Below, piece after piece: positions 1-64,000 of a DNA stretch of 64,000 nt. Each line of letters begins with the position of its first letter. Position 1 is the stretch's first letter. The position numbers and the translations under genes are program-made. Below the pieces are notes generated by a model that saw only the letters and a list, made by a program, of their open reading frames with translations, was not told the origin of the DNA and searched no databases. Source of the stretch: Eledone cirrhosa (Eukaryota); contig OZ024743.1 of assembly GCA_964016885.1 (NCBI GenBank), forward strand, positions 204,662,001 to 204,726,000, written 5' to 3'.

Positions 1-1932
1 AGGTATTTGAGACTTTCATGTAAATTTCACATTTAATGGTTAAATAGTCATTTAATCATGGAACGGTTTAATCAAAAGCACTACCATATAAATGGCATAT
101 GCACATCATAAACACGTGACTTATGAAGTATCATAATAAAATAAAAGGAGGAGTGCGGGACTGCATCATGAATATATGTTTTTATCCTGTTAGTAAAATA
201 ACTTAGATTAATTTGATTAAATAATGGATGAATATTACATAATTTTTGTACTAAATTTCGTAGCTGTTAATTAAACATAAATTTTCTTATATATAATGAT
301 TGTTTATTCTAAGATTCACTTCTTTTAAAATTTTCAAATGTCTACACTTCTGCTTAGCATCTGTTATGTCATAACACTTATTAGATCGCTTATGTAAACG
401 TTCATATATTTGCATTGTTATATAAGTTTTATATTTCTGGCACTAATTTTCTCCTTTTTGTTTTCATAAAATTTCACCGTAATGCAATTTATATATAATA
501 TCGTCTTTATTAAATGTATCATGGATTACTTTACTGATTACAGAAGAGAGTGTAACACAGTCTCTATTCAATTTCTGTTTTATTTGAAGTATCATATCTA
601 CATGCATGTATATTCGCATATGCATACTACACATGCTAGCAGAAAACCACCTGAAGGGTCGTTTTTCTGCTAGTAAGTATAATGGTCAAGTTTTAAGATT
701 AAAATTCCAGCAAGAATACATGAGCTGCTGGTGAAGAAAAAAATAACTGCATAAAATGTATTAAATACACATGCCTGCAATCAAAGGTGCAGTAAAGTAA
801 AGCCACATGTGACTCTGTGTATACCTGCATTCATGTCTGTCTTTTTGTGTTGTTCATGTCACATATGTATTGGAAATTTCTTACCAGATGGCTCTAATCT
901 ATCTGAGCCATATTTTATTAACTCTGGTTTGTCATACAATTCAGTTATATATCTCTGAATAGTCTTTCTATACACAAAAGATTTAATTCATGTTAACCCT
1001 GTCCATATAAATGATAATACACAAGGATTTTAATTAAACAAACACTATTTGAAAATGTCATCCACTAGAAATGTGGCACTAGTCTCAATATATTTAATAC
1101 CTATTAACTCTTTATACCAAAACAAAACAAGAATGCACTTTACTTATTAATAAAAAAAAACTTACAGATTCTTCTCCAACTGACTGGCAGATGCTGAATC
1201 TACAAATACTATTCTGCATCATCTCTGCCTCTTCTACTTTTATAACAACAATTGCTGAGCCCTTGAAATTGAAAAACTTGAGCTATATTTGCAAAGCATC
1301 ATTGCCCACTCATATCTGTCAACCTCTAAAAATCCAAACGGGGAGTACCATGAAAAAAAATAATGAAAGCTATACCCATTTTCGCAAGAGAAGAGATCTC
1401 TCACCTACCCTAAAGTGGGTGGGAGATATCCCCATCGGACTGGGAGAGTTGACACACACACACGATTTCAAGAAACTTATTAAAATATTAATGTTGATCA
1501 CATTTTTCTTATTTCTATTTCAGTTATGATTCAAGGAACACCTTGTTTAATAAACAACACAAAGAATATTGAACATATAATGATGGTATATAGCAACAAA
1601 TCAATGCCCTTAATGAAGCAAGTGCAAATGAAAGAGATCTCAAAACCGCAATACTACGAAAAATATTGTCCGTATGTAGAGAAAAGTTATTTCTAAATAA
1701 TTCTTGATTCAGATATGCTGTAGAATTTTACAGTAATTAGGCACAAACCAGAATATTCTGCATTTGGATATCAACAGGGTTGACTCTCATCTCTCTAATT
1801 GATATAATATATAACAGCAATATACAATAATATGTACACCCTCCTCTTCAAATGTTTGACATGAAATTCACAGTGATATATATACATCAGGTTGTAGATA
1901 GATGTGTGTACCAGTTGTAGCAGTGGGTTCAT

Positions 1933-2325
1933 TATAATCATCATCATTTTACGTCCGCTTTTCCCTGCTTACAAGGGTGGGTCATGTCCTCTTCAGCACA
2001 GCATCTCTCCATTCGTCACGGTCCTTTGCCTTCTTCTCTGTGAGATTCAGCAATCTGAGGTCAGCTCTCACCACCGCCGCCCATGTTTTTCATGGTCTTC
2101 TTCTGCGTTTTCCTTTCCCCGGGATTTCTTTGCAGTAATCTTCCATGCACATCCCATGGTCATACCAACACAGTCTTCTCTCCCGCACACTACAGTTTAT
2201 CCCTCTTACACACAGTTTCACTCTCACCTCGTCCATGGTTGGTTGTACATGCACATTGATATTGCATATCCATTGGAGCATGCTTGCTACATTTCTTGCC
2301 AGCCTTCGCTGGATTGTCTGGTGTA
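1933..2325 (-). mobile_element. 3' end of an RTE-clade LINE (ORF C-terminus plus short ATG-type tail), decayed
   Basis: Minus ORF 2090-2281 (MLQWICNINV...VRERRLCWYDHGMCM...GKRRRRP, then KTW) matches the RTE C-terminal pattern MLRW..N...RRLRWYGHVMRM...GRP.KTW. It ends in atcatcatcatt on + (an ATG-repeat tail on -). Confidence 0.8.
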
Positions 2326-2721
2326 AATATAATATTCTAATTTAAACATTAAATATTCAATACTTTTTTAATCAAGTTGTATTAAATTATTTGAGGGAAT
2401 CATTCTTTAGATGTCATTACCTGTTTCGAAAATTCTTTATAAATTAAGAATTGTTTTGCCAGTTATGTGGAATGCAGCACAGAGAATGCTCAAAGGAACA
2501 GTGTGCTCTTGGTAAATAAACATACAATCTTACAATCATGGTACAAATGCCCTAATCCCTAAGTTATGCATGCATCTTCACATAACAAGCATATACACTC
2601 ATATGCATACACTTTTTTAAACATAGACTAGCTAAATATACCATTCTTTAGGTTTCACTTTCTCATTTAAATATCTACATAAGTTAAGAAAATCTTCAAT
2701 CTGTTACTTTTATTTTTACAG

Positions 2722-2917
2722 AATATTGAAATCAGCAAAGGATGAAATCGTTGTTAAGCTTAATTGCAAAAAGGAGTTTACTAAAGTACTCAAAGAATAT
2801 TTCCATGATCTCATGTCTCAGAAGTGTAAAGATATCACTTCAGATGGTATAAAACCAGCCATAAATGTTTACTTCATTGCGTTATCCATACTAAGTATTC
2901 TTTTTACTATTGCTTAA
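2722..2917 (+). CDS. Putative terminal coding exon of a Cys-containing secreted protein with a GPI-signal-like C-terminus (gene copy A, upstream exons outside the window)
   Basis: Acceptor tttatttttacag ends at 2721. Phase-2 open frame ILKSAKDEIVVKLNCKKEFTKVLKEYFHDLMSQKCKDITSDG-IKPAINVYFIALSILSILFTIA-stop: small residues, spacer, then a hydrophobic tail. The window starts with AG|GTATTT, a possible phase-2 donor giving AG+A=Arg. Confidence 0.55.
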
Positions 2918-3793
2918 AAAACATTAATTTATACTGATATTTCAATATTTTATATTATATAAGCTGATATCAATATAATCACTATAATCGTTATCAATAT
3001 AATCAATTGTTCTCTTCCCTAATTTAAGGCTCTGTACCAATGTTAGTAATCAATATAATATGCTTACATTTTAAGTTTTATATTTTTATTTTCATACATT
3101 CTTTTTTTATTCATTTTAAAATCCGCTTGTAATGGCATCCTATTTTTAGCAAATAAAATAAAACCATTATGATTAAATTTTGTTTTTGTTATTAATATTA
3201 TCACATTCTGTTTCATGCTGAATCCCCTTGAGAACTGCCTTAAAGGTACACAAGTTTGCGTAATGCTCAGTCACGTTAATGTTCTATAATAATGGCCACT
3301 GAAATACTGATCCCAAATTTGTGAACAGAAAATATGTTGGGACCCTTCTGGCTGATTCCCACTATGGTTTCCTTTTCGTAAAATTACTGGTATGTTTTTC
3401 ACACTTGATGTATATTCTGAAGACAAGGATCTGGTCGTACTAGCTTTTAATAACACGTAATTGAAATATTGATCGATTGAAATATTGATAGATTGGATTT
3501 TGACCTTCCCCTTCGAAACAATTGTAAATTAATAAACACTTCTTCATGAATTTTGGTGGAATTTCTCTAATTATAATGTTGATATTTACGCTTTGCCTTT
3601 ATATTTAATGTTTGGCTTATAGTTTATTTTGCCTTCTCTGAACACTTATCTTGCATGCTTTACACATGGAGTACATTGCCCTCCTTGCTCCTGTAATTTC
3701 CTTTTCACAAACTAATCTCTACACTCTCTTCTTGGATTGGATTGTACACGTACCTATGATATATACATATATATAAAAAAAGAGAGTATAAAG

Positions 3794-4560
3794 CGGAGGT
3801 GTGCAACATATTCCATTAGCAGGCCACTTTTGATCATTGGAACAACTATTAGGACCAGTCTCTGTCAGAAATATGTAATCTAATGAAAACCAGTGAATTG
3901 AGTCATAAATACATTGTGAATACATTTTTAAACAATAAAAACCAATAAAATATAATTTAGTTTTATCAATGTAAGACTTGGTATTTGGTGTTTTTCCACA
4001 ATTTATCAATGTCTGGTTTGACTGATGTGATGTGGTGGCAACTCGAAGCTGACTGGTCAGATATTCAATAGTGAGCTGACTTCGGTATCTATTCCTAGTA
4101 AATTTCATTCTTGAAAAGAACTGCTCACAACAATATGTGCTGCCAAAAAAAATTGTCATTTTCCTAGCATGTTGCTCCAAATTTGGATGATTACCACATA
4201 CATAATTTTTGTAGAAAGTTACCAAATCATTGTTATCAAATGCTCTTCTCAAGTGCATATCAGACTGCAAATCTATCAGCTTCATTTGGAAACAATTAGG
4301 ACTGTCTCTTCAGGTGCCATGTCAAATGGCTGACAAAACAGTTTGAACTCAGTTTCACATTTCCTGAAATCAGCAAATCTGCTTATAAATTTAGCATGCA
4401 ACTTGCCAACACATTCAGCATATTTGGAACAATCCAAATCTGGCATTTCTGCTTTTCTGACAGCTAGACTGGGAAAATGAATAAGTGCTGTTCTACTCAG
4501 CTGAGTCTGAAAAAGTTGCAGTTTCTTTTCAAACGAACAAATGCGTTCAAACATCTTGTT
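3794..4560 (-). mobile_element. 3' part of a hAT DNA transposon (Buster/SPIN, GTF2IRD2-like transposase), frameshifted and 5'-truncated
   Basis: Minus ORFs 4282-4554 and 3719-4285 give FEKKLQLF..QL...HFPSL, KLIDLQSD and FGSTYCCEQFFSRMK..RNRYRSQLT (hAT C-terminal dimerisation motif). A degenerate TIR cggaggtgtgcaac...gcaggccac starts at 3794, preceded by gtaTAaag, which fits the Buster nnnTAnnn 8-bp target consensus. Confidence 0.85.
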
Positions 4561-4564
4561 TTCC

Positions 4565-5582
4565 AGATGACTTTTCCTGAGAAGGGGGAGGACAGTCGAA
4601 GTCAGAGAGCTTGGGATATCATAAGTTCGAAGGCCACCTTCGAATCCCTCTTCGTCCAGTTGGGTCAGTTTACAAGGTGCCGCTTACTATCTGCTCGCAC
4701 CAAATACTCAGGTGACTGGGTTGATGCTCTACCCATGGCTAACATTGGTGGCCTACTCAGCTTGGATGAACTTCGTGTCTCTATTGCCCTCACTGTGGTA
4801 GCTGACGTCTGTACAGGTTTGAGTTGTATATGTGGAAAACTGCTCGACTCCACAGTATTTCTTGCTGCCTGAATGCCGGTCACTTCGCACGTCACACGGA
4901 GCTAAACCTTATTCTCAAGAGATCTTTGGCCCGGGCGAACATCCCCTCAATCTTGGAACCTTCTGGGCTGTCCAGGAGTGATGGGAAAAGACCTGACAAC
5001 CTTACCCTGTGCCCCTGCTCGAGAGGCAGGTGCCTTGTCTGGGACGTCACAGTTAGTGACTCTTTTGCTTCTTCCCTCATCCTGGATGCTGCAGTTAGGG
5101 CGAGAGCCACAGCTTCCGCAGCTGAACGGAGCAAAATCCTAAAATACTGGGATATGTCGGTCAACTACATTTTCCAGCCTGTGGCGTTCGAGACATTTGG
5201 AGGAGTCAGGCTGCTGACTGCGAGATTATCTTCACTGGCGGCTCGCCTATCAGAGGTAACTGGTGAATCTCACAAGTGCGCTTGGTTCTTCCAACGCATC
5301 ATCCTGGCCATCACCCGGGGAAACGCTGCCAGCATGCTGGCTTGCCTAAAAAAATCATTGGAGAGGTTTCCCAGTGCTCCTCACGATACTGCTATCTTTT
5401 GCTCTGGTAGTGGTTCGGTTGTCCACCCCTTCTATATATATTATTTGTGTTTGCTTTCATCCTGTAAGCATTGTATTATTATATTTCTATTTCTTTTTAT
5501 TTATAATATTATTATATATTTTTTGTATTTGTAATTTGAATAAAATATCACTACAGTTTAGTGTCGTTGAGTAAAAAAAAAA
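4565..5582 (+). mobile_element. 3' end of a CRE-like non-LTR retrotransposon (zinc knuckle plus restriction-like endonuclease), frameshifted
   Basis: ORFs 4477-4872 and 4824-5534 give SQRAWD, RLLSA...SGDWVDALP, CICG...HSISC, RHTELN, LEPSGLSRSDGKRPD.LTL.P..RG..LVWDVTV.D, PVAFETFG and FQRI..AI.RGNA. An AT-rich 3' UTR with AATAAA and an A-tail follows at about 5573-5582. Confidence 0.85.
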
Positions 5583-5651
5583 TTCATTAATGTTAAGAAT
5601 AAAAAAAAGTAATGGGTGTATTAATGGTAGTTTATCTTCTTTACTATAAAT

Positions 5652-5834
5652 AATTGTTTCTACTTTAGGCACAAGGCCAGCAATTAACCAGTATATTACT
5701 GGTACTTTATTTTATCGACCCCGTAAGGATGAAAGGCAAAGTTAACCTCGGCGAGATTTGAACTCAGACTGTAAAGGGACGTAACTATGCTAGAAAGCAT
5801 GGCGTCCAACCCTCTACCGATACTGCCAATTCAC
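5652..5834 (-). mobile_element. tRNA-derived SINE (family A)
   Basis: Minus strand reads ttggcagtatcggtagag (A box), gagttcaaatc (B box), core gcctttcatccttacggggtcgataaaataaagtaccag and tail ggccttgtgcc..gtagaaacaatt. At least 8 further copies occur in the window. Confidence 0.85.
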
Positions 5835-6152
5835 AATGGATGCAAAATACTGCTTTATAAATAAAATTGTTGTCTCCCCTGAACCATGTTATTATGGTTG
5901 CGTGCCATAAATGTAGTTTGTGTTGCATTTGATGTTAATGTTTATCAGTTTAAGAAACGATTGGCGTGAGGCAGATGACTCCTAAGAGATTGTAAAAATA
6001 ACAGTTAACTAGCAATAGAACTGGTTACAAAATCAATGAATCTGACAATGTTCCTACCTCCATAAGAAGGCTGACACCCCCACCCCCACCCCACCACACC
6101 CCCTATATAGGTATACGAGAAATCGCTTATCGGTGTTAATCTCTTTACACGT

Positions 6153-6338
<186 letters not shown>

Positions 6339-6390
6339 TAATAAAAACAATGAAATAAACACAAAGAACAATTTCCTTATATTAAAAAAT

Positions 6391-6518
6391 TCATCATTTT
6401 ACGATCGTTTCTGGGATGTATGTGTGTTGGTATCATATAGATCAATGTAAAAATATTACAAATTATCAGAGGAAATATACATACCTTCACATATACATGC
6501 CGTCCTCAGAAATGATGA
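6391..6518 (-). ncRNA. Minimal type I hammerhead ribozyme motif with extended stem II
   Basis: Minus strand: stem I tcatcattt/aaatgatga (9 bp), core CTGAGGA, long imperfect stem II (cggcatgtatatgtg...cacacatacatccca), then GAAAC-gatc-GTA with a palindromic ACGATCGT stem III. Confidence 0.75.
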
Positions 6519-6741
6519 GATGTGTTTATTGAAAAAAACAAAGAATTAGTATAAAGGGTCTGTTTGGGAACATATTTTGAATTGACCAATAGAAAAGGAG
6601 TTAGAGGTCAAGTTGATAGAATGACAGTAGTAGAAATTAAATCCAGGGGTATAGGAGTGCAGACTTATGCTTTGAATGAAAAGAATACTATGGAGATGAA
6701 ATGAGGTCAAGTCAAGAAGATAGTGAATGGTACTCGAACAT

Positions 6742-7118
6742 TTGATGTTATTAAACAATATTGTTAAAAACGAAGGAAAATAAAATTTTAGGTGCGAAAC
6801 CTATTAGTAAGAAACACCTATCTTATTTAAACCACAAGGAATCTAGATATATAACAAGAACTTAAATTAACTGATAGGTATACTTACAGGGATAATATTA
6901 TAATAATTCATATGAATGTGATAAATAAAAACTTGATGTTATTAAAGAGTGTTGTTAAAAACGAAGGAAAATAAAATTTTGGGATAAGGGTATTAGTGAG
7001 AAATACCAATCTTATTTAAACTACAGGGAATCTAAATACATAACAGGAAATTAAATTAATTTATAGGTATACTTACAGGGATGAAATAATATTAATTCAT
7101 ATGAATGTGATAAATAAA
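6742..7118. repeat. Two diverged direct copies of a ~191-bp unit in the Penelope 3' region
   Basis: ttgatgttattaaa...ttgttaaaaacgaaggaaaataaaatttt...ataggtatacttacagggat...aattcatatgaatgtgataaataaa starts at both 6742 and 6933. Confidence 0.9.
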
Positions 7119-8929
7119 GAAGTAAGACATTAAAGCAATAAAAAATAAAAAATAAATATATGGAAAAACTGAAGTAGATAAAAATTTTTATAAACATTTT
7201 TATACGGACATTGATAATATTAAAGATATTAATTATATTTAATAATCATAGGTATTAAATGTGATAAATAGGGGATGCGACTAATTGAAGTAGTGTGATT
7301 AAAAATAATTTTAGGAAAAGAGAGCTGTAAGAGGGAAATAAAAATATGAAATTCTCTGTAGTAAAATACTAATTATAGGTTAACTAAATAAAAAAAAAAC
7401 AATTATAATAATTTGTAAAATATAAGAGTAAGGTGTATATTAATTAGGTTTATAATATTTGAAGGTTCTTCTAATTCTATGATTGCAAGATATAATTAAT
7501 TCCTGTCGCTTATTTAGTAGGATATCCTTAGATTTCATGATTTCAAAAAGTTCTTGGGAGCATAACCTACACTCGTATCTGCTATTTTGATAAGGGGTGG
7601 CACTTTTGAGCCCGCTCCAGGTCAGGTTGTAATCGATGTTCTTCTTTCTATAATTATTAATTGTTTCAGCCAAAGATGTTGTATTAGCTAATGCGGCATT
7701 TTAAAAACTATGTTTGTGGGTATTAAATCTTACTTTAAATTGGTTAGACGTAGCTCCTATATATGAATAAGTGGAGTCCTTAGTGCTAATTTTACATTTA
7801 TAGACTATGTTATTAATAAGACAATTACCCTTTAATGGGCAATTTCTTTTGATTCTACAGTTATAACCATTCGTGAATATTATATCGGGAGTTAGTCAAA
7901 TTTGGTGTGGCATGTACAGGACTTTTTATAGGTGAAGGAGATGATGGTTTGTTATGGTTTATTTTAGTATTATTATGGTTGGTTTGATGTGTTGGTGGTA
8001 AATTTATGGTTTTTTTTACACTTATATGCGTTGTACGCACTTATATTCTGTTGTATATTTTTGGTAGTGGAGTAGGAAAATTTGACTGTAGATCTATTTA
8101 AAATTTGATGGTATTTATGGTTTGGTGGGAAGTTTTTCTCTAGGCTAGCAAATAAATTTTTAGGGATATGGTCTTTAATTTGTAGATTAAATGGAGCATT
8201 ATACCAAGTAGCCCGTCTATTACGGTTTCGATATTGTTTCTTATATTTATACGATGTATCAGGAGGTTTACTAAGAGAGTTACTATTAGTGATTTTATTA
8301 TATATAGGTTTAGTTAGATTAACTGATTTTGGTGTTTTAGTCTGATTATTAGGAATTTTGTTAGTAATGTTGTTAACATATGTTGGAGTATTAGGATAAA
8401 TGGATTTTTGAAAGTCATTATATTTTATGTGAGAAGAGGTAGAGAAATTAAGTTTTAGGTTGGTGTTTTTAGGTGTAATATGAGTGGCATTTAGGTGTGG
8501 GATTTTCATTTGGTGTTTGTTGGTAATATTAGGTTGTATGTTTGAAATATTATTGGTGCAAGGTATGTATACTAATTTGTTTTTCTGGCCACTTCTAGCT
8601 AAAGCTTCGTTATAAAAGGGCACGTTTTCATCGAATACATCCTGATTTGATGAAAGGTTAGAGATCCTGAGTGAGATGTTATATGCTAGGTTTTTAAGGA
8701 TAGATCTAGGGTGATTGGATTGTGAGTGTATGTAATGCAAGTTTTGGTTAGGTTTATGGTAAGGTTGGTAGATACCCGTAGATAGGTCCAAAGTTATATC
8801 TAGGAAATTGACTATTTTACTGGTGTTTTCAAATGTAATAGTGGAAAGTTCTAAGTTTTTATATAAAAGTGGGGAAGCCAAGGACTACAAACTCCATAAT
8901 GTGATGAAACAATTCACTGATTTACAATA

Positions 8930-9520
8930 CCCATATCAAACTGCCTAACTGTTAACAGAATTAGACTATTTCACTAATTTTAGAGGTAAAACGACTAATC
9001 TCGATGGTTTGTCGAAAGTACATTAATTAATTAAGGAGATATGCAAAATGAGGAAAAACAATTGTGTTAATATACTCACAACCCCTGACTTAAATCCTAT
9101 TATAGCAGACTCAATTAGCAAAACACACCGTCTAAGCAATTTCTTTTATTTAAACCTCTCCTCAAACATATTGGAAGTTTTATATTAGATGATTTAGATT
9201 TTCTCAACCCTCTACCAGTTTATGTAAGCCAAAACACTTACATGGTCTCATTGGATGTTGTGACCCTATACAGTAACATTCCACACGATTACGTAATGGA
9301 AACGATTAAATACTGGCCAGACTCATTCCCTTATCAACTACCAAACTGCTTACATGGTCTCATTGGATGTTGTGAGCCTATACAGTAACATATCACACGA
9401 TTATGTAATGGAAACGATTAAATACTGGCTAGACTCATCCCTTATCAACTACCAAACCTCTTCAATAAAAATTTCATCATAAACGGACTCGAATTCATTA
9501 ACCTGAAACGCATATATTTC
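8930..9520 (+). mobile_element. Decayed RT fragment (N-terminal motifs) of a second Penelope-like family, with an internal 112-bp tandem duplication
   Basis: Translation gives GLSKVH, LNPIIA...THRLS, KPLLKHIGSFILDDLDFL..LP and MVSLDVVTLYSNIPH...TIKYW. Segment 9237-9348 is repeated at 9349-9457. Confidence 0.75.
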
Positions 9521-9574
9521 AAACCTTCTTGAACATGGTCAAACTACACTAAACTGGTAACTCCGAATCACACT

Positions 9575-9776
<202 letters not shown>

Positions 9777-10182
9777 AGAAAATATGACCCGGACGGCAGA
9801 GCTCAAGCCGTTTCGATGGCTATTTCTGGACTAAATTAGAATTTTTAGCCTGGTGAATAAATACCCGAACTTGTCAAGGGGGTACTTCCTTATATGGGAA
9901 GATTGTAGTTGTCAAGAGGATTGGTTAAAATTTGTTGTAAACACAAATAAGTCTATCATGGCATTTGGTGCGAGATAGGGGTGGCTGAACTTGCCTGTAG
10001 AACAATAGGGGAGTGAGTGGAGCGGTCAGCTTGTAGAAATTGAGTAGTACCAAAACTGATACAAAATTAAAAGGGTTTAACACGTCTGCTATAAGTAGTT
10101 AGTAAAACGTATTCGGCCAATTCTATTTTCAAATTACAAGGGTGGGGGAACTGATGCTACAGAGGCCCGATGGGCTGTATCG

Positions 10183-12315
10183 TCTTCGGCCAGGCGCGTT
10201 CGTCTGGCAACCCTAACATGGTCTCTTGCGAGCTAACTTCAAAACGGTAACAAATAACTTTACTTCATTCTTTCATCTACTCATGGGCATGTCAACTATA
10301 CTATTCTACATAACTTCAACTTGTTAATTAAACTTTATACACACAACGGAGTCTCCTGTTATATTCATACACACCAGTATTTTGTTATAAGTGGTGACCC
10401 CGAAAAAAGAAAAAAATGATAGGATCTGGTGTTGTGTGAATATATATAAAAAAATTAATTAACAGTACCTCATTTTCGTTGGAGTGTGTCGACCACATTT
10501 CGAATACGCAGCAAACTTTATTAACAAAGACACAGAAACTAACACACGCACATGTGAAATTCAGACAGACTCTTCTTCTCTCACCTAACGTGATATTATT
10601 TTTATTCGGACTAAGAAATCTCTCAGACCTCCTTAAACATGGATTTCTCTCCGCATATACTGTCTCATAACGAACACATCAAAAAAAAAAAAAAAAAAAT
10701 TCTTTCTCAGCAAGCAAAATAAACAGAAAATTTTGCCTTTCATGCACGTGTCGTACATCAACTATGTGTCGCATTTCACTGGATGTATATATATGTTTTT
10801 CGTTTCTTCTTACAACGAACACTTTAAAAAAAAGAGAAATTTGATTTTTTTTTTTTACACATTTCAACATTTATTTTCGCTGAATCTCAACTATTGCTTA
10901 TTTCTTCCGCCAAGCATTTTTCATCGTTCACAAAAAAGTTGAACTCGCCATATTTGTTATACCAAGTGAAGCCTTTCTTTCTTTTTCATCATATTATCAC
11001 GTTCACACACACATTTTTCAAAATGGCTGCCAACGACCTGTTGTACTATCATTTTTGCGCCATTTTCTCGCGCAATAAAAATATATTTTTTTCCACTTGA
11101 CTTTAACCTTGTTTCGGCACGTAATGGGAGCACACATCTCGACTCACTGAGATAACACACGCCATAGATAATGTTTCTTGCCAAGGATTCTTCAGCCTTA
11201 AGCTATATTCTCCTATTTTCCGGTTTAAAAATTTACCTCGTAAATTTGCCGTTGAAAACTGCGCATTTATTCAGAATGCTTATTTCTTTGGTCGCTGGCC
11301 TGTTGACCCTTCCAGGTCAACGCATTCTCAACATCGACCATCAACTGTGGCTGTTATTACTAGCACTTTGCGCAACTCATCTTTTCTGGGAAAGATTTCA
11401 CTGAACGGAAACAACATCGAATACGCTCACTCCGCGAGACAACAACATCAACAACCAAAACCAGCAGAACAAAACAGAGAACTTATTTTTGCAGCACTCT
11501 TCCTGTGAGAAAGTCCCACCGATTTTCACGTTGCACCACAGTCTACAAACCACCTGCATACATTCTCTGGATGACACACTTTCTTTCCTGTTGTCATGTG
11601 ATTGCACACATGTGAATTGTATTTTGAACATTTGAACTTTGACCTCTTCTTTTACTTTGATTACATTGTATATTTGAGTGATGGATTGATAGATGTCCAG
11701 TCGTTCTCTGGCCAAGAGCGGTTGGCTACCTTGATATCTATCATTGATTTTTGCATGCATATATCTTGCTGTTTTCCTTTTATTGCAAACATTATTTTTT
11801 TCGTAATTTTCATGCCTGGACTTTGGTATTACATGCTCGCCATCTTACTCCATACATGGTTCATTCGATTTTTATATTAAAAAAATCTGGCGGGAGTTAA
11901 TGCAGCAAGAGTTGCCTCCCTTGTTATGACAATCACATCACCGCTCTCTAGACAGGAAGAAGCTGGAGTTACTTCCCGTTGGGGTGGCAGAACCCTCTTT
12001 GTCACTTCCGTCTTGGACCCTATAAGAGGGATACTCAGAGCGATCTCTCTCTCATTTGCCCTTTCGGTGCGTTCGCCGATGCTTCACTCTCTTCTAACCT
12101 GCCTGGCTCTTCGGCCAGGCGCGTTCGTCTGGCAACCCTAACATGGTCTCTTGCGAGCTAACTTCAAAACGGTAACAAATAACTTTACTTCATTCTTTCA
12201 TCTACTCAAGGGCATGTCAACTATACTATTCTACATAACTTCAACTTGTTAATTAAACTTTATATACACAACTGAGCATATTTGTTATATTCATACACAC
12301 CAGTATTTTGTTATA
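10183..12315 (+). mobile_element. Non-autonomous Gypsy-type LTR retroelement: partial 5' LTR 10183-10389, tRNA-Trp PBS, ~1.5-kb non-coding interior, PPT, full 3' LTR 11901-12315
   Basis: A ~207-bp direct repeat (10183-10389 vs ~12108-12315). TGGTGACCCCG at 10392-10402 is complementary to the tRNA-Trp 3' end. ctggcgggagttaa precedes TGCAGCAAGAG at 11901. No gag/pol motifs recognised inside. Confidence 0.8.
10417..10681 (-). mobile_element. Probable solo LTR nested just downstream of the PBS
   Basis: Bounded by TGAT...ATCA with A-runs on both sides (compatible with a TSD). AATAAA lies on the minus strand. Its minus-strand 3' end tatattcacacaacaccag resembles the host LTR end tatattcatacacaccag. 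Confidence 0.55.
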
Positions 12316-12562
12316 GAATATAACAAGTTTTGGATGTATTAATTGTTTTCACTACATAGGCTTGATGACTTGTTATAAAATGTGTTAGCCAGCGGTATGT
12401 GTTGTTGCTTTCTTAAGGAGGTGTTGAGTATTTTGTGTTTAAATACAGGGCCGGACTTTCACCTGCTGAAATCCTAAGCTATATAAAATTTGAGGCCCTT
12501 CTCTAAAACAATTCGGATAAAAAATTAAAAATAATTAGACATGATTATCATTTATATTATAA

Positions 12563-12744
12563 ATTGGCAGTATCAGTAGAGGGTCGGACGCCATGCTTTG
12601 AAGGCATAGAGTTACGGCCCTTGCCATTCTGAGTTCAAATCCCGCCGAGGTTAACTTTGCCTTTCATCCTTACGGGGTCGATAAAATAAAGTACCAGTAA
12701 TGTACTGGGTAATTGCTGGCCTTGTGCCAATAGTATAAACAATT
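12563..12744 (+). mobile_element. tRNA-derived SINE (family A)
   Basis: ttggcagtatcagtagag...gagttcaaatcc...gcctttcatccttacggggtcgataaaataaagtaccag...ggccttgtgcc. Confidence 0.85.
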
Positions 12745-12752
12745 ATTTTAAT

Positions 12753-12827
12753 AATTGTTTCTACTTTTGTGACTATGCTGGAAAGCATGGCGTCCGACCC
12801 TCTACCGATACTGCCAATCCACCGCCC
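12753..12827 (-). mobile_element. Internally deleted SINE (family A), tail-to-tail with the previous copy
   Basis: Tail aattgtttctacttttg is fused directly to head actatgctggaaagcatggcgtccgaccctctaccgatactgccaatccaccgccc. Confidence 0.75.
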
Positions 12828-13249
12828 TTGATTATTTTAATAATGAATAATAAATAATATATGTATATAACATTTTTATGATTTAGTGTTAAAGAATATA
12901 AACTGATGATAAAATAAAAATATAATGAGTCTCCCGACGGTGCGTGGCCCCAAATTAGCTAATTTAACTGATAAGGAAGTCCAGTACTATGTAAATATAT
13001 AGTGAGGAATAGAGTTAAAAGCTTTGTTTGAGTCGATGGTATTTAGAATGGAATGGTACATGTGGAATGTATGGGGCTTTGTTGGGTTTAAAAGTATAAC
13101 GATAGTTAAGGGGACTATGAATCAGTGTAGTAATTTCGAAAATGAACATGTGTGTGTTAGTATGTTGTTTTTATTTTATTTGCTGGCTCAATTAGACATG
13201 TGGATTTGACTGATGTTGATATTCAGTTTAAATTGGTGTAGGTCGACTA

Positions 13250-13702
13250 TAGCAGGAAAGGCATGTTGCAGAGTGAGAATTCCAGAGGATCAGCTTTCTG
13301 GGGAGGAAGGCCTGAGCGTAATGAATGGTTAGTGCGATTCTTGGTAGTTGAACACAACATAGAGGATGAGAGGAGGAGAGACGACCGAGATGTGAAGACT
13401 TGAGTGTAAATGGTCTTAGAAGTCATCATAGAAGCCATGTACAAAATGTTGCCGATTATGGTCTCTTTGGTATTTCTTCCTGTCGGAAGTGTGGAAAACA
13501 ATATGCCTCGGCCGCTGGACCCCAAAGTCATTTGAAAATTCACCAAAACAAAACAGTGAACCAAAGAGAAAGTAATGTTCATCACATCACTGCAGTATAT
13601 TCAGAAAGGAATTTAAATCCTTGGCAGGGATAAAGTGTCATGTTCGTGCCACTTATGTATGTGAGGTGGCAATTCTTGAAATCGAGATGCAGCCATTATC
13701 TC

Positions 13703-13705
<3 letters not shown>
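13250..13705 (+). mobile_element. Probable RTE-type LINE 3' end with degenerate C2H2 zinc-finger motifs, followed by (CA)n
   Basis: SVNGLRSHHRSH, SCRKCGKQYASAAGPQSHLKIH and LAGIKCHVRA occur across frameshifts, followed by a short UTR and (CA)n. A C..C...S.AGL.SH.R.H motif is typical of RTE ORF ends. Confidence 0.55.
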
Positions 13706-13760
<55 letters not shown>

Positions 13761-13942
13761 TATATGCTTTTACTGTAGTGTATATATATATATATTTATA
13801 TATATATATACATACACTATATGTGTGTGTGCATGTGAGGGCGTGAGGGGTGGTGCACACGCACATGCTTTTACTGCAGTGTATATATATTTATATATGT
13901 ATACATACATACACTATATGTGTGTGTCAGGGGGAGGGGGAG

Positions 13943-14017
<75 letters not shown>

Positions 14018-14062
14018 GTGTATGTATATATATAAATATATATATATACACTGCAGTAAAAG
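13706..14062. repeat. Microsatellite-rich module with two direct copies and one inverted copy of a ~60-bp unit around (CA)n
   Basis: cttttactg(t/c)agtgtatatata...catacactatatgtgtgtgt at ~13767 and ~13868. Its reverse complement acatatagtgtatg...tatacactgcagtaaaag lies at ~14011-14062. Confidence 0.8.
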
Positions 14063-14147
14063 TTTGGTAGAAATATCCAAGAGTAAGAGCACTCAGTCCA
14101 TAGGACGAGTTTAGTATAAATAATTACAACAGTGACATAAACACGTA

Positions 14148-14572
14148 TGTAGCAAGAGTTACCTCCCTTGTTGTGACGATCACATCACCAATAGATTAAC
14201 GTTCTCTAGACAGGAAGTAGCTGGAGTTACTTCCCGTTGGAGTAGCAGAACCCTTTTTGTCACTACCGTCTTGAGACCCTATACAAGGGATACTCAGAGC
14301 GATCTCTCTCTCATTTGCCCTATCGGCTGCTGGCCTTCGGCCAGGCGCGTTCGCCGAGTCTCTACTCTTTGCCACCCCAACGGGATAATGTAGCAAGAGT
14401 TGCATCCCTTATTGTGACGATCACATCACCAATAGATTAACGCTCTCTAGACAGGAAGTAGCTGGAGTTACTTCCCGTTGGGGTGGCAGAATCCTTTTTG
14501 TGACTTCCGACTTGAGATCCTATATCTATTGGTGATGTGATCGTCACAACAAGGGAGGCAACTCTTGCTACA
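14148..14572. mobile_element. Mini-element built only from 5' (U3) pieces of the 11901 LTR, with ~48-bp terminal inverted repeats
   Basis: Starts TGTAGCAAGAGTT.CCTCCCTTGTTGTGACGATCACATCACCAATAGA and ends with its reverse complement (14525-14572). A second direct U3 copy starts at ~14389. Flanks are cgta and ggta. Confidence 0.8.
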
Positions 14573-14861
14573 GGTACTTAGGTTTCATTGGGTTCTGGAC
14601 CCCAACTCATTCAGCCTGTCATTATAAAAATAAAAATAAAGATGGCCACCTAGGGTTGATTATGATTTCCTTTCAGAAATATATCTATTCACTACACCAC
14701 ACGACTTCGCAGACAGACATCTTTTACGTATGCCTAAGTATTCATATGAATATACATTCAGATTACAGCTTGTAGAGATAAGTTAAGTGTTCAAGTATTT
14801 ATCTCTTACACCTCTCAACCCCCAAGAATTAGTGCATTTCCTATTATTTTTACATTCCCTA

Positions 14862-15392
14862 GGGCGGAGGATTGGCAGAATCGGTACAGCGTCGGACAAA
14901 ATGCTTTGCAGTATTTAGTTATGACCCTTTAGGTTCTAACTTAAAATCCCACCGAGATTAGCTTTGCCTTTCATCCTTACGGCGTCGATAAAATAAAGTA
15001 CCAGTAACGCACTGGAGTCGATTTAGTCCACTTTCCCCCTTCCCTCCAAATTGTTGGCCTTGTGCCAAATGTAGAAACAATTCTTCTTATATTCTCTAGG
15101 GTGGTGGATTGGCAGAGCATCGGACACCATGCCTCGTAACATATAGTTACATATCTTTACGTACTGCGTTGGAATCCCGTCGAAGTTAGCTTTGACGTTC
15201 ATCCTTACGTGGTCGATAAAATAAAGTACCAGTAACGTACTGGGGTACAAATTAATAGGAGTGTTCCTTCCCTTCAAAATGCTGGCCTTGCTCCAAAAGT
15301 AGAAGCACTTATTCTTATACTCCATAGGCGGAGAACTCGCAGAGTCGTTAGAACGTCAGATATTGTGCTCCTCTGTATCCGAGTTCAAATAC
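14862..15392 (+). mobile_element. Head-to-tail cluster of three SINE family A copies (14862-15082, 15099-15312, partial 15327-15392)
   Basis: Each begins gg(c/t)gg.g....gcaga. The first two carry the ttcatccttacg..gtcgataaaataaagtaccagtaacg core and the ggccttg..ccaaa.gtagaa tail. Confidence 0.85.
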
Positions 15393-16604
15393 TATACTAC
15401 TCAAGAAAACGGGGCCACTACGTCTCCATAAGTAATTAGTGGCCGATTTAGCCTTCATACCACTACCGTAATACAGTTTGTGTCACAGTAATGTATAATA
15501 ATAATTTTTAATTAATGACTTATCAATTTAATAATAACGTCGTTTGTGTTACTAGAAGTTCTGTACGAAACCCTATTCAATCCCATACTTTAACCTACTT
15601 TCATTTAAATTCAACTCAATCAAACAATGACCAGATGTTTATCTGGGTATCTACCACGTCACCTTCAATGTGTCGCTTTCGCTTATTAAATGCCAGCCAG
15701 ATTCTACATATAAAAGCATTTTCAAAGCCAAATTCTTTTGAAATAACTATTTAGGCCATGAATTTCACTGTGTTTTTTCCCCAAGAAACACGTATCTCTC
15801 TTCATTTAACTGCGAATCTTCTCTCACCATTCTTTCTTTATTTATTTTCTTTTTCATCCTCTCTTTTTCCAACATTTTTCTCCTTATTTTATGTTACTTT
15901 TTTCTCTGAAACGTTTTCCCTCTAGCTTCTTCTCAATGCTTTACAAGCTATGGGAAAATCACAAGGTTTAAACACACACAAAAAAAAACTGTTAATCATG
16001 AATAAATATATGTAGTTCTATTTCACGAAGCATTCAAGACTTTACTTTGTATGAGAATGACTTGTTCGTAAGAAAAAGCAAGCAAGTGAACAATCAGGGT
16101 AGTATAGGTACTTTATTAATTGCATGTTTAGTGTGTCTATAACACCACCTTATAAAAGAACTTCCACTCAACATACATAATATATATCGATAGTCGATCG
16201 ACAAGATCCTCATTCACTTAACGAGTGGAGTGGAGATCGTTAAATCGGACCGAGTAAACAATGTTTCCATTGGTCTTTCCAATTGCTAATACTATTTGTC
16301 GGTCGCAACTCCACGCAGAAGGAACAACGTGAAATAAAGTGTCTTGCTCAACAAGGACATAACGCATCGCCCGGTCAGCGAAGCGCCTTCATATAATATT
16401 TATATTACGAGCCGGCTGCCTGAGAAACATTTGTAGTCGGGTTGAACAATGAGTCTCATATGTAACACCTCCACTTTGTTCTTATTATATACACTCTACA
16501 GAGAATCAAAGCATGTATACATATTTTGGGGACATCCTGTATATACAGAAATACGAGATATAATAAATAATTTGTGTAATTGTTTAAACATTTTTGTATT
16601 CCAG

Positions 16605-16740
16605 TTACTGCATTGCTGTGTACGCCAACAAGCTATGGGTGTGAGATTCAAGCGGAGAAAGACTATATCGGTTGCATCACTTACTTTGAAAATTCATCTA
16701 ATTTTACCGTCTTATCCAAGACACTTGGTATCATTTGCAG
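16605..16740 (+). CDS. Internal coding exon of putative secreted Cys-rich protein gene (copy B), signal-peptide end and mature N-terminus
   Basis: Acceptor tttttgtattccag, donor CAG|GTAAGC. Open frame TALLCTPTSYGCEIQAEKDYIGCITYFENSSNFTVLSKTLGIIC, phase 1 in and phase 2 out, compatible with the 18045 exon. Confidence 0.7.
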
Positions 16741-17248
16741 GTAAGCTGATATATTTGCCACTAACTTATAACCTATGAAGTCTAGAAAATTGGCAGATAT
16801 GGTAGAATATCACTGTTATTTTGCAGAAATTGCAGACAAATCTCGAGAGATAAGGAGCTCGATTCTCCATAGTGATGGCTGGTCCTCTAGAGGTATTTTC
16901 CGTGTTTGTGATTCCCACATTCTCGAATTTCAAATCACCGAAATTCACAGAAAACGATTCCTGCTCTGCGGATCATTCGGATTTCGGATAATACCAAAGA
17001 CAGGAATATTCACCACCAGTGCATCAATAGTATCTGAAGGAAGATATCTATTCGGGATGAAAACACAAAGGACGTTGGACAAATAAACATGAAGAAATAT
17101 CTGCATACCGATATGGAACAGGAAAATTGCAATAAACGAATACAACACACAAATATGTGTAGGTAAACGTAAATGAAATGAAAAGAAGTTAATACAAATT
17201 AGATAGTGACATATTCAAAACTAGAACTTACCGTTTTCAGTTCTGTTT

Positions 17249-17407
17249 GAAAAATATATATTATAGTTAATAATAGACTATTAATATGAATATATTATAT
17301 ACATATTTTCATATTAATAGCCTATTATTATAGACTATTAATATGAATATATGTATATAACATATTCATATAATAGTCTATTGTTAACTATAATATATAT
17401 ATTTTTC
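17249..17407. repeat. Nested AT-rich palindrome (two inner hairpins within outer inverted arms)
   Basis: Outer arms gaaaaatatatattatagttaataatagactatt / aatagtctattgttaactataatatatatatttttc. The inner hairpins atagactattaatatgaa...ttcatat(t)aatag.ctat occur twice, with loops in opposite orientation. Confidence 0.8.
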
Positions 17408-17441
17408 TTATATTCTTTCCTTAAATTTCTTCCACCCTAAT

Positions 17442-17547
17442 AATTGTTTCTACTTTTTGGCACAAGGCCAGCAAATACCCAGTGCATTACTGGTACTTTA
17501 TTTTATCAACTCCATAAGGATGAAAGGCAAAGTTAACCTCGGCGGGA
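17442..17547 (-). mobile_element. 5'-truncated SINE (family A)
   Basis: aattgtttctactttttggcacaaggccagc...ctggtactttattttatc...taaggatgaaaggcaaagttaacctcggcggga. Confidence 0.85.
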
Positions 17548-17756
17548 ATAACCTCTATTTCCTCTTCCTTTAAAAAATAATCCTAATAGTTATTTAAATT
17601 TACCTAGCGTCTAAACATAAAGATCTTTTTCAATTTTAAAGTTATCCTCATTAGCATATTCATTCTATGATTCGAAGTTCTCCTTCACTATTCAAACAGA
17701 ACTGAAAACGCCAAGTTCTAGTTTTGAATATGTCACTATCTGTAAAACAACTTTTG

Positions 17757-17818
17757 TATTTTGTCTGATGAGGGCGTACCAAAAATGTTGGTACCCTTGA
17801 AATATATATAATAAAATA
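17757..17818 (+). ncRNA. Minimal type I hammerhead ribozyme motif (probable Penelope pLTR remnant)
   Basis: Stem I tattttgt/ataaaata, CTGATGA (17765-17771), stem II gggcgtaccaa-aaatg-ttggtaccctt, GAAAT-atat-ATA with a palindromic stem III. (TA)n starts about 50 nt downstream. Confidence 0.75.
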
Positions 17819-17859
17819 AATATGGTTTTATAAAGATAGTTTCCATTTATTAATATTAT

Positions 17860-17901
<42 letters not shown>

Positions 17902-18044
17902 ATAATATTCAATCAATTTGATTAGTGTTTCCTTCGGTGTTTTACTTTACATAGGCTACTAACATACATCATGTATGAAGTATACTAAAACCAAATTCAT
18001 GTAAAGCCATGTGTATATCTGTCTAACTTTGTTTTTGTTTCTAG

Positions 18045-18196
18045 TGCCAACCAAAATCACAACAAACAAAGGGTTCTTGATTGCCAACGCAATGTAATGA
18101 AACCATGCACAAATTTTTCTGAGACGACATTTCTTAATGGAATAAATCTCAATATATTTGATGACATTAACAATGAACTATGTAAACACAAGGAAG
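18045..18196 (+). CDS. Internal coding exon of gene copy B
   Basis: Acceptor ctaactttgtttttgtttctag (with a ctaac branch site), donor AAG|GTAAAC. Open frame (S)ANQNHNKQRVLDCQRNVMKPCTNFSETTFLNGINLNIFDDINNELCKHKE, phase 2 in and phase 1 out. Confidence 0.7.
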
Positions 18197-18530
18197 GTAA
18201 ACATATAGATTTTTCTTTTGTTCTGGGGAAATGCTGGGTATTTTAACTAGAAAAGATGTTGTCGCGGTTCGTAAACTCTCATAAGCGCTGCTCTTAAAAT
18301 GGAAGCGAATGAACCTCCGTCTATTTCGTCGATGAGTGTTCTTGCTGCTAGATCAAAGGAACAGCATGTCTGGGAAGTTAACGAAATTCTAGGGAGATTT
18401 AGCGCGGGACAATGCGAAAAAAGCTGGCCCTCTGAAATGCGGCTGCAGTCCATCTGACGAGATTCCAAGTAGGTTTCTCCTTCTCAATTCTACTCTTAAG
18501 GATTGGATTAACTTGTGGCTATAGAAAATT

Positions 18531-18613
18531 AGGCTTGCTCAAGATGGCACGCCGTGTGATCGAACCCGGAACGTAATGATTGTGAACCGAACTTCTTAAC
18601 TACTCGGCCATGC
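18531..18613 (-). mobile_element. tRNA-like head of a second SINE family (fragment)
   Basis: Minus strand gcatggccgagtagttaagaag...ccgggttcgatcac..., A and B boxes followed by ttgagcaag. A related fragment (aagtgtcttgctcaa..ggacataacgc) lies at ~16335-16370. Confidence 0.6.
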
Positions 18614-18835
18614 TGTACCCACGCTCTCAGAATAACATCACTGTAAATGCTAACGAATGATATAATTTAATATATGTAAAATTAAAACCTATGAATTCGT
18701 GTGGATTGACGATAGATAGTCTTTGCTAATTTGATTCGGCTAGATACATGTTATAGAAACGAGGAAATCGTTGGTGTTTCGTATGATTTCTAAATATTCA
18801 ATTGTTAAACGCCTGAAATAGAGAATTTATTCTCA

Positions 18836-19710
18836 GGCTGACCCGTGTGTGCCGGGTGGCCTGGATCTCTGATAAGGCACCTTAACAATGGCAATCTCGA
18901 GTAATATTCCCAATTTTCAAAAAGGGAGACAAGAGATTGTTCCAATTTAAGAGGGATCTCCTTGTTAAGCCTCCCCGGTAAAGTCGATGCTGAGTGTCAG
19001 GCAAAGAGATGCAAAGAGACTATCGAGTCCAAGCTAGCTGATGAACAGTGTTGTTTTCGCCATGGACACAGCATAGCCGACCAAAAATTCACACTGCAGT
19101 AGGTCTTCGAGAAATCGTGGGAGTATTGCCAAGAGGTATATTCTTATTTTGTCACCTTGAAAAGACATATGACCGCGTCCCTCGGGATCTGCCGTGGATT
19201 GTTCTGCAGGAATATGGGAGCGATGGTCTGCTCCTTGCTGCTTAATGTCTCTATGCGAATGCCCAAGTATTTGTGTTCGGATAAATGGTGCTAAATCGAA
19301 ACCATCCAATATGGGAGTCTGACTCCACCAAGGGTGCGTACTGTCACATCTATTCATTATTTACATGATCAGGATTGGCATGCGCAGTTGGTTTGGAAGT
19401 GTAAAATCGGGTGTAAAATCAGTCGACTGGAATTTGCAGAGGACATGGTGTTACTTAACTCGACAGAAGGTAATTTCCGACTTGCACTTAATAGGTTTGA
19501 TGCCGAGTGCAGCATAGATGGAATGAAAATCAGTGTTGCGAAAACTGTGACGCTCGTCTTCTCAAGGAAGCCTGCGCAGTGCACTCTACATGTAAATGGT
19601 CTTGCTTGGGGGTCGAGCTGGATCAGTTGGAGACCGTTGCTGCTGAGAAGACCCACTGGAAGGAGTGTTTGTGGACCCTGCCCCAGGAATAAGTGGGTGA
19701 AGAAATAGTG
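18836..19710 (+). mobile_element. Decayed RTE (Expander/RTE-1-like) LINE reverse transcriptase fragment with an internal deletion to the 3' end
   Basis: Motifs across frames: PIFKKGD, RGISLLSLPGKV, DEQC.FR, LEKTYDRVPR, VRING.KS, GL.QGCVLS, SRLEFAEDMVLL, GMKISVAKT. Confidence 0.88.
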
Positions 19711-19789
19711 CCTCTTAACGTCTCATGATTTCAGTGTGGTCCTACAGATCTGTTTGATTAAGCCATCATCAACAACATTGATATATTAA

Positions 19790-20180
19790 TTTAGGCACAA
19801 TGTCAACAATTTGAGGGGAGGAGAAAGTCGATTACATTGACTTCAGGCCATAATGAAAGGATGAAAAGCAAATTTGACTATGGTAGGATTTGAATTCAGA
19901 ACGAAGGGGGCCGTAACTAAATATTCCAAAACATTTATCCGATGTGCAAACGCTTTTCTCAATTCCCCACCCTAATAACGATTTCTAGTATAGGCACAAG
20001 GCCAGTAATGTTTTTGGAGGGGTGGGGGAGTCGTTTAAATCGACCCCAGTACGTTACTGGTGCTTTATTTTATCGACCCCGTAAGGATGAAAGGAAAATT
20101 TAACCTCGGCGGGACTTGAACTCAGTCCTAAGGTGCTGGAAAGCCTGGCGTCCGACCCTCTACCGATACTGCCAACCGCC
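19790..20180 (-). mobile_element. Two tandem SINE family A copies (older 19790-19972, younger 19978-20180)
   Basis: Both start taggcacaa on + and contain aaggatgaaa and ttgaa.tcag. The second ends cgtccgaccctctaccgatactgccaaccgcc. Confidence 0.8.
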
Positions 20181-20229
20181 TGTAAAGTTTGTTTCGGTAG
20201 TACTGCCCTGACTGGGATTTCAGGATGGT

Positions 20230-21275
20230 ATCCATGGCCCTCGACCGAAAGTCCCCCGGAAAATAGTGGTTAGTTCATTTTCGTCGACAAGCCAGATTTT
20301 CCCTAAGAACAAATGTATTTTTCAATCACAATACGAACGCAGTCTCATATCACGGAACCAAGAGATGGTGTCCTATCAAGGTTAACACTAAACAGACAGA
20401 TCAATCGAATAAGCCTCATCTTTTGTTTCGAAACACTCTATTTCTGAGCTTTCCTAGGCGGCTTAGAATTTTTGCGTATCGTGTGCAGCTGTTAGAAATA
20501 ATAGTGCCAATATATCTAATTTGGAAAGGGTGTGAACCATTGCTTCTGTTATACTGAGGAAGTGCTGAACATAAAGTGCATTGCGGCCCCATTGATAGAT
20601 GACCTCAGTTTCCTGGACGTTAATCGACATGTGCATTTTTTTCTAATCTGGAACGACTGTCAAAATTTCGTACCCCACACATTTTAGATTGTGAGAAATC
20701 GGAGCACAGACTGCTGTTCAATGATTTGTTCCGATTTGTGCTAGGACTTACAACCTTTTGGTATTGAAAATACTCTTGTGGTGTCGGAAAGTTAATGGTA
20801 CTTCCACCTCCCTTTTTGTTCTTCCGTGTAAACAGTGTGATCATAAAGATTACGGTGATATTAAATAGAACAAGAGGCAATTTCTTGACTCTTGTGTCTA
20901 GATGGAAGTGCTCAAACCTTTGTTCCTCTCCAGTAACTCGAATCACACACATTCTGATTTAGAGGTTGGGGATCTAAATTTCATATTCTTTTACTTTGTT
21001 TTTTTTTTGCAAAAGCCACCCCTTAGGATTGGTGTGTTGTTCTCTCGTTGATGAATTAATCATTTGAGCATCACCTCTACGGATTCTTCAAAGCAGCGGA
21101 CAGGAGTGATGTACCCTTGTATTAAAACAAATTGATTTATCTCTCTTTTTGTAGATAGAGAAGACGTTAGCATCCTTACAATTTTGACACATATACATTA
21201 ATTCCATACCTTTATGACATAGTAATGAGGGTCTCAGATGTAGACATAATCTCATCCATTCAACATCTCTGCTGG
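20230..21275 (-). mobile_element. Heavily decayed RTE/BovB-like LINE RT fragment
   Basis: Colinear minus-strand motifs: QNCKDANVFSIYKKRDKSIC.N, VIRVTG...FHLDTRVKK..LVLFNI, NVQETEVIYQ, RYIGTIISN...SRLGKLRNRVFRN. Confidence 0.65.
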
Positions 21276-21276
21276 A

Positions 21277-21281
21277 ACACG

Positions 21282-21377
<96 letters not shown>

Positions 21378-21462
21378 CACATACACACACATTCACAAAC
21401 AAACACCACATATACATGCATACGCATACAAACACACACGCACACACATACACACACACACG
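21277..21462. repeat. (CA)n microsatellite, degenerate at its 3' side
   Basis: Directly visible. Confidence 0.95.
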
Positions 21463-21518
21463 AAGAAATTGTTGCAAAATAATTGCTTAGATCTTAATTT
21501 TGGATAATTCTATTTCAG

Positions 21519-21666
21519 TCGTATTATCCGGTCTCCGATGTTACACAGAAAATATAAAAAAGGTACATGTTCAGTTAGATACTCTCGCTAGCAGTTTGCA
21601 TTCCATAAGGCAGCTGGTGATATCTAAGGAAGGGGATAGTGATGAATTCCTCAAAGAGAAATGTCC
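21519..21666 (+). CDS. Internal coding exon of gene copy B
   Basis: Acceptor aattctatttcag, donor CC|GTACGT. Phase 1 in continues KHKE-(V)VLSGLRCYTENIKKVHVQLDTLASSLHSIRQLVISKEGDSDEFLKEKCP, phase 2 out. It lies in the frame of ORF 21500-21784. Confidence 0.65.
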
Positions 21667-21784
21667 GTACGTAAAGCCAACATATTTCAATATCATAATA
21701 ATATTTAATAGGGGATTGTTTATGTTTGAATGCAAGAGAATCATGCAGTATTTTGTCCAACTTCACAACTTTATATATAAATAA

Positions 21785-21870
<86 letters not shown>

Positions 21871-21909
21871 GTATATATTATATATATATATATATAAATA
21901 TATAAATGT

Positions 21910-24242
21910 ATATTCCTTGATGCTACCCTTTACCTAGACTCTAAAATATATACACCCTTTCATAAACCTAACGAAAAACTAATTTATGTGGATACCAAGT
22001 CTAACCACCCTAAATCCATATTAAACTCAATCACTAAAGGAATATCTAATAGAATCTCTAATCTATCATATAACGAAACCATATTTAATAATAATTACCA
22101 ATACCATAATCAAACATTAGCTAAATCAGGCCAGAAAAATGGGATTGAATTCCTACCTATAAAATCACATAGTTACAGCATTATTTCTCACAATATGGCC
22201 ATGAGGAAAAATAATAAGAGTACTAGCCAATCTTACTCTTATACGAAGGGTAAGATCAAACTTAACTCGCACCAACGTAAACACCACAATAATATTATAA
22301 ACAGAAATACTTCAATAGATATTACAAAAAACAAAAATAGAAGAACTAATACATTCTTCAACCGTCTCTACCAACTTAACTAAGGCTTTCTTCTCAATCC
22401 TAGAAAAAAATTCCCATCTGGCCACAAATACCAAAATCTTATAAATAAAAACACCATTAAAATCTCTTACTCTACCACACCTAACATAGCATACCATATA
22501 GCTAGTAGTAATAAAAGGAAGATTAATAATTATCTCCAACTAATTAAAACACAGCAGGAGGTAAACTTATAGAACAACATAATAACTACAAACCCTAGTA
22601 GCAATAGTAATAATAGTAATAACACTAATGAAATCAATAACAATAGGAACGACAACCCTAATGCTATCCATAACAACCAGACTTCTACACAACATAATAA
22701 CCGGCAAGATAACATCCAAAATAAATGTAACTGTAGATCAAATAGAACTTGCCCATTAAGTAATAATTGCTTAATCAAAGACATCATTTACTCCTGCACG
22801 GTCAACACAAACAACTCTTCTAAAACATATATTGGCTCTACTTCGAACTGCTTCAAGACGAGATACAACTCGCACATCCATTCTTTCAAAAAACACAATC
22901 TTTTCGAAACTAACCCTCCTAAATAAAAAGTCAGAGATGTTTTCCTCGTGCCAACAACGCTACCGACACTCATTGGATAGCTTTAAACCTTCCCCGACAG
23001 CATCACACTCTTTGATCTGCTCTTTCCTCTACACAAATCCTATTTATCTCTAACATTATACTCTAGAAATAAACATCTAGTCACCACCTTATAATATAAA
23101 TACTTTAGATTACTTATAAGATATACAGTAATTGAAATATAATATAATATGTATAGACATTAAATGTAATATGTGACAATGAATTATATATACATTTATA
23201 ATAAAATGTATATATTAATAACATTGTATATACAGGATTAATTTATTAACATAAGGGCTGTATCTAATTTAACATGTAAACAGCTATACATTATTCCATA
23301 TCTTGCCTAATATTGGGTAGATAGCAATCTTATGAAACATTTAATATCTTATGAGAGAGTAGACTGTATTTAAAATTAAATATAAATATATAACATTTTG
23401 TATAAGGGTTTCAATTGTGGCAGTATATAATGTCTATTAGAGCAAATAATTTTAATATTATAATGAGCTAGTAACCCCCCTTACACATTAGCTCCCCTTA
23501 ATTCCATACCCACTTCCGAATATTAAACCGTTGAAAACTCTTGCTGTAGAACAACTCTAATCCATGAATATGAATACAATAATACTAAGTTACTATAACT
23601 AACTAAAAACATTCAATACAAACATTAACTAAAATATAACTTAACATATGTAATGGATGGGAAATCCGTAACTTTCATATTCTACACACATACATATTTG
23701 AACTATACAAAAACTATCCTCGCATTACATCCTCCATAATACACTAACATATTCGCTTAAAGTGCTTGTATTTTATGTAATACCTTGCCATACTGTACTC
23801 ATATATGCCTAATACATTTGCCTGTTTCCTTTCCATATATATGACTAACGCATGTACAATCTCTACACGCTTCCCCAATGCCTCTTTATTTATTAGACTA
23901 TTCTCTTGTATTATCTGTCGCATGTATTCCACTCTGTGCTTTTAATTTTAATTTTAATTTTAATTTTAATCTTAATTTGAATTATTGTACAATTCTCGTA
24001 TAATATATGTCGCATCCATTAGACCCTGTATATACTAAACTGTTGTTCACAACATCAATATATATGTATCTATGTGATTCTTCAGTTGAATAGGAGGTTA
24101 ATTATATGTACAAACATTGATAATGCACCGATGATACCAAACTAAAGTTTGGAAGAAACAATTGTCAGCGTTTAAATGATTTGAACATAACTTTCATACT
24201 TCTATATTTTATATTTTATGTTTTATATTTTATATTTTATAA
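21910..24242 (+). mobile_element. 5'-truncated, decayed Penelope-like element inserted between (TA)n tracts
   Basis: FLDATL...PFHKPNEKLIYVDTKSNHP...RISNLS, LEK.FP..HKY..LINKNTIKISYS, CNCRSNRTCPLSNNCLIKDIIYSC...YIGSTSNCFKTRYNSH. Same architecture as 6337-8881, with (TA)n at 21788-21900 and from 24256. Confidence 0.88.
24122..24172 (+). ncRNA. Degenerate minimal type I hammerhead ribozyme motif (core CCGATGA)
   Basis: aatgc/gcgtt stem I, CCGATGA (one core substitution), stem II taccaaac-taaa-gtttggaa, GAAAC-aatt-GTC with palindromic ACAATTGT. Confidence 0.65.
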
Positions 24243-27090
<2,848 letters not shown>

Positions 27091-27392
27091 ATAACGAAAC
27101 GAAATCAAACTTCGTTTCGCTTCTAACTCACTTTTGTATGACTGACGCTTAAACAATTAAGTTAAAGTGTACATCTACATATGTATACGGAAGTATTAGT
27201 ATGCATATAAATACACACATGTATACATATGTACATGTACTCAGCTTTTCACTAGACACTTTACAGTGAGTGTCAGCTAGTCTGTATGTAACCACACAGG
27301 CGGACCGGGTTTTAGAGTCATACGAGTTTTCAAGGAAACACATTTCCTCTATTCTCCAGAGGGCCAGACAGGAATATTGGACTAGTTTCGAT

Positions 27393-27790
27393 GTTATTAC
27401 ATCTCATCAGCAATATTTACCCATCTTCCAGAGAAGCCGGAAGATGGGTAAATATTGCTGATGAGATGTAATAACGACCTTTCACGCTTAGGTGTGCTTG
27501 TCAAACCAGTTTGACAAGCACACCTCAGCGTGAAAGCTCGTTCTAAAAATTTTTTTTAAGAAAAAGGTTATTTTATGAATTAAGTTAGGTCTTAGGAGTT
27601 CTTGGTTAACGTAGGCGGTATTGTTTCGTTTTTAGAACGAGCTTTCACGCTGAGGTGTGCTTGTCAAACTGGTTTGACAAGCACACCTAAGCGTGAAAGG
27701 TCGTTCTAAAAACGAAACAATACCGCCTACGTTAACCAAGAACTCCTAAGACCTAACTTAATTCATAAAATAATTTTTTTCTTAAAAAGA
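27393..27790. repeat. Cluster of three long hairpins, two being flip and flop versions of the same imperfect palindrome
   Basis: H1 has perfect 37-bp arms (27393-27429 / 27439-27475, 9-nt loop). H2 has 34-bp arms (27473-27542, centre CA, 2 mismatches). H3 has ~118-bp arms (27553-27788, centre TG) and its core is the reverse complement of H2. Confidence 0.92.
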
Positions 27791-28208
27791 ATTTTTTTTA
27801 ATCCGAAAAAAAAAAATTCTTTTGGGATTTTGTGAAGAAAATCAATTTGTTGAAAGCACAAGTGAAGCCATTTTTTCTTCCCTCCTGTCTTAATATACCT
27901 AACTGTACCAAGGATTACACACATTTTCCAATATATATATATATAGATAGATAGATAGATAGATAGATAGAGGATAGATAGGTAAATACACACGGGTGTG
28001 TATGATTGTGTATAGAAGATTATATTAATAGGAGGAATTCCAACTTTGTCTAATTTACTAGTTTTATTTACAATCCTTTAAAATTTATAATGGTATTATA
28101 ATGAAATAGTATGATAGAATATTAAATTCTAAGTGTTAATTGATTGCTTTCGCAATCTTCAGGTTGATATGTGGTGACAGTCAAGTTTGCAATTTTCAAC
28201 AGTTGAAA

Positions 28209-29457
<1,249 letters not shown>

Positions 29458-32400
29458 AAACACCATTAAAAACTCCATTGAAAAGCTCATAAAAACTCAT
29501 TAAAAACCCAATAAAAAGCACACTAAACCACCATTAAAAGCTACATCCGAAACCCATTAAAAACTATATTAAAACACCATTAAAATTCCATTAAAAACCA
29601 CATTAAAATCCATTAAAAATCCAATTAAAAACAGTAAAAACTTAATTGTAAACGTAATCGAAAGCGCAAGTAAAACAACAATAAAACCATTTAACACCCC
29701 ATTAAAACCCACAAAAATACCACCAGAACCCATTAAAATCCCATAACCGCCATTAAAATTCCATTAAAAATATTATAAAAAACTTCATTTAAAACACACT
29801 GGAAACCCATTAAACTTCATAAAAAAATCCATTAAAAAAAATCCATTAAAAAAAATCCATTAAAAAAAAATCCATTAAAAAAATCCATTAAAAAAATCCG
29901 TTAAAAAAAATCCATTAAAACTCAATCAAAACCCAATTAAAAGGCCATAAAAGAAACATTAAAACACCATTTAAAAAACCCATTAAAAAACCATTTAAAA
30001 AAATCCATTTAAAAATCCATTAAAAAAATCCATTAAAAATCCATAAAAATCCATAAAAAATCCATTAAAAATCCATTAAAAATCCATTAAAAATCCATTA
30101 AAAAATCCATTTAAAAAAATCCATTAAAAAAATCCATTAAAAAAATCCATTTAAAAAATCCATTAAAAAAATCCATTAAAAAAAATCCATTAAAAAAAAT
30201 CCATTAAAAAAAATCCATTAAAAAAAAATCCGTTAAAAAAAATCCATTAAAAACTCAATCAAAAACCCAATTAAAAGGCCATAAAAGAAACATTAAAACA
30301 GCATTTAAAATACCATTAAAAACGCCATAAAAAACATTAAAATCCCATTAAAAATACATTAAAGGCCCATTAAAAATTCCACTAAAAACCTCATTGAAAA
30401 CCCCATTTAAAACCTAATTAGAAGCTCATAAAAACTCCCAAAACCCAATAAAAAACCATTAAAACGTCATTAAAACGTCATAAAACGCTATTAAAACGTC
30501 ATTAAAAATGTTATTAAAAACTCCATTGATAACTCAATTAAAAACTGCATTTTACCCCCCTCCTCCCCCATTAAAAACACATTAAACACTCCATTAAAAT
30601 TACCATTAAAAACCAATTAAATACTCCATTAAACACTATATTAAAACCGCAATTATAAATTCTTTAAAAATCCAATTAAAAAACATATTATAAACTCCAT
30701 TAAAAATCCAATTAAAAACCCTACTGAAAATCCCATTATAAAATTACATAAAAACCCATAATAATAGTCCTTTAAAAAACCAATTAAAAATCCTATTAAA
30801 ACGCCATAAAAAACACCATTAAAACGTCATTAAAAATACAATTAAAAACACCATTAAAACTACATTGCAAATTCCATTAAAAGACCCATTAAAAACTCCA
30901 TTAAAAACACCACTAAAAAGCCCATTAAAAAGCTCATAAAACCCATTAAAATACAATCAATAACCAATTAACACTCCATTAAAAACCATTACAACCGTCA
31001 TTAAAATGCCATAAAATACCATTAAAACGCCATTAAGAACGCCATTAAAATCGTCATTAAAAACCTCATTAAAAACTACATTAAAACTTCATTAAAATCT
31101 CCATTAAAACCTCCATTATAAACTCTATTAAACTCCATTAAAACTCAATTAAATCCCCCATTAAACCCCCATTAAGCCCCATTAAAAGCCCCTGAAAAAT
31201 GCAACTAAAAACCAATTTTAAAACCCCATTAAAACACAATTAAAAGTCCATTGGAAACCCCATTAAAATTCCATTAAAAATTCATTAAAAACTTAGTAAA
31301 AACTCGATTTTATACTCAATTAAAAAGGTAATTGAAAACTCAATTAGCACACCATTAAAAACTCATTAAAAAGCCCATAAAAACTCCATAAAAAATCTAA
31401 TTGAAAAACATTAAAAATTCAGTTAAAAACCTGATTGAAAACCCCAATAAAAGTTCATTAAAAAAACTCCATTAAAAAATCAATCAAAACCCCATTAAAA
31501 TAACATTGAAACTTATCGAAGCGTCATTAAGGATACCATTAAAAAACACCATTAAAACGGCATTGAAAACCCATTATAAAAAATTAAAGGGTCCGTAAAA
31601 AACACCATTATAAATCCATTAAAAACCTAATTGAAAAACCCATTAAAACTCAATTTTTAAACTAGATTAAAAACGCAATTAAAAGCTCAATGAAAAACCA
31701 TTAAAAACACCATTAAAAACTCTTTAAAAAAGAGCACTAGCCATTAAAACTCCATTAAAACCCATTGAAACCTACTACCCCCATTAAACCCCATTAAAAT
31801 TGCATTAAACACATTACACATCCATTAAAGCCCATTAGAAGGACCATCAAATATTTAAATTTAAACTAAATCAGAAACTCGCTTAAAACACCATTAAAAA
31901 CACATTAAAATGTCACTAATACCATTAACAACCACACAAAAAACTCCATTAATATACCATTAAAAACCGCATTGAAAACCCATAAAATCCCAAGTAAAGA
32001 TCTTTTAAAAAACTACATTAAAAACCCAATTAAAAAACCCATTAAAACGCCATAAAAGTCATTAAAACGTCATTTAAAGTACCATTAAAAACGTCACTAG
32101 AAACCCAATTAAAAACACATTAAAAATTCCATTTGAAACCATATTAAAAATTTCATTAAATGCAATATTGAAAAACCCATTAAAAACACCAGTGAAAACT
32201 CATATAAATACTCAATTAAAAAACCAATTAAAAATCCTATTTAAACGTCACTAAAACACCATAAAAAACACAATTAAAACGTCATTAAAACACCATTAAA
32301 AATTCAATTAAAACCCCATTAAAAATCCATTAAAAAGATCATCATGAACGCACTTAAACACCATCAAAAACGCATTAAAAATTAAATTAAAAAGCAATTA

Positions 32401-34771
32401 ATTTTTTTTATCAAACCCCCATTAAAATTCCATTAAAAACAACATTGAAAACCCCCATTAAAAGCTCATACAAAATTATATTAAAAACCCAATAAAAAAC
32501 AATTACAACGCCATTAAAACATCATAAAAACTCATTAAAATGTCATTTAAAATGCCATTAAAACCCTCACGGGGGAAACGCAATTAAAAACACCATTAGA
32601 AATTTCATTAAAAACTCCATTAAAAATCATATTTAAAGTCAATTAGAACCCTTATTATAAATTCCATTAAAACCCATTAAGTATCCAATTGAAAAATCCA
32701 TTAAGAGCTCATTAAAAATACTCCATTAAAAACCCAATTAAAAATCATTAAAACGCATTTAAACACCATAAAAACACAATTAAAACGCCATTAAAAACTC
32801 CATTAAAACATCCTTGAATCTATTAAAAATTTCATTAAAAACGCAATCAAAAATTCCATTAAAAACCCATTTAAAAACTCATAAACAACACCATTGAAAA
32901 CCCAATTAAAAACTCCATAAAAAACCCATTAAACACCATCGAAAATCCCATTAAAACACCATTAAAAAGCCATTAAAACCCAATTTTAAACGCAATTAAA
33001 AACTGAATTAAAACACTATTAAAAACTCATAAAAAAAGGCTCATAAATAATGGGGTTTTCAATTGTTTTTTATGAAATTTATAATATGGCTTTTAATGAA
33101 CTTTTTAATGGGCTTTTAGTGGAGTTTTTAATGGATTTTTATGGAATTTTTAATGACATTATTAATGGTTTTTTAATTGGGCTTTTTGTGATGTTTTAAT
33201 GGCGTTTTTATGACATTTTATTGTGTTTTGTGGCGTTTTAATGGCGTTTTAATTGGTTTGTTATTGGGTTTTTAATAGAGTTTTATGAACTTTTAATATG
33301 GGGTTAATGGGTTTTGAATGTGTTTTCAATGGAACTTTTAATTGAGTTTTTAATGAAATTTCTAATGGGATGTGTAATTGAATTTTTAATTGGTTTTTAA
33401 TGGGTTTAGTGGGTTTATAGTGGAGTTTTTAATGGTGTTTTAATGGTGCTTCGATTGAGTTTTTAATTGAGTTTTTAATTGAGTTTTTACTGAGTTTTTA
33501 ATTGAGTTCTTATTTTATTTTATTTTATTTATTTTTTATATTTAATTTTTTTTTATTTTTTTTTATTTTATTTTATTTTTATTTATTTTATTTTATTTTA
33601 TTTTATTTTATTTATTTTATTTTATTTTATTTATATTTTTTAGTTTTTTTTATTTTATTTTATTTTATTTTTTTTATTTTATTTTATTTTATTTTATTTT
33701 ATTTTTTTTATTTTATTTTATTTTATTTTTTATTTTATTTTATTTTATTTTATTTTATTTTATTTTATTTTATTTTATTTTATTTTATTTTATTTTATTT
33801 TATTTTATTTTATTTTATTTTATTGAGTTTTTAATTTAGTTTATAATTTAGTTTATAACTTAGTTTATAATTTAGTTTATTTCTCCCTCTTCTCCCCCTA
33901 CTGTCCTCTACAGCCAGATCTGCCTTTCTTTACCCCTCCCAAGTCTCTTCCCTCTTCTCCCCCTACTGTCCTCTACAGCCTGATCTGCCTTTCTTTACCC
34001 CTCCCTAGTCTCTTCATTATTCAGTTTTGTTTTTATCTTTCTAAAACATCCTAGTTTTAATGAAATTAAAAGGAAATAGCAATCGCTATAAGTGTGCAAG
34101 CCAGCATGTAACTTCATGTGTGTGTGTTTTTAATGGAGTTTTTAATTGAGTTTTAATGGAGTTTTAATTGAGTTTATAATGGAGATTTAAATGGAATTTT
34201 TAATTGAGTTTTAATGTAGTTTTAATGGTGTTTTATGCCGTTTTAATGGTATTTTAATGGGGTTTTTATTTGGTTTTTTATAAAGTTTTGGGTGCGCTTT
34301 TAATGGGGGTTTAATGGGTTTTCAGTGTAGTTTTTAATGACATTTTTAATGGTTTTCCAATGGAACCTTAGTGGTGTGTTAATGCAATTTTAATTGGTTT
34401 AATGGGCTTTTAATTGTGTTTTTAATGGTGTTTTAATTGAGTTTTTAATTGCGTTTTAATTGAGTTTTTATTTCGGTTTAAATTTGAGGTTTTAATGTCT
34501 TTTCGAGGGGGGGTTAATGGGGGTTTTAATGGAGTTTTAATGGGGACTTTTAATGGAAACTTTAATTTTGTTTTAATTGGGTTTTTATGGGTTTCCAATG
34601 TGGTTTTTAATGGCGCTTTTATTGGCATTCTTAATGATGTTTTAATTGTGTTTTAATGGGGGGTTTGGTTGGGGTTTTAATGGAGTGTTTTATGAGCTTA
34701 TAATGGGGTTTTTAATGGGTTTTTCAAAATAGATTTTTAATTGAATTTTTAATGTGGTTTTTAATGGGATT

Positions 34772-34772
<1 letters not shown>
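29458..34772. repeat. Foldback-like module of unit 1: ~3.6-kb degenerate CCATTAAAA arm, polarity switch at ~33047, then TTTTAATGG arm interrupted by (ATTTT)n and a unique spacer
   Basis: Left end (TA)n-AAAcaCCATTAAAAAC; the reverse complement of the right end reads (TA)n-AAAtcCCATTAAAAAC. The same layout is in every unit. Confidence 0.85.
33511..34015. repeat. (ATTTT)n tract, ~4 x 12-bp TTTAGTTTATAA, and 2 x 65-bp pyrimidine-rich direct repeat (present in each unit)
   Basis: ccctcttctccccctactgtcctctacagcc(a/t)gatctgcctttctttacccctccc(a/t)agtctcttc starts at 33885 and 33950. Confidence 0.9.
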
Positions 34773-34822
<50 letters not shown>

Positions 34823-34883
34823 GTGTGTGTGTATATATATATATATATAGTGTGTATGTATATATATATATATAGTGTGTGCG

Positions 34884-34913
<30 letters not shown>

Positions 34914-34915
<2 letters not shown>

Positions 34916-35303
34916 ACACAAATATTAGCATATACATATTTTCTTAGTAATTGAGGATGTGTTTTTTATACATACATATGCATATTGCATCCATACATAC
35001 ACACATACAAGCATATACATACACATACACACAAATATATATACACACACTGTATATATATACATACACACACACACATATATATATATACACCACACAC
35101 TATATATATATATAGTGTGTGTGTGTATATATATATGTGTGTGTGTGTGTATGTATATATATATATACAGTGTGTGTATATATGTGTGTGTGTATGTCTA
35201 TGTATATGCTTGTATGTGTGTATGTATGTATGTATGCAATATGCATATATAAAAACACATCCTCAATGACTAAGAAATTATGTATATGCTAATATGTGTG
35301 TTA
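34914..35303. repeat. ~390-bp imperfect palindrome: unique outer arms, (CA)-rich / (TG)-rich inner arms, (TA)n centre (present in each unit)
   Basis: taacacaaatattagcatatacat...ttcttagt.attgaggatgtgttttt...atgcatattgcat pairs with atgcaatatgcat...aaaaacacatcctcaat.actaagaa...atgtatatgctaatat.tgtgtta. The centre is cacacac-tatatatatatata-gtgtgtg. Confidence 0.9.
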
Positions 35304-35499
35304 GTGTCTATATAAATGTATGTATGTAGTATATGCAAGTGTTCGTGCAAATTGAAAATAGATTTAATAATTTTAATATCTAGAACAATGTGATCTAAAA
35401 AAAATATTTTTTAAGATACGAATATATCGTTGTCAGCTTAATATGGCACTAACGCAAAATATAAATCCCAGTTTATATATAGTGTGTAACATGAAAGTG

Positions 35500-35534
<35 letters not shown>

Positions 35535-35640
35535 ATATATATATATATATATATATATTTAATATATATATATATATATATATATATTTAATATATATAT
35601 ATATATATATATATTTAATATATATATATATATATATATA

Positions 35641-35677
<37 letters not shown>

Positions 35678-35678
35678 A

Positions 35679-35716
<38 letters not shown>

Positions 35717-38700
35717 ATACACATATATATGTGTAAATATATATATACACATATATATGTGTAAATATATATATACACATATATATATACACATATATAT
35801 GTGTAAATATATATATATACATATATATGTATGTATGTATATATATATATATAAACACCATTAAAAACTCCATTGAAAAGCTCATAAAAACTCATTAAAA
35901 ACCCAATAAAAAGCACACTAAACCACCATTAAAAGCTACATCCGAAACCCATTAAAAACTATATTAAAACACCATTAAAATTCCATTAAAAACCACATTA
36001 AAATCCATTAAAAATCCAATTAAAAACAGTAAAAACTTAATTGTAAACGTAATCGAAAGCGCAAGTAAAACAACATTAAAACCATTTAACACCCCATTAA
36101 AACCCACAAAAATACCACCAGAACCCATTAAAATCCCATAACCGCCATTAAAATTCCATTAAAAATATTATAAAAAACTTCATTTAAAACACGCTGGAAA
36201 CCCATTAAACTTCATAAAAAAATCCATTAAAAAAAAATCCATTAAAAAAATCCATTAAAAAAAAATCCATTAAAAAAATCCATTTAAAAAAATACGTTAA
36301 AAAAAATCCATTAAAACTCAATCAAAAACCCAATTAAAAGGCCATAAAAGAAACATTAAAACACCATTTAAAAAACCCATTAAAAAACCATTAAAAAAAA
36401 TCCATTTAAAAAATCCATTAAAAAAATCCATTAAAAATCCATAAAAATCCATTAAAAATCCATTAAAAATCCATTAAAAATCCATTAAAAATCCATTTAA
36501 AAAAATCCATTAAAAAAATCCATTAAAAAAATCCATTAAAAAAAATCCATTTAAAAAATCCATTAAAAAAATCCATTAAAAAAAATCCATTAAAAAAAAT
36601 CCATTAAAAAAAATCCATTAAAAAAAAATCCGTTAAAAAAAATCCATTAAAAACTCAATCAAAAACCCAATTAAAAGGCCATAAAAGAAACATTAAAACA
36701 GCATTTAAAATACCATTAAAAACGCCATAAAAAACATTAAAATCCCATTAAAAATACATTAAAGGCCCATTAAAAATTCCACTAAAAACCTCATTGAAAA
36801 CCCCATTTAAAACCTAATTAGAAGCTCATAAAAACTCCCAAAACCCAATAAAAAACCATTAAAACGTCATTAAAACGTCATAAAACGCTATTAAAACGTC
36901 ATTAAAAATGTCATTAAAAACTCCATTGATAACTCAATTAAAAACTGCATTTTACCCCCCTCCTCCCCCATTAAAAACACATTAAACACTCCATTAAAAT
37001 TACCATTAAAAACCAATTAAATACTCCATTAAACACTATATTAAAACCGCAATTATAAATTCTTTAAAAATCCAATTAAAAAACATATTATAAACTCCAT
37101 TAAAAATCCAATTAAAAACCCTACTGAAAATCCCATTATAAAATTACATAAAAACCCATAATAATAGTCCTTTAAAAAACCAATTAAAAATCCTATTAAA
37201 ACGCCATAAAAAACACCATTAAAACGTCATTAAAAATACAATTAAAAACACCATTAAAAACTACATTGCAAATTCCATTAAAAGACCCGTTAAAAACTCC
37301 ATTAAAAACACCACTAAAAAGCCCATTAAAAAGCTCATAAAACCCATTAAAATACAATCAATAACCAATTAACACTCCATTAAAAACCATTACAACCGTC
37401 ATTAAAATGCCATAAAATACCATTAATACGCCATTAAGAACGCCATTAAAATCGTCATTAAAAACCTCATTAAAAACTACATTAAAACTTCATTAAAATC
37501 TCCATTAAAACCTCCATTATAAACTCTATTAAACTCCATTAAAACTCAATTAAATCCCCCATTAAACCCCCATTAAGCCCCATTAAAAGCCCCTGAAAAA
37601 TGCAACTAAAAACCAATTTTAAAACCCCATTAAAACACAATTAAAAGTCCATTGGAAACCCCATTAAAATTCCATTAAAAATTCATTAAAAACTTAGTAA
37701 AAACTCGATTTTATACTCAATTAAAAAGGTAATTGAAAACTCAATTAGCACACCATTAAAAACTCATTAAAAAGCCCATAAAAACTCCATAAAAAATCTA
37801 ATTGAAAAACATTAAAAATTCAGTTAAAAACCTGATTGAAAACCCCAATAAAAGTTCATTAAAAAAACTCCATTAAAAAATCAATCAAAACCCCATTAAA
37901 ATAACATTGAAACTTATCGAAGCGTCATTAAGGATACCATTAAAAAACACCATTAAAACGGCATTGAAAACCCATTATAAAAAATTAAAGGGTCCGTAAA
38001 AAACACCATTATAAATCCATTAAAAACCTAATTGAAAAACCCATTAAAACTCAATTTTTAAACTAGATTAAAAACGCAATTAAAAGCTCAATGAAAAACC
38101 ATTAAAAACACCATTAAAAACTCTTTAAAAAAGAGCACTAGCCATTAAAACTCCATTAAAACCCATTGAAACCTACTACCCCCATTAAACCCCATTAAAA
38201 TTGCATTAAACACATTACACATCCATTAAAGCCCATTAGAAGGACCATCAAATATTTAAATTTAAACTAAATCAGAAACTCGCTTAAAACACCATTAAAA
38301 ACACATTAAAATGTCACTAATACCATTAACAACCACACAAAAAACTCCATTAATATACCATTAAAAACCGCATTGAAAACCCATAAAATCCCAAGTAAAG
38401 ATCTTTTAAAAAACTACATTAAAAACCCAATTAAAAAACCCATTAAAACGCCATAAAAGTCATTAAAACGTCATTTAAAGTACCATTAAAAACGTCACTA
38501 GAAACCCAATTAAAAACACATTAAAAATTCCATTTGAAACCATATTAAAAATTTCATTAAATGCAATATTGAAAAACCCATTAAAAACACCAGTGAAAAC
38601 TCATATAAATACTCAATTAAAAAACCAATTAAAAATCCTATTTAAACGTCACTAAAACACCATAAAAAACACAATTAAAACGTCATTAAAACACCATTAA

Positions 38701-41173
38701 AAATTCAATTAAAACCCCATTAAAAATCCATTAAAAAGATCATCATGAACGCACTTAAACACCATCAAAAACGCATTAAAAATTAAATTAAAAAGCAATT
38801 AATTTTTTTTATCAAACCCCCATTAAAATTCCATTAAAAACAACATTGAAAACCCCCATTAAAAGCTCATACAAAATTATATTAAAAACCCAATAAAAAA
38901 CAATTACAACGCCATTAAAACATCATAAAAACTCATTAAAATGTCATTTAAAATGCCATTAAAACCCTCACGGGGGGAAACGCAATTAAAAACACCATTA
39001 GAAATTTCATTAAAAACTCCATTAAAAATCATATTTAAAGTCAATTAGAACCCTTATTATAAATTCCATTAAAACCCATTAAGTATCCAATTGAAAAATC
39101 CATTAAGAGCTCATTAAAAATACTCCATTAAAAACCCAATTAAAAATCATTAAAACGCATTTAAACACCATAAAAACACAATTAAAACGCCATTAAAAAC
39201 TCCATTAAAACATCCTTGAATCTATTAAAAATTTCATTAAAAACGCAATCAAAAATTCCATTAAAAACCCATTTAAAAACTCATAAACAACACCATTGAA
39301 AACCCAATTAAAAACTCCATAAAAAACCCATTAAACACCATCGAAAATCCCATTAAAACACCATTAAAAAGCCATTAAAACCCAATTTTAAACGCAATTA
39401 AAAACTGAATTAAAACACTATTAAAAACTCATAAAAAAAGGCTCATAAATAATGGGGTTTTCAATTGTTTTTTATGAAATTTATAATATGCCTTTTAATG
39501 AACTTTTTAATGGGCTTTTAGTGGAGTTTTTAATGGATTTTTATGGAATTTTTAATGACATTATTAATGGTTTTTTAATTGGGCTTTTTGTGATGTTTTA
39601 ATGGCGTTTTTATGACATTTTATTGTGTTTTGTGGCGTTTTAATGGCGTTTTAATTGGTTTGTTATTGGGTTTTTAATAGAGTTTTATGAACTTTTAATA
39701 TGGGGTTAATGGGTTTTGAATGTGTTTTCAATGGAACTTTTAATTGAGTTTTTAATGAAATTTCTAATGGGATGTGTAATTGAATTTTTAATTGGTTTTT
39801 AATGGGTTTAGTGGGTTTATAGTGGAGTTTTTAATGGTGTTTTAATGGTGCTTCGATTGAGTTTTTAATTGAGTTTTTAATTGAGTTTTTACTGAGTTTT
39901 TAATTGAGTTCTTATTTTATTTTATTTTATTTATTTTTTATATTTAATTTTTTTTTATTTTTTTTTATTTTATTTTATTTTTATTTATTTTATTTTATTT
40001 TATTTTATTTTATTTATTTTATTTTATTTTATTTATATTTTTTAGTTTTTTTTATTTTATTTTATTTTATTTTTTTTATTTTATTTTATTTTATTTTATT
40101 TTATTTTTTTTATTTTATTTTATTTTATTTTTTATTTTATTTTATTTTATTTTATTTTATTTTATTTTATTTTATTTTATTTTATTTTATTTTATTTTAT
40201 TTTATTTTATTTTATTTTATTTTATTGAGTTTTTAATTTAGTTTATAATTTAGTTTATAACTTAGTTTATAATTTAGTTTATTTCTCCCTCTTCTCCCCC
40301 TACTGTCCTCTACAGCCAGATCTGCCTTTCTTTACCCCTCCCAAGTCTCTTCCCTCTTCTCCCCCTACTGTCCTCTACAGCCTGATCTGCCTTTCTTTAC
40401 CCCTCCCTAGTCTCTTCATTATTCAGTTTTGTTTTTATCTTTCTAAAACATCCTAGTTTTAATGAAATTAAAAGGAAATAGCAATCGCTATAAGTGTGCA
40501 AGCCAGCATGTAACTTCATGTGTGTGTGTTTTTAATGGAGTTTTTAATTGAGTTTTAATGGAGTTTTAATTGAGTTTATAATGGAGATTTAAATGGAATT
40601 TTTAATTGAGTTTTAATGTAGTTTTAATGGTGTTTTATGCCGTTTTAATGGTATTTTAATGGGGTTTTTATTTGGTTTTTTATAAAGTTTTGGGTGCGCT
40701 TTTAATGGGGGTTTAATGGGTTTTCAGTGTAGTTTTTAATGACATTTTTAATGGTTTTCCAATGGAACCTTAGTGGTGTGTTAATGCAATTTTAATTGGT
40801 TTAATGGGCTTTTAATTGTGTTTTTAATGGTGTTTTAATTGAGTTTTTAATTGCGTTTTAATTGAGTTTTTATTTCGGTTTAAATTTGAGGTTTTAATGT
40901 CTTTTCGAGGGGGGGTTAATGGGGGTTTTAATGGAGTTTTAATGGGGACTTTTAATGGAAACTTTAATTTTGTTTTAATTGGGTTTTTATGGGTTTCCAA
41001 TGTGGTTTTTAATGGCGCTTTTATTGGCATTCTTAATGATGTTTTAATTGTGTTTTAATGGGGGGTTTGGTTGGGGTTTTAATGGAGTGTTTTATGAGCT
41101 TATAATGGGGTTTTTAATGGGTTTTTCAAAATAGATTTTTAATTGAATTTTTAATGTGGTTTTTAATGGGATT

Positions 41174-41224
<51 letters not shown>

Positions 41225-41285
41225 GTGTGTGTGTATATATATATATATATAGTGTGTATGTATATATATATATATAGTGTGTGCG

Positions 41286-41317
<32 letters not shown>

Positions 41318-41895
41318 ACACAAATATTAGCATATACATATTTTCTTAGTAATTGAGGATGTGTTTTTTATACATACATATGCATATTGCATCCATACAT
41401 ACACACATACAAGCATATACATACACATACACACAAATATATATACACACACTGTATATATATACATACACACACACACATATATATATATACACCACAC
41501 ACTATATATATATATAGTGTGTGTGTGTATATATATATGTGTGTGTATGTATATATATATATACAGTGTGTGTATATATGTGTGTGTGTATGTCTATGTA
41601 TATGCTTGTATGTGTGTATGTATGTATGTATGCAATATGCATATATAAAAACACATCCTCAATGACTAAGAAATTATGTATATGCTAATATGTGTGTTAG
41701 TGTCTATATAAATGTATGTATGTAGTATATGCAAGTGTTCGTGCAAATTGAAAATAGATTTAATAATTTTAATATCTAGAACAATGTGATCTAAAAAAAA
41801 TATTTTTTAAGATACGAATATATCGTTGTCAGCTTAATATGGCACTAACGCAAAATATAAATCCCAGTTTATATATAGTGTGTAACATGAAAGTG

Positions 41896-41936
<41 letters not shown>

Positions 41937-42042
41937 ATATATATATATATATATATATATTTAATATATATATATATATATATATATATTTAATATATAT
42001 ATATATATATATATATTTAATATATATATATATATATATATA

Positions 42043-42079
<37 letters not shown>

Positions 42080-42080
42080 A

Positions 42081-42118
<38 letters not shown>

Positions 42119-45100
42119 ATACACATATATATGTGTAAATATATATATACACATATATATGTGTAAATATATATATACACATATATATATACACATATAT
42201 ATGTGTAAATATATATATATACATATATATGTATGTATGTATATATATATATATAAACACCATTAAAAACTCCATTGAAAAGCTCATAAAAACTCATTAA
42301 AAACCCAATAAAAAGCACACTAAACCACCATTAAAAGCTACATCCGAAACCCATTAAAAACTATATTAAAACACCATTAAAATTCCATTAAAAACCACAT
42401 TAAAATCCATTAAAAATCCAATTAAAAACAGTAAAAACTTAATTGTAAACGTAATCGAAAGCGCAAGTAAAACAACATTAAAACCATTTAACACCCCATT
42501 AAAACCCACAAAAATACCACCAGAACCCATTAAAATCCCATAACCGCCATTAAAATTCCATTAAAAATATTATAAAAAACTTCATTTAAAACACGCTGGA
42601 AACCCATTAAACTTCATAAAAAAATCCATTAAAAAAAAATCCATTAAAAAAATCCATTAAAAAAAAATCCATTAAAAAAATCCATTTAAAAAAATACGTT
42701 AAAAAAAATCCATTAAAACTCAATCAAAAACCCAATTAAAAGGCCATAAAAGAAACATTAAAACACCATTTAAAAAACCCATTAAAAAACCATTAAAAAA
42801 AATCCATTTAAAAAATCCATTAAAAAAATCCATTAAAAATCCATAAAAATCCATTAAAAATCCATTAAAAATCCATTAAAAATCCATTAAAAATCCATTT
42901 AAAAAAATCCATTAAAAAAATCCATTAAAAAAATCCATTAAAAAAAATCCATTTAAAAAATCCATTAAAAAAATCCATTAAAAAAAATCCATTAAAAAAA
43001 ATCCATTAAAAAAAATCCATTAAAAAAAATCCGTTAAAAAAAATCCATTAAAAACTCAATCAAAAACCCAATTAAAAGGCCATAAAAGAAACATTAAAAC
43101 AGCATTTAAAATACCATTAAAAACGCCATAAAAAACATTAAAATCCCATTAAAAATACATTAAAGGCCCATTAAAAATTCCACTAAAAACCTCATTGAAA
43201 ACCCCATTTAAAACCTAATTAGAAGCTCATAAAAACTCCCAAAACCCAATAAAAAACCATTAAAACGTCATTAAAACGTCATAAAACGCTATTAAAACGT
43301 CATTAAAAATGTCATTAAAAACTCCATTGATAACTCAATTAAAAACTGCATTTTACCCCCCTCCTCCCCCATTAAAAACACATTAAACACTCCATTAAAA
43401 TTACCATTAAAAACCAATTAAATACTCCATTAAACACTATATTAAAACCGCAATTATAAATTCTTTAAAAATCCAATTAAAAAACATATTATAAACTCCA
43501 TTAAAAATCCAATTAAAAACCCTACTGAAAATCCCATTATAAAATTACATAAAAACCCATAATAATAGTCCTTTAAAAAACCAATTAAAAATCCTATTAA
43601 AACGCCATAAAAAACACCATTAAAACGTCATTAAAAATACAATTAAAAACACCATTAAAAACTACATTGCAAATTCCATTAAAAGACCCGTTAAAAACTC
43701 CATTAAAAACACCACTAAAAAGCCCATTAAAAAGCTCATAAAACCCATTAAAATACAATCAATAACCAATTAACACTCCATTAAAAACCATTACAACCGT
43801 CATTAAAATGCCATAAAATACCATTAATACGCCATTAAGAACGCCATTAAAATCGTCATTAAAAACTACATTAAAACTTCATTAAAATCTCCATTAAAAC
43901 CTCCATTATAAACTCTATTAAACTCCATTAAAACTCAATTAAATCCCCCATTAAACCCCCATTAAGCCCCATTAAAAGCCCCTGAAAAATGCAACTAAAA
44001 ACCAATTTTAAAACCCCATTAAAACACAATTAAAAGTCCATTGGAAACCCCATTAAAATTCCATTAAAAATTCATTAAAAACTTAGTAAAAACTCGATTT
44101 TATACTCAATTAAAAAGGTAATTGAAAACTCAATTAGCACACCATTAAAAACTCATTAAAAAGCCCATAAAAACTCCATAAAAAATCTAATTGAAAAACA
44201 TTAAAAATTCAGTTAAAAACCTGATTGAAAACCCCAATAAAAGTTCATTAAAAAAACTCCATTAAAAAATCAATCAAAACCCCATTAAAATAACATTGAA
44301 ACTTATCGAAGCGTCATTAAGGATACCATTAAAAAACACCATTAAAACGGCATTGAAAACCCATTATAAAAAATTAAAGGGTCCGTAAAAAACACCATTA
44401 TAAATCCATTAAAAACCTAATTGAAAAACCCATTAAAACTCAATTTTTAAACTAGATTAAAAACGCAATTAAAAGCTCAATGAAAAACCATTAAAAACAC
44501 CATTAAAAACTCTTTAAAAAAGAGCACTAGCCATTAAAACTCCATTAAAACCCATTGAAACCTACTACCCCCATTAAACCCCATTAAAATTGCATTAAAC
44601 ACATTACACATCCATTAAAGCCCATTAGAAGGACCATCAAATATTTAAATTTAAACTAAATCAGAAACTCGCTTAAAACACCATTAAAAACACATTAAAA
44701 TGTCACTAATACCATTAACAACCACACAAAAAACTCCATTAATATACCATTAAAAACCGCATTGAAAACCCATAAAATCCCAAGTAAAGATCTTTTAAAA
44801 AACTACATTAAAAACCCAATTAAAAAACCCATTAAAACGCCATAAAAGTCATTAAAACGTCATTTAAAGTACCATTAAAAACGTCACTAGAAACCCAATT
44901 AAAAACACATTAAAAATTCCATTTGAAACCATATTAAAAATTTCATTAAATGCAATATTGAAAAACCCATTAAAAACACCAGTGAAAACTCATATAAATA
45001 CTCAATTAAAAAACCAATTAAAAATCCTATTTAAACGTCACTAAAACACCATAAAAAACACAATTAAAACGTCATAAAAACACCATTAAACTATCATTAA

Positions 45101-47597
45101 AAATTACATTGAAAACACCATTAAAAAGTCAATTAAAACCCCATTAAAAATCCATTAAAAAGATCATCATGAACGCACTTAAACACCATCAAAAACGCAT
45201 TAAAAATTAAATTAAAAAGCAATTAATTTTTTTTATCAAACCCCCATTAAAATTCCATTAAACACTCCATTAAAAACAACATTGTAAACCCCCATTAAAA
45301 GCTCATACAAAATTATATTAAAAGCCCAATAAAAAACAATTACAACGCCATTAAAACATCATAAAAACTCATTAAAATGTCATTTAAAATGCCATTAAAA
45401 CCCTCACGGGGGGAAACGCAATTAAAAACACCATTAGAAATTTCATTAAAAACTCCATTAAAAATCATATTTAAAGTCAATTAGAACCCTTATTATAAAT
45501 TCCATTAAAACCCATTAAGTATCCAATTGAAAAATCCATTAAGAGCTCATTAAAAATACTCCATTAAAAACCCAATTAAAAATCATTAAAACGCATTTAA
45601 ACACCATAAAAACACAATTAAAACGCCATTAAAAACTCCATTAAAACATCCTTGAATCTATTAAAAATTTCATTAAAAACGCAATCAAAAATTCCATTAA
45701 AAACCCATTTAAAAACTCATAAACAACACCATTGAAAACCCAATTAAAAACTCCATCAAAAACCCATTAAACGCCATCGAAAATCCCATTAAAACACCAT
45801 TAAAAAGCCATTAAAACCCAATTTTAAACGCAATTAAAAACTGAATTAAAACACTATTAAAAACTCATAAAAAAAGGCTCATAAATAATGGGGTTTTCAA
45901 TTGTTTTTTATGAAATTTATAATATGGCTTTTAATGAACTTTTTAATGGGCTTTTAGTGGAGTTTTTAATGGATTTTTATGGAATTTTTAATGACATTAT
46001 TAATGGTTTTTTAATTGGGCTTTTTGTGATGTTTTAATGGCGTTTTTATGACATTTTATTGTGTTTTGTGGCGTTTTAATGGCGTTTTAATTGGTTTGTT
46101 ATTGGGTTTTTAATAGAGTTTTATGAACTTTTAATATGGGGTTAATGGGTTTTGAATGTGTTTTCAATGGAACTTTTAATTGAGTTTTTAATGAAATTTC
46201 TAATGGGATGTGTAATTGAATTTTTAATTGGTTTTTAATGGGTTTAGTGGGTTTATAGTGGAGTTTTTAATGGTGTTTTAATGGTGCTTCGATTGAGTTT
46301 TTAATTGAGTTTTTAATTGAGTTTTTACTGAGTTTTTAATTGAGTTCTTATTTTATTTTATTTTATTTATTTTTTATATTTAATTTTTTTTTTTTTTTTA
46401 TTTTATTTTATTTTTATTTATTTTATTTTATTTTATTTTATTTATTTTATTTTATTTTATTTATATTTTTTAGTTTTTTTTATTTTATTTTATTTTATTT
46501 TTTTTATTTTATTTTATTTTATTTTATTTTATTTTATTTTATTTTATTTTATTTTATTTTATTTTTTATTTTATTTTATTTTATTTTATTTTATTTTATT
46601 TTATTTTATTTTATTTTATTTTATTTTATTTTATTTTATTTTATTTTATTGAGTTTTAATTTAGTTTATAATTTAGTTTATAACTTAGTTTATAATTTAG
46701 TTTATTTCTCCCTCTTCTCCCCCTACTGTCCTCTACAGCCAGATCTGCCTTTCTTTACCCCTCCCAAGTCTCTTCCCTCTTCTCCCCCTACTGTCCTCTA
46801 CAGCCTGATCTGCCTTTCTTTACCCCTCCCTAGTCTCTTCATTATTCAGTTTTGTTTTTATCTTTCTAAAACATCCTAGTTTTAATGAAATTAAAAGGAA
46901 ATACAATCGCTATAAGTGTGCAAGCCAGCATGTAACTTCATGTGTGTGTGTTTTTAATGGAGTTTTTAATTGAGTTTTAATGGAGTTTTAATTGAGTTTA
47001 TAATGGAGATTTAAATGGAATTTTTAATTGAGTTTTAATGTAGTTTTAATGGTGTTTTATGCCGTTTTAATGGTATTTTAATGGGGTTTTTATTTGGTTT
47101 TTTATAAAGTTTTGGGTGCGCTTTTAATGGGGGTTTAATGGGTTTTCAGTGTAGTTTTTAATGACATTTTTAATGGTTTTCCAATGGAACCTTAGTGGTG
47201 TGTTAATGCAATTTTAATTGGTTTAATGGGCTTTTAATTGTGTTTTTAATGGTGTTTTAATTGAGTTTTTAATTGCGTTTTAATTGAGTTTTTATTTCGG
47301 TTTAAATTTGAGGTTTTAATGTCTTTTCGAGGGGGGGGGTTAATGGGGGTTTTAATGGAGTTTTAATGGGGACTTTTAATGGAAACTTTAATTTTGTTTT
47401 AATTGGGTTTTTATGGGTTTCCAATGTGGTTTTTAATGGCGCTTTTATTGGCATTCTTAATGATGTTTTAATTGTGTTTTAATGGGGGGTTTGGTTGGGG
47501 TTTTAATGGAGTGTTTTATGAGCTTATAATGGGGTTTTTAATGGGTTTTTCAAAATAGATTTTTAATTGAATTTTTAATGTGGTTTTTAATGGGATT

Positions 47598-47631
<34 letters not shown>

Positions 47632-47705
47632 TAATATATAGTGTGTGTGTATATATATATATATATAGTGTGTATGTATATATATATATATATATAGTGT
47701 GTGCG

Positions 47706-47737
<32 letters not shown>

Positions 47738-48323
47738 ACACAAATATTAGCATATACATATTTTCTTAGTAATTGAGGATGTGTTTTTTATACATACATA
47801 TGCATATTGCATCCATACATACACACATACAAGCATATACATACACATACACACACATATATATACACACACTGTATATATATACATACACACACATATA
47901 TATATATACACCACACACTATATATATATATAGTGTGTGTGTGTATATATATATGTGTGTGTGTGTGTATGTATATATATATATACAGTGTGTGTATATA
48001 TGTGTGTGTGTATGTCTATGTATATGCTTGTATGTGTGTATGTATGTATGTATGTATGCAATATGCATATATAAAAACACATCCTCAATGACTAAGAAAT
48101 TATGTATATGCTAATATTTGTGTTAGTGTCTATATAAATGTATGTATGTAGTATATGCAAGTGTTCGTGCAAATTGAAAATAGATTTAATAATTTTAATA
48201 TCTAGAACAATGTGATCTAAAAAAAATATTTTTTAAGATACGAATATATCGTTGTCAGCTTAATATGGCACTAACGCAAAATATAAATCCCAGTTTATAT
48301 ATAGTGTGTAACATGAAAGTGGA

Positions 48324-48362
<39 letters not shown>

Positions 48363-48385
48363 ATATATATATATATATATATATA

Positions 48386-48422
<37 letters not shown>

Positions 48423-48635
48423 ATATATATATATATATATATATATATTTAATATATATATATATATATATATATTTAATATATATATATATATATATAT
48501 TTAATATATATATATATATATATATATTTAATATATATATATATATATATTTAATATATATATATATATATATATTTAATATATATATATATATATATAT
48601 ATTTAATATATATATATATATATATATATATTTAA

Positions 48636-48673
<38 letters not shown>

Positions 48674-51600
48674 ATACACATATATATGTGTAAATATATA
48701 TATACACATATATATGTGTAAATATATATATACACATATATATATACACATATATATGTGTAAATATATATATATACATATATATGTATGTATGTATATA
48801 TATATATATAAACACCATTAAAAACTCCATTGAAAAGCTCATAAAAACTCATTAAAAACCCAATAAAAAGCACACTAAACCACCATTAAAAGCTACATCC
48901 GAAACCCATTAAAAACTATATTAAAACACCATTAAAATTCCATTAAAAACCACATTAAAATCCATTAAAAATCCAATTAAAAACAGTAAAAACTTAATTG
49001 TAAACGTAATCGAAAGCGCAAGTAAAACAACATTAAAACCATTTAACACCCCATTAAAACCCACAAAAATACCACCAGAACCCATTAAAATCCCATAACC
49101 GCCATTAAAATGCCATTAAAAATATTATCAAAAACTTCATTTAAAACACACTGGAAACCCATTAAACTTCATAATTCTCGTTAAAAAAAATCCATTAAAA
49201 ACTCAATCAAAAACCCAATTAAAAGGCCATAAAAGAAACATTAAAACAGCATTTAAAATACCATTAAAAACGCCATAAAAAACATTAAAATCCCATTAAA
49301 AATACATTAAAGGCCCATTAAAAATTCCACTAAAAACCTCATTGAAAACCCCATTTAAAACCTAATTAGAAGCTCATAAAAACTCCCAAAACCCAATAAA
49401 AAAACCATTAAAACGTCATTAAAACGTCATAAAACGCTATTAAAACGTCATTAAAAATGTCATTAAAAACTCCATTGATAACTCAATTAAAAACTGCATT
49501 TTACCCCCCTCCTCCCCCATTAAAAACACATTAAACACTCCATTAAAATTACCATTAAAAACCAATTAAATACTCCATTAAACACTATATTAAAACCGCA
49601 ATTATAAATTCTTTAAAAATCCAATTAAAAACCATATTATAAACTCCATTAAAAATCCAATTAAAAACCCTACTGAAAATCCCATTATAAAATTACATAA
49701 AAAACCCATAATAATAGTCCTTTAAAAAAGCAATTAAAAATCCTATTAAAACGCCATAAAAAACACCATTAAAACGTCATTAAAAATACAATTGAAAACA
49801 CCATTAAAAACTACATTGCAAATTCCATTAAAAGACCCATTAAAAACTCCATTAAAAGCACCACTAAAAAGTCCATTAAAAAGCTCATAAAACCCATTAA
49901 AATACAATTAATAACCAATTAACACTCCATTAAAAACCATTACAACAGTCATTAAAATGCCATAAAATACCATTAAAACGCCATTAAGAACGCCATTAAA
50001 ATCGTCATTAAAAACCTCATTAAAAACTACATTAAAACTTCATTAAAAACTCCATTAAAACCTCCATTATAAACTCTATTAAACTCCATTAAAAACTCAA
50101 TTAAATCCCCCATTAAACCCCCATTAAGCCCCATTAAAAGCCCCTGAAAATGCAACTAAAAACCAATTTTAAAACCCCATTAAAACACAATTAAAAGTCC
50201 ATTGGAAACCCCATTAAAATTCCATTAAAAATTCATTAAAAACTTAGTAAAAACTCGATTTTATACTCAATTAAAAAGGTAATTGAAAACTCAATTAGCA
50301 CACCATTAAAAACTCATTAAAAAGCCCATAAAAACTCCATAAAAAATCTAATTGAAAAACATTAAAAATTCAGTTAAAAACCTGATTGAAAACCCCAATA
50401 AAAGTTCATTAAAAAAACTCCATTAAAAAATCAATCAAAACCCCATTAAAATAACATTGAAACTTATCGAAGCGTCATTAAGGATACCATTAAAAAACAC
50501 CATTAAAACGGCATTGAAAACCCATTATAAAAAATTAAAGGGTCCGTAAAAAACACCATTATAAATCCATTAAAAACCTAATTGAAAAACCCATTAAAAC
50601 TCAATTTTTAAACTAGATTAAAAACGCAATTAAAAACGCAATTAAAAGCTCAATGAAAAACCATTAAAAACACCATTAAAAACTCTAAAAAAAAAAAGCA
50701 CTAGCCATTAAAACTCCATTAAAACCCATTGAAACCTACTACCCCCATTAAACCCCATTAAAATTGCATTAAACACATTACACATCCATTAAAGCCCATT
50801 AGAAGGACCATCAAATATTTAAATTTAAACTAAATCAGAAACTCGCTTAAAACACCATTAAAAACACATTAAAATGTCACTAATACCATTAACAACCACA
50901 CCAAAAACTCCATTAATATACCATTAAAAACCGCATTGAAAACCCATAAAATCCCAAGTAAAGATCTTTTAAAAAACTACATTAAAAACCCAATTAAAAA
51001 ACCCATTAAAACGCCATAAAAGTCATTAAAACGTCATTTAAAGTACCATTAAAAACGTCACTAGAAACCCAATTAAAAATACATTAAAAATTCCATTTGA
51101 AACCATATTAAAAATTTCATTAAATGCAATATTGAAAAACCCATTAAAAACACCAGTGAAAACTCATATAAATACTCAATTAAAAAACCAATTAAAAATC
51201 CTATTTAAACGTCACTAAAACACCATAAAAAACACAATTAAAACGTCATAAAAACACCATTAAACTATCATTAAAAATTACATTGAAAACACCATTAAAA
51301 AGTCAATTAAAACCCCATTAAAAATCCATTAAAAAGATCATCATGAACGCACTTAAACACCATCAAAAACGCATTAAAAATTAAATTAAAAAGCAATTAA
51401 TTTTTTTATCAAACCCCCATTAAAATTCCATTAAACACTCCATTAAAAACAACATTGAAAACCCCCATTAAAAGCTCATACAAAATTATATTAAAAACCC
51501 AATAAAAAACAATTACAACGCCATTAAAACATCATAAAAACTCATTAAAATGTCATTTAAAATGCCATTAAAACCCTCACGGGGGGAAACGCAATTAAAA

Positions 51601-53833
51601 ACACCATTAGAAATTTCATTAAAAACTCCATTAAAAATCATATTTAAAGTCAATTAGAACCCTTATTATAAATTCCATTAAAACCCATTAAGTATCCAAT
51701 TGAAAAATCCATTAAGAGCTCATTAAAAATACTCCATTAAAAACCCAATTAAAAATCATTAAAACGCATTTAAACACCATAAAAACACAATTAAAACGCC
51801 ATTAAAAAGACCATTAAAAACTCCATTAAAACATCCTTGAATCTATTAAAAATTTCATTAAAAACGCAATCAAAAATTCCATTAAAAACCCATTTAAAAC
51901 TCATAAACAACACCATTGAAAACCCAATTAAAAACTCCATAAAAAACCCATTAAACACCATCGAAAATCACATTAAAATTCCATTAAAACACCATTAAAA
52001 AGCCATTAAAACCCAATTTTAAACGCAATTAAAAACTGAATTAAAACACTATTAAAAACTCATAAAAAAGGCTCATAAATAATGGGGTTTTCAATTGTTT
52101 TTTATGAAATTTATAATATGGCTTTTAATGAACTTTTTAATGGGCTTTTAGTGGAGTTTTTAATGGATTTTTATGGAATTTTTAATGACATTATTAATGG
52201 TTTTTTAATTGGGCTTTTTGTGATGTTTTAATGGCGTTTTTATGACATTTTATTGTGTTTTGTGGCGTTTTAATGGCGTTTTAATTGGTTTGTTATTGGG
52301 TTTTTAATAGAGTTTTATGAACTTTTAATATGGGGTTAATGGGTTTTGAATGTGTTTTCAATGGAACTTTTAATTGAGTTTTTAATGAAATTTCTAATGG
52401 GATGTGTAATTGAATTTTTAATTGGTTTTTAATGGGTTTAGTGGGTTTATAGTGGAGTTTTTAATGGTGTTTTAATGGTGCTTCGATTGAGTTTTTAATT
52501 GAGTTTTTAATTGAGTTTTTACTGAGTTTTTAATTGAGTTCTTATTTTATTTTATTTTATTTATTTTTTATATTTAATTTTTTTTTATTTTTTTTTATTT
52601 TATTTTATTTTTATTTATTTTATTTTATTTTATTTTATTTTATTTTATTTATTTTATTTTATTTTATTTATATTTTTTAGTTTTTTTTATTTTATTTTAT
52701 TTTATTTTTTTTATTTTATTTTATATTATTTTATTTTATTTTATTTTATTTTATTTTATTTTATTTTATTTTTTATTTTATTTTATTTTATTTTATTTTA
52801 TTTTATTTTATTTTATTTTATTTTATTTTATTTTATTTTATTTTATTGTATTTTATTTTATTTTATTTTATTTTATTTTATTGAGTTTTTAATTTAGTTT
52901 ATAATTTAGTTTATAACTTAGTTTATAATTTAGTTTATTTCTCCCTCTTCTCCCCCTACTGTCCTCTACAGCCAGATCTGCCTTTCTTTACCCCTCCCAA
53001 GTCTCTTCCCTCTTCTCCCCCTACTGTCCTCTACAGCCTGATCTGCCTTTCTTTACCCCTCCCTAGTCTCTTCATTATTCAGTTTTGTTTTTATCTTTCT
53101 AAAACATCCTAGTTTTAATGAAATTAAAAGGAAATAGCAATCGCTATAAGTGTGCAAGCCAGCATGTAACTTCATGTGTGTGTGTTTTTAATGGAGTTTT
53201 TAATTGAGTTTTAATGGAGTTTTAATTGAGTTTATAATGGAGATTTAAATGGAATTTTTAATTGAGTTTTAATGTAGTTTTAATGGTGTTTTATGCCGTT
53301 TTAATGGTATTTTAATGGGGTTTTTATTTGGTTTTTTATAAAGTTTTGGGTGCGCTTTTAATAGGGGTTTAATGGGTTTTCAGTGTAGTTTTTAATGACA
53401 TTTTTAATGGTTTTCCAATGGAACCTTAGTGGTGTGTTAATGCAATTTTAATTGGTTTAATGGGCTTTTAATTGTGTTTTTAATGGTGTTTTAATTGAGT
53501 TTTTAATTGCGTTTTTATTGAGTTTTTATTTCGGTTTAAATTTGAGGTTTTAATGTCTTTTCGAGGGGGGGGGGGTTAATGGGGGTTTTAATGGAGTTTT
53601 AATGGGGACTTTTAATGGAAACTTTAATTTTGTTTTAATTGGGTTTTTATGGGTTTCCAATGTGGTTTTTAATGGCGGTTTTATTGGCATTCTTAATGAT
53701 GTTTTAATTGTGTTTTAATGGGGGGTTTGGTTGGGGTTTTAATGGAGTGTTTTATGAGCTTATAATGGGGTTTTTAATGGGTTTTTCAAAATAGATTTTT
53801 AATTGAATTTTGAATGTGGTTTTTAATGGGATT

Positions 53834-53867
<34 letters not shown>

Positions 53868-53939
53868 TAATATATAGTGTGTGTGTATATATATATATAT
53901 AGTGTGTATGTATATATATATATATATATAGTGTGTGCG

Positions 53940-53971
<32 letters not shown>

Positions 53972-54564
53972 ACACAAATATTAGCATATACATATTTTCT
54001 TAGTAATTGAGGATGTGTTTTTTATACATACATATGCATATTGCATCCATACATACACACATACAAGCATATACATACACATACACACACATATATATAC
54101 ACACACTGTATATATATACATACACACACACACATATATATATATACACCACACACTATATATATGTATAGTGTGTGTGTGTATATATATATGTGTGTGT
54201 GTGTGTATGTATATATATATATACAGTGTGTGTATATATGTGTGTGTGTATGTCTATGTATATGCTTGTATGTGTGTATGTATGTATGTATGCAATATGC
54301 ATATGTATGTATAAAAACACATCCTCAATGACTAAGAAATTATGTATATGCTAATATTTGTGTTAGTGTCTATATAAATGTATGTATGTAGTATATGCAA
54401 GTGTTCGTGCAAATTGAAAATAGATTTAATAATTTTAATAATATCTAGAACAATGTGATCTAAAAAAAATATTTTTTAAGATACGAATATATCGTTGTCA
54501 GCTTAATATGGCACTAACGCAAAATATAAATCCCAGTTTATATATAGTGTGTAACATGAAAGTG

Positions 54565-54611
<47 letters not shown>

Positions 54612-54740
54612 ATATATATATATATATATATTTAATATATATATATATATATATATATATTTAATATATATATATATATATATATATTTAATATATATAT
54701 ATATATATATATATTTAATATATATATATATATATATATA

Positions 54741-54777
<37 letters not shown>

Positions 54778-54778
54778 A

Positions 54779-54818
<40 letters not shown>

Positions 54819-57800
54819 ATACACATATATATGTGTAAATATATATATACACATATATATGTGTAAATATATATATACACATATATATATACACATATAT
54901 ATGTGTAAATATATATATATACATATATATGTATGTATGTATATATATATATATAAACACCATTAAAAACTCCATTGAAAAGCTCATAAAAACTCATTAA
55001 AAACCCAATAAAAAGCACACTAAACCACCATTAAAAGCTACATCCGAAACCCATTAAAAACTATATTAAAACACCATTAAAATTCCATTAAAAACCACAT
55101 TAAAATCCATTAAAAATCCAATTAAAAACAGTAAAAACTTAATTGTAAACGTAATCGAAAGCGCAAGTAAAACAACATTAAAACCATTTAACACCCCATT
55201 AAAACCCACAAAAATACCACCAGAACCCATTAAAATCCCATAACCGCCATTAAAATTCCATTAAAAATATTATCAAAAACTTCATTTAAAACACACTGGA
55301 AACCCATTAAACTTCATAAAAAAATCCATTAAAAAAAAAATCCATTAAAAAAAATCCATTAAAAAAAATCCATTAAAAAAAATCCATTAAAAAAAATCCG
55401 TTAAAAAAAATCCATTAAAAACTCAATCAAAAACCCAATTAAAAGGCCATAAAAGAAACATTAAAACACCATTTAAAAAACCCATTAAAAAACCATTAAA
55501 AAAATCCAGTTAAAAAATCCATTAAAAAAATCCATTAAAAATCCATAAAAACCCATTAAAAATCCATTAAAAATCCATTAAAAATCCATTAAAAAGCCAT
55601 TAAAAAAATCCATTAAAAAAAATCCATTAAAAAAATCCATTAAAAAAATCCATTTAAAAAATCCATTAAAAAAATCCATTAAAAAAAATCCATTAAAAAA
55701 AATCCATTAAAAAAAATCCATTAAAAAAAATCCGTTAAAAAAAATCCATTAAAAACTCAATCAAAAACCCAATTAAAAGGCCATAAAAGAAACTTTAAAA
55801 TACCATTAAAAACGCCATAAAAAACATTAAAATCCCATTAAAAATACATTAAAGGCCCATTAAAAATTCCACTAAAAACCTCATTGAAAACCCCATTTAA
55901 AACCTAATTAGAAGCTCATAAAAACTCCCAAAACCCAATAAAAAACCATTAAAACGTCATTAAAACGTCATAAAACGCTATTAAAACGTCATTAAAAATG
56001 TCATTAAAAACTCCATTGATAACTCAATTAAAAACTGCATTTTACCCCCCTCCTCCCCCATTAAAAACACATTAAACACTCCATTAAAATTACCATTAAA
56101 AACCAATTAAATACTCCATTAAACACTATATTAAAACCGCAATTATAAATTCTTTAAAAATCCAATTAAAAACCATATTATAAACTCCATTAAAAATCCA
56201 ATTAAAAACCCTACTGAAAATCCCATTATAAAATTACATAAAAAACCCATAATAATAGTCGTTTAAAAAACCAATTAAAAATCCTATTAAAACGCCATAA
56301 AAAACACCATTAAAACGTCATTAAAAATACAATTGAAAACACCATTAAAAACTACATTGCAAATTCCATTAAAAGACCCATTAAAAACTCCATTAAAAGC
56401 ACCACTAAAAAGTCCATTAAAAAGCTCATAAAACCCATTAAAATACAATTAATAACCAATTAACACTCCATTAAAAACCATTACAACAGTCATTAAAATG
56501 CCATAAAATACCATTAAAACGCCATTAAGAACGCCATTAAAATCGTCATTAAAAACCTCATTAAAAACTACATTAAAACTTCATTAAAAACTCCATTAAA
56601 ACCTCCATTATAAACTCTATTAAACTCCATTAAAAACTCAATTAAATCCCCCATTAAACCCCCATTAAGCCCCATTAAAAGCCCCTGAAAATGCAACTAA
56701 AAACCAATTTTAAAACCCCATTAAAACACAATTAAAAGTCCATTGGAAACCCCATTAAAATTCCATTAAAAATTCATTAAAAACTTAGTAAAAACTCGAT
56801 TTTATACTCAATTAAAAAGGTAATTGAAAACTCAATTAGCACACCATTAAAAACTCATTAAAAAGCCCATAAAAACTCCATAAAAAATCTAATTGAAAAA
56901 CATTAAAAATTCAGTTAAAAACCTGATTGAAAACCCCAATAAAAGTTCATTAAAAAAACTCCATTAAAAAATCAATCAAAACCCCATTAAAATAACATTG
57001 AAACTTATCGAAGCGTCATTAAGGATACCATTAAAAAACACCATTAAAACGGCATTGAAAACCCATTATAAAAAATTAAAGGGTCCGTAAAAAACACCAT
57101 TATAAATCCATTAAAAACCTAATTGAAAAACCCATTAAAACTCAATTTTTAAACTAGATTAAAAACGCAATTAAAAACGCAATTAAAAGCTCAATGAAAA
57201 ACCATTAAAAACACCATTAAAAACTCTAAAAAAAAAGGCACTAGCCATTAAAACTCCATTAAAACCCATTGAAACCTACTACCCCCATTAAACCCCATTA
57301 AAATTGCATTAAACACATTACACATCCATTAAAGCCCATTAGAAGGACCATCAAATATTTAAATTTAAACTAAATCAGAAACTCGCTTAAAACACCATTA
57401 AAAACACATTAAAATGTCACTAATACCATTAACAACCACACCAAAAACTCCATTAATATACCATTAAAAACCGCATTGAAAACCCATAAAATCCCAAGTA
57501 AAGATCTTTTAAAAAACTACATTAAAAACCCAATTAAAAAACCCATTAAAACGCCATAAAAGTCATTAAAACGTCATTTAAAGTACCATTAAAAACGTCA
57601 CTAGAAACCCAATTAAAAATACATTAAAAATTCCATTTGAAACCATATTAAAAATTTCATTAAATGCAATATTGAAAAACCCATTAAAAACACCAGTGAA
57701 AACTCATATAAATACTCAATTAAAAAACCAATTAAAAATCCTATTTAAACGTCACTAAAACACCATAATAAACACAATTAAAACGTCATAAAAACACCAT

Positions 57801-60365
57801 TAAACTATCATTAAAAATTACATTGAAAACACCATTAAAAATTCAATTAAAACCCCATTAAAAATCCATTAAAAAGATCATCATGAACGCACTTAAACAC
57901 CATCAAAAACGCATTAAAAATTAAATTAAAAAGCAATTAATTTTTTTATCAAACCCCCATTAAAATTCCATTAAACACTCCATTAAAAACAACATTGAAA
58001 ACCCCCATTAAAAGCTCATACAAAATTATATTAAAAACCCAATAAAAAACAATTACAACGCCATTAAAACATCATAAAAACTCATTAAAATGTCATTTAA
58101 AATGCCATTAAAACCCTCACGGGGGGAAACGCAATTAAAAACACCATTAGAAATTTCATTAAAAACTCCATTAAAAATCATATTTAAAGTCAATTAGAAC
58201 CCTTATTATAAATTCCATTAAAACCCATTAAGTATCCAATTGAAAAATCCATTAAGAGCTCATTAAAAATACTCCATTAAAAACCCAATTAAAAATCATT
58301 AAAACGCATTTAAACACCATAAAAACACAATTAAAACGCCATTAAAAAGACCATTAAAAACTCCATTAAAACATCCTTGAATCTATTAAAAATTTCATTA
58401 AAAACGCAATCAAAAATTCCATTAAAAACCCATTTAAAACTCATAAACAACACCATTGAAAACCCAATTAAAAACTCCATAAAAAACCCATTAAACACCA
58501 TCGAAAATCACATTAAAATTCCATTAAAACACCATTAAAAAGCCATTAAAACCCAATTTTAAACGCAATTAAAAACTGAATTAAAACACTATTAAAAACT
58601 CATAAAAAAGGCTCATAAATAATGGTTTTCAATTGTTTTTTATGAAATTTATAATATGGCTTTTAATGAACTTTTTAATGGGCTTTTAGTGGAGTTTTTA
58701 ATGGATTTTTATGGAATTTTTAATGACATTATTAATGGTTTTTTAATTGGGCTTTTTGTGATGTTTTAATGGCGTTTTTATGACATTTTATTGTGTTTTG
58801 TGGCGTTTTAATGGCGTTTTAATTGGTTTGTTATTGGGTTTTTAATAGAGTTTTATGAACTTTTAATATGGGGTTAATGGGTTTTGAATGTGTTTTCAAT
58901 GGAACTTTTAATTGAGTTTTTAATGAAATTTCTAATGGGATGTGTAATTGAATTTTTAATTGGTTTTTAATGGGTTTAGTGGGTTTATAGTGGAGTTTTT
59001 AATGGTGTTTTAATGGTGCTTCGATTGAGTTTTTAATTGAGTTTTTAATTGAGTTTTTACTGAGTTTTTAATTGAGTTCTTATTTTATTTTATTTTATTT
59101 ATTTTTTATATTTAATTTTTTTTTATTTTTTTTTATTTTATTTTATTTTTATTTATTTTATTTTATTTTATTTTATTTTATTTTATTTATTTTATTTTAT
59201 TTTATTTATATTTTTTAGTTTTTTTTATTTTATTTTATTTTATTTTTTTTATTTTATTTTATTTTATTTTATTTTATTTTATTTTATTTTATTTTATTTT
59301 ATTTTATTTTATTTTTTATTTTATTTTATTTTATTTTATTTTATTTTATTTTATTTTATTTTATTTTATTTTATTTTATTTTATTTTATTTTATTTTATT
59401 TTATTTTATTTTATTGAGTTTTTAATTTAGTTTATAATTTAGTTTATAACTTAGTTTATAATTTAGTTTATTTCTCCCTCTTCTCCCCCTACTGTCCTCT
59501 ACAGCCAGATCTGCCTTTCTTTACCCCTCCCAAGTCTCTTCCCTCTTCTCCCCCTTCTGTCCTCTACAGCCTGATCTGCCTTTCTTTACCCCTCCCTAGT
59601 CTCTTCATTATTCAGTTTTGTTTTTATCTTTCTAAAACATCCTAGTTTTAATGAAATTAAAAGGAAATAGCAATCGCTATAAGTGTGCAAGCCAGCATGT
59701 AACTTCATGTGTGTGTGTTTTTAATGGAGTTTTTAATTGAGTTTTAATGGAGTTTTAATTGAGTTTATAATGGAGATTTAAATGGAATTTTTAATTGAGT
59801 TTTAATGTAGTTTTAATGGTGTTTTATGCCGTTTTAATGGTATTTTAATGGGGTTTTTATTTGGTTTTTTATAAAGTTTTGGGTGCGCTTTTAATGGGGG
59901 TTTAATGGGTTTTCAGTGTAGTTTTTAATGACATTTTTAATGGTTTTCCAATGGAACCTTAGTGGTGTGTTAATGCAATTTTAATTGGTTTAATGGGCTT
60001 TTAATTGTGTTTTTAATGGTGTTTTAATTGAGTTTTTAATTGCGTTTTTATTGAGTTTTTATTTCGGTTTAAATTTGAGGTTTTAATGTCTTTTCGAGGG
60101 GGGGGGGTTAATGGGGGTTTTAATGGAGTTTTAATGGGGACTTTTAATGGAAACTTTAATTTTGTTTTAATTGGGTTTTTATGGGTTTCCAATGTGGTTT
60201 TTAATGGCGGTTTTATTGGCATTCTTAATGATGTTTTAATTGTGTTTTAATGGGGGGTTTGGTTGGGGTTTTAATGGAGTGTTTTATGAGCTTATAATGG
60301 GGTTTTTAATGGGTTTTTCAAAATAGATTTTTAATTGAATTTTGAATGTGGTTTTTAATGGGATT

Positions 60366-60399
<34 letters not shown>

Positions 60400-60471
60400 T
60401 AATATATAGTGTGTGTGTATATATATATATATAGTGTGTATGTATATATATATATATATATAGTGTGTGCG

Positions 60472-60503
<32 letters not shown>

Positions 60504-61096
60504 ACACAAATATTAGCATATACATATTTTCTTAGTAATTGAGGATGTGTTTTTTATACATACATATGCATATTGCATCCATACATACACACATACAAGC
60601 ATATACATACACATACACACACATATATATACACACACTGTATATATATACATACACACACACACATATATATATATACACCACACACTATATATATATA
60701 TAGTGTGTGTGTGTATATATATATGTGTGTGTGTGTGTATGTATATATATATATACAGTGTGTGTATATATGTGTGTGTGTATGTCTATGTATATGCTTG
60801 TATGTGTGTATGTATGTATGTATGCAATATGCATATGTATGTATAAAAACACATCCTCAATGACTAAGAAATTATGTATATGCTAATATTTGTGTTAGTG
60901 TCTATATAAATGTATGTATGTAGTATATGCAAGTGTTCGTGCAAATTGAAAATAGATTTAATAATTTTAATAATATCTAGAACAATGTGATCTAAAAAAA
61001 ATATTTTTTAAGATACGAATATATCGTTGTCAGCTTAATATGGCACTAACGCAAAATATAAATCCCAGTTTATATATAGTGTGTAACATGAAAGTG

Positions 61097-61137
<41 letters not shown>

Positions 61138-61293
61138 ATATATATATATATATATATATATTTAATATATATATATATATATATATATATTTAATATATA
61201 TATATATATATATATATATTTAATATATATATATATATATATATATTTAATATATATATATATATATTTAATATATATATATATATATATATA

Positions 61294-61330
<37 letters not shown>

Positions 61331-61331
61331 A

Positions 61332-61369
<38 letters not shown>

Positions 61370-64000
61370 ATACACATATATATGTGTAAATATATATATA
61401 CACATATATATGTGTAAATATATATATACACATATATATATACACATATATATGTGTAAATATATATATATACATATATATGTATGTATGTATATATATA
61501 TATATAAACACCATTAAAAACTCCATTGAAAAGCTCATAAAAACTCATTAAAAACCCAATAAAAAGCACACTAAACCACCATTAAAAGCTACATCCGAAA
61601 CCCATTAAAAACTATATTAAAACACCATTAAAATTCCATTAAAAACCACATTAAAATCCATTAAAAATCCAATTAAAAACAGTAAAAACTTAATTGTAAA
61701 CGTAATCGAAAGCGCAAGTAAAACAACATTAAAACCATTTAACACCCCATTAAAACCCACAAAAATACCACCAGAACCCATTAAAATCCCATAACCGCCA
61801 TTAAAATTCCATTAAAAATATTATCAAAAACTTCATTTAAAACACACTGGAAACCCATTAAACTTCATAAAAAAATCCATTAAAAAAAAAATCCATTAAA
61901 AAAATCCATTAAAAAAAATCCATTAAAAAAAATCCATTAAAAAAATCCGTTAAAAAAAATCCATTAAAAACTCAATCAAAAACCCAATTAAAAGGCCATA
62001 AAAGAAACATTAAAACACCATTTAAAAAACCCATTAAAAAACCATTAAAAAAAATCCATTTAAAAAATCCATTAAAAAAATCCATTAAAAATCCATAAAA
62101 ACCCATTAAAAATCCATTAAAAATCCATTAAAAATCCATTAAAAATCCATTAAAAAATCCATTAAAAAAATCAATTAAAAAAATCCATTAAAAAAATCCA
62201 TTTAAAAAATCCATTAAAAAAATCCATTAAAAAAATCCATTAAAAAAAATCCATTAAAAAAAATCCATTAAAAAAAATCCGTTAAAAAAAATCCATTAAA
62301 AACTCAATCAAAAACCCAATTAAAAGGCCATAAAAGAAACTTTAAAATACCATTAAAAACGCCATAAAAAACATTAAAATCCCATTAAAAATACATTAAA
62401 GGCCCATTAAAAATTCCACTAAAAACCTCATTGAAAACCCCATTTAAAACCTAATTAGAAGCTCATAAAAACTCCCAAAACCCAATAAAAAACCATTAAA
62501 ACGTCATTAAAACGTCATAAAACGCTATTAAAACGTCATTAAAAATGTTATTAAAAACTCCATTGATAACTCAATTAAAAACTGCATTTTACCCCCCTCC
62601 TCCCCCATTAAAAACACATTAAACACTCCATTAAAATTACCATTAAAAACCAATTAAATACTCCATTAAACACTATATTAAAACCGCAATTATAAATTCT
62701 TTAAAAATCCAATTAAAAAACATATTATAAACTCCATTAAAAATCCAATTAAAAACCCTACTGAAAATCCCATTATAAAATTACATAAAAACCCATAATA
62801 ATAGTCCTTTAAAAAACCAATTAAAAATCCTATTAAAACGCCATAAAAAACACCATTAAAACGTCATTAAAAATACAATTAAAAACACCATTAAAAACTA
62901 CATTGCAAATTCCATTAAAAGACCCATTAAAAACTCCATTAAAAACACCACTAAAAAGCCCATTAAAAAGCTTATAAAACCCATTAAAATACAATCAATA
63001 ACCAATTAACACTCCATTAAAAACCATTACAACCGTCATTAAAATGCCATAAAATACCATTAAAACGCCATTAAGAACGCCATTAAAATCGTCATTAAAA
63101 ACCTCATTAAAAACTACATTAAAACTTCATTAAAATCTCCATTAAAACCTCCATTATAAACTCTATTAAACTCCATTAAAACTCAATTAAATCCCCCATT
63201 AAACCCCCATTAAGCCCCATTAAAAGCCCCTGAAAAATGCAACTAAAAACCAATTTTAAAACCCCATTAAAACACAATTAAAAGTCCATTGGAAACCCCA
63301 TTAAAATTCCATTAAAAATTCATTAAAAACTTAGTAAAAACTCGATTTTATACTCAATTAAAAAGGTAATTGAAAACTCAATTAGCACACCATTAAAAAC
63401 TCATTAAAAAGCCCATAAAAACTCCATAAAAAATCTAATTGAAAAACATTAAAAATTCAGTTAAAAACCTGATTGAAAACCCCAATAAAAGTTCATTAAA
63501 AAAACTCCATTAAAAAATCAATCAAAACCCCATTAAAATAACATTGAAACTTATCGAAGCGTCATTAAGGATACCATTAAAAAACACCATTAAAACGGCA
63601 TTGAAAACCCATTATAAAAAATTAAAGGGTCCGTAAAAAACACCATTATAAATCCATTAAAAACCTAATTGAAAAACCCATTAAAACTCAATTTTTAAAC
63701 TAGATTAAAAACGCAATTAAAAGCTCAATGAAAAACCATTAAAAACACCATTAAAAACTCTTTAAAAAAGAGCACTAGCCATTAAAACTCCATTAAAACC
63801 CATTGAAACCTACTACCCCCATTAAACCCCATTAAAATTGCATTAAACACATTACACATCCATTAAAGCCCATTAGAAGGACCATCAAATATTTAAATTT
63901 AAACTAAATCAGAAACTCGCTTAAAACACCATTAAAAACACATTAAAATGTCACTAATACCATTAACAACCACACAAAAAACTCCATTAATATACCATTA

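What the first reader, a model, noticed from the sequence alone, without database searches (positions are those of the whole stretch)
29458..34772. Foldback-like element made of opposed CCATTAAAA satellite arms, inserted in (TA)n and amplified as a 6.4-kb macrosatellite
Seen: each unit has a ~3.6-kb C-rich arm of degenerate 9-12-bp CCATTAAAA monomers that flips polarity at ~33047 into TTTTAATGG monomers. The two ends are near-inverted (AAA..CCATTAAAAAC) and both abut (TA)n. Known: modular inverted arms of short tandem repeats define Foldback-type transposons (Drosophila FB, sea urchin TU). Inference: this may be an undescribed non-autonomous foldback family that targets TA repeats and seeds large satellite arrays. 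The monomers are highly diverged while the 6-kb units are near-identical, so two amplification events occurred far apart in time.
Basis: partly seen in the sequence, partly recalled or inferred. Interest (0 to 1): 0.72.

Follow-up and report, generated by a model that had tools for sequence, protein, structure and literature searches.

The report
Macrosatellite that seeded megabase daughter satellites
This is a 6-kb non-coding tandem repeat with about 134 near-identical copies, not a family of jumping genes; it likely arose from one old inversion, likely spread by recombination through neighbouring satellite DNA, and likely gave rise to a 0.7-megabase simple satellite on another chromosome that still carries pieces of both its arms.

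Summary
The opposed arms, flip and TA-rich flanks are real, but this is not a Foldback transposon. The repeated unit is the whole 6.1-6.5 kb, spacer included: 134 core hits, 132 placed in eight sites (seven tandem arrays, one partial unit), none as a whole dispersed copy. The arm ends are no more alike than any two monomer stretches. Of 16 array ends, 11 break inside the supposed element and 5 in the TA tract; none at its right end. A 6-bp inverted word brackets the right arm, suggesting one microhomology inversion. Arrays abut five other satellites through 1-5-bp microhomologies, and identical junctions recur two or three times with co-copied flank, the hitchhiking pattern described in Drosophila and Tribolium. 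The element that really targets (TA)n here is a separate Penelope-like retroelement inserted in the array. New variant of a known kind; interest 0.4.

The parts
28209..29084 (.). Host TA/TG-rich tract; the 377-kb array begins where it switches to the unit-type tract (about 29085-29105)
   Evidence: Interruption pattern differs from the internal tracts up to about 29085, then matches
29085..29457 (+). Unit-type TA tract with TTTAA and CACA interruptions; part of the repeated unit; 5 of 16 array ends lie in this tract type
29458..33042 (+). Left arm: old degenerate 11-12-bp CCATTAAAA minisatellite. Array ends at other loci fall at the equivalents of about 30233, 31535, 32594 (three loci) and 32968
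29820..30253 (+). Homogeneous 12-13-bp AAAAAATCCATT tract, present in a minority of units; same repeat as the large arrays on C2 (about 0.42 Mb) and C3 (0.7-0.8 Mb)
30233..30376 (+). Left-arm piece that recurs every 1-3 kb in the C3 daughter satellite at 96-99% identity
33043..33048 (+). Polarity flip; word ATAAAT, inverted partner of ATTTAT at 34769-34774 (likely inversion breakpoint)
   Evidence: 6-bp match, p about 0.025 post hoc; same flip in 51 of 52 occurrences, the other with a 2-base change
33049..33509 (-). Inner right arm (monomers inverted); 33061-33119 is copied as an insert into the C3 cassettes
33510..33880 (.). (TTTTA)n run and five 12-bp repeats; the large array flips strand at this run at C4:204932420
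33884..34125 (+). Two 65-bp copies and a 110-bp unique core, used as copy marker; the 7-bp satellite joins at about 33910 at three loci
34126..34774 (-). Outer right arm ending in ATTTAT (34769-34774); the 25-bp satellite joins at about 34286 at two loci
34772..35501 (+). Spacer carried in every array, with a ~390-bp near-perfect hairpin (34914-35304)
35502..35852 (+). Internal TA tract between units; the 227-bp satellite joins at about 35759 at two loci; Penelope-like insertions land in this tract further along the array
35853..64000 (+). Units 2-6 (starts 35853, 42255, 48810, 54955, 61506); the array runs on to C4:205068487 with a central strand flip

Best explanation
It is a young, non-coding composite macrosatellite of about 134 near-identical 6.1-6.5-kb units, whose opposed arms likely come from one old microhomology-mediated inversion, which likely spread by recombination rather than transposition, and which likely seeded much larger simple satellites. 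Steps: (1) Shown: an old 11-12-bp minisatellite block with one fixed flip. Inferred: the 1.7-kb right arm was inverted once between 6-bp inverted words at the flip and at the satellite/TA border. (2) Shown: the block plus spacer plus TA tract is the tandem unit. Inferred: first duplicated by crossover between flanking TA tracts, then amplified by unequal exchange or replication-based copying. (3) Shown: arrays abut five other satellites at 1-5-bp microhomologies, and four junctions recur at 2-3 loci, three of them with near-identical flank. Inferred: each junction formed once by end joining or template switching and was then copied with its neighbours by ectopic recombination, gene conversion, break-induced replication or circles, giving hybrids such as 7-mer/array/25-mer. 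(4) Shown: the C3 12-13-bp satellite carries cassettes made of both arms. Inferred: it grew out of one unit. No function is shown; neutral heterochromatic turnover is the default.
For: Copy markers: 127 exact, 134 and 135 at three mismatches; 132 units placed in eight sites. The end pattern gives 263 hits, about two per unit, none on C1, and the one non-array hit among the 100 listed is not a satellite. Terminal alignment scores fall inside the monomer null at six window sizes, fraction 0.19-0.61. Array ends: 11 of 16 internal, 5 in the TA tract, 0 at the right end. Junction counts genome-wide: arm to 25-mer 3, 7-mer to core 3, tract to 227-mer 2; 25-mer to right arm seen twice. The 7-mer flanks mostly differ by 0-11 substitutions per 500 bp over 6 kb (a few bins up to 24) against 39-75 in controls. 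Divergence within arrays 0.75%, between arrays 0.65%, 61 copies. Short-read contigs: unit depth 456.9, junction contig 10.2, ratio 45, as 134/3 predicts. Inverted 6-bp word p about 0.025. C3: 35 left-arm and 32 right-arm pieces in 64 kb sampled; 434 forward hits of the left-arm word genome-wide. Precedent: PMC7403614 passages, PMC13081366 passages and Discussion part 1.
Against: The uninverted ancestor was not found (0 hits); the 6-bp test is post hoc with two alternatives tried. No array ends in the original downstream flank, so the birth locus is not identified. Up to 3 reverse-strand core hits were not placed, and the pattern searches would miss copies diverged beyond about 10%. Three neighbouring boundaries are 200-N scaffold gaps, so chromosome placement of some blocks depends on scaffolding. 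The junction contig has 51+29 letters, two short of the tool's bridging rule, and comes from the same sample label as the best holder. A direct 25-mer/7-mer junction without this unit also recurs three times, so the unit is one passenger in a mobile mosaic, not a special adaptor. The inner right arm resembles left-arm 2379-2835 of the reference unit more than shuffles do (305 vs 253, 0 of 60), which an old fold-back copy would explain as well as an inversion of an old higher-order repeat.
Confidence: 0.72

Rival explanations
1. The 5.3-kb block is the relic of a Foldback/Mutator-type transposon that inserted once in (TA)n; the family died out and one copy was later amplified as a macrosatellite.
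For: Opposed arms of short repeats around a middle piece; both ends start in monomer phase next to TA. Tetris shows that foldback elements can supply satellite building blocks (PMC4079207 passages). A target duplication would be invisible in (TA)n.
Against: No terminal identity above the monomer null; no dispersed relatives by end pattern, triple-monomer pattern (2 small loci on C1, neither with arms) or core words at three mismatches; longest stop-free frame 125 low-complexity residues. The monomer's only TA step makes phase-matched TA joins likely without a transposase (inference).
Confidence: 0.1
2. The block is a satellite transcript copied into a (TA)n site from both target strands by the Penelope-like retroelement active in this genome.
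For: A young Penelope-like family here sits next to different (TA)n flanks in 21 of 25 loci, makes tandem and inverted insertions and has hit this array three times. PLEs show inverted structures, microsatellite bias and trans-mobilisation (PMC8557442 passages). Priming by the TA end would leave the same short overlap seen at 33043 and 34769.
Against: The inverted halves of Penelope-like insertions here are 99.5-100% copies of the same template end; these arms are not in register (outer right arm vs left arm p=0.17). No dispersed copies. No ribozyme match in Rfam, only TA-repeat artefacts below gathering scores.
Confidence: 0.08
3. The array is real but the recurring junctions and hybrid blocks are assembly artefacts (uncollapsed haplotypes, mis-joins across the array, Hi-C misplacement).
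For: Arrays exceed usual read length; scaffold gaps lie nearby; C469 is a small unplaced contig and may be an alternative haplotype of the C2:245.06 end.
Against: Three copies cannot be two haplotypes; the copies differ by substitutions and indels; three 7-mer entries face one 7-mer exit among the ends found, so some hybrid must exist however the middles were joined; depth ratio 45 matches three junction copies.
Confidence: 0.07

Closest known systems
Drosophila simulans/mauritiana Rsp-like satellite spreading through 1.688 clusters (PMC7403614; passages read)
   Same: Rare microhomology junctions between unrelated satellites, the same junction reused at several loci, flank moved with it, spread by gene conversion or circles proposed.
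   Different: There, short euchromatic clusters and two satellites on one chromosome; here a 6-kb composite unit, 36-377-kb arrays, five partner satellites in megabase domains on several scaffolds, and a traceable daughter satellite.
Tribolium madens macro-dyad satellites TmSat1/TmSat2 (PMC13081366; passages and Discussion part 1 of 2 read)
   Same: Conserved inversion sites copied with the array, conserved transition zones between satellites, no contig-specific clustering of variants, large array-level inversions.
   Different: There, thousands of transitions between two related (peri)centromeric satellites; here 2-3 copies per junction, unrelated partners, asymmetric arms alike only at monomer level, centromere link untested.
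Foldback-structured transposons: Tetris, FB, TU, Galileo (PMC4079207; passages read; FB and TU details recalled)
   Same: Opposed arms with internal tandem repeats around a non-coding middle; internal repeats that expand into a new satellite.
   Different: No true terminal inverted repeats, no visible 8-10-bp target duplication, no dispersed copies; the moving unit includes the spacer and breaks at internal points.
Macrosatellites such as DXZ4, D4Z4, RNU2 (search listing and abstract starts only)
   Same: Kilobase units in head-to-tail arrays of high identity at a few loci.
   Different: AT-rich, built from nested simple repeats, no gene or ORF; embedded in other satellites.

Membership tests
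Foldback-type DNA transposon | Opposed arms built of short tandem subrepeats around a middle domain | tested here: met
Foldback-type DNA transposon | Long terminal inverted repeats with position-wise identity from the ends | tested here: not met
   Terminal scores inside the monomer null at 20-500 bp; best inverted local hits 66-73%
Foldback-type DNA transposon | 8-10-bp target site duplication | tested here: inconclusive
   Both flanks are (TA)n; no empty site available
Foldback-type DNA transposon | Dispersed copies with conserved ends in different flanks | tested here: not met
   132 of about 134 copies placed in arrays or one partial unit; 0 of 16 array ends at the right end; strongly diverged copies not excluded
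Foldback-type DNA transposon | Autonomous partner with a transposase and the same ends | tested here: inconclusive
   No ORF in the unit; the two large insertions examined are Penelope-like; no genome-wide transposase search was run
Macrosatellite | Multi-kilobase unit in head-to-tail arrays | tested here: met
   Seven arrays of 6-57 units
Macrosatellite | High unit-to-unit identity (recent amplification or concerted evolution) | tested here: met
   0.75% within, 0.65% between arrays over 1.4 kb of 61 copies
Macrosatellite | Array confirmed outside the assembly | tested here: inconclusive
   Short-read contig depth 423-496 against about 6-8 for low-copy contigs; no long reads laid
Penelope-mobilised passenger | Both ends in (TA)n | tested here: met
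   but the same inherited tracts in the units read
Penelope-mobilised passenger | Inverted half is a copy of the same template end | tested here: not met
   contrast 99.5-100% in the real insertions
Penelope-mobilised passenger | Dispersed insertions in different (TA)n flanks | tested here: not met
   contrast 21 of 25 for the retroelement
Tribolium-type intermingled macro-dyad satellites | [quoted passage not shown] | tested here: met
   Flip identical in 51 of 52; junctions repeated 2-3 times
Tribolium-type intermingled macro-dyad satellites | (Peri)centromeric position | not testable with these tools
   Arrays lie in mid-scaffold satellite domains; no CENH3 or FISH data

The most novel reading that the evidence does not exclude
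The unit is a satellite nursery caught in the act: an old inverted minisatellite block became a macrosatellite, spawned more than a megabase of new 12-13-bp satellite on two chromosomes, and travels between chromosomes inside a mosaic of at least five satellites whose rare junctions are exchanged as blocks, so these mid-chromosome domains (one beside telomere-like repeats) recombine with each other across chromosomes.
Probability: 0.45. Interest if true: 0.6.

Novelty: new variant of a known kind. Interest (0 to 1): 0.4.

Why it matters
The birth of a simple satellite can rarely be traced, because short monomers keep no record of their source. Here the C3 array keeps a tag made of both arms, which points to the parent and gives a graded series: unit without tract, unit with a 430-bp tract, border zone with repeated arm pieces, tagged megabase array, untagged array. 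The counted, reused junctions also give markers for testing exchange between satellite domains of different chromosomes with long reads. The mechanisms themselves are already described in flies and beetles, and no function is shown.

Tried and rejected
Terminal inverted repeats: tested on two units against monomer-phased nulls, none. Dispersed family: end pattern, triple-monomer patterns and core/spacer words at three mismatches gave only array copies, the daughter satellite and three unrelated or small loci. I first took the sequence following the spacer at C4:204.761 Mb for the host flank and birth site; a search showed it is a dispersed retroelement end, so that reading was dropped. Its protein had no Pfam match at E 0.001; the Penelope-like call rests on atlas neighbours with RVT_1 and GIY-YIG and on motifs read by eye. 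Single-crossover integration of a circle predicts complementary first and last partial units; none of the five sites bounded by satellites on both sides without a tract-derived end (C2:250.5, C4:140.0, 142.4, 205.4, C469) fits. Special adaptor role: weakened by the direct 25-mer/7-mer junction, also in three copies. Array-specific variants: none. Uninverted ancestor: 0 hits. Rfam: only sub-threshold microRNA matches on TA repeats. Expression: no RNA holder listed. Run X5 (organism B) holds 271 bp at 100% and depth about 4, with the 25-mer in roughly the same proportion as in X1, so carry-over is as likely as a relative; not used. The junction was not seen in raw reads of another individual, which are reduced-representation and thin there. 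Literature: searches listed no description of this repeat; subscription papers and preprint supplements were not searchable.
Full report
Setting. The window is G000:C4:204662001-204726000 of a 3.0-Gb animal assembly. Other agents' notes call it a likely octopus relative; I did not test that. Below, 'the unit' is the 6-kb repeat, and partner satellites are named by monomer length (7, 9, 12-13, 25 and 227 bp).

Observation. The anatomy is as described: a left arm of degenerate 11-12-bp monomers (29458-33042), a flip at 33043-33048, then inverted monomers interrupted by (TTTTA)n, 12-bp and 65-bp repeats and a 110-bp core, ending at 34771 in TA. Six units start in the window, and units 1-3 are 99.6-99.8% identical.

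Copy number and places. A 37-bp core word has 127 exact hits. Core and spacer words at three mismatches give 134 and 135. Combining the lists places 132 units: C2:245.06-245.16 Mb (16), C2:248.28-248.34 (8), C2:250.50-250.70 (31), C4:140.04-140.07 (6), C4:142.44-142.48 (6), this array C4:204.69-205.07 (38 forward, then 19 reversed after a flip at 204932420), C4:205.42-205.46 (7) and one partial unit on C469. Up to three reverse-strand hits stay unplaced. Short-read contigs of run X1 cover the unit at depth 423-496 against 6-8 for low-copy contigs; the tool warns that depth is not a copy number, but the order of magnitude agrees. Reads of other individuals match the arms.

It is not a Foldback family. 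Aligning the left end with the reverse complement of the right end scores inside the distribution for arbitrary monomer-phased windows at all six lengths from 20 to 500 bp (fraction of null at or above 0.19-0.61; same result on a second unit at five lengths). The pattern (TA)5-AAA-N1-3-CCATTAAAAA has 263 hits, about two per unit; of the 100 listed, 99 are array copies and one is not a satellite. The TA flanks carry the same interruptions in the units read, so they are inherited, not fresh targets. Of 16 array ends, 11 break inside the 5.3-kb block, 5 lie in the TA tract before the left arm and none is at the right end. Tetris, by contrast, has true TIRs and 8-10-bp target duplications (PMC4079207, passages).

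Origin of the opposed arms (inferred). The word ATAAAT at the flip (33043-33048) is the reverse complement of ATTTAT at the right end (34769-34774). Turning the 1.72 kb between them round would restore one monomer direction. A match this long arose in 2.5% of 20,000 simulated independent junction pairs; the test is post hoc, and the left end as partner gave only 3 bp. The uninverted form is absent from the assembly. The flip is identical in 51 of 52 occurrences in non-overlapping loci, so it happened once and was inherited. Against a clean story, the inner right arm resembles one left-arm stretch more than shuffles do, which fits either an old higher-order repeat or an old fold-back copy.

How it spread. 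Twelve of the 16 ends abut another satellite. The joints read show 1-5 shared bases (read by eye), and the array's own strand flip uses TAAAA. Identical joints recur: arm to 25-mer at three loci, 7-mer to core at three, TA tract to 227-mer at two, 25-mer to right arm at two. Flank came along: the three 7-mer flanks mostly differ by 0-11 substitutions per 500 bp over 6 kb, with a few bins up to 24, against 39-75 for unrelated stretches; the 25-mer flanks agree for 0.5-2 kb; the 227-mer is too uniform to tell. The blocks read 7/unit/7, 25/unit/25 and, twice, 7/unit/25, as crossover within the unit would give. Variants are shared across arrays, 0.75% within and 0.65% between (61 copies). A short-read contig crosses the arm-to-25-mer joint at depth 10.2 against 456.9 for the arm, a ratio of 45 as 134/3 predicts, though with 29 letters on one side it misses the tool's 31-letter rule. 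This is the pattern reported for Rsp-like and 1.688 (PMC7403614, passages) and for conserved transitions in Tribolium madens (PMC13081366). A direct 25-mer/7-mer joint also occurs three times with matching flanks, so the whole mosaic moves this way. Three boundaries nearby are scaffold gaps, which limits claims about chromosomes.

Role of TA. Four of ten distinct end types fall in a tract that is 7% of the unit (binomial about 0.004 by hand; about 0.02 for three of nine if the end beside a retroelement is dropped), at four different positions. That suits crossover or repair at a self-complementary, break-prone repeat (PMC12972899, abstract start only) better than a fixed transposase cut. The real TA-targeting element here is separate: a 6.4-kb family with an 803-830-residue frame, atlas neighbours carrying RVT_1 and GIY-YIG (no Pfam hit), preceded by different (TA)n flanks in 21 of 25 loci, with tandem and inverted copies typical of Penelope-like elements (PMC8557442, passages). 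It has inserted three times in this array's TA tracts.

It seeded larger satellites. The homogeneous 12-13-bp tract seen in window units (29820-30253) also forms about 0.42 Mb beside the C2:245.16 array, with three arm islands near the border, and 0.7-0.8 Mb on C3 from 167.989 Mb. The C3 array carries left-arm 30233-30376 at 96-99% identity every 1-3 kb, mostly with right-arm 33061-33119 inserted in it, in the orientation it has in the unit: 35 left and 32 right pieces in 64 kb sampled. The left-arm word has 434 forward hits genome-wide, about 65 of them expected in forward units, leaving roughly 370 (only 40 C3 positions were listed). A cassette that joins two parts 2.8 kb apart in the unit, in the post-inversion orientation, is most simply derived from the unit. 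Whether the tract itself began in the arm or entered it by conversion is not settled; the untagged C2 array is linked only by adjacency and the border islands.

Verdict. A real, well-resolved composite macrosatellite; not a member of the Foldback group, though it looks like one and, like Tetris, has fed a new satellite. Each mechanism has precedent. The unusual part is the legible genealogy and the countable shared junctions. No function, expression or centromere link is shown. Novelty: new variant of a known kind; interest 0.4.

Noticed in passing
L129:541-2952 (G000:C1:125.84 Mb), L103-L127, L131, L132, L134-L137: Young dispersed Penelope-like family (6.4 kb, intact 803-830-aa frames, endonuclease motifs at the C-terminus by eye) with its end next to (TA)n in 21 of 25 loci; tandem and inverted copies; at least 40 near-identical ends.
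   Followed up: partly
L061:2020-6433; L058:4744 to L059:4039; L050:5487: Three insertions of that family in the unit's TA tract, with 600-bp (100%) and 4.3-kb (99.5%) inverted halves.
   Followed up: yes
window 34914-35304: Near-perfect ~390-bp DNA hairpin in the spacer (predicted -165 kcal/mol), copied in every unit.
   Followed up: partly
G000:C2:244.5-251.6 Mb, C3:167.6-169.0 Mb, C4:139-143.4 and 205.36-206.8 Mb (L164-L203, L251-L270): Megabase mosaics of 7-, 9-, 12-13-, 21-, 25-, 37- and 227-bp satellites in mid-scaffold, with strand switches; candidates for pericentromeric or fusion-site heterochromatin.
   Followed up: partly
L181 (G000:C2:251200001-251203000): Degenerate (TAACCC)n array (79% match) inside a 416-Mb scaffold next to the mosaic; possible old chromosome-fusion site.
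   Followed up: no
L247, L248, L249: Direct 25-mer/7-mer junction through a 5-bp shared word, present three times on C2 and C4 with near-identical 7-mer flanks.
   Followed up: yes
L083 (G000:C1:111.81 Mb): Solitary ~320-bp patch of the 12-13-bp satellite in ordinary DNA, followed by (TATG)n.
   Followed up: no
window 33884-34015: The 65-bp duplicated piece has many diverged relatives in short-read contigs (summed depth 7380), so it probably comes from a common dispersed repeat.
   Followed up: no
window 21913-24256 and 7355-8840: Decayed retroelement pieces: 7355-8840 is 78-80% like the young Penelope-like family; 21913-24256 looks Penelope-like by eye and lies between TA tracts.
   Followed up: no
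window 27393-27796: Nested inverted repeats (252 bp at 95%, 83 bp at 92%) just upstream of the array.
   Followed up: no
run X4 on L205:1200-1800: The 25-bp satellite is about 30-fold more abundant relative to the unit than in run X1; the run's kind is not on record.
   Followed up: no
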